NCBI GenBank assembly: GCA_964405115.1 | Contig: CAYOMN010000001.1 | Span: forward strand, 5,755 to 65,923 | Direction of reading: 5' to 3' | DNA length: 60,169 nucleotides | From: an uncultured Candidatus Saccharibacteria bacterium | Lineage (GTDB): Bacteria > Patescibacteriota > Minisyncoccia > Phycocordibacterales > UBA1006 | Made by a program: the position numbers and the translations under genes | Shown here: piece by piece, positions 1-60,169 of the stretch | How positions within the stretch are numbered: position 1 is the stretch's first letter | Layout of the letters: every line of letters begins with the position of its first letter | The notes under the pieces: generated by a model | What the model was told of the DNA's origin: nothing | The model's input: the letters and a program-made list of their open reading frames with translations, nothing else | Databases searched by the model: none

Positions 1-3000
1 GAACTATCTGTTACATCTGAACCTGAATCATTACTGTCTAAAGTGTCATCATTGTTTGTTACATTTCTCTGTTGTTGAGTACACCATGCATAAGTATTAT
101 CTTTATTACATAACTCTAATTTAAGAATATTATTTTCTTCTATTAAAATATTAATAGAGCTTCTATTTTCAATAACCCTCTTCCACAAATTAGACACATT
201 ATCAACAATCTCAATAACCTTATTAATAACTTCTTCTATTGTATTAATAATCCAATTATTATCTTTTGTCTCATCTTCTAAAGAAGTTTCTAATAGATTT
301 ATATTTATCTGATCTTGATCATCTATATCAGAAAGGTTTGATACACTTACTGATTTATTAAAAATATCCTCATTTCCTACGCCAGGGAACCATTGATTAT
401 CAACAAATACCATAACAGTTCCACTCTCTTGCTCTTCACTAAATCCTGTTAATGCAATACCTATAGTGTAACCTGCTTCTATAGCTTTCTTTCCTATACC
501 AGACTCATGTGAAATTGTTATTCTATCTCCTGAATGTATTTCTTCATTATTATCTAACATAACCTTAACTGGAACCCTACCTCTTAATGCAATAGGAATA
601 GGTCTCCCTCCTACCCAATCATCACCGGCACCAATGATCTTACCTGGATCAGTTGAAACCACACCAAATAATGTATCGCCGATACTTGCCTTTTTAACAC
701 CAGCACTTAAAGATGAATCTATTGTAACAAGATCACCAGCTTCTAATTCATTATCATTCGTATAATATACTTCAGAATAATCAGCTCCAGATTCAATAAA
801 TTTCTTTATCGTTATCGACGTTCCGTCTGCCATGGTTGTTGGGTTACTACCTCCACCAACTTTAAGTGCACGTAGTCTAATAGCATCACCATTCGATAGA
901 TTTAATATCAACGTTCTTGTACATGAATTACCTTCTGCTGTTGTATTTCTATGATAAGTACTACAAATAGATCCATCTTGAATTGTATTATTAACATCTA
1001 ATGACCATTGAACTTCAGTTCGTGTTGTACCACCACCGTCTGCTGAACCAGTATATGTTACTTCATATAAACCATCAGAATTAACAGTAACTAGATCAGT
1101 TGCCAACGAATAATTAATATTTGATTTTCGAACAGTATCTAAATTAACAGTTATCTCTGTGGTTGTTATTGTCTGTCCCCCTGTATTATCATAAACATCA
1201 TATGCACTTGATATACCTGCATCAGATGAACACTCCCACGCACCTGATGTTCCATTCCACTTAGCTATTTCTCCATCAGAACAAGAGAGACCTCCAAGTG
1301 TATCATTATCAATACTTAAAGAACCAAGACTAGCACTATCCGCTATTACCATAAAATGCCATATTTTATCACGTCTAATCCCAGCTGTCGTACCATTATC
1401 TTGCTCTGTTATATCAACATCAAAAGCTGCGGTTGTTTGATTATCTATTGAAATCTCCAAGTCATCCAAAGTAGAAGCTTGCTCATCAACTGTTAATTGT
1501 ACTGTATAATTATCTGTACTTAATGGCGTATCTAATGTAACAGTATAATCACCAACATTATTTCTTGTAACATTCGCTCCATTTACATCAAGTTCTATTC
1601 CATTAGCAGCAATCTTACCATATGCAACGATTTCACTTTGCTGAACAACTGTACATTCCCAAACAGAGGTTGTAGAATTCCATGATAAATACTCGCCATC
1701 AGCACATCCTCCAATAAGACGAAGTCCACTCGCAGTTGTTTCAAGTCCAGAATTAGAATTCGTAGTTAAGGTAGTTCCTACAGTAGTAGTATCGATCGTA
1801 ACATCATTCGCATTCACAATAATTCCATTTCCAGCGCCAATATCAAGAGCACTTCCACCACCACCAAATAAACCATCACCTGCAATAGATGTATTAAGTA
1901 AAGTTTCTGTTATTCCCCCATTGGGAACTGCAAAAACATCTCCTGTTAAACTAAGCCCTGTTCCAGCAGTATACGTTGTGTCATCGTCTCCATCATCTAA
2001 TCCTGATGGTCTATTTTGTATATTTGCCCAATCAGGTTGAATACTTGCAAGAGAAATCGTTTGATTGGTACCATTTTCAATCCCAATAGAAAGATTATTT
2101 GCTAAAAAAGATGATCCTTGAATATTTTGATTGTCAGTATTATCGAGATATCCTGATAGGTTAATGTTCGTTGTCGTTCCGTTTTCATCAAAATAATTAA
2201 GAGAATTTACGTTTAATGAAAGACTAGTAACACTTTCGTTAATATCCTGAGTAACACCATTTTCATTAGAGTAATCAGCAATCTTATGTCCAGAAATAGA
2301 ATTAGCAATATTCGTTATTGTTTCTAGCGTACTTACTGTGATTGGAACCCAATTAATTCCATTCCAACTCAATACTTGTCCATTTGTTGGAGTTATAGTT
2401 GTTGTGTCAACATCGAAATGGTTATTAATAGAACCAAGTAAAAGAGTATCTAAACTCACCCAATCTGTTCCTGTAACAGTACTACTTAAAATTTGTCCAG
2501 CAATACCAATTTCATTACTAGAGTCATAATACCCACCAGTTACACGAATATTTCCAGATACTTGAAGTTCTTGAGTAGGGGAAATTGTTCCTATTCCAAG
2601 TCTCTTATTTATATCATCCCAAAAGAAATTAATATTATCTTGACTAATTTGATTATTTGAATCTGCAAACAAAACAGAACCATTAACAAAACTACTTGAC
2701 TGTGTAGAAAAGATTCCAGAAATATCAGGAATTATTAATATATTATCAGATGTAGGGTCATTAACAGATATAGAAGTTTCAAAGGTGTTATTTGTCAATC
2801 CTTCAAAAATGAAAGGAACTGAACCTTGGACAATACCTGTAAATGTTATTTTATCAGTAATATCATCTCCAAATGACACATCGGCATTTGATAAAATATT
2901 CCCAGCAACGGTTAATCCACTAGACATGGAAACATTATCTAGAAAAAGAAATCCCTGATTTATTCCAAAAGTATTAAAAGTTGTATATCCATCAAGGGCA

Positions 3001-5798
3001 ACTGAAGTATCAAAGTAATTTGCTGTATCATATCCTACTTGCATTTGAGGTGTCACAGATGAATTATTTACAACTAATCCTGACATTGTAATGTTATTTA
3101 CATTATAAATCGAATTATTTCCTAGATCTAAATCACCAGTTAAAGTTCTTCCACCATTTGTTAATAAATATTGAGGATGATCATCATCTAACAATCCAGA
3201 TAAATTTCCATGATCAGCAACAGAACCGGTAGTACCAGAAGTCCCAAATCCAAAAACCCTATCAAGATTAGGACGTACATCATAAATATCATTAACTATA
3301 GAAGTTGCTCCTTGCTGAGAAACAATTGTCGCTAAAAACACAGCACCTGCCTTTTGAATACTCACTGGAATATCTGGAAAAGCTCCATCTTTTGCTTCTG
3401 TTTCTGTTGCATACTCAGCTTGCCCATAAATATAATTAACACTACCATCCAAAGTTCTTAATACTAAATCTTTTTTCCAATAACCATTTGTTAAGTTAAC
3501 AAGAGCGTTTATTTTTGGTCGTGTAATATCATTGTATTGTGTAGTAGAAACAAGATTTAAATTACTAAAATCTTGTACCCACCCATTATCAGATGTTTTA
3601 TTCCATTTAGTAAAAGCTATTGTGTCATTTACTACATATTCAGAGAGATTAGAAAATAGAATTCCTGAAGTTATTAATAAACTTAAATTTGTACTTCCCT
3701 CTGAAACAATATTCCCTGACTCAACAATTGTTCCTATAACATTATTTAAAAAATCATTATTTTTAGCTGTATAATTTCCAGCAAAAAATGGATTCGAAGA
3801 TAAAAGTCCAATATCCGAATTACTATTAAATGTATACACATATCCTAGATAGATATACTCATGTGTATTTGACCGAATATTAGTTATCCTAACAGCACCA
3901 GTTGAATCTATATAAACAAAATTATCTCCATTATAGAGAAGTGAAATATTATTTAGTCCTGTCCATGTTACTTCTAAAAGCTTATTAGAAATATTATTAA
4001 CAAAACCACTTCCGTCTGCAATATTTATAGTATTACCCCCATTATCACTAAGTTCTCCACCATCAACTAAACCAGTAGACCATCTCTTATTTGCATTTAA
4101 ACCAAGATGCTGCAAAACATCTTCTATATTATTCTGAGTATAATAATTACCACCATCAGCAACTGGAATATCCAAAGCAGATACTTGATCAACATTAGTT
4201 CCCCAATTTATCTTTGAATCATTAATAGCATCGTCAATTACCTTATTTGTACTTACACTACTATCAGATAATTTTATTTCTGTAACTGAATTACTTGCTA
4301 ATTGATTTACACCAATACCATCATTTGGTACATATAGCTGATTAGACGTGTTTATTCCAACGGTAACATTATCAACACCTAGAGATAAAACTCTATTTGA
4401 CAAACTTAAGGCATTGTTAAGCGCCACAGAATAAAGATTAGAAAGATCAACAGTTTGTGTAGCTACAGCATCGTCTTCCAATGATAAATTTAATACACCA
4501 TCCACAAGAGAAAAAACATCAACTACCTGGTCATCAGTATTTACTGTCATATTTGTAGGTTCCCAATTAGCTCCACTCCAACTCAATACTTGTCCATTTG
4601 TTGGAGTTATGGTTGTTGTATCAACATCGAGAAGACTGTTAATATCAGAGTTAAGGCTGAACACAGTTCCTAATAATTGTAATCCTACTCCAGCTGTATA
4701 AAGTGTATCTATATCGATAGAACACACAAAGGCTGTTCCATTCCATTGTAATTTATTTGTACCAGAACAAGTTGGTGTATTCACAGAAAAAGCAGTTCCT
4801 GTTAGAATAACTCCATTTCCAGCAGTATACGTTGTGTCATCGTCTCCATCATCTAATCCTGATGGTCTATTTTGTATATTTGCCCAATCAGGTTGAATAC
4901 TTGCAAGAGAAATCGTTTGATTGGTACCATTTTCAATCCCAATAGAAAGATTATTTGCTAAAAAAGATGATCCTTGAATATTTTGATTGTCAGTATTATC
5001 GAGATATCCTGATAGGTTAACAGTTGTAACATCATTAGTTAAGCTAAGTATATCACTAGAAAGTGAAAGATCTTGATTATCGGTATTGTCTAAGTAAGAA
5101 GATAAACTAACAGTATAATCACCGACCGAATCGTTCTCTAAAGATAAATGTAATGTATTAGCTAAAATATTAAAAGTATCCACAATTTGATCATCAGTAT
5201 TAACTGTAGAAGCAATACATACCCAATAACCATTGCTATTATCCCACTGAAGAACATGTCCATCTGTAACACATTCAATACGGTCCTCACTATTATATAT
5301 AGCTGTAATACCATCAACAACCAAAGCATCAGATCCTGTCGCATCTCTACCAGCTGAACCCATACCACCACGCCCTCTAGGTCCAATATCTCCTTTTTCA
5401 CCATTCTCGCCCTTAGGACCTTGATATCCTCTAGGTCCAATATCTCCTTTTTCACCATTCTCGCCCTTAGGACCTTGATATCCTCTAGGTCCAATATCTC
5501 CTTTTTCACCAGAAATAGCCTCTATAAATTTATCTTTTTTTCCTGTTAAATTATTACAATCAGAAAAAGCACAAAATGTTTTAAGAGACACCCTTTCGGC
5601 AATCGATAAATTAGTCTTTTCTTCTGGGGTAATATCTTTTTCACAATATGAAAAAGTACAAAATACTTTTAGCGATAATTCTTCTAATAAATTTATATCA
5701 TTGTCCTCGGCATATACTTTTATAAAAAATGAACTACTCAAAAATAATACAAATAAAATTATCAATAGTTTATTAACTTTTTTTTTATTTAATATCAT
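1..5798 (-). CDS. giant secreted surface protein, first 1932 codons (3'-partial, runs off the left edge): signal peptide, collagen-like Gly-X-Y stretch, phage-tail-fibre-like beta-rich modules
   Basis: Absent from the supplied ORF track because it has no in-window stop. ATG at 5798 lies 5 nt after the stop of 5804..6010. I translated the reverse complement line by line down to nt 3 and met no stop. N-terminus MILNKKKVNKLLIILFVLFLSSSFFIKVYA/EDND resembles a Sec signal peptide. It has 17 Gly-X-Y triplets and the motifs TYTAGxG, TPTNGQVLSW(S/N)GxNW, DHGNLSGLLDDDHPQYLL and FFWDDINKRLGIGT. Confidence 0.85.
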   Translation of the reverse strand, partial: MILNKKKVNKLLIILFVLFLSSSFFIKVYAEDNDINLLEELSLKVFCTFSYCEKDITPEEKTNLSIAERVSLKTFCAFSDCNNLTGKKDKFIEAISGEKGDIGPRGYQGPKGENGEKGDIGPRGYQGPKGENGEKGDIGPRGRGGMGSAGRDATGSDALVVDGITAIYNSEDRIECVTDGHVLQWDNSNGYWVCIASTVNTDDQIVDTFNILANTLHLSLENDSVGDYTVSLSSYLDNTDNQDLSLSSDILSLTNDVTTVNLSGYLDNTDNQNIQGSSFLANNLSIGIENGTNQTISLASIQPDWANIQNRPSGLDDGDDDTTYTAGNGVILTGTAFSVNTPTCSGTNKLQWNGTAFVCSIDIDTLYTAGVGLQLLGTVFSLNSDINSLLDVDTTTITPTNGQVLSWSGANWEPTNMTVNTDDQVVDVFSLVDGVLNLSLEDDAVATQTVDLSNLYSVALNNALSLSNRVLSLGVDNVTVGINTSNQLYVPNDGIGVNQLASNSVTEIKLSDSSVSTNKVIDDAINDSKINWGTNVDQVSALDIPVADGGNYYTQNNIEDVLQHLGLNANKRWSTGLVDGGELSDNGGNTINIADGSGFVNNISNKLLEVTWTGLNNISLLYNGDNFVYIDSTGAVRITNIRSNTHEYIYLGYVYTFNSNSDIGLLSSNPFFAGNYTAKNNDFLNNVIGTIVESGNIVSEGSTNLSLLITSGILFSNLSEYVVNDTIAFTKWNKTSDNGWVQDFSNLNLVSTTQYNDITRPKINALVNLTNGYWKKDLVLRTLDGSVNYIYGQAEYATETEAKDGAFPDIPVSIQKAGAVFLATIVSQQGATSIVNDIYDVRPNLDRVFGFGTSGTTGSVADHGNLSGLLDDDHPQYLLTNGGRTLTGDLDLGNNSIYNVNNITMSGLVVNNSSVTPQMQVGYDTANYFDTSVALDGYTTFNTFGINQGFLFLDNVSMSSGLTVAGNILSNADVSFGDDITDKITFTGIVQGSVPFIFEGLTNNTFETSISVNDPTSDNILIIPDISGIFSTQSSSFVNGSVLFADSNNQISQDNINFFWDDINKRLGIGTISPTQELQVSGNIRVTGGYYDSSNEIGIAGQILSSTVTGTDWVSLDTLLLGSINNHFDVDTTTITPTNGQVLSWNGINWVPITVSTLETITNIANSISGHKIADYSNENGVTQDINESVTSLSLNVNSLNYFDENGTTTNINLSGYLDNTDNQNIQGSSFLANNLSIGIENGTNQTISLASIQPDWANIQNRPSGLDDGDDDTTYTAGTGLSLTGDVFAVPNGGITETLLNTSIAGDGLFGGGGSALDIGAGNGIIVNANDVTIDTTTVGTTLTTNSNSGLETTASGLRLIGGCADGEYLSWNSTTSVWECTVVQQSEIVAYGKIAANGIELDVNGANVTRNNVGDYTVTLDTPLSTDNYTVQLTVDEQASTLDDLEISIDNQTTAAFDVDITEQDNGTTAGIRRDKIWHFMVIADSASLGSLSIDNDTLGGLSCSDGEIAKWNGTSGAWECSSDAGISSAYDVYDNTGGQTITTTEITVNLDTVRKSNINYSLATDLVTVNSDGLYEVTYTGSADGGGTTRTEVQWSLDVNNTIQDGSICSTYHRNTTAEGNSCTRTLILNLSNGDAIRLRALKVGGGSNPTTMADGTSITIKKFIESGADYSEVYYTNDNELEAGDLVTIDSSLSAGVKKASIGDTLFGVVSTDPGKIIGAGDDWVGGRPIPIALRGRVPVKVMLDNNEEIHSGDRITISHESGIGKKAIEAGYTIGIALTGFSEEQESGTVMVFVDNQWFPGVGNEDIFNKSVSVSNLSDIDDQDQININLLETSLEDETKDNNWIINTIEEVINKVIEIVDNVSNLWKRVIENRSSINILIEENNILKLELCNKDNTYAWCTQQQRNVTNNDDTLDSNDSGSDVTDS
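1961..2164 (-). repeat. 204-bp exact direct repeat, copy 1 (inside the giant CDS)
   Basis: Base-for-base identical to 4817..5020 on manual comparison. The offset is 2856 bp (952 codons), so the copies are in frame. Confidence 0.9.
4817..5020 (-). repeat. 204-bp exact direct repeat, copy 2 (inside the giant CDS)
   Basis: Identical to 1961..2164. Both encode NLSGYLDNTDNQNIQGSSFLANNLSIGIENGTNQTISLASIQPDWANIQNRPSGLDDGDDDTTYTAG. Confidence 0.9.
5377..5510 (-). repeat. 54-bp tandem repeat, about 2.5 copies, encoding (GEKGDIGPRGYQGPKGEN)n collagen-like triplets
   Basis: The unit ctaggtccaatatctcctttttcaccattctcgcccttaggaccttgatatcct starts at 5377, 5431 and 5485 (the last copy is partial). The period is a multiple of 3 and is in frame with the giant CDS. 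Confidence 0.9.
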
Positions 5799-5803
5799 TA
5801 AAA

Positions 5804-6010
5804 TTATTTATCTACATTTTCTAAATCTGAAATATTTTTACTAAAAGTTCTTTGAGAATAATCAGTATCATTCGTATAAAAAACATAAGCACCAAAAAAA
5901 AATATTAAAAGAAACAATCCTAATATGATAGTAAAAGTTCTCCAAATTATTTTATGTGATTTTTTTTTAATTATGATTCTTCTCATAAAAAATGAAATTA
6001 TTATACTCAA
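5804..6010 (-). CDS. small single-pass membrane protein immediately upstream of the giant gene
   Basis: ORF track entry with one hydrophobic span (IILGLFLLIFFFGAYVFY). The start is TTG at 6010, or more likely ATG at 5986, which is preceded by TATAAT. Its stop is 5 nt before the giant-gene ATG. Confidence 0.4.
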   Translation of the reverse strand: MSIIISFFMRRIIIKKKSHKIIWRTFTIILGLFLLIFFFGAYVFYTNDTDYSQRTFSKNISDLENVDK

Positions 6011-6076
6011 AAAATAAAAATGTATAATACATATATTTTAGTATATATTAATATAATATTTGACACAATAGACACC

Positions 6077-7633
6077 CTAAAAGATTGATTCTTCATAAAT
6101 ATTACGTTCTCTTATGTTAAGAATCTTTAAAACAGTAGATAATATATTTTTTAACCCACAATTATCTTTCAAAACAATTTTTTCATATACTAAATCATTA
6201 GAGATAATTGTAAATGGTACCTTATTGTTTGTATGACTTGTTAAATATTTACCATGTTTATACTCTGCATTTCCATGATCGGCAGTAACCATAACTACAT
6301 AATTATTTTCCAAAGCAACAGGGATTATGGCTTCTAAAGATCTATCTACAGCATAAATTGCTTCTTTAATAGCCTCATATTTTCCAGTATGACCAACCAT
6401 ATCGGCATTTGGAAAATTACAAAGTATAAAATCTTGTGCGTTATTTTCAATTTCATTTATTAGTGTTTTAGTAATTTCTACTGAAGCCATTTCAGGCTTT
6501 AAATCAAAGGTATTTACTTTCGGAGACGAAATTATTATTTTTTTTTCTCCATTAAAATCATAATCTTCTCCTCCATCGAAGAAAAATGTAACGTGTGCAT
6601 ATTTTTCTGTCTCTGATATACGTAACTGTGTTCTATTATAATCTTCTAAAATCTGACCAAGAATATATTTTACTTTTATGTCTGGAAAAGCAACATTCAA
6701 AACCTGTTTATAATAATTTGTCATAGAAACAAAATAAATATTTTTATGACATGTATCAAATTTAGAAAAATGTTTATCATTAAAAATATGTGCTATCTGT
6801 CGCTCTCTATCCTTTCTAAAATTAAAATCAATAATAGAATCATGCTCTTGTAATCCATCATATTTTTTATAAGAGATAGGCTCCAAAAACTCATCAGAAA
6901 ATTCTGAATCATTATATTTTTCTTTTAATAAGTCTTGTGGTTCAATAAATGTTCGTCTTAATATACGATTAGATCCCGAATCCATTTTATTAGAATTACA
7001 AATGACATCGTAATATTTTTTTATTCTATCCCAATTATTATCTCTATCCATTGCAAAATATCTTCCAGCAAGAGTAACAATCTTTCCAATACCAATTCTA
7101 GTCATTTCTTTTTCTAAATCTAAAACATAATTAATAGCATTTTGTTCTCCTGCATCACGACCGTCTGTAATTACGTGTATATAAACATCATCTTTTTTTA
7201 ATCCTTGTTGTTTAGATAATTCTAATAATGCAATCAAATGATTAAAATGTGAGTGAACCCCCTCTTTTTGAAGTAATCCAATTAAATGTAGTTTTGAATT
7301 ATATTTTTTTACTAAACAAATAGCGTTTATGAATTCTTTATTTTTGAAAAAACTACCATCTTCAATAGAGTTATTTATTCTAAGAAGAGATTGCTCTAAA
7401 ATTCTTCCAGCACCAATTGTCATATGTCCAACCTCTGAATTTCCAAAGTAACCGTCTGGCAAACCAACTTCTTCCCCACATGTATTTAATAGCGTTGTGG
7501 GGTAGTTTTTTTCTAAATAATCTGTGTATTGAGTATTTGCCTGTGCAATCATATTATATTTTGTCTCTGATGAATAACCCCAACCATCACGAATAATCAA
7601 CAACACCTTACTATCTTTCTTAATGTTCTTCAT
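6077..7633 (-). CDS. gpmI: 2,3-bisphosphoglycerate-independent phosphoglycerate mutase
   Basis: Motifs IRDGWG, NSEVGHMTIGAGR and TADHGNAE. I prefer the ATG at 7633 (MKNIKKDS...) because a TGCTATAAT box lies 7 nt upstream. The ORF itself extends to 7663. Confidence 0.9.
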   Translation of the reverse strand: MKNIKKDSKVLLIIRDGWGYSSETKYNMIAQANTQYTDYLEKNYPTTLLNTCGEEVGLPDGYFGNSEVGHMTIGAGRILEQSLLRINNSIEDGSFFKNKEFINAICLVKKYNSKLHLIGLLQKEGVHSHFNHLIALLELSKQQGLKKDDVYIHVITDGRDAGEQNAINYVLDLEKEMTRIGIGKIVTLAGRYFAMDRDNNWDRIKKYYDVICNSNKMDSGSNRILRRTFIEPQDLLKEKYNDSEFSDEFLEPISYKKYDGLQEHDSIIDFNFRKDRERQIAHIFNDKHFSKFDTCHKNIYFVSMTNYYKQVLNVAFPDIKVKYILGQILEDYNRTQLRISETEKYAHVTFFFDGGEDYDFNGEKKIIISSPKVNTFDLKPEMASVEITKTLINEIENNAQDFILCNFPNADMVGHTGKYEAIKEAIYAVDRSLEAIIPVALENNYVVMVTADHGNAEYKHGKYLTSHTNNKVPFTIISNDLVYEKIVLKDNCGLKNILSTVLKILNIRERNIYEESIF

Positions 7634-7640
7634 AAAATGA

Positions 7641-7649
7641 ATTATAGCA
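7641..7649 (-). promoter_or_regulatory. extended -10 box (TGCTATAAT) 7 nt upstream of the gpmI ATG
   Basis: The reverse complement of attatagca reads TGCTATAAT. There is no SD-like purine run in the 7-nt gap. Confidence 0.45.
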
Positions 7650-7694
7650 CACAAATACTTCACTTTTGTATAACAATAAGTATAATAAAATTGT

Positions 7695-8018
7695 GTTTGT
7701 ATTGGATGATTGCGCTACGGTGTGGAAAGTCCGGACATTCCCAAATTATATGGAGTATGGTAGCAGGTAACGCCTGTCTGCAGTAATGCACGAGGTGCGA
7801 GCAGTGACGCCAAAACCGAGAGGAGATGGCATCTCTTTGAGATGAATTTTATGGCAACATGAAAAGTGAAACGGCTAAATCCTTACCAGAATGCAAGGTC
7901 GTACTCTTCTTGCTTGCAAGAAGTTGAGTACCGCAAAGAATATTATGGTGACATAATATCAAGATAAATAATCATCACTCATTTTTATGAGTACAGAATC
8001 CGGCTTATAGATACAAAC
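7695..8018 (+). ncRNA. rnpB: RNase P RNA (bacterial type A-like)
   Basis: Conserved P4 strands GGAAAGUCCGGAC (5') and ACAGAAUCCGGCUUAU (3'). The terminal P1 pairing is GUUUGUAU...AUACAAAC. Length is about 324 nt and it lies in an ORF-free gap. Confidence 0.85.
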
Positions 8019-8023
8019 ATACT

Positions 8024-8055
8024 AAAAAAACACAAATAATTATTTGTGTTTTTTT
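8024..8055. terminator. bidirectional intrinsic terminator (32-bp perfect palindrome)
   Basis: aaaaaaacacaaataa/ttatttgtgttttttt has A and T runs on both sides. It lies between rnpB (+) and the stop of the DUF192 gene (-). Confidence 0.7.
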
Positions 8056-8536
8056 AGTATTTTAAATCCAACTTATCTCCAACAAAAAGATGATTATCAT
8101 CAGTAAAACCATTCTTAAATTCTAAAACATATAGTGACTTAATATTTGGTCCATAGGAACTAGGGTAATCTTTTGGTCTAGCATTCTTCTTTATATATAT
8201 AATTCTTTTTTCTTTATCAAGCCATACAATATCAATTGGAAATTTCATATCCTTCATCCAAAAATTATAATACCCACTTTTATCAAAAAGAAATAGCATA
8301 GCTTCATTATCACCGATATGATCTAAAATAGATAACCCCTTTTCACGATTTAATTTATCATCTGCTATATAAGTAGAAATTGATTTTCCGTTTATAGTAA
8401 ATATAACCATGTCTAATCTATTTTTTTTATAATCCATATTACTAAAACTAAATATAAACAAACCAACAACAAATAAAATTGTAATTATATAAAAAATATG
8501 CTTTTTTAAAAAAAATCTTTGTATGAAAATCTTCAT
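8054..8536 (-). CDS. DUF192 domain protein
   Basis: N-terminal TM segment. The stretch EAMLFLFD...FWMKDMKFPIDIVWLD fits the DUF192 pattern. Confidence 0.6.
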   Translation of the reverse strand: MKIFIQRFFLKKHIFYIITILFVVGLFIFSFSNMDYKKNRLDMVIFTINGKSISTYIADDKLNREKGLSILDHIGDNEAMLFLFDKSGYYNFWMKDMKFPIDIVWLDKEKRIIYIKKNARPKDYPSSYGPNIKSLYVLEFKNGFTDDNHLFVGDKLDLKY

Positions 8537-9143
8537 GTGCTATTATTGTATCATGTTTAAAAAGAAAGAATTAAAAGAAAAGAAAACATTACTACAAGAT
8601 TTTCTAGAATTACTACGTTTCACAGTATTAGTACTTATAATTGTAATACCACTAAGAATTTTTATAGCTCAACCATTTATAGTAAATGGACAATCTATGA
8701 TGCCAACATTTAAGAACGGAGATTACTTAATTGTTGACGAACTAACATTCAAATATTCAGAACCAAAAAGAGGAGAAGTTATCGTATTTAGACTACCATC
8801 TAATCATAAAAGATTTTTAATAAAACGTGTTGTTGGTCTTCCAGGAGAAACCGTTGTTATAAGCGGAAATAATATAACAATTACAAAAGAAAACGGTGAT
8901 GTAATTAAACTTGATGAAAATTATTTAAATGGATATTTTTCAAGCTACGGAACATGGAAATTAAAAAATAATGAATATTTTGTAATGGGAGACAATAGAA
9001 ATAATAGTTCTGACTCAAGATCTTGGGGTGTTCTAGATAAAGATCTAATTATTGGAAAAACATTCTTACGTTTATTCCCTTTTACAACAATAGGTTTTAA
9101 TCCAGGGCAAGTAGAACCAGGGCAAGTAGAAGTTGCACTATAA
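8523..9143 (+). CDS. lepB: signal peptidase I
   Basis: Motifs GQSMMPTFKNGDYLIVD, IKRVVGLPGE and GDNRNNSSDSRSWG. An alternative start is the ATG at 8553. Confidence 0.9.
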   Translation: MKIFMCYYCIMFKKKELKEKKTLLQDFLELLRFTVLVLIIVIPLRIFIAQPFIVNGQSMMPTFKNGDYLIVDELTFKYSEPKRGEVIVFRLPSNHKRFLIKRVVGLPGETVVISGNNITITKENGDVIKLDENYLNGYFSSYGTWKLKNNEYFVMGDNRNNSSDSRSWGVLDKDLIIGKTFLRLFPFTTIGFNPGQVEPGQVEVAL

Positions 9144-9229
9144 ATATATAATAAAGACAGGAATTGATGTAACGTTATTCCTATTTGTATCTACTTGTAA
9201 CTTAATATCAATAACTTATAATTTTATAT

Positions 9230-10510
9230 ATGTCTAAAAAATCAACAAAAGATATCCTACAAGCACCACGAGGTATGCGGGATTTTTTTGGCGAAAGCTT
9301 TAAAAAAAGGAAGAACTTCTTTTCATTTGCTGAAAAAATTGCTGAACATTATGGATTCTCAGGAATAGAAACACCTATACTAGAACATACTGAAATTTTT
9401 CTCAAAGGTATTGGCAAAGGAACTGATATTGTAGATAAAGAAATGTATGATCTCGAAACCAATGGTGGAGACAAACTTACACTTCGTCCAGAAGGAACAG
9501 CTGCAATTATGCGTGCTTACATAGAACATGGAATGGGAACACTTTCGCAACCATTGATGTTGTATTATGAGGGGCCTTTTTTCAGACATGAAAGACCACA
9601 AAAAGGTCGCTATCGACAACTTTACCAATTCGGACTTGAGATTATGGGTTCAAAAAATCCCGCTCACGATGCACTTATCATTCAAGCTGGTTACGACATT
9701 GTAAAAAAGTCAGGAAAAAAAATTTTAATTGGGATTAATAGTATAGGAAACACAGAAGAAAGAGTTGGCTATATTGAAAAATTAAAAGAGTTTTATAAAA
9801 AACATGAAGGTGAAATAGGAGAAAATGACATAACACGTATTGAAACAAACCCTCTTCGTATTCTTGATTCAAAAGATGAAGACACAATAAAGGTAAATGA
9901 AAATGCTCCCGAGCTTCTTAAGAGTCTTGGTATGGAATCTCGTATATTCTTTGACAATGTTCTTAGTTATCTTGATATACTCTCTATTCCCTATGAAGTT
10001 GTTCCCTCTCTTGTTCGTGGTCTTGATTATTATGAACACACTGTTTTTGAATACGTAACCTTAGATGAAAATGGAAATAAATCTCACGCGCTTGGTGGGG
10101 GTGGTCGCTATGACGGACTTGCTGAAACTCTTGGACACAATAAAGCAATTCCTTCTGTTGGGTTTGGACTTGGTGTGGATAGAATTATTGAAATTGCAGA
10201 GGAAGAAAGTTTTAAAAACACAAAAGAGAAAATAGAGATATTCTTTATCAGTCTTGGAAAAGAAAGCCACGGAAAAGCGCTTTCTCTTACAAAAGGTTTT
10301 AAAAACGAAAATATTCATTTGAAATTAAATCTTTCTGACCAAAAAATCGGAAAACAATTTGAAAAAGCGAAAAAACAAGGTTTTGAATACGTGCTTGTTC
10401 TCGGTGAAGATGAAATTAAAAATAATTCTATCATTTTAAAAAATCTCAAAACACAAGAACAAAAAGAAATAAGCTTGGATAAGCTTGAGAATGAATTAGA
10501 AAATTTATAA
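9230..10510 (+). CDS. hisS: histidine--tRNA ligase
   Basis: Class II motifs LRPEGTA, FRHERPQKGRYRQ and GGGGRYD. Confidence 0.92.
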   Translation: MSKKSTKDILQAPRGMRDFFGESFKKRKNFFSFAEKIAEHYGFSGIETPILEHTEIFLKGIGKGTDIVDKEMYDLETNGGDKLTLRPEGTAAIMRAYIEHGMGTLSQPLMLYYEGPFFRHERPQKGRYRQLYQFGLEIMGSKNPAHDALIIQAGYDIVKKSGKKILIGINSIGNTEERVGYIEKLKEFYKKHEGEIGENDITRIETNPLRILDSKDEDTIKVNENAPELLKSLGMESRIFFDNVLSYLDILSIPYEVVPSLVRGLDYYEHTVFEYVTLDENGNKSHALGGGGRYDGLAETLGHNKAIPSVGFGLGVDRIIEIAEEESFKNTKEKIEIFFISLGKESHGKALSLTKGFKNENIHLKLNLSDQKIGKQFEKAKKQGFEYVLVLGEDEIKNNSIILKNLKTQEQKEISLDKLENELENL

Positions 10511-10526
10511 ATTTTTAAAAAATACA

Positions 10527-10554
10527 AAAGGCGCAGCAAAGCTGCGCCTTTTTT
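10527..10554 (+). terminator. intrinsic terminator after hisS
   Basis: GC stem ggcgcagc/gctgcgcc followed by a T-run. Confidence 0.8.
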
Positions 10555-10702
10555 AATACCAATCTTCCAAACAAAAACATATTTATAAAAACAAACAAAT
10601 TACCAACAAAGATTTACTTCACATAAATTCGCTTGACATTTTTCTCTCTCTTTGCTATCGTTAATAACGAAAATATTTTCATAAAATAATAACTTACAAA
10701 AA

Positions 10703-11281
10703 ATGGATAAAATAGTATTCACAGGAAACGGATGGGTTGAGTTAAACTCAACAATGCCATTATTTGCAGAAGTAGAATCTGCAACAAACGAAAGACTTCT
10801 CTTCCAGAAAAAAGAAAAAATATTAATCTTCAATAATATGAGAATTAAAAAAATGGAAGCAAATTATGTTTTCTACATTGGTATGATAGATCTTTCGACA
10901 TTCATCTTGTTAAAATTTGAAGACGTAAAGAGAATCGTTCTGTTAAAAGAAAATTCTCGAGAAGAAACATTTTGGCACAACGAAGATATTTACAAGAAAG
11001 AAAATTCCACACTATGTGGAAATAAATTCTTGGGAGAATATTTAGTAATTTCAAATCCAGAAGATTTAGCTTTTGGAGAAATTTTAGAAAAAAAATGCGA
11101 AAATTGTTTTTTTCGCCCAAGAGAAGAAAAACCTAAAACATGTAATATTATTACAGGAAAAGGAAATATGCGTCCGAGAACACTGTTCAGAAGACGAAAA
11201 AAAGAAATAATGCCACAAAAAATTGATGGTAAAGAAATAGCTCAGTATTGCCCATACTTTACACATTGGGATGCTAAATAA
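10703..11281 (+). CDS. hypothetical protein with a Cys-rich C-terminal region
   Basis: 192-aa ORF bracketed by terminators. It has CxxC...C...C near the C-terminus. I recognise no family. Confidence 0.45.
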   Translation: MDKIVFTGNGWVELNSTMPLFAEVESATNERLLFQKKEKILIFNNMRIKKMEANYVFYIGMIDLSTFILLKFEDVKRIVLLKENSREETFWHNEDIYKKENSTLCGNKFLGEYLVISNPEDLAFGEILEKKCENCFFRPREEKPKTCNIITGKGNMRPRTLFRRRKKEIMPQKIDGKEIAQYCPYFTHWDAK

Positions 11282-11286
11282 TATCT

Positions 11287-11324
11287 AAAAAGCACAAAAT
11301 ACAATTTGATTTTGTGCTTTTTTT
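11287..11324 (+). terminator. intrinsic terminator
   Basis: Stem agcacaaaat/attttgtgct followed by a T-run. Confidence 0.7.
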
Positions 11325-11384
11325 AAAAATCAAAACCAACAAAGTAATTCGTCCATTTTTTGGTTTTTTGTTATACTCTATTAT

Positions 11385-11897
11385 ATGATTAAAGAAATAG
11401 TACAAGACCCACACCCAGCGCTTCGTAACCCAGCACAAAAAGTAGATGTGGAAAAGATAACTTCACAGGAAATACAAGAACTTATACAAGACATGCATGA
11501 CTCACTTGCAACACAAAAAGATGGAGTTGCTCTTGCTGCTCCACAAATCTCTGTTGAAAAACAAATTTTTATCGTTGCTCCATTCATTTTTGAAAATCCA
11601 AAAGAAGAACATCTTGTTTATATTAACCCTAAAATACTTTCATCGTCTAAAAAGACTTCATTAAAGCATGAAGGCTGTCTTTCTTGTCGTTGGAAAGTTG
11701 GAGAAGTAAAACGTAACGAAGAAATTGAAATTGAAGCATATGATGAAAATGGAAATAAATTTACACAAGCAACAGACGGACTCTTGGCACATATTTACCA
11801 ACATGAGACTGACCATTTTAATGGAGTTCTATTTATAGATAAAGCAAAAAACCTAAGAGACATGACAGATGATGAAATAAAAGATATTAAAAAATAA
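11385..11897 (+). CDS. def: peptide deformylase
   Basis: Motifs GVALAAPQI, EGCLS and HETDH. Confidence 0.92.
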   Translation: MIKEIVQDPHPALRNPAQKVDVEKITSQEIQELIQDMHDSLATQKDGVALAAPQISVEKQIFIVAPFIFENPKEEHLVYINPKILSSSKKTSLKHEGCLSCRWKVGEVKRNEEIEIEAYDENGNKFTQATDGLLAHIYQHETDHFNGVLFIDKAKNLRDMTDDEIKDIKK

Positions 11898-11971
11898 ATT
11901 TAATAACACAATAAAAACAAAAAATGTAACAAAACCTTTTTGTTTTTTATTTTTCAAATATAATAATTATT

Positions 11972-12820
11972 ATGAACAAAAAAAGTATAAAATTTGTTTT
12001 TTTTGGAACTCCTGAATTTTCAACCATTGTTTTAGATGAATTAAAAAATGCTGGATATGTACCATCACTAATTATCACAGCACATGACAGACCTGTTGGA
12101 CGAAAACATACTATTACATCACCACCAGTAAAAATATGGGCTGATAAAAATAATATTGAGTGTTGGCAACCAGAACACCCACGTGATGTTATTAAAGAAT
12201 TAGCAGAACGTAATGATGATATTTTTATTATTGCATCATATGGATATATCGTTTCACAAAAAATTTTGGATATTCCCAAATATGGTGTGTTAAATGTACA
12301 TACTTCTCTGTTACCTAAATACCGTGGAGCCTCACCTATTGAATCAGCAATCCTTAATGGCGACACTGAAACAGGCTCAACCATTATGAAAATGTCACTA
12401 AAAATGGATGTTGGTCCAATTTTATCACAAACAGTTATTCCAATAGATAACAAAATAACAAAACCGGAACTTTTTGAAATTTTAGCTCACGATGGAGGAA
12501 AACTTTTAACAAAAGTATTAGAACCATACATAAAAGGAGAAATTAAAGAAAGAGAACAGGAACACTCACTTGCAACGTACTGTAAAAAACTAACAAAAGA
12601 AGATGCAAATCTAACTAATATTAATAATGATATAAAAAAGTGGAATAAATATCGTGCTTTCTATGGATGGCCAGGATCATTTATTTTTGATAATAACCTA
12701 CGACTAAAGATAACAAAAGCAAAAAAAGAAAATAATAAATTCATTATAGAAAAAGTCATTCCCGCAGGGAAAAATGAAATGGATTATGCAGTCTATCTAA
12801 AAAATAAAAAGATATGTTAG
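11972..12820 (+). CDS. fmt: methionyl-tRNA formyltransferase
   Basis: Motif NVHTSLLPKYRGASPI, and the def-fmt gene order. Confidence 0.9.
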   Translation: MNKKSIKFVFFGTPEFSTIVLDELKNAGYVPSLIITAHDRPVGRKHTITSPPVKIWADKNNIECWQPEHPRDVIKELAERNDDIFIIASYGYIVSQKILDIPKYGVLNVHTSLLPKYRGASPIESAILNGDTETGSTIMKMSLKMDVGPILSQTVIPIDNKITKPELFEILAHDGGKLLTKVLEPYIKGEIKEREQEHSLATYCKKLTKEDANLTNINNDIKKWNKYRAFYGWPGSFIFDNNLRLKITKAKKENNKFIIEKVIPAGKNEMDYAVYLKNKKIC

Positions 12821-13959
12821 ATTTTCTAAGAATTTATAATAAAAATAATGAATTAAATAATTTTTATATATCAATATTTATAAGAAAACTTGGATTATCT
12901 TTAATAAGTATATTTGTGCCAATCTACCTATATAAGATAGGATTTAGCATAACAAAGATACTATTCTTTTACTTAATATTATCGATAAGTTTCATATCAT
13001 TGTCATATTTAGGCGGAAAAATCATTTCTAAAATAGGAAAAAAACATGCGATCCTCCTATCAGCCCCAATAACAATATTGGTATATATTGGGTTAATATT
13101 TATAAAGGATTTCAATATATTATTTTATATAATACCGATTATCTCTGCCATATCTAATATATTCTATAACATAAGTTATCATCTAATATTTACAAGACAC
13201 TCACACGATAAAACACGTAGTAGTGAGATTGCATTAATTGGAATACTGGCGATTATAGCAGGAATCATATCTCCATATATTGGTGGTATTATAGCAGAAA
13301 TAGATTTTTCAACATTATTTATAATAAGTTCTCTCCTTATAGCAATAAGTTCAATCCCATTATTTTTTACAAAAGACACTTATGAAAAAGTAGAATTCTC
13401 TACAAAAAAATTATTTAGAAAGATTTTTCAAAAAGAAAATAAAGGAAATTTTATAAGTTTTTCCTCTTATGGAATAGAAAGAATAATCGATGCTGTAATA
13501 TGGCCAATCTTTATAATTATAATTATTAAAGATATTGAAAAGACAGGACTAATAATCTCTCTTTCAACTATCCTTTCAATATTAATATATTATTTTTTTG
13601 GAAAAATATCAGACAAATTAAATAAATTAAGATTAATAAAGATGGGTTCATATTTATATAGTCTGTCTTGGATAATTCGTCTATTCTCAAAAAATTTCTA
13701 TAGCGTCTTAGCAACAGACTCATTCAAAAACGTATCTCAAAAAATACTTAGAATACCATGGGAAGCACATACTTATGAATTAACAAAAAGGACAGATTAT
13801 CTTGAGTTCATAATAATGAAAGAAAATATATTTAACATATCAAGAATAATCATATTCACTATCTTAATACCAATATTTTATTTTGACTTTTATCCATTCA
13901 CAATAAGTATTATATTAGGTGGGGTTTTCAGTCTTGGCTATCAATATATAAAAAAATAA
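12814..13959 (+). CDS. polytopic membrane protein (MFS-like transporter)
   Basis: About 10-12 hydrophobic spans. It overlaps the fmt stop by 7 nt. Confidence 0.4.
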   Translation: MLDFLRIYNKNNELNNFYISIFIRKLGLSLISIFVPIYLYKIGFSITKILFFYLILSISFISLSYLGGKIISKIGKKHAILLSAPITILVYIGLIFIKDFNILFYIIPIISAISNIFYNISYHLIFTRHSHDKTRSSEIALIGILAIIAGIISPYIGGIIAEIDFSTLFIISSLLIAISSIPLFFTKDTYEKVEFSTKKLFRKIFQKENKGNFISFSSYGIERIIDAVIWPIFIIIIIKDIEKTGLIISLSTILSILIYYFFGKISDKLNKLRLIKMGSYLYSLSWIIRLFSKNFYSVLATDSFKNVSQKILRIPWEAHTYELTKRTDYLEFIIMKENIFNISRIIIFTILIPIFYFDFYPFTISIILGGVFSLGYQYIKK

Positions 13960-13982
13960 AATGATGATATAATATTATTGTT

Positions 13983-14768
13983 ATGGAAAATAAAGGAAAA
14001 CAAGATGTTTATATCACTCATGATCAAATTGATGATATAGAAGATAAATTACAAATTACACGTGGATCACTTGGTAGTATCCCCGATTATGCACGTGTAC
14101 CTGGTATTAATATGGTCAAAAGAATTCTTGAGATGCAAAAGAAGACTCTATTTAGAGAAGGTCTTTACTATATCGTATTATCAGATATATCAAAAAATAC
14201 AGAGTTTAATGTAAAATACGGAAATGCACACGCTGACATTCGTAACCAGTGGTTTCATACAGCAGTAATCGAAGCACTTGGAGAAATTGAATTAAATAAT
14301 TATGCAAACTTTATAAAAACAATAGGAGATGCATCATTAGTAGTATTCTCTTCTATCGGTGACATTATAAAATGGTCAGAAAAACTTAATGAAACGCTCG
14401 AAATATATAACAAAGAATATGAAACCCAATTACGTGAAGATAGACTACCAACTCATATATTTGATCATAATAAGCATGATATAGAACAACAAATAAAAGA
14501 CTTTAAATTAGACGTTCGAAGACTTATACATGTTGGTGAAATACAATATACAGATGAATATGACCCATTATCACTTGCTATAAGTCAAACATTCAAAGTT
14601 GAGAAGAATTTTGCACGTACAGATCTTGGATGTACAGGAAGAGCTGCTAGGTTAATTGAACCAGCACTAATAGAACATGGTTATAAATTAAAAGAAAATA
14701 AAAAAATAGATATGCAAGGAGAAGAAGGACTTGTTATGTCATACTATATAGTAAAAGTTGATGACTAA
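13983..14768 (+). CDS. divergent class III nucleotidyl-cyclase-like protein (hypothetical)
   Basis: YYIVLSDISKNTEF (compare vlFxDIxGfT), FIKTIGDASLVVFS (compare KtiGDaxmavF) and LDVRRLIHVGEIQY (compare vRiGiHtGxv) occur in the order and spacing of a cyclase homology domain. Confidence 0.4.
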   Translation: MENKGKQDVYITHDQIDDIEDKLQITRGSLGSIPDYARVPGINMVKRILEMQKKTLFREGLYYIVLSDISKNTEFNVKYGNAHADIRNQWFHTAVIEALGEIELNNYANFIKTIGDASLVVFSSIGDIIKWSEKLNETLEIYNKEYETQLREDRLPTHIFDHNKHDIEQQIKDFKLDVRRLIHVGEIQYTDEYDPLSLAISQTFKVEKNFARTDLGCTGRAARLIEPALIEHGYKLKENKKIDMQGEEGLVMSYYIVKVDD

Positions 14769-14816
14769 GTTATATACAAAAAAAAGACATTAAGAGTCTT
14801 TTTTTGTATATAACTT
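14767..14816. terminator. bidirectional terminator (long near-perfect palindrome)
   Basis: aagttatatacaaaaaaaagac...gtctttttttgtatataactt lies between two convergent genes. Confidence 0.7.
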
Positions 14817-15420
14817 ATTTTACAATCTCGATTGACTTAATAATAACTGGTTCTATTGGTTTATCATCTGAATATGTCTCTGTATTCTCAATCTCTCTAA
14901 CAACATTCATACCAGAAACTACATTCCCAAATACAGTATGCTTTTGATCTAGAAAATCATTATCAGCAGTATTAATAAAAAATTGTGATCCATTTGTATT
15001 TGGTCCAGCATTTGCCATTGAAATTGATCCAATGACATTTTTATTATTAGAACTAATCTCATCATCAAATTGATAACCAGGACCACCAGTTCCCCAACGA
15101 TCCATCATACTATCATCTTTGGATAATGGATCTCCCCCTTGAATCATAAATCCTTTAATAACTCTATGAAATTTTGTTTTATCATAGAATCCTTCTTCTG
15201 ATAATTTTACAAAATTTTCTACTGTTTTTGGAGTTTGCTCGCTTAATAGTGAGATTTCTATATCTCCCTTATTTGTTTTTAATATAGCTTTCATATTTTT
15301 TGTATGTTGTGTTTGCCCAATTTCTATTTGTTTTTCTACCCTATTAAATATATTTGTTTTCTTTCCTATTACAAAAATAATAATAATTAATGCAATAATA
15401 ATCCCGATTTTTTTTATCAT
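14815..15420 (-). CDS. membrane-anchored cyclophilin-type peptidyl-prolyl isomerase
   Basis: Motifs FHRVIKGFMIQGGDP and GSQFFI, with an N-terminal TM segment. Confidence 0.9.
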   Translation of the reverse strand: MIKKIGIIIALIIIIFVIGKKTNIFNRVEKQIEIGQTQHTKNMKAILKTNKGDIEISLLSEQTPKTVENFVKLSEEGFYDKTKFHRVIKGFMIQGGDPLSKDDSMMDRWGTGGPGYQFDDEISSNNKNVIGSISMANAGPNTNGSQFFINTADNDFLDQKHTVFGNVVSGMNVVREIENTETYSDDKPIEPVIIKSIEIVK

Positions 15421-15421
15421 G

Positions 15422-15775
15422 TTATTTTCTTTTTCTTAACATTTTTTTAAAAGCGCGCCCAGTTGACCTTAATAGTTTTCTTGATTTACTTCTATCATTC
15501 CTAATGATTCTATAAACATCTCCATAGGAATGATTAAAAGCCTTCCTTATATCACTCTGGTATTCGTCGGCAAAATAATTATATTTACCATCTTCTATGG
15601 TTATAGAAACATAAAATAAATCTTGTCCACTATTATCTGTACGTGTTTGTTCAACATCAATATAAGCGTGGGCATTTGAAGTAAAAAACTTTCTAAGATT
15701 TTCTATTCTCCTTACCATAAAATTTTGTTCCTCTGTATAAAGTTCTATTCTTCTTGTTTTAAAAAAAATTTGCAT
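15422..15775 (-). CDS. hpf: ribosome hibernation factor / S30AE family (HPF/RaiA-like)
   Basis: Size and the beta-alpha-beta pattern MQIFFKTRRIELYTEEQNFMVRRIENLRKFF...YVSITIEDGKYNYFADEYQSDIRKAFNHSYGDVYRII. It overlaps the truB 3' end by 31 nt. Confidence 0.55.
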   Translation of the reverse strand: MQIFFKTRRIELYTEEQNFMVRRIENLRKFFTSNAHAYIDVEQTRTDNSGQDLFYVSITIEDGKYNYFADEYQSDIRKAFNHSYGDVYRIIRNDRSKSRKLLRSTGRAFKKMLRKRK

Positions 15776-16515
15776 ATTCCTTTTCTAATTAACGAATATA
15801 ACCTTATTATAACAGATTTTTTATTAATATAAAAAGAATCTTTATCTAGATAATTATCTATTGATATACGGTAAAGCGATTTTAAACTTGCTGGATAATC
15901 TATCTTTTTTCCGAACTCTTCTGCTAGTGTTCGCATATAAGTACCCGAACCAACTTCTGCACGTATTCTTAGTATATGTATCTTATTATCTCTATATAGA
16001 TTAAGAATCTTAACTCTTTTCAAATTCATTTCTTTTTCTGGTATAAATGATGGAACTTTTCCTTCTCTAGCATATTTATATAATGGCTTTCCAAGAACTT
16101 TCACTGCAGAATATAATGGTGCTTTGTAATAATTTTTTCCAACAAAAGACTGAATAGCATTATTCAATAATGACTCATCCATATCAGTATTATTAGTTAT
16201 TTTTTCTTCAACAATCTCACCCTCCATATCTCCAGTTGTTGTTGATCTTCCAATAAGAATATCTGCTATATAAACCTTATCTAAACCAACATAGTTTTTC
16301 ATCTTTTTTGTTCCAGAACCTACCCCAATTATCATAAGTCCAGTCGCAAGTGGATCCAACGTTCCAGCATGACCAATCTTTTTTGTTCGCAATATTTTTT
16401 TTAATTTAGAAACAAGCCCAAAAGACGAAATTCCAACTGGTTTATGAACCATAATAATCCCGTCTTCTATATAATATTTTTTATCTATCTTACAATTTTC
16501 CACAACATTAATCAT
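15745..16515 (-). CDS. truB: tRNA pseudouridine(55) synthase
   Basis: Motif GHAGTLDPLATGLM. Confidence 0.88.
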   Translation of the reverse strand: MINVVENCKIDKKYYIEDGIIMVHKPVGISSFGLVSKLKKILRTKKIGHAGTLDPLATGLMIIGVGSGTKKMKNYVGLDKVYIADILIGRSTTTGDMEGEIVEEKITNNTDMDESLLNNAIQSFVGKNYYKAPLYSAVKVLGKPLYKYAREGKVPSFIPEKEMNLKRVKILNLYRDNKIHILRIRAEVGSGTYMRTLAEEFGKKIDYPASLKSLYRISIDNYLDKDSFYINKKSVIIRLYSLIRKGICKFFLKQEE

Positions 16516-16595
16516 AACATAAGAAAAACTACTTGACTAGATATCTGTTTATTGTATATTTTTATATAAAGTATTATTAATTTAAATTTATTTTT

Positions 16596-16949
16596 ATGAA
16601 AAAAATAGAAATGCATTTAAAGAGCGCTATAGAAATAATAAAAAGAAGTAGTAAGGCTCTAGTCTTCTATAAAAATAAAAATAGACAATGTTTTCTTGCC
16701 TATAAATTTATCATCAAAGGATATCCTGCTTATGATGAAAAATTTTTTTATGAAAAACTAAAACCTTATATCATAAACAAAAAAAAGATTACTATTTTAA
16801 AAGAAGAGAAATGGATAAAAGAAAACTCAGACAATAAGAAAAGTTGTATTGAAGCTGAGAATATCGAAAAAAGAAGATTTGACGAATTCTGTGCTGGTGA
16901 AGAAGATATATGGGAAAACACATATGGTACAAATTGTCCTTATTTATAA
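16596..16949 (+). CDS. hypothetical protein
   Basis: 117-aa ORF followed by a terminator. No recognisable motif. Confidence 0.4.
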   Translation: MKKIEMHLKSAIEIIKRSSKALVFYKNKNRQCFLAYKFIIKGYPAYDEKFFYEKLKPYIINKKKITILKEEKWIKENSDNKKSCIEAENIEKRRFDEFCAGEEDIWENTYGTNCPYL

Positions 16950-16950
16950 A

Positions 16951-16990
16951 ATCCATGTGAGCACAAGTAAAGTACTCACATGGATTTTTT
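16951..16990. terminator. bidirectional terminator hairpin
   Basis: Stem atccatgtgag...ctcacatggat followed by a T-run. Confidence 0.65.
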
Positions 16991-17561
16991 ATTGATTATC
17001 AATAATCTCCATCTGTCTTATAACCTTATCTGCATAATCAGGAACAACAGAAGGAGGATTGTATGCTTCTAAAATTCCTCTTACATCCTTGTTTGCATAA
17101 TGTTTAGCTGTTCTGGGATACTTACCAGCTAAATTCATACTAATATGATCAATTGCTTCTTCATATGAATTAAAACCTATGGCACATGAACCCCAGCCAA
17201 ATGCATTATTATCAACTTTCTTACAAGCAAATTTACCTCCCGTAGATTCAATAAAGCTAATAGCAGCAACAAGTCTCCAATCTATATCATATCTATCAGC
17301 AGAAATTACAAACAGTTCTGCATATTTAGCTAGAGGTAAGTCATACCTATTGAAAAAAAATTTTATCTTATCAACCCTATAATCATTTATAATACCAATA
17401 GTTGGTTCATCGTTTATGAGACTAGTACCGCTATCTTCAAATAATGCAAAAGCTTGTGATGAAAAAGCCATATAAAATGAATAAGTAATTATAAATAATT
17501 TATAGCTCGTTTTTAGAAATATATTCCTAAATATTTCTTTTTTTAAAAAAAATTTTGTCAT
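16989..17561 (-). CDS. secreted glucosaminidase (GH73)-like cell-wall hydrolase
   Basis: C-terminal stretch AISFIESTGGKF...NNAFGWG...FNSYEEAIDHIS. I place the start at ATG 17561 (MTKFF..., signal-like). The longer ORF, running to 17843, would overlap rpe. Confidence 0.45.
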   Translation of the reverse strand: MTKFFLKKEIFRNIFLKTSYKLFIITYSFYMAFSSQAFALFEDSGTSLINDEPTIGIINDYRVDKIKFFFNRYDLPLAKYAELFVISADRYDIDWRLVAAISFIESTGGKFACKKVDNNAFGWGSCAIGFNSYEEAIDHISMNLAGKYPRTAKHYANKDVRGILEAYNPPSVVPDYADKVIRQMEIIDNQ

Positions 17562-17697
17562 AAATTGCGATATGTGCTCCGCAAAAACTCCATTAAAAAA
17601 ATCCACTAAAAGTGGAAATACTTTAATATAATAGCAAAATACAGAAATTTTGTCAATGAATATATGAAAGTTATCCACAGTTAATATTTTTATGTAC

Positions 17698-18399
17698 TTA
17701 TATATTTTTGTTAATAACTTCTTGTAAATATTCAATATTTTCGTTAATAATCCCAAACGAAAAGATTCCTGAGCCTGAAATAAAACGATCCACACCAGCA
17801 TCGCGTAACTCTGAGATTGTATCAATTGAAACTCCTCCATCAATTGATATTATCAACTCTGGATACTTATTACGTAATATCTTTATAATTCCTATAGAAC
17901 CATAGTCAAAAGGCTCTCCCATATATCCAATCCGTGAAATACCCATAACTTGCACAAAGTCTATAATATTATTATCAAGCAACGAAAAAATATCTTCGAG
18001 GTTATCATGTATAGTTACAGCAACACCTAATTCTATAAAATCACGGATTGCGTGATCTATATTTTTTATTATTTCCCAATCTAATACGGATTTATAATGA
18101 AAAATTACACGTGAAGCTCCAATATGAAGCCATGTATCCAAATTAAGTTCTGGACGCTCTACCATTAGATCAAGCTCATAATTAATATGATTCCATAAAG
18201 GTAAACCTATATTTTCGTTTTTTAAATCATCTAAAAAATAATCATTCTTATAAAGAAATGGCCATGTTTTTTCTGAGACATATTTTCCATCCATAATGTC
18301 AAGTTGAACTGTTTTAACACTTTGAAAAACAGACTCAACTGTTTCGGCAATATCTTCAAATTCTTTTGGCATACATGCTGGTATAATTTCTTTATTCAT
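17698..18399 (-). CDS. rpe: ribulose-phosphate 3-epimerase family protein
   Basis: Motifs LDIMDGKYV, VQVMGI..GY.GEPF and SIDGGVS. The start at ATG 18399 lies 22 nt after the rpiB stop. Confidence 0.75.
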   Translation of the reverse strand: MNKEIIPACMPKEFEDIAETVESVFQSVKTVQLDIMDGKYVSEKTWPFLYKNDYFLDDLKNENIGLPLWNHINYELDLMVERPELNLDTWLHIGASRVIFHYKSVLDWEIIKNIDHAIRDFIELGVAVTIHDNLEDIFSLLDNNIIDFVQVMGISRIGYMGEPFDYGSIGIIKILRNKYPELIISIDGGVSIDTISELRDAGVDRFISGSGIFSFGIINENIEYLQEVINKNI

Positions 18400-18421
18400 A
18401 AAAATGATAGTTATTATATAT

Positions 18422-18883
18422 TTATTCACCCGGGATATACGTATCCAACTCAATCTTCTCTATCCTCCTATAGTGACGGCCTCCTTCAAATTTTATTTCA
18501 AGCCAAAACAAAACTGATTCAAGCATTTCTTCGTTTGATAAAAACCTAGCTCCTATAGATAATATGTTTGCATCATTATGTTCACGCGATACTTTTATAA
18601 TTTCTGGGTCAAAATGATAATAAACAACTGCCCTAACGTTTTGAAATCTATTTGCAACAATCGCTTCTCCTTGCCCAGATCCACCAAATATTATTGCCTT
18701 ATTATTTTCAGGGTCTAGAGAAACTTCTTCCGCTGCTAATTTAATATAATCAGGGTAATCATCGTCTTTTTCATATTGAAAAGCTCCATGATCAATAACT
18801 TCATGTCCTAATTCTAATAATGCCTCTTTAAGAAATTCTTTCATTTCAAAACCAGCATGATCTGTAGCTAAATGTATATTCAT
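18422..18883 (-). CDS. rpiB: ribose 5-phosphate isomerase B
   Basis: ATDHAGFEMK...GGSGQGEAIVANR. Confidence 0.88.
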   Translation of the reverse strand: MNIHLATDHAGFEMKEFLKEALLELGHEVIDHGAFQYEKDDDYPDYIKLAAEEVSLDPENNKAIIFGGSGQGEAIVANRFQNVRAVVYYHFDPEIIKVSREHNDANILSIGARFLSNEEMLESVLFWLEIKFEGGRHYRRIEKIELDTYIPGE

Positions 18884-18912
18884 ACTATGAGTATAACTTC
18901 TTAAATATCAAT

Positions 18913-19338
18913 TTACAAACTTTTTTCAATGGCATAAAGTGTTAAATTTTGCACATGCTTAAACCTATCAGCTTCAAGTTTAATCCCTCCATACCAACGA
19001 GTAACACAAACAACGGTATTTATCATATTCTTTTTCTGAAGCATCCGCAGAATAACATTCCCTGCTCCCGTCTCTCCATCATCATTTTTTGATTCATAAA
19101 CAACTCCGTCATTTGAAATACGCACTGCCCAAGTATGATGAGTCGCCTTGTGGTGATTTTTTATTTTTTTTGTTCTTTGAATAAACTTTTTAATATCTTC
19201 ACGATTTTTCACCTTCCCAATAGAAACAGAATAGACCGAACGCCTATCAGTAATAATTTTTTCAAAATTTTGAAACTCCTCGTGTAGTTCAAAACCATCT
19301 CCAAAGTCTATTTTTAATATTTTTTTATTCTGAGTCAT
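18913..19338 (-). CDS. IMPACT/YigZ family (UPF0029) protein
   Basis: HHTWAV...DDGETGAG...VCVTRWYGGIKL. Confidence 0.7.
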   Translation of the reverse strand: MTQNKKILKIDFGDGFELHEEFQNFEKIITDRRSVYSVSIGKVKNREDIKKFIQRTKKIKNHHKATHHTWAVRISNDGVVYESKNDDGETGAGNVILRMLQKKNMINTVVCVTRWYGGIKLEADRFKHVQNLTLYAIEKSL

Positions 19339-19761
19339 TTTGCCTTTTTAAATCATCGTGAACTTCCATAATAATTTTCCCTAAAATATTTTTTCCTTCA
19401 CCTGCTTCTAAATCAACACCCCCAAAAAGTATCACCCCCAATCATTTCCTTCTTGTATAAATTCATCACCTGTTGCAAGAAATTTTTCTTTTAACTCTCT
19501 CACAAAATTTTATTTTTATAAGCTCTTTCATAATATCCACCTTTACATTTTCCCAGTCATCATGAAGGTAAATCTCCATACTAAGTTTTTTTAATATTGT
19601 ATGATATATCCATTTACACAAAAATCCTGCCAAGCTTCGGATAAGTTTTTCTGCGCCATATAAGCATGCTTAACACTCTTGTAAATTTCCCCATTATAGC
19701 TAATTTCAATAGACCAAAAATTCAAAAGCCAACGATATTCGTTTTGAAATTCTTTTATCAT
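19325..19761 (-). pseudogene. NADAR (YbiA/DUF1768) family pseudogene, multiply frameshifted
   Basis: Family-typical pieces lie in three different frames. These are MIKEFQNEYRWLLNFWSIEISYNGEIYKSVKHAYMAQK..*, then ..DDWENVKVDIMKELIKIKF.., then ELKEKFLATGDEFIQEGNDWG*, then GDTFWG, then VDLEAGEGKNILGKIIMEVHDDLK. Two of the shifts sit at G5 runs. Confidence 0.7.
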
Positions 19762-19878
19762 AAGAAAAGTATAACATTTTCTATATAATCTTGTGTATAT
19801 GAAAAATAAATAAAAAAATTATCCTTAAAAAACCAAAATACATCACGCAAAGAAAAATGTGGGGTATTTTTCTGTTTT

Positions 19879-20955
19879 TTATTTTTTCTTTGTTTTTCCA
19901 CGGCGGGTGGAGCGAAAGCTTTGCTTACCAACACGATTTTTTGATGATTGTTTTCCTGCCTGTCGCATCTGCTTCGCTGTTTTTTGTGATTCATCTTGTA
20001 AATTTAAATAGCGATCATATACTTCTTTTTGGATATCTCCATTCTTAAGCGCTTCTTTAACTACACAACCTGACTCATTAGTATGTCCACAGTTTGAAAA
20101 TTTACAGCATAAAGAGATTTGTTCTATTTTATTGAAGCTTTTCTTAAAAACTTCAATGTCATCAATATGCATTCCAAATTCACGTGTTCCGGGTGTATCA
20201 ATGACTAAGATACCATTTTTCAATTTAATTAATCGTCGTGCAGTAGTTGTATGTTTTCCTTTTCCAGTAGATTTCACAATTTCTTGCGTCTTAAGAACAT
20301 TCTCACCTAACATATGATTAATAATTGAACTTTTCCCTACACCAGATGAACCAATAAAAATTATTGTTTCTCTTTCTTTTAAATTATGTTCTAATCTATC
20401 AACCCCCTCTTCTGTCTTATACGAAGTGAAAATTATTTGAATATCTTTATTAATTTCATTTAGTTCTTTCTTTATTCTTAAAATCTCGTCTTTACCTGCC
20501 ATGTCAGTTTTATTAATCACTACAAGTGGAACAACTCCTGCTTCATATACATGAACAAGAATTCGTTCTAAACGCTTTACACTATAATCTAAACCAATCG
20601 CTTGGACAATAATAGTCTTATCTATATTTGAAGCAATGATTTTAGGAAAAGAATCATATTTTTTTTGACGTTTTATAAATGATTTTCTTTTTAAAACCTC
20701 AGCAATTATATATGTTCCTGCTTCTTTGTTTATAAGAACCCAATCTCCAACGGAGGGTTTAGAAAATGGATTTTTTTGAAATTGTAAATTTCCCAATACT
20801 TCACAAGAAAAAATACCGTCATTTTTTATTACCTCATATTTTGACCTATGAACAGAAATGACTCGTCCATGTTCCAGATTTCTATTCTTGGATAAGTTTT
20901 TTGCATTAGCAAAAAACTTATCCCAACCATATTCTTTTAAATCAACTTCATACAT
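19879..20955 (-). CDS. rsgA: ribosome small-subunit-dependent GTPase A
   Basis: Motifs GSSGVGKSSIIN and DTPG, plus the C-terminal zinc motif CKFSNCGHTNESGC. Confidence 0.88.
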   Translation of the reverse strand: MYEVDLKEYGWDKFFANAKNLSKNRNLEHGRVISVHRSKYEVIKNDGIFSCEVLGNLQFQKNPFSKPSVGDWVLINKEAGTYIIAEVLKRKSFIKRQKKYDSFPKIIASNIDKTIIVQAIGLDYSVKRLERILVHVYEAGVVPLVVINKTDMAGKDEILRIKKELNEINKDIQIIFTSYKTEEGVDRLEHNLKERETIIFIGSSGVGKSSIINHMLGENVLKTQEIVKSTGKGKHTTTARRLIKLKNGILVIDTPGTREFGMHIDDIEVFKKSFNKIEQISLCCKFSNCGHTNESGCVVKEALKNGDIQKEVYDRYLNLQDESQKTAKQMRQAGKQSSKNRVGKQSFRSTRRGKTKKK

Positions 20956-21028
20956 ATTTTCATTATAACTAAGATAGTAAAACTATAACAGGTGAATAAT
21001 AAAATACGACATGAATCACTTCTCATTA

Positions 21029-21721
21029 TTAAGAGATAGTAGTCCCTTCAAATTCTTTGCTATTTAAATAATTTTCTAGATTCTTTAATGAAGCACCTAT
21101 AACAACAACCTTAATATCATTTTCTCTAGCAAAACGAGATGCAATTGGATCAAAGGGTGATGATAGTCCAGGAGTCCATTCTTCTGGTATTAATTCTAAA
21201 TATTCATCCCAAGTAAGTTTTTCAATTTTTTTAGCATCTGGATTTTTACTTGGGTCTGAATCATAAACATGTGTAATATTAGAAAAATTAATAAGACTAT
21301 CTCCATCTAAAACTTTTACAAGTTCTACTGCATCTTTATCAGATGAACACCCTGGTTCCAACGCACCAACAATTATTACACTATTTTCAATATCTTTTGC
21401 ATCTTCCCATTTTTCTATTACTTTGTTATGTACATCTAGATCAGAGAATATACGTAACATCAATTCACAATTTAATCTAATTGATTTTATTCCAATCCAA
21501 TCTAAATCTGTATTAGTTACATTATCAAATTTTCTGGCAGCAGATTGATATCTACGTGCCGTTTTACCACCACCAATTACAAGTACAACTCGATAATCAT
21601 TTTCTATTATTGATTTTAATATCCATTTCAATTCTTTAATAAATCTAAAATCAATTTCATCTGGAACTAGCAAAGAACCACCAACTGAAATTACAATAGT
21701 CTTCTTAAAATTTGTTGTCAT
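21029..21721 (-). CDS. pyrH: UMP kinase, archaeal-type (amino-acid kinase fold)
   Basis: Motifs VISVGGSLL, VIGGGKTARRY, LDWIGI and PGCSSD. Confidence 0.7.
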   Translation of the reverse strand: MTTNFKKTIVISVGGSLLVPDEIDFRFIKELKWILKSIIENDYRVVLVIGGGKTARRYQSAARKFDNVTNTDLDWIGIKSIRLNCELMLRIFSDLDVHNKVIEKWEDAKDIENSVIIVGALEPGCSSDKDAVELVKVLDGDSLINFSNITHVYDSDPSKNPDAKKIEKLTWDEYLELIPEEWTPGLSSPFDPIASRFARENDIKVVVIGASLKNLENYLNSKEFEGTTIS

Positions 21722-21748
21722 AAATAATAATATTATTTAATAATTTAA

Positions 21749-22342
21749 TTAATAATTAAGTTTCTCAATTATCTCATCAAACACTTTTTCAACAGTCTGC
21801 TCTCCATTTATATCAATAACTGCATATTTATCCTTTTTCTTGAAATGATTAATAACAGGAACAACATTATCCTTATACCAATTCAACCGTTTTTCAATAA
21901 TCTCTCTATTTTTGTCATCATCTCTTGCACGTTTAATCATACGGTTGCGAACTTCATCATGAGACACTTCAACATTAATAATTTTTACATTCTCTAGTTG
22001 ATAATATTGAACAGCTGAATCAAACATTAATGCCTGACTAATCGTCCTAGGGAAGCCATCAAGAATCAGCATTTTTTCAGGGGTAAGCTTTGTAACAAGT
22101 TCATTAACAAGAAGCCAACTTGTAATAAAGTCTGGTGCTAATTCCCCATGACCAAGAATATTTTTCATCTGATGGCTTGTATATCCATCTCTCTCAACAA
22201 AAGATCTGAAATTAGCCCCTGAATCATAATGAATAATATTTGTCTCTGGATATTTGTTTTTTATATACTTTTTTAATAAGATAATTTGAGTTCCCTTTCC
22301 AGATCCAGAACTCCCTATAAATACAAGTGTATCTTTTTTCAT
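21749..22342 (-). CDS. adk: adenylate kinase
   Basis: P-loop GSSGSGKGTQ and the motif ILDGFPRT. Confidence 0.8.
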   Translation of the reverse strand: MKKDTLVFIGSSGSGKGTQIILLKKYIKNKYPETNIIHYDSGANFRSFVERDGYTSHQMKNILGHGELAPDFITSWLLVNELVTKLTPEKMLILDGFPRTISQALMFDSAVQYYQLENVKIINVEVSHDEVRNRMIKRARDDDKNREIIEKRLNWYKDNVVPVINHFKKKDKYAVIDINGEQTVEKVFDEIIEKLNY

Positions 22343-22445
22343 ACCAAAATAATTGTAACAGATTCAAATAAAAAGTCATAAACTACATACAATAAGAATT
22401 CTGATAGTATAAAAATAAAAACCTAATTAGGTTTTTATTTTTATA

Positions 22446-22733
22446 CTATTCTGAAGATTCTACAATTGGCTCTGAAGATTCTTCCTCTTTACCTGGTTCA
22501 TCAATTTTTACATTAACTCGTTCTTGATTCTTCATACCACAAACGCGAATTAAAGTCCGCATAGCTTTTGCTGTTGCCCCTTGTCGTCCAATTACCTGCC
22601 CCATATCATCTGGATTTACAGAAAGTGTCAATAACACTCCCATTTCATCAACAGTTCGTATAACTTTTACATCGTCTGAATTTTCTACCAATCCTTTTAC
22701 AATATATTCCAAATATTCTTTCGGTTCAATCAT
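22446..22733 (-). CDS. KH-domain RNA-binding protein (UPF0109/YlqC-like)
   Basis: Motif VIGRQGATAKAMRTL. Confidence 0.75.
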   Translation of the reverse strand: MIEPKEYLEYIVKGLVENSDDVKVIRTVDEMGVLLTLSVNPDDMGQVIGRQGATAKAMRTLIRVCGMKNQERVNVKIDEPGKEEESSEPIVESSE

Positions 22734-22897
22734 TTTTGTTTTTTCTGTTAACCTTAAATTATTAATCTAAGGATTATTTTTAATTAGCTAATTTAACACA
22801 CAAGTGTGTCTTGTACATTATATTATTTTTAACAAAAAAGAAAACTTTTTAAAATATAATCTTTTTGTTAAAAATTTTAACTAGGATGGCGTTTTAT

Positions 22898-23368
22898 CTA
22901 CCAAGCGAAGTGAGCAAATGCTTTATTGGCAGCAGCCATTTTGTGAACATTTTCCTTCTTCTTAACTGCTTCACCTTCATTATTTGCTGCGAGAATTAAT
23001 TCATCGGCAAGAAAAAACTTCATATCTTTACCCTTCTTATTTCGCGCACTGTTAATAATCCAACGCATTGCTAGTTGTTTTTGTCGTGCTGGTCGTACTT
23101 CTACCGGAACCTGGTAGTTAGCCCCACCGACACGCCGTGAGCGAACTTCGGTAACTGGACCTGCGTTTTTCAACGCTGCTTCAAAAACTTCTAGTGGTTC
23201 TTTATCTTTTACATTTTCCATAATGATATCCATAGACCCATACACAATCTTTCGTGCAGTTTCTTTTTTACCATCAAGCATTATATAATTGATAAAACGA
23301 GCTAAATCTATTGATCCAAATTTTTCTTCCGCAGAAGGGGCTCGTCTATTTTTTACTGGTCTTCTCAT
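22898..23368 (-). CDS. rpsG: 30S ribosomal protein S7
   Basis: Full-length S7 pattern ending AFAHFAW. Confidence 0.95.
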   Translation of the reverse strand: MRRPVKNRRAPSAEEKFGSIDLARFINYIMLDGKKETARKIVYGSMDIIMENVKDKEPLEVFEAALKNAGPVTEVRSRRVGGANYQVPVEVRPARQKQLAMRWIINSARNKKGKDMKFFLADELILAANNEGEAVKKKENVHKMAAANKAFAHFAW

Positions 23369-23374
23369 AATAAT

Positions 23375-23788
23375 TTATTCTTTTGGTTTTTTAGCTCCAT
23401 ATCTAGATCTAGACTTTTTTCGTCCATCTACTCCAGTAGCATCCAAAACTCCTCGTACAATAGTATATCGTACCCCAATAAGATCCTTTACACGTCCACC
23501 TCGCAACATAACAACAGAGTGCTCCTGCAAAGAATGTCCCATTCCTGGAATATATGCAGTAACCTCCATTCCATTTGTTAAACGAACACGTGCAATTTTA
23601 CGTAACGCAGAGTTTGGTTTTTTAGGAGTCATTGTTGTTACTTTTGTACAAACACCTCTTTTAAATGGAGATGGATAACGTGTTGGTTTATTTTTCAAAG
23701 AGTTAAACCCTCTTCGTAAAGCAACAGCCTTTGGCTTTGTTGTAACCTTTTTTCGTCCTTTTTTTATTAATTGATTAATTCTTGCCAT
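23375..23788 (-). CDS. rpsL: 30S ribosomal protein S12
   Basis: Motifs KKPNSALRK and [14 protein letters not shown]. Confidence 0.95.
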
Positions 23789-23798
23789 AATTGTTTAG

Positions 23799-23823
23799 TT
23801 TACAATTTACAATTTACAATTTT
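23799..23823. repeat. tandem heptamer (tttacaa) x3.4 just upstream of rpsL
   Basis: Read directly from the sequence. It overlaps the putative -10 (TAAACT) of rpsL. Confidence 0.8.
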
Positions 23824-23971
23824 CATTGAATTTTCAATGTCTTAATTGAGGAATGATAAATCGATTTTTCTCACAAAATATCTTTATTGAAATCATCAAT
23901 AAAGATATTGAGATAATAAACACATTACTATAATTTATTTAATTTGCAAGAAAGAATCTCATTGAAAATTT

Positions 23972-24614
23972 TTATTTGAAGCTTAAATCTATTGATTTTG
24001 AAATATCATTTTTTAACTTTCCATTTTTAAGTTCATTAATCTGGGTATCCATATTTTCTATTCTTTGTTCCAAAAATCCTCTTGTCGTTTTATATAAAAG
24101 CCTACTATAATCACTCTGTTGATCCGATAAATCTCGCAATTTATTTTCTAATTTTTCATTTCTCTGACCAAATTTTCCTAATCCATTTTATAGTGAAAGC
24201 ATTTTATTAGTAAGCTGCTGCAATCTCTCTACTTCTTTAGAAAGTAAATTGTAAGAAGAATCATCATTAAATTTTCCACCCAATAACCCACTAATCTGTT
24301 CAAGTTGAGATTCTGCTAAATTTAAACCCATATCTTTTTCCATACCGTAAGAAGAATCTAATGCTGGCTGATTGAATATCAACCCATTTCTCTTTTAACA
24401 AATCAAAAGGAATTCCAAGAACCATATCAAATTCTGGCTTATACATAGAAAAAACTTTTTCTGGATTAGACTCTGGTGATAATTTGTTTTCATTTTCTAA
24501 ATCTAATGTATTCATTTTTGTTTCTGCGCTTAGTAAAAAATTTTCCATTCCCATAATATTATCTTTAATATTTCTTACAAGTATCAAGATTGCACCATGC
24601 GCAGAAAAAATCAA
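23972..24614 (-). pseudogene. disrupted coiled-coil protein gene (one frameshift plus one in-frame TAA)
   Basis: Track ORFs 24300..24614 and 24188..24382 overlap in different frames. After the TAA at 24188..24190, the same frame stays open for 71 more codons (NGLGKFGQRNEKLENKLRDLSDQQSDY...SIDLSFK) to the TAA at 23972..23974. Confidence 0.5.
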
Positions 24615-24730
24615 CTAAGATCAACAAATTTTTACTTTATCTGTGGATAATTTTGTTTTGTGTTTTTTTAAGATTTCGAGTAGTGGTGCTAAAGACTTCG
24701 CTTTTCGCATCTAATAAATTTCTTTTACAA

Positions 24731-25330
24731 CTAAAATACCAGTAAATGATACAAATAGAAAATAATAGGAGAAATAAATTTCCAACCGTACATAATAAAA
24801 ATTATTAGAATAATAATTGAATATCTCTTGAAAAACTCTTTTAAATATGAAAATCTTTCTGGTAAAATTGCATACAATATATGATGTCCATCTAATGGAG
24901 GTAATGGTATTAAATTAAATACAGCAAGAGCTATATTTGTGATAATAATTCCACTCATAAATGAATACATAAATGCCGACACTGTCACAAATTTCAAAAA
25001 AACAGCAAATATAACAGCAAGCCCAATATTTGCAAGCGGACCAGCAAGTGCAACTAAAGCTCCTCCCCATTTTTTATTTCGTAAGTTATGCGGATTAAAT
25101 GGCACAGGTTTTGCCCAACCGACAACAAAAGGAGCGCCAGATATAACTAAAAATACTGGTAAAATAACAGAGCCAAACCAATCAAGATGTGCTAATGGAT
25201 TTAATGTTAATCTTCCCGCTAATCTTGGTGTTGGATCGCCCATTGAATCCGCCGCATAGCCATGAGCAAGTTCATGAATAACAACTGAAATTATTAAAAT
25301 AACTACAAATATAATTTTTTCTGTTTGCAT
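24731..25330 (-). CDS. site-2 protease family (M50) membrane metalloprotease
   Basis: HELAHG motif in a polytopic membrane protein. Confidence 0.8.
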   Translation of the reverse strand: MQTEKIIFVVILIISVVIHELAHGYAADSMGDPTPRLAGRLTLNPLAHLDWFGSVILPVFLVISGAPFVVGWAKPVPFNPHNLRNKKWGGALVALAGPLANIGLAVIFAVFLKFVTVSAFMYSFMSGIIITNIALAVFNLIPLPPLDGHHILYAILPERFSYLKEFFKRYSIIILIIFIMYGWKFISPIIFYLYHLLVF

Positions 25331-25398
25331 AATATAGAGTATATGATACTATCTCATTATTACAAACGAGATATATCTATCTCGCAAGAAAAAGTATT

Positions 25399-25644
25399 AT
25401 GTCAAGAATTTGTCCAATTACAAAAAAAGGTTCGCAGGTAGGTGGTGGATACAGTAACAGAACTCGTGCTACTGAATTTAACTCAACTGGAAAACGAAGA
25501 CGTTATCCTAATTTACAAAAAAAACGAATTTATGTTCCTGAACTTGATAAAACCTTTGTTATGAAAATCTCAACAGAGGCTATAAAAAACATCAAAAAAA
25601 ATGGAGCTTATAAAACCCTAAAGAAAGCAGGAATTATAAAATAA
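25399..25644 (+). CDS. rpmB: 50S ribosomal protein L28
   Basis: MSRICPITKKGSQVGGGYSNRTRAT... matches the L28 pattern. Confidence 0.85.
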   Translation: MSRICPITKKGSQVGGGYSNRTRATEFNSTGKRRRYPNLQKKRIYVPELDKTFVMKISTEAIKNIKKNGAYKTLKKAGIIK

Positions 25645-25689
25645 AAGATACGATTTATCGTATCTTTTATTTTATATAATTAGCAATTA

Positions 25690-26364
25690 TTAAGCAGCTT
25701 CTCGCATACCAGATTCTTCTGATAAATTAATATTATCTTCCTCTTCAAGTATGTTAATTCTGTTTTCAAGACGACTCTTTAACTCATTTAAGAGATGGAT
25801 ATTATTTTCTATTAACTCTACTTTCTTTTCTGCAAGTCTAAATTGTTCACGTAATATAGGTATCTCATTCCCCACTTCTTTATCTTCAGGAATAATATCA
25901 CCTAACTGTTTATAACCATCTGGAAAAACTGCATCAAAATAAGATAATTCATCTTTATTTGAATCATATTTCTTAAAATCTTCAAGCTCATTATAATTTT
26001 TTAAATAATTGATAACTCCTTTTACTTCACTTCTAATTATATGATCTTTTTTTCTTAAAGACTCAATATCAAGATTGACATTATTAATCTTATTATTAAG
26101 ATTTTCAATCTTGTTTTTATCTTCAACTATTTGATTTAAATCATATTCAATATGATCTTCAAAACCATCATCTAAAGAATGTATCTCCACTAATTCCTTT
26201 TTCTTAAAATCTTCAAGATTTTTTTCTATACTCTTTCTATTTTGTTTATTTTCTAATACTTCACCTAAAACAACTTCTTGATTGTCAGCATTATTATCTA
26301 CTATATTTTCTATTTTTGAATTCGGTTTTTGTATTGTATCACTTTTTTCTTTCAAATTTTCCAT
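25690..26364 (-). CDS. acidic coiled-coil hypothetical protein
   Basis: 224-aa ORF, heptad-rich and rich in E/N/K. I recognise no family. Confidence 0.4.
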   Translation of the reverse strand: MENLKEKSDTIQKPNSKIENIVDNNADNQEVVLGEVLENKQNRKSIEKNLEDFKKKELVEIHSLDDGFEDHIEYDLNQIVEDKNKIENLNNKINNVNLDIESLRKKDHIIRSEVKGVINYLKNYNELEDFKKYDSNKDELSYFDAVFPDGYKQLGDIIPEDKEVGNEIPILREQFRLAEKKVELIENNIHLLNELKSRLENRINILEEEDNINLSEESGMREAA

Positions 26365-26460
26365 AATACTTTTATATAATATATTATATACATAATAACT
26401 AAATCTTATTAACTATATATACAGTATATATCATATATACAACATTGTCAAATATAATAA

Positions 26461-27324
26461 CTACCTCCTCAAAGACCATTCACCTTCTTCAAACTCGAAA
26501 ATTATATCACCCATTTCACATGTCGATAAATCTTCTATATTATTTTCATCTAATATTTTTAAAACTTCTGCATTTGGATGTCCATATTTATTATTACAGC
26601 CTGCAGAAATTATTCCATATTTTGGACCAACTTCTTCTACAAAAATACTATCTGATGATGTTTTAGACCCGTGATGTCCAAGTTTTAAAATATCAGAATT
26701 CAAAGCATCTCCATACATTGAGACAAGATTTCTTTCAATTAATTTTGAAGCATCTCCTGTTAATAAAATGGATTTATCTCTATATACAAGTTTTATAACA
26801 ACAGAATGATCATTTGGATTCTCTATTTCTTGATTAAGATATGGAGAAAGTATCTCAAGATACATTCCTTCGTCAATAAATATCTTCTCTCCAGAAACTG
26901 CAGTTCTAACAATAATACCACTATTCTTAACTTTTTTTGCAATACTTCTGTACACAGGAGCCCCAGCCAATAAACCAGAATGTATAAAATAATCAACACT
27001 ATATTCATCTAATATAGAATTAAAACCAGAAATATGATCTATATCAGGGTGTGTTGCAATAATAATATCAAGTGATCTATCTGAAATTGGCATATACTTT
27101 GCAATTTTCATTGAAATATCAGCATATTTCCCAGAATCAATTAATACTTGCCTACCATTTGGAGCAATGACAAGAATCGAATCTCCCTGTCCGACATCTA
27201 AAAAAATAATCTTTGGATTCCTATTTAAACTAACTTCACTAAAAAATAAAAATAAAGAGGATATTCCTATAACAACCAATACCCAAAAGGACATGTATTC
27301 TTGAATATGTTTTTTAATATCCAT
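26461..27324 (-). CDS. ComEC-type MBL-fold hydrolase with N-terminal TM anchor (the C-terminal ComEC module as a separate gene)
   Basis: Motifs FLDVGQGDSILV, ATHPDIDHISG and LKLGHHGSKTSS. Confidence 0.8.
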   Translation of the reverse strand: MDIKKHIQEYMSFWVLVVIGISSLFLFFSEVSLNRNPKIIFLDVGQGDSILVIAPNGRQVLIDSGKYADISMKIAKYMPISDRSLDIIIATHPDIDHISGFNSILDEYSVDYFIHSGLLAGAPVYRSIAKKVKNSGIIVRTAVSGEKIFIDEGMYLEILSPYLNQEIENPNDHSVVIKLVYRDKSILLTGDASKLIERNLVSMYGDALNSDILKLGHHGSKTSSDSIFVEEVGPKYGIISAGCNNKYGHPNAEVLKILDENNIEDLSTCEMGDIIFEFEEGEWSLRR

Positions 27325-27382
27325 ATTTAATATTATGACATAATATATTTACATTAAAAATACAAAAAGATTAATCTACAAA

Positions 27383-27970
27383 TTAATTATTTGCATTAGT
27401 AAAATAAAAATTAACAATATCAGATACATGTTTTTCTGAAGATTTTAAATCTCCCGTCTTATTTATAATTGTTTCATCAAATGAATCTTCTAAAACAAGC
27501 TCTTTCTTAAATCTATTAATACGTACCTTTAATTGTTCTTCTGTTTCAGAATTACGATATTTTAACCTCTTTTTTAAAGAATTAATTGATTCTGTTTTAA
27601 TAAAAACAATATATACTTTTTCTCCATATATCTTTCTTAGATTAAGTGCCCCTAGAACATCTATATCTAAAATTACCTTTCTACCTAATTTTATTATCTT
27701 ATCTATCTCAGATTTTAATGTTCCATAAAATACACCTGGGTAAACTTCTTCGTATTCAATAAAATCTCCAGCTTCTATCTTTTTCTTGAAATTATCATTC
27801 GATAAAAAATAATAATCTTTTCCTGGAACATCACCTTGTCGTATCGCACGTGTTGTAGCAGACACAGAAAACATAAATTGATCAAAGTTTTTAACTAAAA
27901 ACTTAACCAATGTAGATTTACCAACACCAGATGGGCCTGCAAATACAATAATATCTTTTTCTTCTCTCAT
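27383..27970 (-). CDS. gmk: guanylate kinase
   Basis: P-loop GPSGVGKST and the GMP-binding pattern. Confidence 0.88.
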   Translation of the reverse strand: MREEKDIIVFAGPSGVGKSTLVKFLVKNFDQFMFSVSATTRAIRQGDVPGKDYYFLSNDNFKKKIEAGDFIEYEEVYPGVFYGTLKSEIDKIIKLGRKVILDIDVLGALNLRKIYGEKVYIVFIKTESINSLKKRLKYRNSETEEQLKVRINRFKKELVLEDSFDETIINKTGDLKSSEKHVSDIVNFYFTNANN

Positions 27971-28109
27971 AAAAAAATTATACCATATCTATGGTTTATT
28001 TTTACTAATAAATTAACAAAAGTAAAATACTTAATTTAAACAGTAAAAAAGAAAGATTTTTATTAACACAATAAGACAAAATCAAGTCATAAATAAAATT
28101 ATAGTAAAT

Positions 28110-29618
28110 TTACTCTCCTTTAGTTAGGTTGACCAAATTATGTTTAGTTTTTCTATTTCGATAAATAAGAAAAAATAGAATTATATAATATATAATAACC
28201 AACAAAGAAGAAAACTTCGGTACATTAATTTTTGCGAAAGGTACTTTTGCAAAAAACCCTACTAAGATTAAAATATATTTTAAAGAAAATGTAGTTGGAA
28301 CTGCAACTATTGATGCAATTGCTGGAGAAAGAAAACCTATTATGGCTGTCAAAAAACCAAGCCCCATTGTTATTGGAACCATAAATAACACTAACATGTT
28401 TACAAAAACAGAGATAATAGAAAAATCTCCTATGTAAAATAAAATCAAAGGAACAACCATTATTTGTGCAGCAATACTTGCTGATGCTGAATCTCTTAGC
28501 GCAAATATTTTTGGAATAAACTTTAATTTATTCTCTAAAATAGGCATAATTACGATTAAACCATATGTTGCTAAAAAAGAAAATTGAAAAGATATGTCAA
28601 AATATAAAACCCAAGGATTATAAAAAACCATGAATATACCAGCAAACAACAAAGCTCTTTCGACAACATATGGTCTACCTACAACTTTTGCTAATACAAT
28701 AAATAAAGCCATTATTGATGCGCGAATGACCGTCGGGCCAGCGCCAACAAGTAATGCAAAAACAACAATACCTACAACGGCTATAAAAGATCTTGTATAC
28801 AAAGGCAGAAATCCTAGAATTATCATAATAGCTATAATCACAATAGAAACATTGTATCCAGATAATACAACAATATGCATTAGACCTGTTGTTCTGAAAT
28901 CATTCTCCAGATTATCTCCAAGAGCAGTCTTTTCACCAAGAAGAACACCTGCTAGAAGAGATGATTCTGGTCTTGGAATATAACTATAAATTTTACTTAA
29001 AAGTTTATCTTTTAAATCATAGAGTAAAGAAAATATAGACCTGTTGGCTTCTACTATTATCTTTATATCCCCAGACTTCCCAGTATAATATATTCCATCT
29101 TTCTCTAAAAAATGTTCATAATCAAATACTCTTCCGTTATCAGATTCAAATTGTTTTGGTTTTTGTGGGATAGTCTTAAAACGAATGGTTTGACCATATC
29201 TATATTCATTAAAATCAGAAGTCTTAAGAGAAATCTTTGTCTTTAAATCTTTAATATTTTGTCCAAAATATATTTTATCTGTATTGATAATTAATGTCTG
29301 TGAGGAATCTATATTTAATGGTTTTTCTATAATCTTTCCACTCAAAACAACTTCAATTTTTTTGTCAGAAAAATAATCTAGTACATGTTTTTGATTATTA
29401 TTAATAGACAAATCAAACCGCAAAAACCCTAATAAAAAAAATAGGGTGGAAATCGCAATAATTTTAATAAAACCCTTACTAAAAAAGAATAGAAAAATAG
29501 AAATTCCTAGTATAAATAATAAAAGAATATTATCGATACTTGCATTCAAAAAAATAGAGTGGAGCAATATTCCACCTAGAAATGAAAAGATATATATAAG
29601 AAATTCCTTCTTAAACAC
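28110..29618 (-). CDS. comEC: ComEC/Rec2 competence channel (DUF4131 plus competence domain, no MBL domain)
   Basis: N-terminal OB-like region followed by a polytopic domain with the LLGEK...GLMHIVVLSGYNV pattern. Confidence 0.8.
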   Translation of the reverse strand: MFKKEFLIYIFSFLGGILLHSIFLNASIDNILLLFILGISIFLFFFSKGFIKIIAISTLFFLLGFLRFDLSINNNQKHVLDYFSDKKIEVVLSGKIIEKPLNIDSSQTLIINTDKIYFGQNIKDLKTKISLKTSDFNEYRYGQTIRFKTIPQKPKQFESDNGRVFDYEHFLEKDGIYYTGKSGDIKIIVEANRSIFSLLYDLKDKLLSKIYSYIPRPESSLLAGVLLGEKTALGDNLENDFRTTGLMHIVVLSGYNVSIVIIAIMIILGFLPLYTRSFIAVVGIVVFALLVGAGPTVIRASIMALFIVLAKVVGRPYVVERALLFAGIFMVFYNPWVLYFDISFQFSFLATYGLIVIMPILENKLKFIPKIFALRDSASASIAAQIMVVPLILFYIGDFSIISVFVNMLVLFMVPITMGLGFLTAIIGFLSPAIASIVAVPTTFSLKYILILVGFFAKVPFAKINVPKFSSLLVIIYYIILFFLIYRNRKTKHNLVNLTKGE

Positions 29619-29650
29619 ATTATTATTTTAACATAAAAGCAATTTTGCTT

Positions 29651-30013
29651 TTATAATTCTTTTTTTATCTTTTCTGCAATTTCTTTAAAATTTTTCTCTA
29701 TTCCATTATTTGGAACTTGTGGCCATATCTTTATATGAGCATGTGAAACTTCTTCCCCATAAATTTCCATACGAATCATATCTGTGTGAAATACTTTTTG
29801 TTGTGCACGAGCAATACGACGAACTAAATTCATATACTCAGAATATTTATCAACATCCCAAACCCAACGAAATTCTTTTTTTGGGATTATTAATGTGTGA
29901 CCAGGGGCTCTTGGAAAAATATCTAAAAATACAAAAAAGTCTTCATCTTCATAAATCTTATAAGAAGGAACTTCTCCATCAATTATTTTTTTAAAAATTG
30001 TTTTTTCTGACAT
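29651..30013 (-). CDS. HIT family protein
   Basis: Motifs IFKKIIDGEVP, APGHTLIIPKK and SHAHIKIWP (a variant histidine triad). I place the start at ATG 30013. Confidence 0.75.
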   Translation of the reverse strand: MSEKTIFKKIIDGEVPSYKIYEDEDFFVFLDIFPRAPGHTLIIPKKEFRWVWDVDKYSEYMNLVRRIARAQQKVFHTDMIRMEIYGEEVSHAHIKIWPQVPNNGIEKNFKEIAEKIKKEL

Positions 30014-30094
30014 ATACATAAGTATAATTTTACAAAAAATAATATGCAAGAAAAAAACACACTTACAATGTAAATGTGTTTTTATACAAACATA

Positions 30095-30694
30095 TTAATA
30101 TTCTATTTTTTTATAGGTTTTCCCTAATTTCTCTCCACTACTAATTAGTATTATAGCATGAACAACTCTAACACTAATTAATGAACCCCATTGAGAAATC
30201 TTTAACGCCTTCCTTAAAAAATAAATTTTTTCATCTTTCTCTATTTTATTCAATGCCGTTGAATATAACTTCTCGGCCTCTTTTTTGCTCTTAAAAAAAC
30301 CATCTCTTATTATCCTTAAATCTCTCAACATATCATCAACTAAAGGATAATCATTAAAAAATAATTTTATCCTTTCTTTTAAAGATTTCTTTATTTTAAA
30401 ATCATTAAACATAACAATATGGTTTAATAACCCATGCTTATTGAAAAGTTTAACAACAAATGCCTCATCTCTGAGTCTCTCCAAGTATGATCTCGAAGAA
30501 ACCGTATCTAAAGAAAGAACATCTACTAAATCATCATCTCCAAAGTATCTTCTGTTTAACTTAGAGATACTTTCACAAATAATTTGTTTTATCCACTCTC
30601 TTGTAATATCTTCTTTCAAAAAAGCTTGAATGATATTCATCCTTCTGATATTTTTTTCAATATCAATTCGTCTAAAAGACCTTAAAATATCCAT
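30095..30694 (-). CDS. hypothetical protein
   Basis: 199-aa ORF that looks helical. No recognisable motif. Confidence 0.4.
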   Translation of the reverse strand: MDILRSFRRIDIEKNIRRMNIIQAFLKEDITREWIKQIICESISKLNRRYFGDDDLVDVLSLDTVSSRSYLERLRDEAFVVKLFNKHGLLNHIVMFNDFKIKKSLKERIKLFFNDYPLVDDMLRDLRIIRDGFFKSKKEAEKLYSTALNKIEKDEKIYFLRKALKISQWGSLISVRVVHAIILISSGEKLGKTYKKIEY

Positions 30695-30791
30695 AATTAT
30701 TATATTTAATTGTTAATATTAATGTTAATTCAAAATTATAATAACATAAACATAAGAATAAGCAAATATTTTTATATGGTATACTGACGAA

Positions 30792-32528
30792 ATGAACAAA
30801 TACGTTTTTGCTAGAAAGATAACGAACAATCATGAATTATTGAATAAATATTCAATAATAATTGCTCAACTACTTTTTAATCGCAAGATAAACACACTTA
30901 AGGAAGCACAGGAATTTCTGGACCCAAAATGGGAAGACAATAATGATCCGTATCTAATAAAAAATATGAAAAAAGCTGTTCTGCGTTTTATAAAAGCTGT
31001 AAATTGTAATGAAAAAATAACTATTTATGCAGACTATGATGCAGACGGAATACCTGGTGCAATAATACTATCTGATCTCTTAGATAAAATTTCTTATGAA
31101 AACTATGATATTTATATTCCACATCGTCATAATGAAGGATATGGAATACATAAAGAAGCAATAAAAAAAATTATTAATTCTGGAACAAAGCTCATAATTA
31201 GTATTGATGTAGGTATTACAGCAAATGAAAGTGCTAAACTGTGCAAAAAAGAAAAGGTTGATCTAATCATTACTGATCACCACCTCCCTATTCAAAAAAA
31301 TGGAAAAGAAAGCTTACCTAGGGCTTTTACAATACTTAACCCAAAGCAAGAAGATGATAATTACCCAAACAGAATGATTTGTGGTGCTGGAGTTATCTTT
31401 AAATTTGTTCAAGCTTTCGTTCAAAAATACGGAGAAAAATACAATATCCAAGAAGGCTGGGAAAAGTGGCTTCTAGACATGCTCGGTATTGCAACTATTT
31501 CTGATATGGTTCCTCTAAAAAATGAAAATCGTATATTTGCATACTATGGGATGAAAGTTATAAAAGAAATTACTAAGAATGGAAATAAACATCGCATTGG
31601 TCTTAAAACACTTATACAAAATGCTGGGATAAATACAGAGTATATGACAGAAGAAAATATTTCTTTTGGAATTACACCACAAATTAATGCAGCCTCTCGT
31701 ATGAGTCACCCAAAAGATGCAGTTGTCGTCTTTCAGTCAAAAGATATCAAAGAAGTACAATCATCTGTTGAACATCTTACGAAACTTAATAACAAACGAA
31801 AAAAATTAACTAAAAAAACAACCGCAGAAGCACTTCTTCTAATAGAAAACAAAAAAATAAAAGATATTATCGTTGTCGGAAATAAAAATTGGAAAGCTGG
31901 AATACTCGGACTTGTTGCTTCAAAACTTGTAAATAAATATAAAGTTCCTGTTTTTGTATGGTCACAAGAAAAAAATATAATTAAAGGTTCTTGTCGCTCT
32001 ATAGATGAACTACATTTAGTAGATATTATGCAAAATACACATGTTAATTCTTTTATAAACTTCGGCGGTCATGCAGAAGCAGGAGGTTTTTCTTGTTCCA
32101 TTGATGAAATAGATTATCTTGAGGATAGGCTTTCAAAATCGATTAATGAATATAAGGAAAAAAATAAAAAGAGAAAAATAACGAAAAAGATAGTCGATCT
32201 GGAACTATCTATTGACTCTATTAATGTTGATACCTATAAAGAAATAAGAAAACTTGCGCCGTTTGGAATCGAGAATGAAAAGCCACTATTCATTTTAAAA
32301 AATGTTCTCATTGAAAAAACCAGAACATTTGGAAAAGAAAAAAATCACTTAGAAATATTTTTTAAAAATTCAATTGGAAAAACCATTCGTGGAATCGCTT
32401 TTTTCAAAGTTCCTAGCGATTTTAAAGAACTCAAAGAAAACAAAACTTGTAATATTATTGCACATATAGAATATTCAGTATTTATTGGAAAACATGAGTT
32501 ACGATTACAAATAATTGACATAGTTTAA
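30792..32528 (+). CDS. recJ: single-stranded-DNA-specific exonuclease RecJ
   Basis: DHH family motifs DYDADGI, ITDHH and GGHAEAGG. Confidence 0.9.
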   Translation: MNKYVFARKITNNHELLNKYSIIIAQLLFNRKINTLKEAQEFLDPKWEDNNDPYLIKNMKKAVLRFIKAVNCNEKITIYADYDADGIPGAIILSDLLDKISYENYDIYIPHRHNEGYGIHKEAIKKIINSGTKLIISIDVGITANESAKLCKKEKVDLIITDHHLPIQKNGKESLPRAFTILNPKQEDDNYPNRMICGAGVIFKFVQAFVQKYGEKYNIQEGWEKWLLDMLGIATISDMVPLKNENRIFAYYGMKVIKEITKNGNKHRIGLKTLIQNAGINTEYMTEENISFGITPQINAASRMSHPKDAVVVFQSKDIKEVQSSVEHLTKLNNKRKKLTKKTTAEALLLIENKKIKDIIVVGNKNWKAGILGLVASKLVNKYKVPVFVWSQEKNIIKGSCRSIDELHLVDIMQNTHVNSFINFGGHAEAGGFSCSIDEIDYLEDRLSKSINEYKEKNKKRKITKKIVDLELSIDSINVDTYKEIRKLAPFGIENEKPLFILKNVLIEKTRTFGKEKNHLEIFFKNSIGKTIRGIAFFKVPSDFKELKENKTCNIIAHIEYSVFIGKHELRLQIIDIV

Positions 32529-32556
32529 TGTATGTGGATAACTTATTTTAAATAAC

Positions 32557-32584
32557 TTGACAAGTTTATCAATTAAGATATATT
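32557..32584 (+). promoter_or_regulatory. sigma70-like promoter (TTGACA - 16 nt - TATATT)
   Basis: TTGACA at 32557..32562 and TATATT at 32579..32584, in an ORF-free gap downstream of recJ. Confidence 0.5.
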
Positions 32585-32590
32585 ATTAAT

Positions 32591-32805
32591 AATAATTAAA
32601 TATTCATTTAAATTAATTTTATGAAAAACTTCAGAGGATTGGGTCCACCAAAAAATTTATTTAAATTATTTGCAGTATTTGCCGTATAAAAAACAAAAAC
32701 CGAAGAAAATGAAAAGAAAAATTTCTTGGTGGTATAAAATAACCACTGACAACTAGCCTGGCAACAGCTAGGATAAACGCTGATCCCAGTATCAGCGTTT
32801 TTTTT
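32591..32805 (+). other. small promoter-to-terminator unit (about 215 nt) with two mini-ORFs; a candidate small-protein or sRNA gene upstream of efp
   Basis: Mini-ORF 32621..32689 encodes MKNFRGLGPPKNLFKLFAVFAV. Mini-ORF 32709..32756 encodes MKRKISWWYKITTDN. A hairpin ctagc...gctag lies at 32753..32771, followed by the terminator. Confidence 0.35.
32775..32805 (+). terminator. intrinsic terminator
   Basis: Stem aaacgctgat/atcagcgttt with a T-run of 8. Confidence 0.8.
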
Positions 32806-32845
32806 ATAAATTGATTTTTATAGATGAATAAGTAATATAGATTAT

Positions 32846-33430
32846 ATGTTAAATTATAACGAAATTACAAAACGAAAATTTATAGTACTAAATAATGAAC
32901 CTTATGAAGTAATATCTTCAGCAGTTTCAAGAAAACAAGCAAATAAACCAGTAAATAAAACCAAACTAAAATCACTTATTTCAGGTCGTGTTGTTGAATA
33001 TACCTTTCACATGTCTGATAAAGTTGAAGAGGCGGAAATGTCTAGAAAAGATATTATATATATTTACTCTCGTGGAGATAAACACTGGTTTCATAGCGAA
33101 GGAGATAAATCAGATAGATTTATCTTAGATTCAAATGTTGTCAACAATATTCTCGATTATATTTCAGAAAACGAAACACTTAGTGCTCTTGTTTATACTG
33201 ACGATGAATATAATGAAAAAATAATTGGATTTAAACTCCCTATCAAAAAAGAGCTTGAGGTAGTTGAAGCGCCACCATCAATCAAGGGAAATACAGCAAC
33301 AGGTGGAGATAAATTGGTAACATTGAACACAGGATTAAAAGTTACAGTTCCACTATTCATTAATACTGGAGATGTTATTGCAGTAAATACTGATACAGGA
33401 GAATACACTGAACGAATTTCTAAAAAATAA
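32846..33430 (+). CDS. efp: elongation factor P
   Basis: Full-length EF-P pattern (...KPVNKTKLKSLISG... and the C-terminal OB domains). Confidence 0.9.
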   Translation: MLNYNEITKRKFIVLNNEPYEVISSAVSRKQANKPVNKTKLKSLISGRVVEYTFHMSDKVEEAEMSRKDIIYIYSRGDKHWFHSEGDKSDRFILDSNVVNNILDYISENETLSALVYTDDEYNEKIIGFKLPIKKELEVVEAPPSIKGNTATGGDKLVTLNTGLKVTVPLFINTGDVIAVNTDTGEYTERISKK

Positions 33431-33451
33431 AAACGGCTATTAACCGTTTTT
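33429..33451. terminator. bidirectional terminator between efp and pyrD
   Basis: aaaaacgg ctattaa ccgttttt. Confidence 0.6.
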
Positions 33452-34577
33452 ATTTTTTAAAATAAGAACCAATAGCTTCCCCTATGTTCACGTATCCATC
33501 TTTGTCTAATAAATGAATTAACCCCTTATTTATATTTCCGATAAGTTGTGGACCTTCAAAAATCATTCCTGTTATGAGTTGCACAAGAGAAGCTCCTCGC
33601 CTTATTTTTTCATAAGCATCTTCTGTAGAAAAAATTCCACCAACACCAATAATTTTTATCTCATCTCCGAATTCTTGATAAATATTGCTAATCAAATCAT
33701 TTGAAAATTTTTCAACTGGTTTACCACTAAAATTTCCCTTCCATTTATTATTAATAACTTTTTGTATTTCTTCTTTATCAAAATCATAATTTGATTTTTC
33801 CTTGAGAAGATTCGCAACAATAATAGCATCAACATTATGCTGTATCATAATTTGCACAAGCCCCTTTGCTTCACTCCAATCAATCTCAGCTTGAAATTTT
33901 ACAAAGAGAACTTTATCACCAATAATTCTTCTTATTTCTCTCAGAAGTTCATCTAATATTTTAGAGTCAGCAAGAACACCTGAACCAGCAACATTTGGAC
34001 AAGAAATATTTAATTCAAAATAAGCAAAATAATCTCTCTTTTCATGGTTCATCAGATATTGAAAACTCTCCAATATATCCGCAACCTGTGCCTCTGAATC
34101 ACAAACGGATGGAGAATTTGTTGCCCCAATAGATATTCCAACTTGTGCTGGAAAATATGAAGTAAAAGAAACATTTTCTAAAACTTTTTTTAGACCAAAA
34201 CTTTTAAACCCCTTATTGATAAGAAGAGATTTTGATTTTGGAAGTCGCGCAAGACGTGGTTTTGGATTTCCTTTATATTCTTGAAAAGTAACAGTTCCGC
34301 CAGACATAAAAGCAAAACCTAATTCTCCTAAAATATGAGTGAGTTGAACATTATAATCAAAACCAGCAGAAAGACCAACCGGGTTTCTAAAATGAATTCC
34401 AAAGAGATTTTGTTCTAATTCTTTATGTTGATAAGAAAATAAACTTCTCATAATCCATTTTGTAAAACGAAATTTTCCAAGAAAAACTCCATATTTTGTA
34501 AAATGATCATGAATAAACTCTGGATCATGCTTAAACAAAATGGGCTTTATTACTTTTTTATATAAAAATGTTTTCAT
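33450..34577 (-). CDS. pyrD: dihydroorotate dehydrogenase (quinone-type, class 2)
   Basis: Motifs GLSAGFD, NISCPN and GVGGI. Confidence 0.85.
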   Translation of the reverse strand: MKTFLYKKVIKPILFKHDPEFIHDHFTKYGVFLGKFRFTKWIMRSLFSYQHKELEQNLFGIHFRNPVGLSAGFDYNVQLTHILGELGFAFMSGGTVTFQEYKGNPKPRLARLPKSKSLLINKGFKSFGLKKVLENVSFTSYFPAQVGISIGATNSPSVCDSEAQVADILESFQYLMNHEKRDYFAYFELNISCPNVAGSGVLADSKILDELLREIRRIIGDKVLFVKFQAEIDWSEAKGLVQIMIQHNVDAIIVANLLKEKSNYDFDKEEIQKVINNKWKGNFSGKPVEKFSNDLISNIYQEFGDEIKIIGVGGIFSTEDAYEKIRRGASLVQLITGMIFEGPQLIGNINKGLIHLLDKDGYVNIGEAIGSYFKK

Positions 34578-34729
34578 TATATCTATTATACTTACCTAAT
34601 AGTAATTTAGAAGTAAAGAATAAATACAATTGACGACTATCTCTTTCTTTCTATAGTGAAAGTGAATAAAGAGGAAAATCCTCAGCTCTGTTGTAAAACA
34701 AAGTCATGAAAAAATTGAAAATTTATATC

Positions 34730-34888
34730 ATGAAAAAACTATTTTTATTTATTCTAACTATCGGTATTGGATTAACTAGCATGTCTCAAAACAAAAAAAT
34801 TATCGGTCTATCTCTATCATCAGGAAAAAAGAAAAATTGGTTAAAAATAATAATAATTTTAGTATCTTTACAACAACAATGCGAATAA
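34730..34888 (+). CDS. possible short or truncated secreted protein (signal peptide only)
   Basis: MKKLFLFILTIGIGLTSMSQ... has the same signal-peptide style as 39913..40467 and 43141..43668. A TTGACG-16-TATAGT promoter lies upstream. The ORF is only 52 aa. Confidence 0.2.
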   Translation: MKKLFLFILTIGIGLTSMSQNKKIIGLSLSSGKKKNWLKIIIILVSLQQQCE

Positions 34889-34965
34889 TAATGTTCGTAA
34901 ATATTGCACAAAAATAGAATTTAGAATGTTAAAAAACAAAAAACGCGAAGTATATCATGCGTTTT

Positions 34966-36405
34966 TTATTTTCTCTCAAACAATGGTTTTTCTGGAATAA
35001 TTACTTCAGTTAGATATTCCTGAATCTTCTCTGCTGTATCTGGCATAAATGGATAAAGAGATACAGTTAAACGACTTAGTTCTTTAGCAACATAGTGTAA
35101 ATCATTATGTGCTGATTCTTCATCTTCTTTTATTTTTTTAAATGGTTTTTCTGTTGCAATAAAGGTATCAAGATCCCCAATAAGATGCCAAATTTCATTC
35201 ATGATTTTATTATAATCAAATCCATCAAAGTGTTTTCTATGAAATGAAAGTATTGATTCATGATCATCAAAATTAATATCTGAAATATCAACATTATAGC
35301 TAACAATCATTTTCATACTTCTCTGGATAAGATTTCCAATTCCATTTGCAAGATTTGCATTATAAGCTTCTTTAAATTTTTCCATAGTCATATCAGAATC
35401 CTCAAATGAATGCACATGTCTCAATAAGTAATATCTTAATGCGTCAGTTCCATATTCATCAACAATTTCATATGGGTCAATAACATTGCCAAGTGATTTT
35501 GACATCTTTTTTCCTCCTGAGTTTATAAAACCATTCACAACAACTTGTTTCGTATTTGGAAGTCTTGCAGCCATAAGCATTGCTTGCCACATAGCAGTTT
35601 GTTGTCGAAGATTATCCTTACCGCAATACTGTATAGTATTCCCACTATCCCAATATTCTGAAAATAATTCATTGTCTGGCCAACCTAATGTAGAAATATA
35701 ACTCACAAGGGCATCAAACCAAACATACATAACATGATCGTCATCTCCTGGAACTGATATTCCCCACGGCATTTTTGTCTTAAGACGTGATATAGAAAAA
35801 TCTTGTAATCCTCTTTCAATAAATCTTTTTATTTCATTAAATCTAAAATCAGGAACAACAAAATTAGGATTTAACTTGTAAAACTCCAATAATTCATCTT
35901 GAAAAGCAGAAAATTTAAAAAAGTAATTCTCCTCGTCAATAAATTCAATTTCACGGTTTGGATGATTAGGACAAATACCATTTTCTAAATCTGAATCCGT
36001 TTTAATAAGTTCACAACCAACACAGTATTTTGCTCTGTAATTTTTTTTATAAATAAAACCATTTTTATCACATAACTTCCAAAATTCTTGAGCAGCTCTT
36101 ATATGTTTTTTATCTGTCGTACGAATAAAATGGATATCATTTGATAATCCTAATATTTTTTTTAGTCCCTTGAATTCATTCGCATACTTATTAACATAAT
36201 CCTGTACATTCATGTTAAATTTTTCAGCGTTTTCTAAGATTTTCATTCCATGTTCATCTGTACCAGTATTGAAAAAAACATCAAAACCTGTTAATTTCTT
36301 ATATCTAGCAAAAGCATCTGCTCTAATTATTTCCATAGCAAAACCAACATGAGGTTTTGCATTAACGTATGGCAATGTTGTTGTTACATATTGTCTTTTT
36401 TTCAT
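34966..36405 (-). CDS. metG: methionine--tRNA ligase (short form)
   Basis: [12 protein letters not shown] (HIGH region), KMSKS, and the C..C zinc knuckle CVGCE...CPNH. Confidence 0.92.
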
Positions 36406-36408
36406 AAT

Positions 36409-37470
36409 CTATTCTCCTGCTTTTATAGCATATTTTATATTACTCTTTTCCTTCTTATGACTTTCTATTTCAGCTATAATTTCTAACACAAACAAAGCCA
36501 TAGGTATTGCAATAATAAGCCCAGCAATACCAAAAAGCTTAATACCAACAATAAGAGATAAAATTACGACCAATGGTGGAATTCCTGTCATCTTTCTAAA
36601 CAAAACTGGCTGAATAATATAATCCAAAATTTGCTGAACAATTACATAAAAAATTACAACAAATAAACCAGCCTTCCATCCATCATGAATAACAGCAATA
36701 GCAATCGTTGGTAACACGGCTATAAATACTCCATATGGAATAAAACCAAATAGCCCAGCCAACAACGCTAATAATAAAGCATACGGAACTGACATTAGCG
36801 TAAGTCCTATGTATGTAACAACAACTAATAAAAATGCTATTATCAATTGTCCGCGAAACCAGCTTCCTATTTTCTTCTGAGTATTATGCCAAACTCTTAA
36901 TGCCTTTTTTTCATATCTTTCTGGGGTAAATACTCTTATAACCCTATCTATACTATCGTCTTTCAGGCTTAAATAAAATGAAATAATAAGAACAATAACA
37001 ATGCTAGCAACTCCACCAAAAAATGAACCAACTCCATTTAATAATTTCATTATTGGTACGTGTTTTGCCTGTAAAAGAAGATCTCTAACACTTGTTATAC
37101 CATCCAAATTAGTTGTAATAAAATCAAAATTAATATATCCAACAATATTTGGATAAAATTCAGCTAAAACTTTTATTTCATTAGTAATAACCGGGACCAT
37201 GAATAAAATAATTCCAAAGAACAAAACCAATGTTACTAAATAAAATATAAGTACCGAAATAATACGTGGAATTTTACGTCTTCTTAATTTTTTTACAAAA
37301 TCATCAGCAAATATCGATATAACAATAGCAACCAAGATCATTAACAAAAACCCCTTAACAGACCATAGTGCATAAACAAATGCCATAACACTTACCAAAG
37401 CGAGAAGATTGTAAACATCAAATTTTATTGTCATCGTTGAATTATCTTTCATATATAAATATATTATCAC
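36409..37470 (-). CDS. AI-2E family transporter (PerM/UPF0118)
   Basis: Polytopic protein with the family-typical C-terminal GLIIAIPMA pattern. Confidence 0.7.
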   Translation of the reverse strand: MIIYLYMKDNSTMTIKFDVYNLLALVSVMAFVYALWSVKGFLLMILVAIVISIFADDFVKKLRRRKIPRIISVLIFYLVTLVLFFGIILFMVPVITNEIKVLAEFYPNIVGYINFDFITTNLDGITSVRDLLLQAKHVPIMKLLNGVGSFFGGVASIVIVLIISFYLSLKDDSIDRVIRVFTPERYEKKALRVWHNTQKKIGSWFRGQLIIAFLLVVVTYIGLTLMSVPYALLLALLAGLFGFIPYGVFIAVLPTIAIAVIHDGWKAGLFVVIFYVIVQQILDYIIQPVLFRKMTGIPPLVVILSLIVGIKLFGIAGLIIAIPMALFVLEIIAEIESHKKEKSNIKYAIKAGE

Positions 37471-37518
37471 AAAGTATCTAAAATAACATTTTTAGTAACA
37501 CATGTTACAATATATATT

Positions 37519-38886
37519 GTGGAATATGTTCAATTATTAACTGTATTAATGCTTATTGTCTTTACATCAAAGATATTAGCCCAGATAACAAAGACAGTGG
37601 ATATTCTCTGGTATATTATATTAGGAATTATTGGAACACAATATGTGTTTAATATTAACCTAAATATATTAGAAAACTGGTCTATGCTTGGTGTTATCTT
37701 TATAATGTTTTATGCTGGATGGAGAGAAAGCCTTCCAAAATTCTTAAGAGAAGTATGGAGAAATAAATGGGTAGCAATTATAGCTGCAATTGGCCCATTT
37801 ATTGGTGCGCTTATAGCGTATTTATTATTAGGATTTACAGAAGTTGAATCTGCAGTAGCTGGTTTTGTATTTACAGCAACTGCTGTCCCTTATACTATTG
37901 CAATCCTAACAAACCTGGGACTTGAAAAAACTAGGGCGGCGAAATCTGCACTCGCAACCGCAATGGCAGATAATTTTATCTCAGTTTTTTTAGCTGTTGG
38001 TGTATTACCAGCATTTGTAATAATCAGATCAGGAAAAGGACTAACAAATATAAAAGACTTAATGCTTGCAGTCGGGGGAGAAGTTGGAATAGTTGCTGCA
38101 GCATTTCTTGTGTTTGCCATATTAGGTTTATTTATTTTACCAGATGCACACAAACACATTGAAATGGATACATCAGATATGCTAGAGAGAAAAGATATAA
38201 TTGGTAGAATTTTTAGATTCTTCTATAGAGTTAGAAAGGCTCCTGGTTTTTATGCAATATCATCAATGTTCTTTAATGTAAGAATAGGTGTTCCGATGAC
38301 TCTATTATTATTATTTGGCTTATCTTGGCTTGCATATAGTATGGGATTACATCCAGCGATAGGTGCATATTTAACTGGGCTAATCTTACATGCTGAAATG
38401 TACCGTAAGGGAAAAATAGATGAAATTAAAAATCAACAGATAATAGTAGACCATGGAAACCTTTCTGTATTCTTTTATTTCGCACAAGAATGGATCGGTC
38501 CTATGTTTTTTATATATCTTGGAAGTCAACTTATAACAGATTGGTCAAAAGCATGGATAATAATATTGGAAGCTATTATTGCTGGAATAATAATCTCATC
38601 ATTCCAATTTATAACTGCATATTACGGAGGAAGAAAAACAGCAAAACTACCAAAACACGATTCAATTCTTTTGGGATTTGGAATGCTCCCAAGAGATGTT
38701 TTAGCATTTGTTGTCCTTGGTATTGCAGTTGATGCAGGAATAATAAACCAAAATGGTAATTTTGTTATAACAATAGTCCTTACAGTACTCGCAATGAATA
38801 TATTAAGTTCACTAGGATTACTTTGGTATAAACCAAAATACAAAAAAGCAGAAAAATTATTTATTGAAACAAAAAAAGAAGCTTAA
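37519..38886 (+). CDS. cation:proton antiporter family membrane protein
   Basis: About 12 TM segments with Na+/H+ exchanger-like organisation. The start is GTG, 7 nt after TGTTACAAT. Confidence 0.55.
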   Translation: MEYVQLLTVLMLIVFTSKILAQITKTVDILWYIILGIIGTQYVFNINLNILENWSMLGVIFIMFYAGWRESLPKFLREVWRNKWVAIIAAIGPFIGALIAYLLLGFTEVESAVAGFVFTATAVPYTIAILTNLGLEKTRAAKSALATAMADNFISVFLAVGVLPAFVIIRSGKGLTNIKDLMLAVGGEVGIVAAAFLVFAILGLFILPDAHKHIEMDTSDMLERKDIIGRIFRFFYRVRKAPGFYAISSMFFNVRIGVPMTLLLLFGLSWLAYSMGLHPAIGAYLTGLILHAEMYRKGKIDEIKNQQIIVDHGNLSVFFYFAQEWIGPMFFIYLGSQLITDWSKAWIIILEAIIAGIIISSFQFITAYYGGRKTAKLPKHDSILLGFGMLPRDVLAFVVLGIAVDAGIINQNGNFVITIVLTVLAMNILSSLGLLWYKPKYKKAEKLFIETKKEA

Positions 38887-38912
38887 GCTTCTTTTTTTGT
38901 TTCAATAAATAA
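38857..38912. terminator. 56-bp perfect palindrome spanning both convergent stop codons (bidirectional terminator)
   Basis: ttatttattgaaacaaaaaaagaagctt/aagcttctttttttgtttcaataaataa, verified base by base. Confidence 0.75.
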
Positions 38913-39527
38913 ATACCTAAAAGATATAGTTGATATCATAATAAATAAAGTAAAAAATAACATTGTCGTAATAAATACGGGATGACTATACTTTGTGCTA
39001 AGTATCTCTATAATATTATTCATTAATAATCTTGGTTTGATAAAAATATCCCAACTATTAAATCGTATATATCTACCAAGATAAATTCCGAATGATGATA
39101 TGATAGAAATTAATATTAAAAAAATATTTCGCCTTATTTGACTCTTGTTAAATAACATTCTCTTTATTTTTACCATAGTAAATGACAGAACAAATACCCC
39201 AATAATAGCATAAGAAAATATCATCATACCATCAAACCATAACAACCATTCTGGACCAACATTTCTTAGATGTAACAAATCTGTAACCATATATGGCGCA
39301 TTTGGTAAAACAAACAACCATAAAATAAAAGATAGTACTTTAAAATAAATATTCCTTGAATTTTCGAAAAAGAAAACAAACGGCAATGGTAGCAATGCTA
39401 AAAATAGATTCCAATTCATATACAAATATGAATGAACATCTGTTAGTGCAAATCTACTCATGTTCATAATAAACGCAAAAACAATCCATGGAATTAAAAA
39501 CTTTATGAATTTTTTATAAGTTATCAT
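38883..39527 (-). CDS. DUF1361 family membrane protein
   Basis: WNLFLALLP...VLPNAPYMVTDLLHL pattern. Confidence 0.65.
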   Translation of the reverse strand: MITYKKFIKFLIPWIVFAFIMNMSRFALTDVHSYLYMNWNLFLALLPLPFVFFFENSRNIYFKVLSFILWLFVLPNAPYMVTDLLHLRNVGPEWLLWFDGMMIFSYAIIGVFVLSFTMVKIKRMLFNKSQIRRNIFLILISIISSFGIYLGRYIRFNSWDIFIKPRLLMNNIIEILSTKYSHPVFITTMLFFTLFIMISTISFRYLFIETKKEA

Positions 39528-39538
39528 GATTTAATTTT

Positions 39539-39600
39539 ACCCGCACACTCATAAAAAAACAACATACCGCAAGATATTATTTTTTTATGAGTATGCGGGT
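39539..39600. repeat. long inverted repeat (21-bp arms, 1 mismatch, 20-nt loop) in the 5' region of the DUF1361 gene
   Basis: acccgcacactcataaaaaaa ... tttttttatgagtatgcgggt. Confidence 0.8.
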
Positions 39601-39912
39601 TTACCTATTTATTTTATAAAAAATAACCAAAAGTATTTTTTAATACTTTTGATTAAATTAAAATTTTTTATTTAATCTAAATAAGAAATGTATGTCCAGC
39701 CACTTAAACATAGTCATCATCAACTTCAAAGACATGTAACTTCAACCATACGTAATCATCAAAAAATATATACAATTTACAAAGATTTGTTTCTTATAAA
39801 AGAATATTTAATGGAACCCCTAAATTAACATTTAGATTACTAAAATACCCATCATTTGACCTCTTAATAATCTCATTCAAACCTTGCATCAAGGTTAATT
39901 CTATATACTTAT

Positions 39913-40467
39913 CTATAAATTATATCTTATACCAAAAGTTACAGACTTACTTCCATTAATAGGTTCCATTCCGTAAACAGACCAAAGAGAAAAATTTTTC
40001 AACTTATAGTTAAATCTCAACCCATGGGTTGCAAATTTTTGAGCTTGAATTCCTATTCCTATTTTTTTGAATTGATATTCAATTATTCCAAGATACCAAT
40101 CTCCACTTCCGCCATCTTCATAATTTAGAAAAAACCAAAATTTATTTTTTTTACCATAAAGATAAGTAGCAGTTCTTAACGGTATTTTGTTTGTTTCAAT
40201 ACCTACTGAAATATTTATTTCAAGGTATAGATCGTTCTTAAAAGTCTTTCCATACATTGGGCCAAAATACAATTCACCCCATTCGGCGGAAAGCAATGCA
40301 AAACTCGTAAAGCCAAAACCATTTTGGTTTTGTGAGGTAAATGAACTTGCTATAAGTTGTTGAAAATCTTGTTTTTTAGTTCCTTGGTATTCAAACCAAA
40401 AACTTTTGGTTTGAGAAAAGACTACTGATGTTGATAACACTAAAATAAAAAATACTAATTTTTTCAT
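39913..40467 (-). CDS. small secreted beta-strand-rich protein (OMP beta-barrel-like)
   Basis: Signal peptide MKKLVFFILVLSTSVVFSQ. Alternating-hydrophobic strands include WFFLNYE, WYLGIIEYQF, IGIGIQAQKF, LRFNYKL, FSLWSVYG and VTFGIRYNL. Confidence 0.55.
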   Translation of the reverse strand: MKKLVFFILVLSTSVVFSQTKSFWFEYQGTKKQDFQQLIASSFTSQNQNGFGFTSFALLSAEWGELYFGPMYGKTFKNDLYLEINISVGIETNKIPLRTATYLYGKKNKFWFFLNYEDGGSGDWYLGIIEYQFKKIGIGIQAQKFATHGLRFNYKLKNFSLWSVYGMEPINGSKSVTFGIRYNL

Positions 40468-40595
40468 CTTATTTATTTTTTAAAGTTAATTTAACTTTAC
40501 TATGATTTAATCAAAAACTATTTACAAATATTTTTAACGTTTTGTTATAAAAATAAAGAAAAACTTTATTTTTTAATAAAGTTTTTTTGTTTTAT

Positions 40596-41387
40596 TTATA
40601 CAAAATCTCTTCCAATAATCTTTTTATACTTCTCTGCTTTCTTTTTATTATGTTCAATTTTGAAATAAACTTTTTTTATTTTTTTTACCTCCTTATTAAT
40701 CTCTTTTATTTTTTCTTCTTTCGACATTTTTTTATCTTCATAAATTTTGTGAATATTTTTTGAAAAATCAGCTGGCGTTTTTGAATTAATAACAATATTT
40801 CCAATAACAGTAATGTGGTCAGTGTTTTTTATTGGTTTTATTTTTACAGCATTAATTTTAAGATATTTATTATTATATTTTCTTTTAAAATCAAAATCTA
40901 ATTTTGTTTCTCCGCCGATAAGAAAATATGCTCTTCTCTTTTTTGGTTTATAACTTTTATAGTGTTGATCTTCGCTCTCTGTTCTCCCTTCTATATAAAC
41001 CCAGAAACAGTGATTATCATACATATAAATTGGTTCACTTTTGTAAAGATTGTGATAAATAGGAAAAACGTGCTTCCAGAATTGATCCATTTGGTGAAGA
41101 CTTTTAAATATGTATGTAAGACTCTCACCTTCATTAAGATGTGGAATTCCTGTTCCAGCAAAAAAATCTCTTATTTTTTCAACCCATTCATTACTAATGA
41201 AATACTCTGTTTTGTTTTTAAGAATAACACCATCAGAAATCAGTTTTCTTAATTGGTCGTATATAGCAGGTCGTGTAATTTTTTTATAGTGTGAAATATA
41301 TTTTTGAATAGCGTCTATTTTTTGTGGTTTTTTTGCTAAACACTCAACAATATAATCTTGAGTTGTTTTTTCTTTTCCTAATAACAT
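40596..41387 (-). CDS. hypothetical protein with an N-terminal winged-helix-like region and a Lys-rich tail
   Basis: ...KITRPAIYDQLRKLISDGVILKN... resembles a wHTH recognition helix plus wing. The rest is unrecognised. Confidence 0.4.
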   Translation of the reverse strand: MLLGKEKTTQDYIVECLAKKPQKIDAIQKYISHYKKITRPAIYDQLRKLISDGVILKNKTEYFISNEWVEKIRDFFAGTGIPHLNEGESLTYIFKSLHQMDQFWKHVFPIYHNLYKSEPIYMYDNHCFWVYIEGRTESEDQHYKSYKPKKRRAYFLIGGETKLDFDFKRKYNNKYLKINAVKIKPIKNTDHITVIGNIVINSKTPADFSKNIHKIYEDKKMSKEEKIKEINKEVKKIKKVYFKIEHNKKKAEKYKKIIGRDFV

Positions 41388-41494
41388 GTTTATATTATAA
41401 AGAAAAACTTTATTTTTAAAAGCAACGAATACAAATAAAAAAGGGTCGCTGGGACATATTATAATACTCTTTTTTATTTTAACGAAGAAGTTCG

Positions 41495-42895
41495 TTAATT
41501 TTGGAGTTTTTTAAGAAAGTACTCTTTCAGTTCTGTGATTGCAACCCTCTCCTGCTCCGCAGTATCACGATAACGAACCGAAATAGTACCAAAATTTTTA
41601 TTCCCTTCTTCCAAGGTATCATAATCAACAACAACACAAAAAGGTGTTCCGATTTCATCTTGTCGTCGGTATCTCTTCCCTATATTTCCATTATCATCCC
41701 AAACAACATTTCCAAATTCTACCTTTAGACTACCAAAAATCTCTTCTGCCTTAGAAACAATATGTTCTTTATTTTTTACAAGAGGAGAAATAGCAATTTT
41801 ATATGGAGCAAGAGATGGTTTAAATGCGAGATAAATCCTTTTATTACCATCAACTTCATCTTCCCTATAGGCAGATAACAAAACAGCAAGAATCGTCCTA
41901 TCTAAACCAAGTGATGGTTCAATAACATGAGGAATAAAAGTATCATTTGTTATCGAATCTGTATATTGTAGCTTTACCTTACTAGAAATTCCATGTTTTT
42001 TTAAATCATAATCAGTACGATAAGCTAAACCATAAAGCTCTTTTTGACCAAAAGGATATTCAAATTCAAAATCAACCGTTCTCTCAGAATAATGTGCCCT
42101 ATCTTCTCCTTCAATTTCAACATCATGTAATTTTGACATATCTAAACCAATCATTTCTGCCCATTCAAGTATTTCATCTTTCCAATATTCAAATTCTTCT
42201 TTCCATGTACTTGGATGAATAAAATATTCAATTTCCATTTGCTCTAATTCCCTAAGACGAAAAATAAAATTCCTTGGCGTTATTTCATTACGATAAGCCT
42301 TCCCTATTTGAGCAACTCCAAACGGAATTTTTGGATGCATGGAATCCATAATATTTTTATAATTAATGAAAATCCCTTGAGCTGTTTCAGGTCGTAAATA
42401 TGCAGTAGATGATGAATCTGACGAAGAACCAAGTTGAGTTTTAAGCATAAGATTGAATTCTCTAACATCATCAAGTTCATTTCCATAAGGGGATAGGATG
42501 TTTTTAGCTCTAATAGTAAACGTCATCTCATCTATGGTCATATTTTCTGGATTTTCTATCCCAGCGTCCTCAAGAAGATGATCAGCTCGATAGTCTTTTC
42601 CTGTTTTTTTATCTCGCACAAGTGGATCAGAAAATCCACCAACATGTCCAGATGCAGTAAGTGCTTCTTCTCCCATAACAATGGCAGAATCCAATAGAAA
42701 CATATCTTTACGGGATTCAACAAATTTCTTTATCCAAAGATTTTTTATATTATTCTTCAGAAGAGATCCAAGTGGACCATAATCATAAATACCAGCCATA
42801 CCACCATATAATTCTCCCGCTTGAAAAATAAAACCTCTATTTTTTGAAAGTGCAATTATTTTTTCCATTAACTTATCACCTTGTTTTATACTCAT
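41495..42895 (-). CDS. glyQS: glycine--tRNA ligase (alpha2 type)
   Basis: Motifs GIYDYGPLG, LRPETAQG and AQIGKAYRNEITPRNFIFRLRELEQMEIEYF. I place the start at ATG 42895, 8 nt after TATACT. Confidence 0.9.
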   Translation of the reverse strand: MSIKQGDKLMEKIIALSKNRGFIFQAGELYGGMAGIYDYGPLGSLLKNNIKNLWIKKFVESRKDMFLLDSAIVMGEEALTASGHVGGFSDPLVRDKKTGKDYRADHLLEDAGIENPENMTIDEMTFTIRAKNILSPYGNELDDVREFNLMLKTQLGSSSDSSSTAYLRPETAQGIFINYKNIMDSMHPKIPFGVAQIGKAYRNEITPRNFIFRLRELEQMEIEYFIHPSTWKEEFEYWKDEILEWAEMIGLDMSKLHDVEIEGEDRAHYSERTVDFEFEYPFGQKELYGLAYRTDYDLKKHGISSKVKLQYTDSITNDTFIPHVIEPSLGLDRTILAVLLSAYREDEVDGNKRIYLAFKPSLAPYKIAISPLVKNKEHIVSKAEEIFGSLKVEFGNVVWDDNGNIGKRYRRQDEIGTPFCVVVDYDTLEEGNKNFGTISVRYRDTAEQERVAITELKEYFLKKLQN

Positions 42896-43140
42896 GTTAA
42901 TTAAGTATATATGATTAAGATGAAAATACAAAAAATAAAAATTGATCCCGCTTACAAAACGTAATTATATTTAAAATATTATTAATACTATTTATTATAA
43001 AATAATACAATATTTACAAATTAAATTAATTATGTGATTGACGCATCAAATATAATTTGTTAATATTTGATTAAATCAATCGGACAAAAATTAAAACAGT
43101 CGCCGGTTCTGTTATATTTAAAAATTAAAAATCATAAAAA

Positions 43141-43668
43141 ATGAAAAAAATTATTTCAATATCAGTAATATTTTTTATAACAATAAATATATTCGCACAA
43201 AAAAAGACCAAAAGGTGGGCAAATGAGAGATTTTCCTTAGGGATTATAAGTTATACAAATACACCGGTTATTAATGATGACCTTGGTTTAAAACTTAGTT
43301 TAAGTACACGATTACTTAGATTCATTTCTATAGAATCTAATCTGTGTTCAGATACAAAAGAGATATATGGAGAGGAAAATTTTAAAATATATCCTATTCC
43401 AAAAACATACCTACGTAGTATTGGTTTTATGAAGAAAACAATACAAAGAAGATTTTATACGTACTTAAATACATCTATAAATACATATAAAGAAATTGGA
43501 GTAGGTTTTGGGGTAGGTTTTAATATCAACAATAAGTGGAGAACGGAAATTCGCTTATATAATAAGACTAAAAATCAAAAAATAATGGTAAATCCATATT
43601 TTGGATTTGGATTCTTTAGAAATTTAAATTTCAGAGAATACCCTCCAAAAATATCTGCAAAATATTAA
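43141..43668 (+). CDS. small secreted beta-strand-rich protein (OMP-like)
   Basis: Signal peptide MKKIISISVIFFITINIFAQ. It also has GVGFGVGFNINNKWRTEIRLYN, and the protein ends in Y. Confidence 0.5.
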   Translation: MKKIISISVIFFITINIFAQKKTKRWANERFSLGIISYTNTPVINDDLGLKLSLSTRLLRFISIESNLCSDTKEIYGEENFKIYPIPKTYLRSIGFMKKTIQRRFYTYLNTSINTYKEIGVGFGVGFNINNKWRTEIRLYNKTKNQKIMVNPYFGFGFFRNLNFREYPPKISAKY

Positions 43669-43674
43669 TAAAAT

Positions 43675-43707
43675 AAAAACCCTAAAATAAAAAGGGTTTT
43701 TCTTTTT
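43675..43707. terminator. bidirectional terminator
   Basis: Stem aaaaccc...gggtttt with flanking A and T runs, between convergent genes. Confidence 0.65.
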
Positions 43708-43715
43708 GAAAATAA

Positions 43716-45638
43716 TTAATTAACAACCCTACTATCTCCAGCAACAGCTGATGAATCTGACAATCTAGTCGTGAGAGGTGTCTTTTTATAGCTAAGATCT
43801 ACATCAGTAAATGTATCCCTACCAGATAAAATTATATTTCTAGTAATATCTGGATTTGTATCAACATGCGATAACGATGGTAATAACTCTACCTGAAATG
43901 AAACTTGTCTTGGCCTAACTTCACCAATACCAACACCAGCTTGTAAGTCACCAATATCCCATTTAACTTCCCTTGTAGTTTTGTTAAAATCAATTTTACT
44001 CCTTTCAACTGATGGTGATATATTTCCTGTCCAAGTAACATAAGAAGGAAGTGTTGTTATAACTTTAGTATCTTTTATATCATTTGATGAATTTAATATC
44101 TGTAATGTAACTGTATATTTTGTCTTTTCTCCTACTCGTGGTGGAATAGGCCCACTATTTTTAAATGGGCCGTCACTATATGATGTTTTTGCTATCAAAC
44201 TTAGATCTGAATTAGCTAATACATCTACTCTAGAAATAGAAGATGCCTCACGAATATTTCCATTATCTTCAATACCAGAAACGTTAATTGTTACTGTAAA
44301 ATTAGGGTTTTCAATAAAACCTAAACTACTAACTAAGTCTTTTGTATCTAAATTAAAGTTCAAAGTACCTGATTCACCCGGGTTAAGAGACTCCAATTCA
44401 GCTACATTATTCTTATCCCAAATAATATTCTTACTATTAGAATTATAATCACCATTTAACGAAAGAACCTTACTTGGAATATATAAATCACCATTTAAAT
44501 TTGCTGTTACTTGTACGTCATTAAGTACTTTATCAAGATTATTTTTATATTCTATTTCAATATTAACATTATCACCACCACGGATCGGAACCTTACTTTC
44601 ATTTTTATTGTTTGCACTAATATCTGCTGTAATAAAAGACTCTTTTATATCAACAGTGTGAGTAACCTCATCAAACGTTGTTTCTATTGAATCTTTCTGC
44701 AACTGATTTTGCTTCCCAACTTTTGCTTGAAAAGACTGCCCTTGTCCTGGTAAAGCATCTAAACGACCAGATATTTTGATAACCTCTTCATCAGATGTTA
44801 TCTTTGGAAAATACCATATATTAGATCCAAATTTTGGTTTAATATTTGATGAAATAAACTCAAATCCTAACGGATAATTAACACTAAGCAAAATATCATT
44901 TATTTGTTCATTTGTATTAGATGAAACACTTATATTTAATTGAATCTCTTGATTCTGAACTATTTCCTTCGGAGCATCAATTGATAATTTTGTCGGGGTT
45001 GATCGTATAACAAGTTCATGATTTATTTTTTTAACAAATATAGAACTAGATCCTTCAATACGGTATTCCAACGTAGCATGTATATTTCTTACATCACCCT
45101 CCTTTCCGTACAATAATAAGTTAAATTCCTCATTTATACGTTTTCCACTCTCAATATCAGAAAGAGACCGACGTAAAAAAACTTCATCGTCTTTGCTTGA
45201 AGAATCTTTAGGATAAGACAAAATAAGATCTGGTAGAATCAATTTCTGTTTATTAAAATTTTGAATACGTACATGTAATTCAAGATTCTCTCCTCCATCA
45301 ATAAAAGGTTGCCCTAAGATCTCCATTGAAATTAAATCGTCAGAAACCTTTTCTTTTTTATCATATAAAGAAATTACAGCAATGACAGCTGTTATAATAA
45401 AAAAGAATAGTACACCAAGAAATATCTTTCGAAAGATAGATGTTGGTAATTTTCTTTTTCTATTTTTAGTTAAAAGTTTGTCAAGATCTTCCTCTTTAAA
45501 ACTATGTTTCAATTCAATATTACGACCATGGATCTTACGCCTTTTACGTTGTAAAAATTCTTTATTCTTAAAATAAAGTTCATCATTTAATATATCAATT
45601 TTTTGTTTCTTTTGTTTCGGAGTTATATCATCTCTCAT
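43716..45638 (-). CDS. single-pass membrane protein with a large beta-rich (Ig-like repeat) ectodomain
   Basis: Basic N-terminus, a TM segment (IFLGVLFFFIITAVIAVISLY), then about 540 aa rich in N/S/T/V and looking like beta sandwiches. Confidence 0.55.
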   Translation of the reverse strand: MRDDITPKQKKQKIDILNDELYFKNKEFLQRKRRKIHGRNIELKHSFKEEDLDKLLTKNRKRKLPTSIFRKIFLGVLFFFIITAVIAVISLYDKKEKVSDDLISMEILGQPFIDGGENLELHVRIQNFNKQKLILPDLILSYPKDSSSKDDEVFLRRSLSDIESGKRINEEFNLLLYGKEGDVRNIHATLEYRIEGSSSIFVKKINHELVIRSTPTKLSIDAPKEIVQNQEIQLNISVSSNTNEQINDILLSVNYPLGFEFISSNIKPKFGSNIWYFPKITSDEEVIKISGRLDALPGQGQSFQAKVGKQNQLQKDSIETTFDEVTHTVDIKESFITADISANNKNESKVPIRGGDNVNIEIEYKNNLDKVLNDVQVTANLNGDLYIPSKVLSLNGDYNSNSKNIIWDKNNVAELESLNPGESGTLNFNLDTKDLVSSLGFIENPNFTVTINVSGIEDNGNIREASSISRVDVLANSDLSLIAKTSYSDGPFKNSGPIPPRVGEKTKYTVTLQILNSSNDIKDTKVITTLPSYVTWTGNISPSVERSKIDFNKTTREVKWDIGDLQAGVGIGEVRPRQVSFQVELLPSLSHVDTNPDITRNIILSGRDTFTDVDLSYKKTPLTTRLSDSSAVAGDSRVVN

Positions 45639-45686
45639 CTATATAAGTATACATTTACATCTATAAAAACAAAAGACTGATTTATT

Positions 45687-46262
45687 CTATAACTGAGAAT
45701 CATTAAAAGAATCATTTATTTTAATAATATATTTTAATTTATGTTTTTTTACATGATTCAAAATATTTTCACTATATGGACCTTTTACTTCAAGGGTAAT
45801 ATCTTCTTCCTCCCAATACCCTAATGTAAAAAGTGTTCTTATCATTATAATAATCTCATATTCATGTAATAAATTATTATCACCTTCTTTTATCTCATTA
45901 AAAAACAAGATTATTTCATTCCATAATTGTTCATTTCTCTCCTCTCCTGTACAAAGACGAATAAGTGTATCTGAAAATAAAGAAACTAAACCATACCATT
46001 TAGTATTTACAAAACAAAAAGATGATCTAATCTCATTAAGTCCAGTTATCCTCCAAATATTACGTCCAGAAACAAGATCAATCTCAACAATTGAATACAG
46101 ATGCAAATGATAACGCATTTTAGATTTAAGCTCTCTTACAGATTGGATACTGGCATAAATAAACCCAAATCTCTCTGTATACAAATATACTAATTTATTT
46201 GATTCTCTCATATTCTTTGTCTTTAAAATAAGAGCTCTTGTATGATAAATAGTGTGAGACAT
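45687..46262 (-). CDS. recO: DNA repair protein RecO (short form)
   Basis: N-terminal OB pattern TRALILKTKNMRESNKLVYLYTERFGFIYASIQSVRELKSK. Confidence 0.6.
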   Translation of the reverse strand: MSHTIYHTRALILKTKNMRESNKLVYLYTERFGFIYASIQSVRELKSKMRYHLHLYSIVEIDLVSGRNIWRITGLNEIRSSFCFVNTKWYGLVSLFSDTLIRLCTGEERNEQLWNEIILFFNEIKEGDNNLLHEYEIIIMIRTLFTLGYWEEEDITLEVKGPYSENILNHVKKHKLKYIIKINDSFNDSQL

Positions 46263-46408
46263 ATAATAAGTTTACTAATACACACATGAAAAACAAGTTC
46301 TAAGCTAATAAGACGATACATTTTTACTGGTAAACTTGTCAACAAGTTATTTTTATGTATAATTTAAATTAAATTATTTTAATTAATTTATAACTTAATT
46401 TCATAAAA

Positions 46409-46744
46409 ATGGACAAAATAAGAATTGTTTTAATTGGACAAAAAGAGCGTGATAGAAAGATCATAGTTGAAATGTTCAACGAAAAAAATGAAAGTCTTAT
46501 AAGAGCAACAGGAAAGACAAGAAACGAATTATTATCTGATATCAGATACAAATTCAATGAAATTGTTCTACTTAAAAAACCACTTATTACAAATGGTTTT
46601 AGAATAAGTCATAGTACTGGCTTTTATGTTATATGTAATAAGGTTTCAGATGAAGTAAAAAACCTAATTATAGATATAATATATCCACAAAATAAAATGA
46701 CAAACAAACACAATACTGTGATACTGCATCATGATAATGTTTAA
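46409..46744 (+). CDS. hypothetical protein
   Basis: 111-aa ORF with an upstream TGTATAAT box and a downstream terminator. Confidence 0.4.
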   Translation: MDKIRIVLIGQKERDRKIIVEMFNEKNESLIRATGKTRNELLSDIRYKFNEIVLLKKPLITNGFRISHSTGFYVICNKVSDEVKNLIIDIIYPQNKMTNKHNTVILHHDNV

Positions 46745-46752
46745 AAAAAATA

Positions 46753-46790
46753 AAAAACGGTAATCACTTTTCAGTGAATCTACCGTTTTT
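46753..46790. terminator. bidirectional terminator
   Basis: aaaaacggta...taccgttttt. Confidence 0.7.
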
Positions 46791-46841
46791 AAATTTAAAT
46801 ATTAAAGTTACAAAATAGAATATTTTATATATTACAATTAA

Positions 46842-49800
46842 TTAACTAATTTTACAAATAAAAGTTAATTTCCCTGCTTTTATTTCTGTTCCACTATTTT
46901 CTGTAAACTTAATCTCTGTAATACCAGCAGATAATTTAAACTTACTTTTTCCTTTCTCAATTTTTTCAACAAACTCTCTACCATTATCATCAGTCCATAT
47001 TTCTAGAATTATTTTATTATGAGCATCTAATCCTGCATTTTTACGCATCTTTTGAATTCCACGTAACAATTCACGAATATTTCCCTCTTCTATCAAAGCA
47101 GAAGTTAAATTAGTATTCAAGGATAACTCACCATCAATTAACGTCTTTACATTCATCTCATCTAAAATTAACTTAATATATTCCTCTGGAAGATCCTTTA
47201 TTGGCACTGTAAATGATGAAAGTGGTTGTCTAACCTTTAATTTAGACTCAGCTCTCATCTGTAAACCGACACTTATTAAACCTCGAACTCGTATCATATT
47301 TTCAATAACATTATTGTCATCATAAATATTTCTATCTGACATTGAAGATATATTTATCTCACCTAATCCTTCTTTTTTCGAACAATAAAATAATGTTGGC
47401 CAGCCTTCAAGATGAACAGATTCTAAAAGAGATGAATCTAAAGCTCTTAAATCCTGCCATAATTCTTCTGCAACAAATGGTATAAATGGTGCTATTATCT
47501 TTGAGACTGTTTCCAAAACTTTCCTTGTTGTAGATAAAGCATTCTTTTTATCTAAAAGATTTTCCCCCTTAAACCTATCACGTGAACGACGAATATACCA
47601 AGTAGAAAAATCATCAACAAATTCAAATATAGGACGTGCAGCACGATCAAGCTCATAATTATCAAGACCTTCTGTTACAGAAGATAATAGTTCATACATT
47701 CTAGCAATAATCCACTTATCTAAAATATTATCTGAATTAAAAGAATCACTATGTTCTATATTACCAACATACATTTTATATAATGACATTATATTTCTTA
47801 ATCTGCCAATCACTTTTGATGCAACTTCACGAACCCCCTTTTCTGAAAAAGCAAACTCTTCTGCACGAACAACAGGAGAATTAATCATATACAACCTCAT
47901 CGCATCAGCTCCAGATGTATCAAAAATCAATTGTGGATCAGGATAATTTTTTAAAGATTTTGACATCTTTTTACCATCTTCTGCTAAAATTAACCCATTA
48001 ACAATAACATTTTCAAATGGAGTCTTATTAAAAAGAGCGTTACCAATAACTGTCATTACATAAAACCATCCACGTGTCTGATCAAGACCTTCTGCTATAA
48101 ATTGTGCTGGGAAAGCTTTTTCAAATAATTCCTCATTTTCAAACGGATAATGTTGTTGTGCATACGGCATTGATGAAGAATCAAACCAAACGTCAAATAC
48201 ATCGTTCACACGTTTCAATTCAACCCCATCTTGTTCAATAATAAAATTATCAATATAAGGCCTATGAATATCCAATATCATATCTTCATTGTGTGGGTAC
48301 GGAATAAAATCTAACTTCAAGATATTCGCATTTTCAATTTCAGGTTTTATATAATAAAAATCATAAAAATATCGTTTTAATCCATGCTTTTCAGTAGCAA
48401 ATTGTAAATTTTTTATTGTTTCTGCATGAGAAACAAATAATATATTTTTATTTTTATATTTTTCTTCAAGCTCGAATAGTAAATCTGTCGTTTCTTTATA
48501 TAAATTTCCTATGGATTCGGAATCATTCTCTAATTTTAGATCAAAAATATCTTTTCCTTTTTTCTTTGATTCTTTGTGAAAATCAATCCATTTTTTACCT
48601 TCCCATTTTTTACCAGTATTTCTCTCCCGAATTCTTTTATCAAAAATAATTTGTCCTTTATCTAAACTAAGTTGTTCTCTAATTATTTCTGCAGTCTCTT
48701 TTGTACGCATTAATGGTGATGTAATTATTAAATCAATATCTTTATTTAACAATCCTTTTACACTATCTTGTACTTGTTTACGACCTAAGTCAGTTAAACT
48801 ATTTTCTGTTTTAATCTTCGCATTTATGGCCCCTGTTAAATTTGATTCTGATTCTCCATGTCTTATTACATAATAATTATTCCCTGATCTTTTCGCATAA
48901 GAAAATAATTCATCATAGGAACTAATTACCACATTCTTTTCTGTCTTTGAATTAAACCAAATCGGCAACGGCGTTCCCCAAAAACGTGAACGTGAAATTG
49001 CCCAGTCACGAACTCCTTCAAGCCACTTCCCAAATCTCCCAGATCCAACATGTTCAGGAATCCAATTTACTTTTTTATTTGATTCTATTAATTTATCTTT
49101 AATTTTAGGAACATCAATATACCAAGAAGTTGTTGCATAATTAAGAAGTGGAGTATCACATCGCCAACAATGAGGATAAGAATGAACTAACTTTTTCTTT
49201 GAAAAAAGTTTTCCATCATGAGCAAGTCGCTTAATAATTTCAATATCAGCAGACATTAAATCATCTTTCTTTTTAACTAACATATCAACAAAAGAATCAC
49301 CATCAACTGTATCTGCAAATATATGTTTGAATGCTCCTGATTTTGAAACATGTTGAACAAAAGGCAAATCATTTTCTTCTCCCAACTGTAAATCATCTGA
49401 ACCAAAAGCAGGCGCAATATGAACTACCCCAGTTCCTTCTTCCGTTGTAACAAAATCAGCTCCATACACTTTCCATCCATTTCCATGATTTTCTGTCTCC
49501 GGATCATTTTGATAATAATCAAAAGGAGCAAGATATTCTATCCCTATAAGCTCAGAACCTTTCATTTCTAAAATAATTTCATAAATCTTACCTTCAAAGA
49601 AATATCTTTTACTTCTATCATTATTAGGAACCAATTTTTGGTCTTCTTTTGCAAAAATACTTTTTGCAAGAATATATTTATCAGTAGAAATATTTTTAGT
49701 ATCTCCATAATTTTCAGGAGAATTAATCTGTGCTGATGAGACTTCTTTAATTTTTACATAATCAATGTTTTCGCCAACCGCCAGAGCAACGTTTCCTGGA

Positions 49801-50501
49801 AGCGTCCACGGTGTTGTAGTCCATGCAAGTAAAAATGTCCCTGGTTCGTCTTTTAATTCAAACTTAGCAGTAAGAGAAATATCTGTAACATCTTTATACC
49901 CTTGATTTACTTCAAAATTTGATAATGTCGTCTCACATCGTGGACAAAGATGCATTGCCTTAAATCCTTCTTTAGTAAGTCCTTTCTTATGGAGCTCTCC
50001 AAAAACCCACCAAATAGATTCCATATATTCTGGATCCATTGCCATATAAGCATCTTCCATATCAACGAAACGTCCGGAACGAGGAACAGATTTTTTCCAC
50101 TCGGATTCATAACGCAGAACAGAGTCTCGTGCAGATTTATTAAATTTATCTATTCCATAATCCTCAATATCTTTTTTTGTTGCAAGTCCTAATTCTTTTT
50201 CAATAAGATTTTCAATGGGAAGCCCATGACAATCCCAGCCCCACTTTCGTGGAACATGATAACCTTGCATTGTCTTATAGCGTGGGATGATATCTTTTAT
50301 AGTTCCAGCAAGAAGATGCCCATAATGAGGTAACCCTGTCGCAAAAGGAGGTCCATCATAAAATACAAAATCTCCCTTTGGGGATTCTTTTTCCAGACTT
50401 TTCCTGAAAATATCATTTTTTTGCCAAAAGGAAAGAATTTTTTCTTCCATTTTTGCTATTTCTGATTTTTCCGTTTTTTGACTTTCTCGTTCTTTATTCA
50501 T
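46842..50501 (-). CDS. ileS: isoleucine--tRNA ligase (type 2) with an inserted histidine-phosphatase-superfamily domain
   Basis: PHYGHLL (HIGH), the editing-domain WTTTPWTLPGN and KMSKS. Residues about 541-735 (nt 48297..48881) carry RHGESESN, SPLMRTKETA, RERNTG and VSHAETI. Confidence 0.92.
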   Translation of the reverse strand: MNKERESQKTEKSEIAKMEEKILSFWQKNDIFRKSLEKESPKGDFVFYDGPPFATGLPHYGHLLAGTIKDIIPRYKTMQGYHVPRKWGWDCHGLPIENLIEKELGLATKKDIEDYGIDKFNKSARDSVLRYESEWKKSVPRSGRFVDMEDAYMAMDPEYMESIWWVFGELHKKGLTKEGFKAMHLCPRCETTLSNFEVNQGYKDVTDISLTAKFELKDEPGTFLLAWTTTPWTLPGNVALAVGENIDYVKIKEVSSAQINSPENYGDTKNISTDKYILAKSIFAKEDQKLVPNNDRSKRYFFEGKIYEIILEMKGSELIGIEYLAPFDYYQNDPETENHGNGWKVYGADFVTTEEGTGVVHIAPAFGSDDLQLGEENDLPFVQHVSKSGAFKHIFADTVDGDSFVDMLVKKKDDLMSADIEIIKRLAHDGKLFSKKKLVHSYPHCWRCDTPLLNYATTSWYIDVPKIKDKLIESNKKVNWIPEHVGSGRFGKWLEGVRDWAISRSRFWGTPLPIWFNSKTEKNVVISSYDELFSYAKRSGNNYYVIRHGESESNLTGAINAKIKTENSLTDLGRKQVQDSVKGLLNKDIDLIITSPLMRTKETAEIIREQLSLDKGQIIFDKRIRERNTGKKWEGKKWIDFHKESKKKGKDIFDLKLENDSESIGNLYKETTDLLFELEEKYKNKNILFVSHAETIKNLQFATEKHGLKRYFYDFYYIKPEIENANILKLDFIPYPHNEDMILDIHRPYIDNFIIEQDGVELKRVNDVFDVWFDSSSMPYAQQHYPFENEELFEKAFPAQFIAEGLDQTRGWFYVMTVIGNALFNKTPFENVIVNGLILAEDGKKMSKSLKNYPDPQLIFDTSGADAMRLYMINSPVVRAEEFAFSEKGVREVASKVIGRLRNIMSLYKMYVGNIEHSDSFNSDNILDKWIIARMYELLSSVTEGLDNYELDRAARPIFEFVDDFSTWYIRRSRDRFKGENLLDKKNALSTTRKVLETVSKIIAPFIPFVAEELWQDLRALDSSLLESVHLEGWPTLFYCSKKEGLGEINISSMSDRNIYDDNNVIENMIRVRGLISVGLQMRAESKLKVRQPLSSFTVPIKDLPEEYIKLILDEMNVKTLIDGELSLNTNLTSALIEEGNIRELLRGIQKMRKNAGLDAHNKIILEIWTDDNGREFVEKIEKGKSKFKLSAGITEIKFTENSGTEIKAGKLTFICKIS

Positions 50502-50831
50502 AATAGATATTATACTTGAATTAATTAAAAAGTGCCCATTTTAGGACACTTTTTAATTACTATTTAATAATTAAATTGTCCTAATTAAGATAGAGTTTTC
50601 TCTAATTATTGGAATAATAATTCAATTTAACATATTTTTAATATACAAGAAACACTAAAATAGTAAGTAAAGACAAAACAAATACTCTTTTTTATTTTAA
50701 AATATGATTATTAAAAATAAAAAAGATATTGAACAAAAAACCTTATGCACGATGATAAAAAACACGGTTACATACGATAACTATCCAAATAAACAAAACA
50801 ACAAGATTGTCCTCTTTTTTGTATTTTTTTA

Positions 50832-51431
50832 CTAAAAAGAAACTTTTACTGCTTCTTTTTCTTCAGAATTATCATCTAAATCAAAGAATTCTTTTTTATT
50901 GAATCCAAACATCCCTGCAAATACATTTGTAGGAAACGACATTATCATTGTGTTGATTTCTCTAACAACACTATTATAAAATCGTCGTGCTGCTTGAATT
51001 TTATTTTCTGTGTCAGTAATCTCATTTTGTAATTCCAAAAAATTTTCATTTGCTTTAAGGTTTGGATACTGCTCTGCCACAGCCATCAATTTTCCAAGTG
51101 CGCCAGAAAGACCTGATTGAACCTTAGAAAAAGCTGCCATTTGTTCTGGTGTAATATTTGAAGCATTAATATTCATTGCTGTTGCTTTTGATCTTGCTTC
51201 TAATACAGCCTCTAGTGTTTCTCTTTCGTGTGACGCATATCCTTTTACTGTTTCAACAAGATTTGGAATAAGATCATATCGACGTTTTAATTGAACGTCA
51301 ATATCAGCCCATGCCTCTTCCACACGAACCGTTCGCTTAACAAGTCTATTGTATAAACCAATAATAAAACCAACTATTAAGACTACGATTATTAATATAA
51401 TTATTCCTATTGTCATAATATGATTATACAC
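50832..51431 (-). CDS. lemA: LemA family protein
   Basis: N-terminal TM segment and the motif RYDLIPNLVETVKGYASHE. Confidence 0.85.
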   Translation of the reverse strand: MYNHIMTIGIIILIIVVLIVGFIIGLYNRLVKRTVRVEEAWADIDVQLKRRYDLIPNLVETVKGYASHERETLEAVLEARSKATAMNINASNITPEQMAAFSKVQSGLSGALGKLMAVAEQYPNLKANENFLELQNEITDTENKIQAARRFYNSVVREINTMIMSFPTNVFAGMFGFNKKEFFDLDDNSEEKEAVKVSF

Positions 51432-51465
51432 TAATACAATTTTTAAAAAACCATTCTAAAAAAAA

Positions 51466-51942
51466 TTAACCCCAAATATATTTTTCAAAATCATGCCGTG
51501 ATTGAATACCTATACCAATACCACTTTTTTCATCTAAGTCAGAAAAACTATGCGTTGTTATATGGGGAAAAATGTCATAGTGAAAACCAACAATCTCAGA
51601 AAAACTTTTTTTAAAATCTTCTTTTTTCTCCATTATAAGCTCAATAATTCTAGAATATCGTATGTGATTTCAGTAATCTTTTCTAAGAAAATAAATTCTA
51701 TTTGTTTTATTAAAACTAAACTTAAACTCTTTAATAAAATTAAATAATTCTTTCTTTTGTATTTGCGAACAGGAGCTCTCAATATGCATTAATATATTAT
51801 CAGTAAAGATAGTTACATGAAATTCACTTTTTCTATTTAACTCAATATTTTTATATGAAACAACAGAATTAATATTATTCATGTTTATTACAGGAACAAT
51901 ACATCCTAGGTAACTACATTTTAATTTATCTATTTTTAACAT
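51466..51942 (-). pseudogene. 2H-phosphoesterase (LigT-like) gene interrupted by a single in-frame TGA
   Basis: Track ORF 51670..51942 contains EFHVTIF (an HxTx motif). After the TGA at 51670..51672, the same frame continues for 67 codons containing FPHITTHS (a second HxTx motif) to the TAA at 51466..51468. The two His motifs are about 85 residues apart. Confidence 0.45.
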
Positions 51943-51956
51943 AAATTAATTGTAAC

Positions 51957-51984
51957 AAAAAACAAGTTTTTAACTTGTTTTTTA
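51957..51984 (-). terminator. intrinsic terminator downstream of secF
   Basis: Stem aacaagtt/aacttgtt followed by a T-run on the minus strand. Confidence 0.65.
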
Positions 51985-52005
51985 TAAACACCTTATAAGA
52001 TACTC

Positions 52006-52887
52006 TTATTTATCAGATTTTCCTGTCATGTATGTCAATAATGGAGAAGCTAGGAAAATTGAAGAGTAGGTTCCAACAACGGTACCAAGTAATAATACAA
52101 GAGCTAGTGTTCTTGTGGCAACCGGACCAACATAATATAGTGCAAATAATACAACTACCAATGTAAGTGATGTAAATATAGACCTTGCTATCGTACTGTT
52201 TATAGCATGCCCAACGGTATCATCAAATGCTTCTTTGGTTTTTGTCTCATTGTTATGTCCAAGATTTTCACGAATTCTATCAAAAACAACAATTGTATCA
52301 TTTACAGACAAACCAAGTATCGAGAGTAATCCAACAACATATAATGTATTTATTTCTGTACCAAGTAATGTTAAAATTCCAATAGGTATTATTATATCAT
52401 GTAGTAATGCAATAACAGCCACAACCCCATACTTCCAAGAGGAAACTGGCTTTGAAACATGCCGAAATGCGTAAGCAACAAATAACACTATTCCAAGTGA
52501 TACAAAGATCAATGCATATAAAGATTTTGTTCTTAGCTCTCTTCCAACAGACGGTCCAATTGAATTAAATCGTTCAACACTTGGTTCTGTTCCAACTGAT
52601 TTCATAGCCTTAATAAGGGACTTTCTTCCTTCTTCGCTAACGTCTTGTGTCTTCACAACATAAGAATTCTCACCAAACTTTTGAACGTCAACATCAAAAC
52701 CGTTCTCAGTAAGTGCTTTCTTAACACTATCTATCTCTGGTCTCTCACTATATGACATTTCTAAAACAGCACCACCAGTAAACTCAATTCCATAATCAAG
52801 ACCTTTAATTCCGATAACAACCAATGCTGCCAATACAAGTGCTGTTGATATTCCTAAAAATATTTTTTTATATTTAATGATATTCAT
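52006..52887 (-). CDS. secF: protein translocase subunit SecF
   Basis: SecF pattern (GIEFTGG...DTIVVFDRIREN). Confidence 0.9.
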   Translation of the reverse strand: MNIIKYKKIFLGISTALVLAALVVIGIKGLDYGIEFTGGAVLEMSYSERPEIDSVKKALTENGFDVDVQKFGENSYVVKTQDVSEEGRKSLIKAMKSVGTEPSVERFNSIGPSVGRELRTKSLYALIFVSLGIVLFVAYAFRHVSKPVSSWKYGVVAVIALLHDIIIPIGILTLLGTEINTLYVVGLLSILGLSVNDTIVVFDRIRENLGHNNETKTKEAFDDTVGHAINSTIARSIFTSLTLVVVLFALYYVGPVATRTLALVLLLGTVVGTYSSIFLASPLLTYMTGKSDK

Positions 52888-52891
52888 AATA

Positions 52892-54304
52892 TTATTTTGT
52901 TAATCCTGATTTATATAAGAATTTTATAAGTTTTGAATTATTTTTACCCTCTTTTTTGCTAAAAGAAAGAAGTATTGACCTTGTTACGGTAACAGCTGTG
53001 AACATTGAAACAATTATTCCTAATCCAAAAGTCAAAGCAAATCCTTTAATTAAAGCTGTTCCAAACCAAAATAGAATTATCGCAGAAATAATAGACGAAA
53101 TATTTGCATCACGAATTGAGGCCCATGCTCTTTTAAAACCATTATCAATTGCTGTATAAATTGTCCTTCCCTCAGCAATCTCTTCTTTCATTCTTTCAAA
53201 AATTAAAATATTTGCATCGACAGCTATTCCTATAGATATAATAAATCCAGCAATTCCAGCAGATGTAAGAGTTATTGGTATAAACTTAAACAACCATAAC
53301 ATCAAAGACGTGTAAATACCCAAGGCAACAACTGCAATCAAACCAGGTAATCTATACCAAAGAATTAATATAAGTGCTACAAGAATCAAACCAATTATCC
53401 CAGCCCTAACACCAGCATCAACAGCATTATGCCCAAGTGTTGGTCCAATTGTATTTGTAGATATTAATTCTATTGGTATAGGTAATGCACCTGAATTTAA
53501 TCTTCCAACAATATCTTTTGCTTCTTCAATACTAAAATCTCCTTCTATTATTGCTTGACCTCCAGAAATAGCCGTGTTAACACGTGGGGTTGATACAGGC
53601 AATCCATCTAGATAAATAGCGAGTATTTTCCCGACATTATCAGTAGTTATCTTTTCAAAAAGATCTGCTCCTTCTTTGTTGAAAGAAAGTGCAATAATTG
53701 GCTTTGACTGAAGACCCCCCCCCTTCTTTACACCAGCTTGAGAAAACTGTAATGAAGCTTTTTCAAGATATTTTCCTGTTAGCTTTGTTGAAACATAGTA
53801 TGGATCTTTTTGAACAAGACTTACGTCAATATCTTTATTTGTAGTCTTTCCTTTCTCGCTCGATAGATTGGCTTTGAGTTTGTCAATCTCTGCAAGGATA
53901 GCATCACGCTCTTTAGCTGGACGCTCTGTCTTAAATTCCAAAAATGGAGTTTTACCAATCATTTCAACGGCCTTATCTAAATCAGTTACACCGGGAAGTT
54001 CAATAACAAGTCTTTCTTCGCTTTCTCCGGCAATAGAATTTGTTTCAGTTTGTACATTTGGTTCCGCAATACCAAAAGCATTAATCCTTCTTTCTATAAC
54101 ATCACGAAGTGCATCCATAGAAGATTTCACTTCGCTATCTGGTATACTTGACACATCGGCCTTATAAACAAGATATGACCCACCACTTAGATCAAGACCT
54201 AATTTAAATGAATTTTTTCCATTTTGTTCTGTTCTAACAACATAGAATCCCAAAAAGATTCCTAGCGCTATAAATACTAACGCAATAATTCTCATTTTCC
54301 ACAT
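52892..54304 (-). CDS. secD: protein translocase subunit SecD
   Basis: SecD pattern (LGLDLSGG...DANILIFERMKEE). Confidence 0.9.
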   Translation of the reverse strand: MWKMRIIALVFIALGIFLGFYVVRTEQNGKNSFKLGLDLSGGSYLVYKADVSSIPDSEVKSSMDALRDVIERRINAFGIAEPNVQTETNSIAGESEERLVIELPGVTDLDKAVEMIGKTPFLEFKTERPAKERDAILAEIDKLKANLSSEKGKTTNKDIDVSLVQKDPYYVSTKLTGKYLEKASLQFSQAGVKKGGGLQSKPIIALSFNKEGADLFEKITTDNVGKILAIYLDGLPVSTPRVNTAISGGQAIIEGDFSIEEAKDIVGRLNSGALPIPIELISTNTIGPTLGHNAVDAGVRAGIIGLILVALILILWYRLPGLIAVVALGIYTSLMLWLFKFIPITLTSAGIAGFIISIGIAVDANILIFERMKEEIAEGRTIYTAIDNGFKRAWASIRDANISSIISAIILFWFGTALIKGFALTFGLGIIVSMFTAVTVTRSILLSFSKKEGKNNSKLIKFLYKSGLTK

Positions 54305-54612
54305 AATGTTTTTATTATATGCTCATTTTTTATTTTTTCAAATAAAAAATACCTTCAAAATAAAGTATTTTTGTATACACTCAATATATGAATCACCTCT
54401 ATAATAAGAAAATAAAGTCTCTCCCATGAGAGTATATTTTATTAATTTATAAGCAAAGAAGATCAAAATTACCATAGTAAATAGAATTACATATTTATCA
54501 CCCATGTTTGCAATAAAAGAAATCATATCATCAAGATATGGGTAATTTATAATTCAACTATACATAGAAATAATTCTTTTTGTAAATTACTGAGTATATC
54601 TAACATAAATAA

Positions 54613-55446
54613 TTATGTATAACTTATGTTTTGTGTCTTTAGGATATTTTGATAAAGTATTGCAATCGTAATTGGTCCAATTCCACCTGGAACAGGTGTA
54701 TAAAATAAGGATTTTTCATAACAACTAGAATCTATATCACCAACAACCTTCTTTCCCGCTTCGCTAGTCCCACAGTCAATTAAAACAACACCTTCTTTTA
54801 TCATATCTGATTTAATCAAATTTGGAATACCTACACCTGAGATTATTAAATCTGCATTAATCAAATATTTATATTTTTTTTCTTCTGACGTATTTCTCTC
54901 AATAACATTGTATTTAATCTCTTGTTTATCCAACCAAGAACTGAATGGTTTCCCAACTAAATCACCATATCCGACAATTACAATATTTTTATCTTTAAAA
55001 GAGAAATCTTCGTTTTTTAAAGCCTCAATTATAGCCCCTGTCACTGGTGGTAACATTATACTACCGCCATTTATAAATGATGATTTAGAATCATTAGATA
55101 AAACATCGACATCTTTTCCGAATGGAACTGAATTTAAAACATATTGAGTATCTAAACGTTTTGGCAATGGCAATTGAACAATTACGGCATCAGATTTTTT
55201 ATAAATATTTTTAATCTCTGAAATTAATGTTTGTTGATCTATATTTTTGTTAAAATTATATACTTTAACAGAAACACCTATATCTTCACCAAATTCTTTT
55301 TTATATCTTATAAAATTATCAATAATTGGATCTTGGCCAACATAGATAATTGAAAAAATAATTTCTATATTTAAATCAGAAACTTTCATCTTTAATTCTT
55401 CTTTTATTTTTTCGGCAATCTTCTTTCCAGAAATTCGTTTTGACAT
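54613..55446 (-). CDS. folD: bifunctional methylenetetrahydrofolate dehydrogenase/cyclohydrolase
   Basis: Motifs VQLPLP and TPVPGGIGPIT. Confidence 0.9.
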   Translation of the reverse strand: MSKRISGKKIAEKIKEELKMKVSDLNIEIIFSIIYVGQDPIIDNFIRYKKEFGEDIGVSVKVYNFNKNIDQQTLISEIKNIYKKSDAVIVQLPLPKRLDTQYVLNSVPFGKDVDVLSNDSKSSFINGGSIMLPPVTGAIIEALKNEDFSFKDKNIVIVGYGDLVGKPFSSWLDKQEIKYNVIERNTSEEKKYKYLINADLIISGVGIPNLIKSDMIKEGVVLIDCGTSEAGKKVVGDIDSSCYEKSLFYTPVPGGIGPITIAILYQNILKTQNISYT

Positions 55447-55487
55447 AACATAATTATACTAATAGAAAGTAAAAATGAAAAGAAAGA

Positions 55488-56609
55488 TTACCTTAGAAAA
55501 GCATCTGCTTGGTTATCCTTATAAATAAGACGTCCACGTCCACGCATACTCATTAATATTCCTAAAGATAAAAATTCGATAAAAAGATGTGACCCTCCAT
55601 ATGAAATAAAAGGTAAAGTTACTCCTGTAACAGGCATAACCCCAATGTTCATACCAATATTTATTATAATATGAGTCATAAGGTAAAAAACCAAACCTAC
55701 AGAAAATAAAAGCTCAAAATTACTATTCATTGAATATGCATTTATCAAAATACGAATAATTATAAATAAAAGTAATAACAACATTATAACAGAACCAACA
55801 AAACCCCATTCTTCTGATATTGCAGCAAAAATAAAATCAGATTCATATTCTGGCAAAAAAGAAAGTCGTGACTGTGTACCATACCCTACACCCTTTCCAA
55901 GTAATCTTCCTGATCCAACTGCAATTGTTGATTGATATGCATTATATCCTGTACCTCTTATGTCAGATAATGGATTTATAAAAGTCATTATCCTATTTTT
56001 TTGATAATCCTGCAAAACAAAGATCCACATTACAGAAAATAGCGCTAATCCAGATATAATTAGAATTAATAGGTGTTTTTTTGATATACCAGATATCAAA
56101 ATCATACCAAACCAAATTCCAAATAGTATAACGGCCGACCCAAAATCTGGTTGTAAAAATATCAAAATAAATGGAATTAAAAAATATAATCCAGTGATAA
56201 AAATGTGTTTTATTGCCTTAATTCCAACATGTCTTCGTGCTAAATATTTTGCAAGAATAAGGATCAACATTAATTTCATAAAATCTGCTGGCTGAAATGT
56301 AAACCCTCCGAAAGAAATCCAAGATGTTGCTCCATGTGTTGTTAGTCCAAAGAAGAAAAGAAAAATAAGCAGTCCAACACCAAATATATAAAATATAATA
56401 ATATTTTTAGATTTTTTTAAAAAACTTAAATCAAGTGATGCCACTAAAAATAAGATAACGAACGAAATTCCAAACCATGTAAGTTGCTTTACAAAAAGAC
56501 CTTCCCCACTCTTAACACCCAAAGAACTCATTGCTGAAAGACTTAAGACAGATAGTGGAATAAGTGAAAATATTATCCACCAATCAATTTTTGAAATAAA
56601 TTTCTTCAT
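55488..56609 (-). CDS. FtsW/RodA/SpoVE family glycosyltransferase
   Basis: Motif ESDFIFAAISEEWGFVGS in a polytopic protein. Confidence 0.9.
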   Translation of the reverse strand: MKKFISKIDWWIIFSLIPLSVLSLSAMSSLGVKSGEGLFVKQLTWFGISFVILFLVASLDLSFLKKSKNIIIFYIFGVGLLIFLFFFGLTTHGATSWISFGGFTFQPADFMKLMLILILAKYLARRHVGIKAIKHIFITGLYFLIPFILIFLQPDFGSAVILFGIWFGMILISGISKKHLLILIISGLALFSVMWIFVLQDYQKNRIMTFINPLSDIRGTGYNAYQSTIAVGSGRLLGKGVGYGTQSRLSFLPEYESDFIFAAISEEWGFVGSVIMLLLLLFIIIRILINAYSMNSNFELLFSVGLVFYLMTHIIINIGMNIGVMPVTGVTLPFISYGGSHLFIEFLSLGILMSMRGRGRLIYKDNQADAFLR

Positions 56610-56619
56610 GAAAATATCT

Positions 56620-57414
56620 TTACCTGGTTATTGATTCTATCGGTGTAAAAGGATTAATCCTTGGAATTATTTCCACACGAGAAACAACATCATCAAATGG
56701 TTCTGGCCAAGAATAGTGAACTTCTTTTTTTTCCCCTTGTCCAATTGAATCTATATATGTTCTACTTGTCGCAACAGCATTTCCCTTACTATTATATAGA
56801 ATTGCAATAACAGGAACATCTGTAAAATTATATCTAGATTTATTTTCAATTGGGGCTGTCAATTTTGGATGACTATCTTGTTGTGAAAGAACTGGTTCTC
56901 CAACATTAAATAGTCCATAAGAAAAAGAAGAATCTGTTTTTTCCCAATCTTGTACAGAAGAAATTTTAAAAAATGCAGTATAAGCTTCATTATCTCCTGT
57001 TGTTATTCCTGGTTCAAACACCACTGATCTTTTATTTGCTTCAACAAAAGTTTTACCAATACGAGGCTTTGCAACTAAAACATTATCTTTGTCATAAAGA
57101 CGAAATTCATAGGTAAGCTCTTTTATTCCTGAATTTAAATTCTGATTCTCAAAATAGGCAATAGTATTATAAACACCATCTGCAACCTTAAACGGCCTCT
57201 CCCACCAGACAACAAGATTTCTCACTTCATCAACACAAACCTTTGAACAAATTCCCCCACAATCAATCCCTGTTTCTGTTCCATTTTGTACTTCATCAAA
57301 ACATGTAGGCTTTTTATTATTGAACGAAAAAACTATAAAAGAAAAAATTATTAAAAACAAAATACCCATAACAATAATAATCTTTCTTTTTCTTTTTCTA
57401 GCCCATTTTGACAT
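56620..57414 (-). CDS. membrane-anchored hypothetical protein with a CFDxxQNGxExGxDCGGxC motif
   Basis: Start ATG 57414 lies 7 nt after TATACT. It has a TM anchor followed by CFDEVQNGTETGIDCGGICSKVC. Confidence 0.6.
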   Translation of the reverse strand: MSKWARKRKRKIIIVMGILFLIIFSFIVFSFNNKKPTCFDEVQNGTETGIDCGGICSKVCVDEVRNLVVWWERPFKVADGVYNTIAYFENQNLNSGIKELTYEFRLYDKDNVLVAKPRIGKTFVEANKRSVVFEPGITTGDNEAYTAFFKISSVQDWEKTDSSFSYGLFNVGEPVLSQQDSHPKLTAPIENKSRYNFTDVPVIAILYNSKGNAVATSRTYIDSIGQGEKKEVHYSWPEPFDDVVSRVEIIPRINPFTPIESITR

Positions 57415-57469
57415 ATAAATAAGTATACATCTACACATAGAAAAATCCAACGATAAACATTGAGTTTTT

Positions 57470-58360
57470 CTAATTATCCATTTCTCTCAATAATTTTATC
57501 CTCAATTCAAGACTTGGGTGTGTTGAAAAAAGTCTATTTGCATATGTAGTTGATCTTTTTATTCCAAAAGGGTTAGTAATAAACAAGTGTGCAGTTGCAT
57601 GATTGGCTGATTTCATCTTTGAATCATGATCATGAATTTTTTCTAATGCAGAAGCAAGTCCTTCAGGGTATCTTGTTAACATAACACCTGTCGCATCTGC
57701 AAGAAGTTCTCTCTTCCTTGAAATAGCAAGTCTTAATAATGAAGCAATAATTGGCATTAAAATAGATAAAATTAAACCAATTATTAATATAATTCCATTA
57801 TCTTTTCTATTACCTCTTCCACCAAATATAGATCCACGTAATAAAAAATTAGATACAATAGTTATCATACCAACAAGCACAACCGTAACAGTAGATACAA
57901 GCATATCGTTATTCCCTATATGCGATAATTCATGTGCGATAACTCCTTCAAGTTCATTTTTATTTAAAATATTTAAAAGGCCAGTTGTAACGGCAACAAC
58001 TGCATGCTCTTTATTTCTCCCAGTTGCAAACGCATTTGGAGCATTGTCTTCAACTAAAAAAATTTTTGGTTTAGGAAGTCCTGCTGTAATAGATAAATTT
58101 TCAACAATACGGTGCAACTCAGGTTTTTCATTGAAAGATACTTCTTTTGCATTTGTCATTTTTAATACCGTTTTATCAGAAAACCAATATGCCCATATAT
58201 TCATAAAAATAGAAATAAAAACTGCGATATATAATATAATTGGAGAATTAAACTGATATGATAAAATGAAACCTAAACCTATAACTACCCCAAGAAAAGT
58301 TGTCATTAACAACCAAGTCTTTGCTTTATTTTTGTGTTGATATGTATAAAAAGTAGACAT
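57470..58360 (-). CDS. htpX: M48 family protease HtpX
   Basis: HELSHIGNND motif and the four-TM topology. Confidence 0.85.
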   Translation of the reverse strand: MSTFYTYQHKNKAKTWLLMTTFLGVVIGLGFILSYQFNSPIILYIAVFISIFMNIWAYWFSDKTVLKMTNAKEVSFNEKPELHRIVENLSITAGLPKPKIFLVEDNAPNAFATGRNKEHAVVAVTTGLLNILNKNELEGVIAHELSHIGNNDMLVSTVTVVLVGMITIVSNFLLRGSIFGGRGNRKDNGIILIIGLILSILMPIIASLLRLAISRKRELLADATGVMLTRYPEGLASALEKIHDHDSKMKSANHATAHLFITNPFGIKRSTTYANRLFSTHPSLELRIKLLREMDN

Positions 58361-58400
58361 GAGATAAGTATATATTGTTAATATTAATTTTCAATTTAAT

Positions 58401-58430
58401 ACTAGATACTAGATACTAGATACTAGATAC
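58401..58430. repeat. tandem heptamer (actagat) x4.3 upstream of the htpX promoter
   Basis: Read directly from the sequence. It lies just upstream of a putative TTGAAA-16-TATACT promoter. Confidence 0.85.
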
Positions 58431-58456
58431 TTATGATAAATAAAATATCTTAAATA

Positions 58457-59170
58457 TCAATTTGAATTACCTTTCAAAAACCTATTTCTTTTCTGTTCTT
58501 TCATTCTTTCTATTGCATAGCGAAGTGTTGTTCGCGGAAGTTTTTTATAATTTTTAATAAGAAAATTTTCTACCTTTTCATGATCTTTCTTCCAAGCTTC
58601 ACGCAACATCCAACCAACTGTTTTATGCATTAGATCTTCACTATCATCCAATAATCTTTTTGCTATTTTAAAAGTTAAAACCAATTCATTTCTTTTTATA
58701 AAAGACCATGTTGCAAGAATAGAGGCTCTTCTATACCAGTGAATTTTAGACAAAGACAGTTCATCTAATATCTTTAATTTCTCCTTGTTTTCATATAAAT
58801 ATTCTCCAATAACATTAGGAATTGATATATCTACAAGATTCCAATTATTAATATATTTCAAATTTTTTATGAAAAATTTATAAATTCTTTCCTTTTCTTC
58901 CTTTGTTGTACTCTTTTTTTTATATCTATTCACTAAAATAATAAGAACACATAATCGTACCTCATTATATGGAGAATCTATGTTTTTCTGTAAATCATGA
59001 AAATCTAAATCGGTAAATTTTTTAGCAACAGTTCTAATATCAGGAACGCAAACACCAAGAAATTTATCGTATTCTGAATATTCACCTTCTCCAGTTTTAA
59101 AAAAACACTCATTAGTTTCTTTTTGCTTTTTTGAAGCATATTTTTTTAATTGAGTTTCTAGGCTTTTCAT
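58457..59170 (-). CDS. DNA alkylation repair protein (AlkD-like HEAT repeat)
   Basis: INNWNLVD and the WMLRE pattern. It is the only called CDS in the window that ends in TGA. Confidence 0.65.
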   Translation of the reverse strand: MKSLETQLKKYASKKQKETNECFFKTGEGEYSEYDKFLGVCVPDIRTVAKKFTDLDFHDLQKNIDSPYNEVRLCVLIILVNRYKKKSTTKEEKERIYKFFIKNLKYINNWNLVDISIPNVIGEYLYENKEKLKILDELSLSKIHWYRRASILATWSFIKRNELVLTFKIAKRLLDDSEDLMHKTVGWMLREAWKKDHEKVENFLIKNYKKLPRTTLRYAIERMKEQKRNRFLKGNSN

Positions 59171-59182
59171 AAAAAGATAAAA

Positions 59183-59650
59183 TTAATTTATATCTACAAA
59201 ACCACCAATATATTTTGCACTATAAATTCTATTTCCACTCTCTGAGATAATTTCCTCACCAAAAAAATTATCAATTTCACCTATAAAACTATTTTTATAT
59301 AATAAACTTCCTTTGTTATATTTATTAGGTCCACGATAAGGACTATCTTCTGAAATAAGCTTTAATGCATCCATCAAAAAGTTATAAATATATTTAATAT
59401 TATTAATAGAATTAATAATACTTCCATAATAAACCATCATATAAACTGGTCGTTTTTTAAAAAAAACAACTTCTCTGCCACCATATGGTTCTCCTCCAAA
59501 ATAATTATCATTATATTCCCAATCACCATCTTTAAAAACTAAAGTAGTAGATTTATCACTATTTATAATTTTTTTTGCCAAATTACCAGAAGCATAAGTA
59601 GATTTTTTTGCATCTACAAGAAACTTACGAAGCTCTTTTTTATTAAACAT
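59183..59650 (-). CDS. hypothetical protein (DUF5680-like)
   Basis: ...STYASG...DGDWEYNDNYFGGEPYGGREVV...YYG pattern. I place the start at ATG 59650. Confidence 0.4.
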   Translation of the reverse strand: MFNKKELRKFLVDAKKSTYASGNLAKKIINSDKSTTLVFKDGDWEYNDNYFGGEPYGGREVVFFKKRPVYMMVYYGSIINSINNIKYIYNFLMDALKLISEDSPYRGPNKYNKGSLLYKNSFIGEIDNFFGEEIISESGNRIYSAKYIGGFVDIN

Positions 59651-59683
59651 AATTACTCTTAAGAGTATATAATAATTGAAACA

Positions 59684-59707
59684 AAAAAACACATTTCTGT
59701 GTTTTTT
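59684..59707 (-). terminator. terminator downstream of the 5S rRNA
   Basis: aaaaaacaca tttc tgtgtttttt. Confidence 0.65.
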
Positions 59708-59722
59708 CCTTTCAATACTTAA

Positions 59723-59830
59723 AACTGGCGACTACCTACTTTCCCCACTAAGGAGTATCATCGGTTCTAGCGGACTTTACTTCTCTGTTCGGAATGGGAA
59801 GAGGTGTTTCCCCGCCGACAAGTCACCAGA
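59723..59830 (-). rRNA. rrf: 5S ribosomal RNA
   Basis: The reverse complement reads UCUGGUGACUUGUCGGCGGGGAAACACCUCUUCCCAUUCCGAACAGAGAAGUAAAGUCCGCUAGAACCGAUGAUACUCCUUAGUGGGGAAAGUAGGUAGUCGCCAGUU. Helix I pairing and the loop A/C consensus (CCGAAC, GAUGGUA-like) are present. Confidence 0.9.
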
Positions 59831-60019
59831 TTTAAATATTGAATTTTATGTACATTAACAAATGAAGACTCAAGAACAAACATTAAAATGTTCTACACTT
59901 TTAAAACCTAGATTCCAGTTTTCACTGGAATGACAAATTTTTAAAAAAAATATTGTCATCTTAATTATGCGATTAGTAATCTGAAAAAGATAATAAATTA
60001 TCAGTCTCTTATTCAGATT

Positions 60020-60169
60020 TCCTAATAGGGATGGGCAATTAGTATTTCTCAGCTCAATGCATTACTGCACTTCCACTTAAAACCTATCAACCTAGTCATC
60101 TCCTAGGGCCCTACGATTCCTCATCTCGAAGTTGGCTTCGTTCTTAGATGCTTTCAGAACTTATCCATT
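60020..60169 (-). rRNA. rrl: 23S ribosomal RNA, 3'-terminal fragment (continues beyond the right edge)
   Basis: The reverse complement contains GAUAAGUUCUGAAAGCAUCUAAG and GGUUGAUAGG...UUGAGCUGAGAAAUACUAAU, which match the conserved 3' domain VI. The 3' end is approximate. Confidence 0.85.

Follow-up and report, generated by a model that had tools for sequence, protein, structure and literature searches.

The leftmost 5.8 kb of the window (the whole 60,169-nucleotide stretch of DNA analysed here), an apparent gene desert, is one real, native chromosomal gene of very large size. We consider it moderately probable that this gene belongs to a small, uncultured and AT-rich, probably Patescibacteria-like bacterium and encodes a Sec-exported, trimeric extracellular surface fibre of at least about 1950 aa, which would undergo C-terminal autocleavage and carry exchangeable tips. 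The protein is most likely a surface attachment fibre, and we infer that it acts as an adhesin. On the minus strand, the frame is free of stops from 5798 to 3 (1932 codons, by translation of 3..5798). Its ATG at 5798-5796 is the first start past an in-frame TAA at 5810-5808. Using the stop probability given by the gene's own base composition (0.083 per codon), we estimate the chance of such an open frame at about 1e-73, and the five remaining frames of 1..5800 hold 67-290 stops each, with a longest open run of 131 codons. The gene is missing from the ORF list because its frame runs off the window edge. Its codon usage is host-like (RSCU r 0.93 vs the housekeeping genes; control 0.96; GC3 0.146 vs 0.181). 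Thus, the proposal of the initial annotation that the ORF-free-looking region 1-5798 is a single giant, edge-truncated gene is borne out by both the 1932 open codons and the codon usage.

Whole-protein searches of Pfam, PHROGs, NCBIfam and PDB sequences matched the collagen segment only, and the other domains were found by segment-wise searches of the fibre protein. The gene, the parts of its product and the neighbouring small gene are as follows:
3..5798, minus strand: giant fibre gene, 1932 codons, 3' end truncated by the window edge
5709..5798, minus strand: putative Sec-type signal peptide, aa 1-30 (hydropathy; heuristic cleavage prediction VYA/ED, the slash marking the cut)
5511..5708, minus strand: N-terminal module, aa 31-96, two copies of (E)xxSLKxFCxFSxC
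5358..5510, minus strand: collagen-like stalk, aa 97-147, 17 Gly-X-Y triplets (regular-expression count)
4134..5357, minus strand: beta-module block I, aa 148-555 (motif scan)
2664..4133, minus strand: middle domain, aa 556-1045 (490 aa), with the invariant motif H..L..L.DDH..Y
1164..2663, minus strand: beta-module block II, aa 1046-1545 (repeats and motif scan)
801..1163, minus strand: C1q/TNF-type jelly roll, BclA_C-like, aa 1546-1666 (Pfam BclA_C and fold search)
780..785, minus strand: predicted autocleavage site between A1672 and D1673, ..KKFIESGA/DYSEVYY.. (profile alignment)
369..782, minus strand: Peptidase_G2-type intramolecular chaperone, aa 1673-1810 (PF11962, AF2 and BFVD)
81..260, minus strand: long predicted helix, aa 1847-1900 (AF2 helix H308-361)
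1..80, minus strand: beginning of a D/S/T-rich acidic tail, aa 1907-1932, truncated at the window edge
5804..5986, minus strand: gene for a 60-aa single-pass membrane protein (sequence, translation and a syntenic homologue)

The product had been described as an N/S/T/G/D-rich, secreted fibre-like protein with a Sec-type signal. The measured composition agrees (N 10.5, T 10.0, S 9.7, G 9.6 and D 8.7%), and secretion is supported by hydropathy and by a layout that is kept in relatives. The N-terminus, MILNKKKVNKLLIILFVLFLSSSFFIKVYA/ED, has a basic n-region with V at -3 and A at -1, and its residues 7-31 are the sole hydrophobic stretch of the protein; no second transmembrane segment was found by Kyte-Doolittle analysis of the whole sequence. 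Four relatives keep the n-h-c layout and the small -3/-1 residues, with signal regions ending in ..SFA/Q, ..VFA/Q and ..VNA/Q. There is no Cys at +1, so the fibre is predicted not to be a lipoprotein, and no LPXTG-like motif was found in it. The predicted mature N-terminus holds the two motifs recognized earlier, FCTFSYC and FCAFSDC, both of which are conserved in relatives; in each copy of the module, a CxxxxC pair comes after a helix-like stretch. The module is kept in P0006, P0010 and P0118, occurs as a single copy in P0015, and is very rare, with four matches at E<=1e-3 among 1.84 billion cluster representatives. Two of these four, P0119 and P0120, were discarded as leucine-rich-repeat look-alikes. 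All 16 Cys of the fibre protein lie within 8 short-range pairs, which fits an extracellular location. The FCxxxxC module is a candidate base or attachment and trimer-locking element.

The next segment is the collagen-like stalk, where our count reproduced the 17 Gly-X-Y triplets at aa 97-147. It barely passes Pfam Collagen (PF01391; 27.3 bits vs a cut-off of 27.2). PHROG tail-fibre and collagen families match this segment only, and NCBIfam collagen-like adhesin models match it at 29-31 bits, with cut-offs of 325-500. In the DNA, the stalk contains a perfect 54-nt tandem repeat at 5374-5481, with a third copy at 5482-5535 (72% identity) that runs beyond the stalk into the coordinates of the N-terminal module.

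At the other end of the protein, two domains point to a distal tip and to its assembly. Pfam BclA_C matches the predicted tip over profile positions 17-126 of 128 (E 4e-5, 23.9 bits, under the 38-bit cut-off), and AF2 models the C1q-like domain with a pLDDT of about 70-86. Its top Foldseek matches in the PDB are BxpB, C1QL1-3, ExsFA, adiponectin and a BclA complex (E 3.6e-5 to 2e-4, target TM 0.5-0.6), and its BFVD matches include phage and giant-virus proteins that combine collagen with C1q. The C1q-like domain would be the distal tip after cleavage. The domain that follows is modelled with a pLDDT of 80-96 over aa 1670-1810. PF11962 stays under its 25-bit cut-off in the fibre protein (21.8 bits, E 1.4e-4) and passes in the homologues P0101 (54% identical, 27.9 bits) and P0115 (27.5 bits). 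BFVD barrels named 'Preneck appendage protein' match it at E 1.8e-7 and 9.8e-7 (target TM 0.60 and 0.56, 24-25% identity), and at least 289 stretches related to the G2-type domain are present in IMG/VR. Profile matches and predicted fold together show the phage kinship of this chaperone domain. The initial annotation had pointed to the Peptidase_G2 and S74 families; the G2 signature and barrel fold were recovered, but Peptidase_S74 (PF13884) gave no match, either in the whole protein at E<=1 or in the C-terminal 393 aa at E<=10.

Autocleavage is predicted at A1672/D1673 from an 18-homologue profile, in which D1673 aligns with residue 1 of PDB 3gqh, the C-terminal fragment of phi29 gp12; the PDB profile match to 3gqh is weak (E 0.0099). 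Both D1673 and E1676 are kept in all 18 homologues, and among 80 viral homologues their equivalents are found in 71/79 and 70/79, respectively. Viral tblastn matches mostly begin at D1673. The gp12 counterparts, a conserved Asp at P1' with a Glu three residues on at the start of the released domain, are D692 and E695.

The fibre protein had 83 matches in a first homologue search, and its domain order is conserved in relatives. Many homologues terminate in S74, P0006 and P0015 among them. P0006 shares the N-terminal base and has a Peptidase_S74 end (70 bits), P0010 joins the same base to a COLFI end (69 bits), and the fibre of a related locus, L004, differs at its C-terminal end, which is COLFI/fibrinogen-like. 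Relatives thus keep the base and swap end cassettes, indicating that the distal end is exchangeable, as expected for a recognition or attachment fibre. The C1q/BclA_C-like tip, the A1672/D1673 site and the exchange of C-terminal ends had not figured in the initial annotation.

These ends also bear on the reading of the protein as a non-adhesive structural coat, a BclA-like hair-like nap or spacer that protects the cell or sets its surface properties. We regard such a coat as unlikely, if still worth weighing. Its design would be that of BclA, with collagen and a distal C1q-like domain; the exosporium proteins BxpB, ExsFA and BclA give the top fold matches, and the mature part is strongly acidic (net charge -131). 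However, the swapping of the distal end across orthologous loci (G2 plus C1q here, COLFI/fibrinogen in P0010, S74 in P0006) is more recognition-like, and the shaft is made of modules that resemble phage receptor-binding proteins.

Approximately 1400 aa of tail-fibre-like beta modules, the 490-aa middle domain included, separate the collagen from the C1q-like domain. Block I contains Cys-loop modules (C176-C194 and C344-C359), YLDNTDNQ units and a DVDTTT..GQVLSW.G..W.P unit, and it matches phrog_9627 (function unknown, E 1.2e-10) and phrog_677 ('baseplate wedge tail fiber connector', E 7.5e-4). The most homologue-rich region of the protein is aa 81-480, covered by 26-54 of the 83 matches (mean per 40-aa block). 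Block II contains the Cys-loops C1365-C1382 and C1506-C1523 and, at aa 1381-1490, a beta-sandwich-like unit of about 100 aa; its match to Gp53-like_C is weak (E 0.023, 15.7 bits vs a cut-off of 24.9). A segment of block I recurs in it almost exactly, encoded by a 238-nt direct repeat (1927-2164 vs 4783-5020, 95% identity), and another repeat measures 83 nt (88%). Protein self-BLAST of the fibre gave no off-diagonal repeats, so the repeats were taken from the DNA-level search.

The middle domain was not covered by the first homologue set; searched alone, it gave 17 homologues, including one named Peregrinibacteria. Its DDDHPQY match begins at aa 871. By tblastn, it is 25-31% identical over about 300 aa to the huge phages LR745206, LR756502 and LR756500 (best E 3e-15), and aa 955-1034 match the 'baseplate wedge initiator' of Pelagibacter phage HTVC008M (E 4e-5). 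The AF2 model of this domain is poor (pLDDT 49), and its Foldseek matches to large phage proteins, with E down to 3.6e-15 at a TM of about 0.2, are a hint only. An earlier suggestion that the fibre was assembled from tail-fibre-derived parts is upheld in part, by the G2/phi29 gp12-like domain and by this middle domain common to huge phages.

The middle domain could be catalytic. If so, the protein might be a secreted enzymatic or effector fibre, a depolymerase-like or wall-attacking analogue of a tailspike with its catalytic part at aa 556-1045, which we find improbable. The domain is found on its own, as a separate module, in proteins of 500-850 aa and in huge phages, and its invariant columns include H/D residues. 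G2/S74 auto-chaperones, moreover, are typical of enzymatic tailspikes (phi29 gp12, endosialidase). Nevertheless, no catalytic family matched the fibre protein in Pfam, NCBIfam or PDB searches, and no beta-helix was recognized in the low-confidence model of the domain.

The genomic surroundings are cellular. A small membrane-protein gene had been placed at 5804..6010; the gene is real and lies 5 nt upstream of the fibre gene, but its likely start is ATG 5986 rather than TTG 6010. In the encoded 60-aa protein, a basic N-terminus is followed by a single transmembrane segment and then a polar tail of 20 aa, and the protein has no Pfam or PHROG match. Since its stop (TAA 5806-5804) lies 5 nt ahead of the fibre ATG, the two genes are probably co-transcribed. 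A scan of 5700-6200 for promoters and terminators gave sites no more numerous than in shuffled sequence. The operon-like pairing noted earlier is conserved in L004, from a related organism, which shares the gene order iPGM, 60-aa membrane protein, fibre, with identities of 69% for iPGM, 55% for the small protein (E 2e-8, to an ORF at the matching position) and 48% for the fibre N-terminus. In the locus L002, a 52-aa membrane ORF of like layout lies upstream of P0015, with no evident sequence similarity to the 60-aa protein when the translations are compared by eye. The neighbours of P0015 are dnaE, gatB, ndk and mscL. Housekeeping genes in the window include iPGM, RNase P RNA, signal peptidase I, HisRS, def, fmt, several aaRS, SecD and FtsW, and no sporulation genes were seen there. 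The best genome matches of the window iPGM are 39-43% identical and scattered over Clostridia, Woesearchaeota and others, with no syntenic loci among them. The first 50 nt of the window had no exact match among the GTDB species representatives, and a look-up of the contig through its DUF192 protein gave no record.

The fibre could alternatively serve a working phage, tailocin or contractile injection system, as the tail fibre of an integrated element extending leftwards, and we judge this very improbable. The left flank lies outside the window, and phage fibres also have collagen, the G2 chaperone and several of the modules. However, a Sec signal is present here and is missing from virion fibres, which are assembled in the cytoplasm; codon usage is host-like; and the housekeeping synteny is kept in a relative. 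Housekeeping genes rather than a prophage structural module occupy one side of the gene, the related loci are cellular, and no PHROG matches were found in the available flanks, including the probable left flank L001 with its dockerin and Ig-like membrane protein. The whole fibre protein has no close relative among the 2.9 million viral contigs of IMG/VR.

L001 is a metagenome contig whose bases 137-83 are identical to window bases 1-55, an exact 55-nt overlap. Upstream of this junction, the long predicted helix ends with the Cys pair C1897/C1906 (ELCNKDNTYAWC), and this same element, ENxxLKxELCxxxxxYxWC, is found after Peptidase_S74 in P0006 and after the G2-like domain in P0001. In L001, the frame goes on with SEDTTTDDGTDSIIE and then a stop. 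This overlap suggests that the fibre gene stops 15 codons beyond the window edge, possibly after more acidic repeats, although L001 may instead represent a paralogue or a strain variant. The probable C-terminal end read from L001 (..GTDSIIE) has no hydrophobic tail. The genes of L001 include those for a dockerin protein and an Ig-like membrane protein, and none of them has a PHROG match; if the contig is the continuation, no phage genes lie downstream of the fibre gene. Its downstream genes differ from those of L004, so that synteny is not shared. Its composition is compatible, not decisive (GC3 0.13 vs 0.146 for the fibre gene; tetranucleotide r 0.885, with 0.857 for the fibre gene vs the rest of the window). 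The window contig breaks inside a repeat. We give next to no credence to an assembly artefact or a decaying, repeat-built pseudogene, for which the near-identical internal repeats (238 nt at 95%; the perfect 54-nt tandem) and this break could speak, given that 5796 nt stay open in DNA of about 32% G+C (P about 1e-73) and that domain order is conserved with relatives.

The fibre appears to be a variant on known kinds, the BclA-like collagen fibres and the tail-fibre auto-chaperones. Like BclA of the Bacillus anthracis/cereus exosporium nap, which occurs with BxpB/ExsFA, it would have a base-attached N-terminus, a triple-helical Gly-X-Y stalk and, distally, a trimeric C1q/TNF-like jelly roll. 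BclA is about 400 aa long, joins collagen directly to C1q, is assembled in the mother cell, and is not known to have a Sec signal or a C-terminal auto-chaperone. In contrast, the present protein has about 1400 aa of beta modules between collagen (aa 97-147) and C1q (aa 1546-1666), a predicted signal peptide, a different N-terminal module with FCxxxxC motifs and, behind the C1q domain, a G2 domain. With the phi29 gp12 pre-neck appendage (3gqh/3gqk; MEROPS/Pfam Peptidase_G2) it shares the D-x-A-E-Y start of the C-terminal domain, aligned to 3gqh residue 1, the barrel fold class and the terminal position behind the functional part. Whereas phi29 gp12 is an enzyme of the virion that has a beta-helix and is assembled in the cytoplasm, the G2 carrier here would be a Sec-exported cellular fibre, with a long helix, a Cys pair and an acidic tail behind the domain. 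S74 phage tail fibres and tailspikes (endosialidase K1F type) and cellular 'tail fiber domain-containing proteins' have the same shaft modules and overall logic, but in the present protein a G2-type domain replaces S74 ahead of the same helix/Cys/acidic-tail element. Streptococcus Scl1/Scl2 and Legionella Lcl are likewise secreted, trimeric, collagen-stalked surface proteins, as we presume the fibre to be; it differs from them in lacking an LPXTG anchor and in globular domains and size, and NCBIfam scores are far under cut-offs. The membrane proteome of the CPR bacterium Vampirococcus lugosii is enriched in giant proteins proposed for host attachment (PMC8080830), which the fibre resembles in being very large and, by prediction, exported in an organism with a probably small genome. 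Those giants carry WD40, PKD, DUF11, integrin and fibronectin domains, and no collagen, C1q or tail-fibre chaperones are reported among them (PMC8080830). In the literature on collagen or tail-fibre chaperones in Patescibacteria, we found no description of such an architecture.

For the exported attachment fibre, we propose the following assembly. The signal peptide would be removed, or possibly retained as a membrane anchor, and the double FCxxxxC module would form the cell-proximal base, perhaps disulfide-locked and perhaps held by the 60-aa membrane protein. The shaft would begin with the collagen helix of 17 triplets and continue with about 1400 aa of tail-fibre-like beta modules, and the C1q/BclA-like jelly roll would be the distal, ligand-binding tip. 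The phi29 gp12-like G2-type domain would bring three chains into register and begin folding from the C-terminus. It would then cut itself off at A1672/D1673, taking the helix and acidic tail with it and exposing the C1q-like tip. Release of the cleaved phi29 gp12 domain reportedly requires ATP; since there is no ATP outside the cell, domain release may differ here or not occur.

As a speculation that we hold with low confidence, the iPGM-linked pair of 60-aa protein and fibre might be a dedicated host- or prey-recognition organelle of an ultrasmall lineage. It would rest on domesticated phage fibre assembly, with G2/S74 acting extracellularly after Sec export; the FCxxxxC module, not described before, would be held by the small membrane protein and fix the fibre to the cell, and C1q, fibrinogen/COLFI or other tips would be swapped between strains by shaft-repeat recombination, setting partner specificity.

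ORF tracks that drop edge-truncated ORFs hide the largest surface genes, and contigs tend to break in the repeats of such genes. Beyond type IV pili, little is known of how uncultured ultrasmall bacteria recognize and hold their partners. If our reading is right, the fibre gene is a concrete, clonable candidate for partner attachment. Phage tail-fibre auto-chaperones would then be reused for extracellular assembly after Sec export, which raises a mechanistic question because the phi29 domain release is said to need ATP. The predicted cleavage between A1672 and D1673 is a directly checkable maturation step, and the predicted C1q-like distal domain is a tip open to binding tests. The same locus with different tips in relatives would offer a natural experiment for mapping specificity.

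The initial annotation had proposed a giant open frame on the minus strand, running from an ATG at 5798 down to nt 3. Translation of window 3..5798 (-) bears this out, with 1932 codons and zero stops. From the fibre gene's own base composition, about one stop per 12 codons is expected, and the chance of 1932 stop-free codons is ~1e-73; across this 5.8 kb, the remaining five frames are each interrupted by between 67 and 290 stops. We are practically certain that this is a real gene. As had been suspected, the ORF track misses it because the ORF list omits ORFs reaching past an end, and only short ORFs are listed there. ATG 5798 is the earliest possible start past an in-frame TAA at 5810-5808 (-). 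RSCU of the fibre gene correlates with that of the housekeeping genes at r 0.93 (0.96 when one half of those housekeeping genes is compared with the other), and its GC3 is 0.146 versus 0.181. Because its codons match those of the window's housekeeping genes, we regard the gene as native, with no recent import. It contains a 238-nt segment twice (1927-2164 and 4783-5020, 95% identity, 2.9 kb apart) and a perfect 54-nt tandem duplication (5374-5481) that encodes part of the collagen segment. Both repeats are likely substrates for recombination and length variation, and carry a risk of assembly collapse.

Whole-protein searches recognised nothing beyond collagen, and segment-wise searches gave the remaining domains. 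Their order, numbered from ATG 5798, is as follows.

aa 1-30: signal peptide, basic/hydrophobic/VYA/ED
aa 31-96: (E)xxSLKxFCxFSxC, present twice
aa 97-147: collagen segment, 17 Gly-X-Y triplets
aa 148-555 and 1046-1545: repeated beta modules
aa 556-1045, window 2664-4133, minus strand: middle domain of 490 aa with an invariant H..L..L.DDH..Y motif
aa 1546-1666: predicted C1q/TNF-like jelly roll
aa 1673-1810: domain plausibly of the Peptidase_G2 family
aa 1847-1906: long helix ending in ELCNKDNTYAWC, then an acidic tail

The signal peptide, the FCTFSYC and FCAFSDC motifs, the number of collagen triplets and the richness in N, T, S, G and D had all been read from the sequence by the initial annotation, and each was found again in the translation or its composition. 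The signal peptide is the protein's sole transmembrane-like stretch, and export of the protein is highly probable. All 16 cysteines fall into eight short-range pairs, as expected of disulfides in an exported protein. Neither LPXTG nor a second membrane segment was found in the fibre protein, and it is not an Scl/Lcl adhesin. The double cysteine motif is kept in the homologues P0006, P0010 and P0118, and P0015 has one copy. When aa 1-100 were run in a full HMMER scan against 1.84 billion cluster representatives, four passed E<=1e-3, and two of these were discarded as leucine-rich-repeat look-alikes; with so few matches, the FCxxxxC module is rare and lineage-specific. P0118 (293 aa) is a miniature relative in which the same signal peptide, double FCxxxxC and collagen are followed by a small Cys-rich globule alone, making it a convenient minimal model for the N-terminal base.

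The beta modules comprise four Cys-loop units together with YLDNTDNQ and DVDTTT..GQVLSW units, include the duplicated 238-nt segment, and are the part common to most of 83 homologues. These homologues are deposited as hypothetical proteins, some cellular ones being named 'tail fiber domain-containing' or T9SS substrates; those with named sources trace to Saccharibacteria, Peregrinibacteria and 'Patescibacteria group' MAGs, which makes it likely that the window, too, belongs to a Patescibacteria-like organism. The middle domain is absent from this first homologue set. It stands alone in 500-850-aa proteins, one from Peregrinibacteria, and is present in three huge phages (LR745206, LR756502, LR756500; 460-640 kb) at 25-31% identity over ~300 aa, with E down to 3e-15. 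Its structure model is poor (pLDDT 49), and no family assignment was obtained for aa 556-1045.

The C-terminal domains were recognised by combining profiles and models. The jelly roll matches Pfam BclA_C below threshold (E 4e-5), and the top PDB fold matches of its AF2 model are BxpB, C1QL, ExsFA, adiponectin and BclA. The last folded domain is kin to the phi29 gp12 auto-chaperone, cleavage-site residues included. Specifically, an 18-homologue profile aligns D1673 to residue 1 of PDB 3gqh, the phi29 gp12 C-terminal fragment, and also matches 'chaperon domain D4' of tailspike Dpo31. D1673, E1676 and ten more residues are invariant in the 18 homologues, and the signature residues checked are retained in 80 viral homologues. 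IMG/VR contains at least 289 stretches related to aa 1673-1810, the alignment mostly beginning at D1673. The model of this domain is confident (pLDDT 80-96) and matches 'preneck appendage protein' barrels. Its Peptidase_G2 Pfam score, 21.8 against a cut-off of 25 bits, lies just below threshold, and Peptidase_G2 is above threshold in P0101 (54% identical) and P0115; with the signature residues and fold present and the model score borderline, membership of the family is plausible. We rejected an assignment as an S74 protein in favour of this G2-type domain. The helix/acidic-tail element likewise follows an S74 chaperone in P0006 and a G2-like domain in P0001.

The 3' end of the gene is cut by the window edge. 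Probing with 50 nt from the very start of the window gave a single metagenome contig, L001 (VAPK010456019.1, 4085 nt), in which positions 137-83 equal window 1-55; exactly 55 nt are common, and from there into the window the two sequences diverge completely. De Bruijn assembly with k=55 produces overlaps of exactly 55 nt at repeats, and the opposite end of the window lies in rRNA, a classic contig breaker. Since both ends coincide with such typical break points, we infer the window to be an entire contig, broken within a repeated stretch of the fibre gene's acidic tail. The common frame in L001 reads ..TDIGDTTVDGGTDTVSGDSSDLTGDTVDNDDTLDSNDSGSDVTDS-SEDTTTDDGTDSIIE-stop, so the protein probably ends 15 residues past the window, perhaps with further acidic repeats before ..SSEDTTTDDGTDSIIE-stop. 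L001 encodes three further secreted or membrane products:

252-992, plus strand: secreted protein of 246 aa carrying a type I dockerin domain (26.5 bits)
1004-3313, plus strand: Ig-like protein of 769 aa, membrane segment at its C-terminus
3392-4084, plus strand: third secreted protein, partial

The first two products were scanned against PHROG and gave no match, and no cohesin was recognised. The composition of L001 is compatible with the window (GC3 0.13), which does not prove adjacency; L001 is the probable left flank, and could instead be a paralogue or strain variant.

The window itself is cellular DNA of ~29% G+C, with genes for iPGM, DUF192, signal peptidase I, HisRS, deformylase, formyltransferase, an MFS transporter, several more aminoacyl-tRNA synthetases, ComEC, RecJ, SecD and FtsW/RodA. 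Its iPGM reaches no more than 43% identity to any match among GTDB species genomes. Further features are:

7694-8023, plus strand: RNase P RNA, bacterial class A (116 bits)
8523-9143, plus strand: signal peptidase I gene, 2.7 kb from the fibre gene start
43716-45638, minus strand: protein of 640 aa carrying a DUF11 repeat (37.5 bits)
46842-50501, minus strand: 1219-aa class I aminoacyl-tRNA synthetase, Ile/Val/Leu type
59723-59830, minus strand: 5S rRNA, right edge
60019-60169, minus strand: 23S rRNA, 3' end, right edge

The RNase P RNA sits between the iPGM and DUF192 genes on the strand opposite to both, and the DUF192 gene overlaps the divergent signal peptidase I gene by 14 nt. Unusually, the synthetase has a His_Phos_1 histidine-phosphatase domain inserted at aa 544-700 (92 bits), between the two halves of its catalytic domain. 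The 640-aa protein is a further candidate surface protein of the window; DUF11 is listed among the domains of Vampirococcus giant surface proteins (PMC8080830).

The small ORF noted upstream of the fibre gene is real. Its stop lies 5 nt before the ATG, and a likely start at ATG 5986 (-) gives a 60-aa membrane protein. P0010 is encoded at locus L004, whose gene order matches that of the window: the iPGM 3' end (69% identical), a 60-aa membrane protein (55% identical, E 2e-8) and, after a 4-nt gap, the fibre gene. The first ~240 residues of P0010 (1161 aa) are 48% identical to the window's fibre protein, and its C-terminal domain is COLFI/fibrinogen-like (69 bits). P0006 has the same N-terminal base and ends in Peptidase_S74 (70 bits). 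P0015, also with S74, has dnaE, gatB, ndk, an RNase J-like gene and mscL as neighbours, and is preceded in locus L002 by two small genes:

9207-9779, plus strand: protein of 190 aa whose N-terminus resembles that of type IV pilins (..RAFTLAELLVVIGIISFLA..)
9818-9976, plus strand: 52-aa membrane protein directly upstream of P0015

The pilin-like gene hints at a link of such fibres to pilus-type machinery. Together, L004, P0006 and P0015 indicate that the base and its small partner gene are conserved, that the locus is chromosomal and that the distal two thirds are exchangeable; the synteny is cellular and cassettes have been exchanged. No close relative of the whole protein was present in 2.9 million viral contigs.

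We propose that the chain leaves the cell through Sec and that the G2-type domain would set three chains in register, with folding running N-terminus-ward through C1q head, beta shaft and collagen helix. The chaperone would then cleave itself between A1672 and D1673; the helix and acidic tail would depart along with it, leaving the C1q-like head as the free distal tip. The N-terminal Cys module would remain at the cell, possibly disulfide-locked, and either the 60-aa membrane protein or an uncleaved signal anchor may hold it there. Work by Xiang et al. in 2009 is said to have found that release of the phi29 domain requires ATP; ATP is absent outside the cell. A cleaved trimeric fibre is reasonably probable, and the overall picture of a Sec-exported, trimeric, self-cleaved surface attachment fibre with exchangeable tips has a somewhat better than even chance of being right. 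Because tips differ between orthologous loci, we favour a role in recognition or attachment; that the fibre is a specific adhesin is tentative, at somewhat less than an even chance. In the CPR bacterium Vampirococcus lugosii, giant surface proteins have been proposed for host attachment (PMC8080830).

A BclA-like protective nap would be consistent with the strong negative charge and with a collagen-C1q layout, yet it accounts less well for tip swapping, and we consider it unlikely. The middle domain, with no family assigned, leaves room for an enzymatic or effector fibre acting through it, which is a decidedly slim prospect. A true virion or tailocin fibre is very improbable given the signal peptide, host-like codon usage, conserved housekeeping synteny and the lack of phage genes in the available flanks, and an artefact or pseudogene is for practical purposes excluded by the open frame.

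The attachment fibre we favour may be likened to a hybrid between a BclA-type collagen/C1q surface filament and a phage tail fibre whose maturation depends on a C-terminal auto-chaperone. The BclA family itself does not include it, because its collagen and C1q domains are non-adjacent, unlike those of that family, and the spore context is missing. Literature searches turned up no account of such an architecture from Patescibacteria. Large tail-fibre-like surface proteins in MAGs are unsurprising in themselves; what is new is that a G2-chaperoned fibre is predicted to be exported by Sec, that its base is a rare FCxxxxC module accompanied by a conserved small membrane protein, and that tips are exchanged at a chromosomal locus linked to iPGM. 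Judged from its sequence, the fibre protein appears to be a good candidate for a host-contact structure, and one that can be tested.

Follow-up and report, generated by a model that had tools for sequence, protein, structure and literature searches.

The left end of the 60,169-nt stretch of DNA analysed here (the window) carries a giant gene in which the same 204 nucleotides occur twice. Such a pair could be the trace of a recent copying event, a device that changes the length of the protein, a sequence held constant by selection on the DNA itself, or an effect of the assembly. Which of these readings best explains the pair is the question that we address here.

A modular fibre gene at a fixed locus

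The repeat, denoted R, and a second, diverged pair, denoted T, are both inside one minus-strand gene whose product is ~2050 aa long (Table 1). The gene adjoins the housekeeping gene iPGM and is chromosomal, outside any prophage; its other neighbours encode a dockerin-like protein, a Big_13 protein and a second fibre, and recJ is also within the window. An alternative genetic code was considered for this genome (G000) and rejected, since long ORFs are dense under table 11 and the fibre gene lacks in-frame TGA codons.

The protein begins with a signal-peptide-like segment, followed by a collagen-like stalk, and has PDB matches to collagen and to BclA. We compared the fold of the central beta-rich domain using Foldseek and a predicted monomer of that one domain; in the homologues P0003 and P0004 this domain is present in two copies. 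The product is predicted to be secreted and is presumably trimeric with an adhesive function, the trimer being deduced from the collagen repeat.

Table 1. Features of the fibre gene, with positions in the window
Feature	Position	Strand	Description
Giant fibre gene, part in the window	3-5798	-	aa 1-1932; ORF runs on leftward past a 100-N scaffold gap, to ~2053 aa with the part beyond the window
Signal-peptide-like N-terminus	5709-5798	-	MILNKKKVNKLLIILFVLFLSSSFFIKVYA followed by ED; read from the sequence; N-terminus conserved in orthologues
Collagen-like Gly-X-Y stalk	5374-5511	-	54-nt unit x2.6, 100% identity; Pfam Collagen 27.3 bits (cut-off 27.2), aa 97-145
R copy 1	4817-5020	-	aa 260-327; NLSGYLDNTDNQ-NIQGSSFLANNLSIGIENGTNQTISLAS-IQPDWANIQNRPSGLDDGDDDTTYTAG; orthologous (ancestral) site, inferred donor
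Copy 1 flank, protein's C-terminal side	4783-4816	-	NGVILTGTAFSV; matches 1927-1960 at 23/34 nt, an old homology left unconverted
T motif copy 1	4562-4644	-	DVDTTTITPTNGQVLSWSG; family motif, widely conserved
Block B between the R copies	2165-4816	-	aa 328-1211; with one R copy, a 2856-nt, 952-codon unit (arithmetic)
Central beta-rich domain	3144-4226	-	aa 525-885, within block B; nearest folds phage receptor-binding/tail-fibre proteins, weak (TM ~0.2)
T motif copy 2	2348-2430	-	DVDTTTITPTNGQVLSWNG; 88% nt identity to T copy 1
R copy 2	1961-2164	-	aa 1212-1279; identical to copy 1; inferred recipient
Copy 2 flank, protein's C-terminal side	1927-1960	-	TGLSLTGDVFAV; partner of 4783-4816
BclA_C-like domain	801-1190	-	aa 1537-1666; 26.8 bits, under the Pfam cut-off of 38
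Peptidase_G2 (intramolecular chaperone)-like segment	615-836	-	aa 1655-1728; 21.7 bits, under the Pfam cut-off of 25

Two identical copies with sharp edges

Positions 1961-2164 and 4817-5020 agree at 204/204 bases, and the identity extends 0 bases further on either side. Each copy holds 68 codons, and the two are spaced 2856 nt, or 952 codons, apart and are therefore in frame, so that the earlier note, which had reported an exact in-frame 204-bp repeat at this offset, is correct at every base. To appreciate the length of this match, we note that in 50 shuffles of the fibre gene the longest exact repeat was 16 nt. At the low-coordinate edge, which is the C-terminal side in the protein, 23/34 bases match and in the next 34 only 5/34 do; at the high-coordinate edge the figures are 9/34 and then 12/34, which is the random level. 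The R pair is, as in gene conversion, a sharp-ended tract of identity set in older, much more diverged sequence.

The identity extends to synonymous sites. The two copies agree at 59/59 of the third positions that can be compared, against 41% between R and the same-genus orthologue G017, where 56% would be expected from codon usage alone; R and this orthologue have diverged to saturation at synonymous sites. As an internal control, the same peptide, YLDNTDNQ, is also encoded 30 codons before copy 1, there with 6/24 nt different. Protein conservation therefore does not explain the identity of the DNA, and the suggestion of the earlier note that a long perfect repeat marks a recent duplication or conversion gains support from the contrast between 100% and 41% at synonymous sites.

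Selection at the level of the base, acting on a binding site, a small RNA or the template/variable pair of a diversity-generating retroelement (DGR), might also keep 204 nt identical. The identity itself would fit such a constraint, and the Foldseek matches of the central domain include the DGR target Mtd. However, DGR pairs differ at adenines and the R copies have 0 mismatches in 204 nt, and the reverse transcriptase family PF00078 has no match in the genome (72% complete); on these two grounds the DGR reading was rejected. Each copy, moreover, encodes in frame an ordinary shaft module, of a kind that is widespread among the fibres of the family at 30-67% identity, and in the closest orthologous module the synonymous sites have diverged freely. 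Constraint at the nucleotide level is thus already largely refuted, and we regard it as extremely improbable.

Orthologues indicate the direction of copying

Same-genus orthologues are found at the same locus beside iPGM, where the N-terminal 200-420 aa are kept and the other modules and the tips differ. Two of them, G017 and G003 (syntenic locus, iPGM upstream), are collinear with aa 28-418 and 6-363. In G017 there is one R-type module, located exactly at copy 1 and sharing the downstream context PTCSGT..KLQWNGTAFVC; an R-type module at the orthologous position is found for copy 1 only. The upstream context of copy 2, up to ..DLSGYLDNTDxQ, is common to five homologues (P0002, P0006, P0007, P0008 and P0011), which past this point carry different modules and rejoin at ..TTY(T/S)AGTGL.L.G. 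Site 1 therefore has the R type in the orthologue and site 2 has other module types in the five homologues, as expected of a donor and a recipient. We infer that copying went from copy 1 to copy 2, a direction that would rest on one close orthologue (G017) and a 68-aa module.

The boundaries of the shaft modules fall at two junction motifs, ..LSGYLDNTDNQ.. and ..DDDTTYTAG.G... End-points of BLAST HSPs lie near these motifs in 18% of cases versus 11% expected, which counts as weak support because HSPs are not independent.

These results suggest that the R pair is probably a recent, non-reciprocal copy within the gene, made from site 1 to site 2 and ending at conserved junction motifs of a modular fibre gene. 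The ancestral, N-proximal site (4817-5020) would have supplied its 68-codon module, which replaced another module 952 codons downstream (1961-2164), with the short junction motifs at both sites serving as homology arms; gap repair by RecA (gene conversion) or else template switching during replication could be the mechanism. The recombination machinery for gene conversion is present, with recA at C6:19501-20283 (449.7 bits). For pairing there are 34 nt of old homology on the C-terminal side; on the N-terminal side there is none past the junction motif, which is itself inside the tract, and the arms would therefore be only ~30 nt. Homology of ~30 nt is near the lower limit for RecA, and template switching or illegitimate recombination is therefore equally possible.

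Cassettes in this gene and its family

The T pair (2348-2430 versus 4562-4644) spans 83 nt at an offset of 2214 and encodes DVDTTTITPTNGQVLSW(S/N)G. It is 88% identical, and the diverged second pair that the earlier note had placed at this offset, at ~85%, is therefore real. At conserved residues the T copies agree at 17/22 third positions (expected 0.56). The order in the protein is R1 (260-327), T1 (388-412), T2 (1126-1150), R2 (1212-1279), and the repeats therefore do not form a tandem array. This order, together with orthologues of other module content, backs the view of the gene as a mosaic in which cassettes have been reshuffled. The tips vary as well at the same locus: G017 ends in TIG and COLFI/fibrinogen-like domains, G006 in Peptidase_S74 (65.8 bits), and G000 in the sub-threshold BclA_C-like and Peptidase_G2-like segments.

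Related fibre genes contain numerous DNA repeats that are dispersed, in frame and 70-99.9% identical, those of 90-99.9% being common; one gene that bears such repeats is a 2861-aa ORF in a cultured isolate, Robiginitalea myxolifaciens DSM 21019. Considered by itself, the R repeat is thus an ordinary trace of a recent duplication or gene conversion within a modular gene for a surface protein, and is ordinary in this gene family.

We searched widely for close relatives of the gene. Among 5.8 billion proteins, the closest are 50-60% identical over part of the length, and a protein-guided scan of metagenomes gave relatives whose identity did not exceed 46%. The JGI metagenomes contained no match to a degenerate DNA pattern encoding the R peptide, and exact-product look-ups of the neighbouring iPGM and signal peptidase returned no other assembly of the same species.

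Could the assembly have produced the pair?

The source genome is a 445-kb MAG in 20 scaffolds with N gaps, 72% complete, and its assembly resembles the output of a de Bruijn assembler run at k=55: the 100-N scaffold gap within the fibre gene, directly to the left of the window, has exact 55-mers on its two sides, and the overlaps between contig ends are exactly 55 nt long. A short-read metagenome assembly of this kind could have misthreaded a loop, fused variants of strains or paralogues, or merged near-identical copies, in which case the arrangement A-R-B-R-C, or the exact identity, would not exist in any single cell. At k=55 a 204-nt repeat is a loop that the assembler has resolved, and the collapsing of bubbles could erase a few true differences. 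The composition of the gene also points this way, as the whole gene is atypical for the genome in its tetranucleotides, with B and C below every random genome segment and A normal; this oddity of B, C and the whole gene is most likely due to unusual amino-acid composition, and is uninformative on a chimeric block B.

Against an assembly effect, all four junctions (A-R, R-B, B-R and R-C) are in frame and are covered by collinear alignments to independently assembled homologues, G017 and G003 at site 1 and P0006, P0008 and P0011 at site 2. The reading frame has no in-frame stop across 5.8 kb, the bin contains one fibre gene of the R-bearing kind, and further long exact repeats (401 and 212 nt) stand uncollapsed in the same assembly. 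Repeats of a similar type are also found in an isolate genome, as noted above. The junction-spanning homologues appear to weaken the caveat, and we consider an assembly effect unlikely as the source of the pair. Several exact repeats nevertheless exceed the k-mer of the assembler, and the length and module count of the fibre gene in this MAG are therefore not to be relied on pending long reads.

No sign of a programmed switch

The earlier note had proposed that the repeats act as a switch of length or domain content. In such a system perfect repeats would be maintained because RecA removes and re-duplicates the 952 codons that include the receptor-binding-like domain, and the resulting heterogeneity of the fibre is selected. 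The in-frame offset and the presence of recA are consistent with this idea, as is the content of the excisable block, whose domain has phage receptor-binding proteins as its nearest folds; this domain is present in the relatives P0002 and P0003 and missing from G017 and P0005.

However, two R-type copies in one gene were found in none of the 40 relatives and in none of the closest homologues examined, and the arrangement is therefore not a conserved design. A deleted block, moreover, could not be restored without a donor copy, which makes the event a one-way loss rather than a switch. The JGI pattern search, the metagenome scan and the product look-ups gave no variant contigs. A site-specific recombinase, an inverted repeat and a reverse transcriptase are all absent nearby: the best inverted repeat at the locus is 31 nt at 77%, and tyrosine recombinases are found in the genome only on contigs C4 and C8. 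An invertible or shufflon-type switch was rejected on the lack of inverted repeats and of a nearby recombinase. The locus thus shows no sign of a programmed switch; the proposal of the earlier note found no support and fails on the note's own test of whether relatives keep the repeat, and we find selected switching very unlikely.

What does follow from recent copying is that recombination between the two R copies could now delete or duplicate the 952-codon block in frame, as a by-product and not as a designed switch. With recA in the genome, in-frame loss of the 952 codons is possible, and the RecA-dependent deletion suggested earlier is plausible to this extent. A more far-reaching idea, which we consider unlikely, is that the junction motifs (..YLDNTDxQ.. 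and ..DTTYTAG.G..) act as in-frame joints at which whole cassettes are copied, swapped or deleted in this family of host-contact fibres, and that R-driven excision of the 952 codons, including the receptor-binding-like domain, is frequent enough for fibres of both lengths to be mixed in the population of this ultra-small bacterium, which would be episymbiotic.

Discussion

Repeat modules that evolve in concert and recombine within the gene are known from other bacterial surface proteins. The alpha C/Rib proteins of group B streptococci, staphylococcal SasG/Aap, and the streptococcal M and Scl proteins carry near-identical in-frame repeats that are homogenised by recombination or gene conversion and through which the protein can change in size while the frame is kept. 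The fibre gene resembles them in having long (near-)identical in-frame DNA repeats in a surface-protein gene. The known examples, however, are tandem arrays of one unit, whereas here two dispersed R copies are separated by 2.65 kb of unrelated sequence and the gene is built of many cassettes; and the change of size that is known there is for this gene only predicted.

Phage tail-fibre genes (P2, Mu and T-even) are mosaics formed by exchange at conserved segments. The fibre gene is similar in that module edges lie at short conserved motifs and the same upstream context leads into different downstream modules, and the nearest folds of its central domain are, weakly, phage receptor-binding proteins. 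In contrast to tail-fibre genes, it is chromosomal, beside iPGM, the exchange is within one gene, and aa 170-460 had no match in 50,697 phage records.

A parallel in lifestyle may be drawn with Bdellovibrio bacteriovorus, which, like presumably the present bacterium, lives on other bacteria. Its mosaic adhesive trimer (MAT) fibres are secreted and phage-tail-fibre-like, with chimeric distal domains and S74 and non-S74 subfamilies (Caulton et al. 2024, PMC10769870; NCBIfam NF053851). Both families combine a conserved proximal part with swappable distal domains and an S74 or non-S74 C-terminus. The MAT N-terminal model NF053851, however, has no match in this fibre protein (P0001), and matches only the homologue P0003 (E = 4.4e-4, 20 bits, cut-off 60). 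Unlike MAT fibres, the protein bears a collagen-like stalk, and its N-terminus is of another type; and MAT proteins form a repertoire of many genes, whereas the present fibre varies from species to species at a single syntenic locus.

Bacterial collagen-like fibres, namely Bacillus BclA, Streptococcus Scl1/2 and Pasteuria Pcl, have a Gly-X-Y stalk encoded by exact DNA repeats and a globular distal part (PMC6238073, PMC10987987). The present protein shares the Gly-X-Y stalk from exact DNA repeats, followed by a distal part with a weak BclA_C-like match. It differs from them in that collagen makes up only ~50 aa of ~2050, a search of the protein for an LPXTG motif found none, and the BclA_C match is sub-threshold.

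The R pair is therefore best seen as a dated snapshot, which indicates that cassette copying is still active in this fibre gene, whose locus is fixed and whose content is hypervariable. In this genus of ultra-small, presumably host-dependent bacteria, the fibre keeps its N-terminal anchor and stalk and swaps its shaft modules and tips between species. The fibre gene can reasonably be put forward as a candidate determinant of host attachment.

Two repeat pairs in a giant fibre gene

The two copies of the 204-nt repeat R (R1 and R2) are identical at 204/204 bases at an offset of 2856 nt (952 codons), and the match can be extended by 0 bases on either side. Beyond it, 23/34 and then 5/34 bases match on the low-coordinate side, and 9/34 and then 12/34, a random level, on the high-coordinate side; in 50 shuffles of the gene the longest exact repeat never exceeded 16 nt. 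The diverged second pair (T1 and T2) is real as well, with 88% identity over 83 nt at an offset of 2214. Comparison of the window coordinates thus confirms both pairs described in the earlier note, including the exact in-frame duplication. The order along the protein is R-T ... T-R, so the repeats do not form a tandem array.

Both R copies lie within a single minus-strand ORF (5798 down to 3, 1932 aa inside the window), which runs on to the left across a 100-N scaffold gap to a total of about 2053 aa. Just left of the window (G000:C1:5391-5754, G000 being this genome and C1 the contig), the repetitive acidic tail holds the gap between exact 55-mers, and the predicted gene length is approximate.

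Features of the giant fibre gene and its neighbourhood (window positions unless a contig is named)
Feature	Residues (aa)	Position	Strand	Remarks
Signal-peptide-like segment				N-terminus of fibre protein
Two Cys motifs				after the signal-peptide-like N-terminus
Collagen-like Gly-X-Y stretch		5374-5511		Pfam Collagen barely at threshold; PDB collagen and BclA matches
R1	260-327	4817-5020	minus	
T1	388-412	4562-4644	minus	
Short shaft modules				between collagen-like stretch and central domain; more after central domain
Beta-rich central domain	525-885			
T2	1126-1150	2348-2430	minus	
R2	1212-1279	1961-2164	minus	
C-terminal part				BclA_C and Peptidase_G2 (intramolecular chaperone) matches, both below threshold
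Coiled-coil-like segment and acidic Ser/Asp/Thr-rich repeat tail				C-terminal end; assembly gap falls here
iPGM				upstream neighbour
Dockerin-like protein, 246 aa				downstream
Big_13-like secreted protein, 769 aa				downstream
Second fibre-type gene (L057)		G000:C1:1-2251	minus	downstream

The collagen-like stalk is encoded by a mismatch-free array of 2.6 copies of a 54-nt unit, and at the corresponding position the orthologue in the same-genus genome G017 has different exact repeats, of 36 nt; the stalk, too, therefore probably varies in length. For the central domain, an AlphaFold2 model based on 12 aligned homologous segments (mean pLDDT 72) was compared with the PDB using Foldseek. The best matches were without exception receptor-binding or tail-fibre proteins of phages (phi812 baseplate protein, E = 1.7e-5; cyanophage A-1(L) tail fibre; Mtd; phage 1358 RBP). 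Since their TM-scores are only about 0.2, we take the receptor-binding likeness of the modelled domain as a lead and not as a fold assignment.

The dockerin-like and Big_13-like proteins sit between the giant gene and the second fibre gene, and together the four look like a surface-protein island. The N-terminus of the second fibre gene is like that of the homologue P0003 (INYQGKL..., a part weakly matching the N-terminal model of Bdellovibrio MAT fibres); the gene also has YadA-like head repeats and is broken by another N gap. Elsewhere in the window, a 640-aa protein with a DUF11 repeat match (43716-45638, minus) is likely another surface protein, and in an isoleucyl-tRNA synthetase (46842-50501, minus) aa 544-700 are an insertion of a His_Phos_1 (histidine phosphatase) domain. 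The MAG comprises 445 kb in 20 scaffolds (72% complete, 29% G+C, genetic code table 11); relatives' genomes are 0.5-0.9 Mb even at 96-100% completeness, which fits the Patescibacteria assignment.

A fixed locus with mosaic content

Three same-genus genomes (G017, G003 and G006) carry the fibre gene at the same locus, directly after iPGM. The N-terminal 200-420 aa are common to all (G017 aligns with aa 28-418 at 51%, G003 with aa 6-363); beyond them the relatives have other module content, lengths of 1004, >824 and 864 aa, and different tips, with TIG and a COLFI/fibrinogen-like domain in G017 and Peptidase_S74 in G006. Homologues at greater distance (P0002-P0011, partial matches at 44-64% identity) tile the rest of the G000 protein. 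These results therefore support the proposed mosaic of reshuffled cassettes.

R-like modules (DNTDNQNI..., QPDWANIQ...) also occur in many Flavobacteriales/Bacteroidota 'tail fiber' genes (loci L019-L056) at 56-63% aa identity, almost as close as the G017 orthologue (67%), suggesting either that fibre modules are shared across phyla or that contigs were mis-binned. The 2499-aa fibre gene of P0002 (L015:3001-10500, ENA contig k141_486386) has 21 in-frame TGA codons, several at family-conserved Trp positions (e.g. both W of ..LAWDGSNWVP..); judging from these positions its organism seems to read TGA as Trp, unlike the Gly of recoded CPR lineages.

Age and direction of the duplication

Third positions at conserved residues are identical at 59/59 sites between R1 and R2, against 56% expected from the gene's codon usage alone; between G000 and the G017 R-type module the figure is 41%, which is saturated. 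Protein-level constraint is ruled out as the cause of the DNA identity, since another occurrence of the same peptide YLDNTDNQ, lying 30 codons before copy 1, has 6/24 nt different. In the T pair 17/22 such positions match, only modestly over expectation, and the pair therefore reflects either an earlier event or just strong conservation of the motif.

In G017 there is a single R-type module (67% aa identity), positioned as copy 1 and followed by the same NG..L.GT.FS.N.PTCSGT.KLQWNGTAFVC context. Five homologues (P0002, P0006, P0007, P0008 and P0011) share the context upstream of copy 2 (..LETxTNIxNxIxGHKIADYTNE...NSLDYxDEDGxxTNIDLSGYLDNTDxQ), continue with other module types and resume their likeness to G000 at ..TTY(T/S)AGTGL.L.G; compared with these five, the NIQGSS...WANIQNRPSGLDDGDDDTTYTAG module is there in G000 alone. 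Copy 1 would therefore be the module originally in place and copy 2 an imported one. The identity sets in at the outer boundary of the conserved NLSGYLDNTDNQ motif and stops just past DDDTTYTAG, and these are the two motifs already at both sites. We infer that R is a recent intragenic module copy, made in one non-reciprocal event from site 1 to site 2. The pattern would suit gene conversion by gap repair, with the ~30-nt junction motifs as arms, or alternatively replication template switching.

Could the pair be an assembly effect? Overlaps between contig ends are exactly 55 nt long, and scaffold gaps, among them that of the fibre gene, lie between exact 55-mers, as would be expected of a de Bruijn assembly with k=55. 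At this k a 204-nt repeat is a loop in the graph, and A-R-B-R-C (R copies flanking block B) is the only linear path using all edges; loop count, linkage and perfect identity all depend on the assembler, and bubble collapsing can erase real differences. However, all four junctions are in frame and spanned by collinear homologues, the bin contains only one such fibre gene, and the same assembly kept other long exact repeats of 401 nt (G000:C6:23285-24170, offset 485) and 212 nt (G000:C12:12433-12950, offset 306), both outside the window. We therefore consider an assembly effect unlikely. The 212-nt repeat duplicates, in tandem, a peptidoglycan-binding-like domain of a secreted protein. Protein and metagenome sequence searches did not turn up a second assembly of this species.

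RecA acts efficiently on perfect repeats of about 200 nt. With recA present, recombination between R1 and R2 is possible and would remove or double, in frame, 952 codons, a block holding the predicted receptor-binding-like domain, which some relatives have and others lack. The earlier note had suggested that the duplication may be a length or domain-content switch of the surface fibre. A selected switch is nevertheless very improbable, because the two-copy layout occurs in no relative examined, deletion would be irreversible and no dedicated machinery is present: no recombinase lies near the locus (tyrosine recombinases are only on other contigs), and no reverse transcriptase was found in the 72%-complete genome. 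Of that reading, the repeat and the mosaic stand, and the switch is not supported.

Discussion

Recombinational homogenisation of modules in surface-protein genes is well known from tandem-repeat adhesins; here the copies are instead dispersed inside a cassette mosaic. The logic of the family, with a conserved proximal part, chimeric distal domains and S74 and non-S74 variants, is like that of phage tail fibres and of Bdellovibrio MAT fibres (PMC10769870), although the G000 fibre fails the MAT N-terminal model. Its aa 170-460 matched none of 50,697 phage records, and our literature search found no description of this fibre family in Patescibacteria.

In a set of 95 related loci, each from an independent assembly, direct repeats that reach 80 nt or more at 90% identity or higher are frequent, and nearly all keep the frame, which supports a single copying event as the explanation of R. 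In the cultured isolate Robiginitalea myxolifaciens DSM 21019, a 2861-aa ORF carries >15 dispersed repeats (90-98% identity); the repeats of a metagenomic ORF of 3509 aa or more are up to 699 nt long (91-97% identity, offsets up to 5682 nt), and older events of this sort are seen in closer homologues (70-86% identity). The R repeat is thus a known kind of phenomenon, a recent module copy in a mosaic fibre gene, at the youngest end of a continuum of fibre-gene repeats.

Follow-up and report, generated by a model that had tools for sequence, protein, structure and literature searches.

Few enzymes in biology are as conserved as the aminoacyl-tRNA synthetases, whose cores, to our knowledge, seldom acquire new catalytic domains; the classic example is the CP1 editing domain. 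The solved type-2 isoleucyl-tRNA synthetases (IleRS), namely those of S. cerevisiae (7D5C, 8WND) and T. thermophilus (1ILE) and IleRS2 of P. megaterium (8C8U), follow a common domain order of Rossmann fold, CP core, CP1, CP2, CP3, anticodon-binding and C-terminal domains, and the protein described here shares this order with them, together with the HIGH, KMSKS and editing motifs (target-normalised Foldseek TM 0.76–0.86). However, CP3 in these solved enzymes contains no further catalytic domain, unlike that in the product of the ileS gene in the window (by which we mean the whole 60,169-nucleotide stretch of DNA that was analysed), in which a histidine phosphatase domain is nested at that place (Table 1). 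The explanation that we favor is that the ORF encodes the organism's housekeeping type-2 IleRS, made bifunctional by the nested phosphatase; for this explanation as a whole, with a nucleotide-type substrate included, we consider belief and doubt to be evenly balanced.

Table 1. Features of the ileS locus (nucleotide positions are those of the window; aa, residues of the encoded protein).
Feature	Position	Strand	Description
Complete ileS ORF	46842..50501	(-)	1219 aa + stop; type-2 (eukaryote/archaeal-like) IleRS with nested phosphatase domain
N-terminal IleRS part	48894..50501	(-)	aa 1–536; Rossmann first half with HIGH, CP core, CP1 editing domain, CP2, CP3 first half
CP2-CP3 linker VRDWAISRSRFWG	48975..49013	(-)	aa 497–509; homologous to yeast 453-ARDWNVSRNRYWG-465 by alignment
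Histidine phosphatase superfamily branch 1 domain	48294..48893	(-)	aa 537–736, 200 aa; nested in CP3; edges from PmIleRS2 alignment
RHG motif R547-H548-G549	48855..48863	(-)	H548 is the predicted phospho-accepting nucleophile
R599, second phosphate-binding arginine (SPxxRTxET motif)	48705..48707	(-)	336/336 scorable copies
E626, predicted general acid/base	48624..48626	(-)	E in 326/335 scorable copies (97%), D in 7
H692, second catalytic histidine (SH[G/A/E] motif)	48426..48428	(-)	323/324 scorable copies
C-terminal IleRS part	46842..48293	(-)	aa 737–1219; CP3 second half (HNEDMILDIHRPYID), Rossmann second half with KMSKS, anticodon-binding domain, DUF5915 domain

The synthetase and the site of the insertion

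A preliminary description, made from the letters of the DNA, had recognized an intact IleRS of 1219 residues, and each motif that it quoted lies at the residue it gave: PHYGHLL at aa 58–64 (nt 50310–50330), with HYGH within it, WTTTPWTLPGN at aa 227–237 (nt 49791–49823), of which WTTTPWT is 227–233, and KMSKS at aa 845–849 (nt 47955–47969). The whole protein scores 830.2 bits against the ileS equivalog model TIGR00392, exceeding its cut-off of 621.4, and with HIGH, KMSKS, the CP1 editing motif and Anticodon_1 (928–1094) the class Ia IleRS signature is complete. The closest PDB entries are yeast IleRS, P. megaterium IleRS2 and T. thermophilus IleRS (E ~1e-191 to 1e-210), with the type-1 enzymes (S. 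aureus, PmIleRS1, H. pylori) giving poorer matches (E ~1e-74 to 1e-86); these E-values and the DUF5915 domain at the C-terminus (1126–1192 in Pfam) place the protein in type 2, a class defined in part by the lack of a Zn-binding C-terminal domain. The mupirocin-resistance models for MupA and MupB (NF000257, NF000258) return 687 and 665 bits where 1900 would be needed, placing the protein outside that group, and the model for IleRS with a GNAT domain (NF040702) returns 331 against 1999; Pfam finds no GNAT domain in the 1219 residues. The best Foldseek matches of the whole-protein model (AF2, pTM 0.84) are 7d5c, 8wnd and 8c8u. As judged from these motifs and alignments, the aminoacylation site, the editing site and the anticodon-binding region are intact, conserved synthetase parts.

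By alignment to solved IleRS structures, the insert comprises residues 537–736. Against PmIleRS2, aa 536 and 737 pair with 478 and 480, such that 200 residues stand in place of one; against the yeast enzyme (aa 305–532 aligned to 272–488, and aa 742–1111 to 497–864) aa 532 and 742 pair with 488 and 497, with approximately 8 yeast residues where the insert stands; and against T. thermophilus aa 536 and 743 pair with 480 and 488. The insert is 193–216 aa long among 119 orthologues. A normal connective peptide is ruled out, as canonical type-2 IleRS have 1–8 residues at this site, in keeping with the short connecting peptide that the preliminary description had ascribed to them, and as the equivalents of W515 and D744 are 25–53 residues apart canonically versus 199–240 in insert carriers. 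Between RFWGTPLPIW (aa 506–515) and DIHRPYID (aa 744–751), where an RHG...R...E...H histidine phosphatase signature had been read, Pfam places PF00300 (His_Phos_1) at aa 544–700 (E=4e-26; 92.3 bits against a gathering threshold of 21.7), flanked by two stretches of tRNA-synt_1, the first of them covering aa 22–534. This match is far beyond chance, and with the motif positions it bears that reading out. The insert had been put at 48297–48881 (aa 541–735); it does lie there, but its extent was understated by 3 nt at the low end and by 12 nt at the high end. Similarly, the wording "inside the catalytic core" holds at the level of sequence, in that the insert interrupts the Pfam catalytic domain, but not structurally: CP3 of yeast IleRS is residues 459–526 (PMC7955072), the yeast equivalent of the insertion site (488–497) falls within it, and the alignment thus locates the insertion in CP3, outside the Rossmann/HUP core.

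At the junctions, residues N541, Y543, P736 and H737 are nearly invariant in the 119 orthologues, and the junction blocks have a pLDDT of ~96 in the AF2 model. Ordered and conserved junctions of this kind suggest that the domain would be held rigidly on the IleRS rather than on a floppy tether, and a rigid internal insertion that has long been kept hints at a coupling to the synthetase tighter than a free-acting small-molecule phosphatase would need. That the CP3 loop accommodates such a large cargo is also of use to synthetase engineering.

Fold, subfamily and active site of the nested domain

Structure prediction, to which the preliminary description had looked, gave a confident model of the insert taken alone (aa 516–743; pLDDT 95.5, pTM 0.91; whole protein, pLDDT 90.6). 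Foldseek ranks 6s2q, PhoE (1h2e) and PspA (4ij5) on top (probability 1.00, TM 0.70–0.78), and the model has the alpha/beta fold of branch 1 of the histidine phosphatase superfamily. The nearest structures, which also include GpgP, the riboflavin HFP and TIGAR, are phosphatases of ~200 aa, and the insert, with a domain of ~195 aa, is likewise phosphatase-sized. Phosphoglycerate mutase is ruled out by cut-offs, by domain size and by specificity residues: the best score among the dPGM models (NF038349, NF010713, NF002339 and others) is 75.7 bits versus 225, and of 184 sequences, 119 have I, V or L at position 627, directly after E626, and only 20 have the R of dPGM. Scores also fall short of the cut-offs for CobC (TIGR03162, 64.1 vs 162.9), PspA (NF045917, 54.6 vs 350), SixA (TIGR00249, 28.5 vs 74.5) and GpmB (45.5 vs 261), and the PhoE-like cut-off is likewise not reached. 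On these sequence comparisons the insert is classed as a phosphatase-type member of the superfamily and not as a phosphoglycerate mutase; because no curated phosphatase subfamily cut-off is reached, substrate specificity is not transferable to it by homology.

The branch-1 catalytic core is present in full, comprising the RHG nucleophile, the two arginines, the second histidine and the glutamate donor, and is distributed over NNYYVIRHGESESN (aa 541–554), ITSPLMRTKETA (aa 593–604), IRERNTGKKWEG (aa 624–635) and LFVSHAETIKNL (aa 688–699). Conservation was counted over 344 domain copies, using only those scorable at each position: R547 and H548 are each found in 341 of 341, and position 549 is G in 318 and A in 20. 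R599 is also found in 184/184 sequences of a separate count. Eight insert columns (R547, H548, N554, G573, R599, E626, E662 and H692) are invariant in the 119 orthologues, as are the HIGH, KMSKS and editing residues of the IleRS in the same alignment. These alignments show strict purifying selection on the whole catalytic set in hundreds of lineages of the ultra-small bacteria of the Candidate Phyla Radiation (CPR; Patescibacteria), multi-copy ones included.

Many histidine phosphatases are dimers, and tandem copies of the domain could imitate a dimer; as such, one might regard the insert as a catalytically dead module serving in dimerization or as a tRNA-binding scaffold. We give this very little credence, given that the 344 copies show next to no variation in the nucleophile or in the residues for phosphate binding and acid/base catalysis. 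Catalysis is taken to be retained because these residues are near-invariant while the rest of the domain averages 33% pairwise identity, and on the same near-invariance a pseudoenzyme is ruled out. The preliminary description had proposed a complete and probably active phosphatase grafted into a synthetase loop, and had made conservation of the RHG and H residues in orthologues a point on which the proposal would stand or fall. That conservation is essentially without exception, and the HMM matches, alignments and structure predictions likewise support the view that the insert is a complete and probably active histidine phosphatase.

Distribution and inheritance

Surveying related genomes, as had been suggested, recovers the insert widely. 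Matches across both junctions are found in 34 GTDB species-level genomes (Paceibacteria, Yanofskybacteria, Peribacteria), and 98 clusters at 50% identity match with E<=1e-30, mostly proteins of 1130–1200 aa in which query residues 1–281 are matched in one stretch; PF00300 is present in all 120 of the 120 best full-length matches. The fusion of IleRS and phosphatase is a widespread CPR trait and no peculiarity of one genome. Public databases already contain such fusion proteins, uncharacterised, under names such as "class I tRNA ligase family protein". We found no account of this fusion of IleRS with a histidine phosphatase in open-access papers and bioRxiv; within that literature the fusion is apparently undescribed.

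An assembly chimera or annotation artefact at both junctions is, in our estimation, next to impossible. No direct point speaks for it, the nearest being two protein fragments elsewhere that look chimeric, and against it a single uninterrupted reading frame spans both junctions and the pairwise identities of insert and IleRS body correlate (r=0.61). The same nested architecture recurs in more than 300 independent sequences, which come from many projects and were put together with many assemblers, and on this ground the chimera is rejected; sequence comparison effectively refutes it. The two fragments, P0068 (partial radical-SAM domain) and P0091 (PPDK_N fragment), have other domains after the same IleRS motif and, as short-contig pieces with partial domains, are probably chimeric. 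A further CPR protein, P0331, has a GNAT domain at aa 285–415, in the CP1/editing region, in addition to the His_Phos insert.

The correlation of identities also argues that insert and IleRS body have been vertically co-inherited. Copy number varies, with some lineages having 2 to 4 or more tandem copies of the insert, every one of them catalytically complete, and in a neighbor-joining tree of IleRS bodies some nested lineages lack the insert, an apparent loss; long branches and a strong representation of Bacteroidota make this tree too crude to tell one gain followed by losses from several gains. A copy number of 1 to 4 or more, together with apparent losses, is compatible with a dispensable, dosage-type activity and is silent on the substrate. 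A "split" version, with a free-standing phosphatase beside ileS in relatives without the insert, was looked for as well, and no His_Phos gene was found outside ileS in any of 80 loci.

The variable copy number and the lineages without the insert are also what might be expected of a central-metabolism enzyme unrelated to translation (a phosphoglycerate mutase or phosphatase, or a phosphoserine or sugar-phosphate phosphatase) that, where the genome is reduced, rides on an essential, constitutively made protein. The rate of evolution is higher in the insert than in its host (mean pairwise identity 33% versus 49% for the IleRS body), no second His_Phos gene occurs within the window, archaeal dPGM is the best partial match in NCBIfam, with PspA, GpmB and PhoE matching too, and PspA, GpgP and TIGAR are among the structural neighbors, all of which would suit such a passenger. 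However, the curated cut-offs are all missed widely and the dPGM-specific residues are lacking. Furthermore, simple gene fusions are usually terminal, unlike this insertion into a loop, whose junctions are conserved and ordered, and the gene contexts of free-standing relatives (below) are nucleotide-related, neither glycolytic nor serine-pathway. We therefore regard a metabolic passenger as unlikely.

Proposed function and comparison with known systems

The closest free-standing relatives of the nested domain are 31–39% identical to it, and in a small sample all five of the five informative gene contexts in which they lie are nucleotide- or NAD-related (NT5C with nucleoside hydrolase and HD; NUDIX, twice; TLC nucleotide translocase; HAD with SIR2). 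These contexts point weakly to a nucleotide-type phosphomonoester substrate, and our best guess at a candidate is a small one, such as AMP or a related nucleoside or ribose phosphate. AMP is a product of the aminoacylation reaction. Counting against the nucleotide reading, a need for an AMP or nucleotide phosphatase in IleRS alone among synthetases has no explanation. The domain would hydrolyse its phosphomonoester by the standard route of the histidine phosphatase family, in which R547, R599, N554 and H692 would grip the phosphate, H548 would attack it to give a phospho-histidine intermediate, and E626 would first donate a proton to the leaving group and afterwards activate water. An association with defence systems or with phage was considered and is ruled out, as the insert matches 0 families among the PADLOC models and shows just weak, generic phage matches (28–35% identity). 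A basic, RNA-binding-like surface is likewise ruled out, the net charge of the insert being ~-4, slightly acidic, with no excess of basic charge over the IleRS body across 200 proteins.

The location of the domain invites a different substrate, namely phosphorylated tRNA ends arising from RNA cleavage or from CCA-phosphorylating toxins, which a built-in phosphatase might heal. The insert lies in CP3, after the CP2-CP3 linker (aa 497–509), and the yeast counterpart of this linker (453–465) borders the pocket for reveromycin and the tRNA CCA end (PMC7955072). [quoted passage not shown] The ordered, conserved junctions and the HD and NUDIX genes that adjoin free-standing relatives can be counted on the same side. 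Nonetheless, the nearest folds are small-molecule enzymes, the acidic charge does not favor RNA, and 2 to 4 or more tandem active domains are difficult to reconcile with a single precise geometry at one CCA pocket. We know of no branch-1 histidine phosphatase that acts on RNA ends, and restriction to IleRS alone is also left without an explanation. Healing of tRNA ends is, on balance, unlikely. A broader form, in which the coupled phosphatase acts on the 3' end of tRNA(Ile), or on a nucleotide in or leaving the aminoacylation pocket, by taking off phosphate or pyrophosphate, such that IleRS would mend or unblock the substrate that it is about to charge, we consider rather unlikely. If true, it would give a class Ia synthetase a third catalytic activity, possibly countering toxins that phosphorylate tRNA CCA ends.

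Branch-1 histidine phosphatases include protein phosphatases, and in other class I synthetases the KMSKS loop is a target of toxin kinases of the HipA/HipT type. By analogy, a phosphoprotein phosphatase with a regulatory role, of the SixA, PGAM5 or Sts type, could strip inhibitory phosphates from IleRS, for example at the KMSKS loop, or act on another translation factor, and the pocket formed by HIGH, KMSKS and the CP2-CP3 linker does adjoin CP3. The match to SixA is weak and confined to the N-terminal part (E=1e-6), however, and falls below the cut-off given above; the full-length fold resembles small-molecule phosphatases, no kinase partner was seen within the window, nor beside ileS in 34 loci that were examined for His_Phos, and PADLOC gives no match. 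A role of this type is highly improbable.

With the nucleotide-type phosphatase as the preferred reading, the locus places a second hydrolase, of unrelated fold, in CP3 of an essential IleRS across a large part of the CPR. If the activity is coupled to aminoacylation, quality control of tRNA or nucleotides would gain a new layer; an uncoupled activity would instead exemplify the packing of metabolic activities into essential proteins by ultra-reduced genomes. Metabolic reconstructions of CPR genomes would be affected as well, since annotation at the level of genes overlooks an enzyme contained in "ileS". Whichever reading holds, the nested phosphatase is a testable, uncharacterised enzyme and a clear lineage marker.

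Among described proteins, the free-standing phosphatases PhoE of B. stearothermophilus (1H2E), the phosphoserine phosphatase PspA of H. thermophilus (4IJ5), mycobacterial GpgP (Rv2419c, 4PZ9), the hydrolase 6S2Q and the riboflavin-pathway HFP (9MMH) share with the insert their fold, a length of ~200 aa and the RHG...R...E...H signature, at TM 0.70–0.78 and rmsd 2.5–3.5 Å and with an identity of only 20–27%; unlike them, the insert is nested in another enzyme. A precedent for an IleRS with an added catalytic domain is the family [quoted passage not shown] (NF040702), although the addition there is a GNAT domain (in the CP1/editing region in P0331), whereas here it is a phosphatase in CP3. The bifunctional RNase H / acid phosphatase (NF005567, PRK07238; Rv2228c type) similarly joins a nucleic-acid enzyme to a branch-1 histidine phosphatase domain, and the insert matches its phosphatase part (E=1e-17; 64.6 bits, below the cut-off of 326), but that fusion is end-to-end and with another partner enzyme, whereas the insert is nested. 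A parallel in layout is the CP1 editing domain of the class Ia synthetases, also a hydrolase nested in a connective peptide, which gives one polypeptide two active sites and sits within the Rossmann fold much as the phosphatase sits in a surface loop of CP3. All IleRS, ValRS and LeuRS enzymes have CP1, which acts in the hydrolysis of mischarged tRNA, whereas the CP3 insert is lineage-restricted and has an unrelated, phosphatase fold.

Position of the phosphatase domain within IleRS

The product of the single ileS open reading frame reaches 830 bits with TIGR00392, the NCBIfam ileS equivalog model (cut-off 621), and its closest relatives among PDB sequences, as judged by phmmer, are the type-2 enzymes of yeast, P. 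megaterium (PmIleRS2) and T. thermophilus (E ~1e-191 to 1e-210, versus ~1e-74 to 1e-86 for type-1 IleRS). Each of the IleRS and phosphatase motifs quoted in the preliminary description lies at exactly the residue stated there (Table). The histidine-phosphatase domain it described inside the synthetase is likewise recovered by Pfam, where PF00300 (His_Phos_1) matches residues 544-700 (E=4e-26; score 92 bits, gathering threshold 21.7) and the tRNA-synt_1 match is broken into two stretches.

Table. Features of the window and of its IleRS
Feature	Nucleotides (strand)	IleRS residues
RNase P class A RNA, bacterial	7694-8023 (+)	
640-aa protein	43716-45638 (-)	
ileS, 1219 aa	46842-50501 (-)	
HIGH region, PHYGHLL		58-64
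Editing motif, WTTTPWTLPGN		227-237
Variable segment in editing domain	49590-49742 (-)	254-304
RFWGTPLPIW		last residue 515
Insert, 200 aa	48294-48893 (-)	537-736
Phosphatase motifs		541-554, 593-604, 624-635, 688-699
DIHRPYID		first residue 744
KMSKS		845-849
Probable linker	47331-47387 (-)	1039-1057
5S rRNA	59723-59830 (-)	
23S rRNA, 3' end	60019-60169 (-)	

Alignments to all three reference enzymes break cleanly at the insert, and its boundaries were drawn from these breaks: the last pair before it and the first after it are window 532 with 488 and 742 with 497 in yeast, 536 with 478 and 737 with 480 in PmIleRS2, and 536 with 480 and 743 with 488 in T. thermophilus. As such, a single PmIleRS2 residue stands where the window enzyme has the entire insert. 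The yeast enzyme comprises a Rossmann catalytic domain (8-169 and 527-643), CP2 (420-458) and CP3 (459-526) (PMC7955072), and the Rossmann/HUP core of PmIleRS2 is formed by 40-168 and 513-632 (PMC10485003). Since yeast 488-497 fall within CP3, the insertion site lies in the middle of this connective peptide, outside the Rossmann/HUP core. The earlier statement that the domain sits inside the catalytic core consequently holds for the linear sequence; in structural terms, this is an insertion nested inside another insertion. Ahead of the site lies the CP2-3 linker, where window residues 497-509 (VRDWAISRSRFWG) correspond to yeast 453-465, part of the reveromycin A pocket, which is the tRNA CCA-end site (PMC7955072).

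The spacing between the equivalents of W515 and D744, measured in 72 IleRS from GTDB genomes, falls into distinct length groups, which indicates that the CP3 loop tolerates length variation: 25-31 residues in the majority of type-2 enzymes, 35-42 in a few, 51-53 in a large group dominated by Bacteroidota-labelled MAGs, and 199-240 in the CPR enzymes bearing the insert. A spacing of 53 residues from WGTPLPIW to DLH(R/K)P, where most type-2 IleRS have 25-26, was seen at loci L037, L039-L040, L042, L045, L049-L052, L055-L056, L058-L059, L063-L064, L066, L068 and L075-L079 (mostly Bacteroidota-labelled MAGs, with L058 labelled Erysipelotrichaceae), and marks the loop as a recurrent site of length expansion.

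The surroundings of the gene are ordinary. The window is bacterial and AT-rich (~29% GC), and the neighbours of ileS are housekeeping genes (RecO, LemA, SecDF, FolD, FtsW/RodA and a class II synthetase). ARAGORN found no tRNA genes in the entire 60 kb, the surroundings of the rRNA genes included. The second gene downstream of ileS, past RecO, encodes 640 aa with a membrane segment at the N-terminus and no more than a weak DUF11 match, possibly a CPR surface protein to which no function is assigned. Within IleRS, the ~20-residue stretch beginning CSKKEGLGEINISSMSDRNIY, between the anticodon-binding and C-terminal domains, is predicted at pLDDT <50, which probably marks a disordered linker specific to the lineage.

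Distribution and inheritance of the architecture

With each GTDB species represented by a single genome, 34 loci match across the whole query, under labels that include Paceibacteria, Minisyncoccia, Yanofskybacteria, Spechtbacterales, Peregrinibacteria/Peribacteria and 'Patescibacteria group'. Of 1.84 billion 50%-identity representatives searched exhaustively with HMMER, 98 proteins reached E<=1e-30, most of them 1130-1200 aa long and matching query residues 1-281 unbroken at ~residues 440-740. PF00300 is present in all 120 best matches to the full-length query (48-71% identity, with the window protein itself among the 120), which are deposited under names such as 'class I tRNA ligase family protein' or 'isoleucine--tRNA ligase' and come from taxa that include Pacebacteria, Nomurabacteria, Wolfebacteria and Paceibacterota. 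Metagenomic IleRS fragments carrying both PF00133 and PF00300, at 35-42% identity, span both junctions (query residues 490-770). The architecture is a widespread lineage trait and not an artefact, the latter being given next to no probability.

Mean pairwise identity is 33% for the insert and 49% for the IleRS body, and the two correlate (Pearson r=0.61), a pattern that fits vertical co-inheritance with the insert under looser constraint. Three CPR loci (L038, L072 and L073) encode IleRS without the insert; L038 and L072 group with the insert-bearing enzymes and L038 nests among them in a crude NJ tree, which is too unreliable for counting gain or loss events. Its placement there suggests a clean secondary loss; the L038 gene (4672-7527) has 35 aa between the motifs (...LEKYLKPGSSMPRNKKGEI followed by DLHKPYID). 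At L034 (Yanofskybacteria RIFOXYD1_FULL_42_10) the insert-bearing ileS occupies two overlapping ORFs, 4693-6240 (516 aa) and 6212-8170 (653 aa), a frameshift or assembly error within the gene.

In 15 of 325 proteins (among them P0125, P0133, P0224, P0237, P0207, P0169, P0153, P0180, P0208 and P0150) this CP3 site is occupied by more than one His_Phos domain, arranged in tandem, giving enzymes of 1380-1490 aa. All five Peregrinibacteria/Peribacteria-labelled GTDB loci (L019, L023, L027, L029 and L031, ileS at about 4500-8970) have two. P0224 holds two complete copies, with the beginning of a third where the protein is truncated, and P0125, also truncated by a contig end, holds at least four. 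The full catalytic set (R, H, R, E, H) is retained in every complete tandem copy. Two fragments seemed to carry other cargo at the CP3 site and are more probably chimeric short contigs: P0068 (431 aa, 1.9-kb contig), where a radical-SAM domain, represented by its C-terminal half, follows the IleRS motif 'WGAPLPVW...', and P0091 (217 aa), which has a PPDK_N piece at its start and then IleRS.

Predicted catalytic competence and candidate substrates

Conservation was counted in the 344 domain copies that 325 proteins supply, with scorable copies as denominators. R547 and H548 are each kept in 341/341, R599 in 336/336, S595 in 337/338, H692 in 323/324 and N554 in 320/341, and position 626 is E in 326 and D in 7 of 335. 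Across 119 orthologues the only invariant columns of the insert are R547, H548, N554, G573, R599, E626, E662 and H692; the HIGH, KMSKS and editing residues of IleRS are invariant too. AlphaFold2 modelled residues 1-1195 with pLDDT 90.6 and pTM 0.84 (~94-98 for the insert and both junction blocks), and residues 516-743 alone with 95.5 and 0.91. Because N541, Y543, P736 and H737 at the junctions are nearly invariant and the junction blocks are predicted with such confidence, the model suggests an insert docked in a fixed position rather than on a floppy tether. The near-invariant catalytic set and the confident model agree with the preliminary description of a complete and probably active phosphatase; on these grounds the nested domain is almost certainly active, and we hold both a genuine architecture and a catalytically competent domain to be highly probable. 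That it is a dead scaffold is accordingly very improbable.

The nearest solved structures (TM 0.70-0.78, identity 20-27%) are ~200-aa phosphomonoesterases: 6S2Q (a mycobacterial hydrolase), PhoE, PspA, GpgP Rv2419c, 9MMH (a riboflavin-pathway HFP), TIGAR and CobC. The insert reaches no curated NCBIfam subfamily cut-off (dPGM_arch 75.7 bits against 225, CobC 64.1 against 162.9, PspA 54.6 against 350, SixA 28.5 against 74.5). A mutase identity was rejected on the dPGM_arch score and on the position after the catalytic Glu, mostly I, V or L where dPGM has Arg. By sequence, the insert is a phosphatase-type member of the superfamily to which no subfamily specificity is assignable. That it is a hitch-hiking enzyme of central metabolism seems doubtful, and a role as phosphoprotein phosphatase or regulator quite improbable.

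The closest free-standing relatives, 31-39% identical, have operon-like contacts with nucleotide or NAD genes: P0014 is flanked by an NT5C+nucleoside-hydrolase fusion gene and an HD-domain gene, P0089 directly follows a NUDIX gene on two contigs, P0052 directly follows a TLC nucleotide translocase, P0026 lies two genes after a NUDIX gene, and P0011 precedes HAD hydrolase and SIR2 genes. The context is nucleotide-related in 5/5 informative cases, a small sample of distant proteins (two further contigs being too short), and is suggestive. The loci themselves (L081/L082, 6001-6534; L084, 5001-5552; L086, 1845-2507; L088; L089), with NT5C+IU_nuc_hydro fusion, HD, NUDIX, TLC ATP/ADP translocase and HAD+SIR2 genes beside or near them, may represent an uncharacterised nucleotide-phosphatase subfamily.

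It is reasonable to postulate that the insert would hydrolyse a small nucleotide-type phosphomonoester through the standard phospho-histidine mechanism, and we give a substrate of this general kind about an even chance. AMP, the product of aminoacylation, would be the obvious candidate. Healing of tRNA CCA ends would be an attractive role but is unlikely: CP3 does adjoin the CCA pocket, and known toxins pyrophosphorylate CCA ends (PMC11559606), but the mean net charge of the insert is ~-4, per residue the same as that of the IleRS body, and a domain that is not basic lends no support to a nucleic-acid-binding surface.

Relation to known synthetases

In the full text of open-access papers and bioRxiv, a histidine-phosphatase domain is described neither for IleRS nor for any other aminoacyl-tRNA synthetase, a silence limited to those sources and hence no proof of absence. 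The sequences are already public with automatic Pfam labels; the novelty lies in recognising this fusion and how far it extends, and not in the raw data. The fusion belongs with class Ia synthetases in which a further catalytic domain is nested.

A second, smaller lineage-variable segment lies in the editing domain of the window enzyme, where residues 250-310 comprise 60 aa (orthologues have a median of 28 aa) and the pLDDT falls to 55-76. The same region holds a GNAT domain in P0331 (NCBI MFC1801975.1), a 1325-aa CPR IleRS named only 'GNAT family N-acetyltransferase' at NCBI, which carries the His_Phos insert at residues 664-827 and the GNAT domain at 285-415, in CP1/editing. For IleRS with a GNAT domain, a model already exists in NCBIfam (NF040702).
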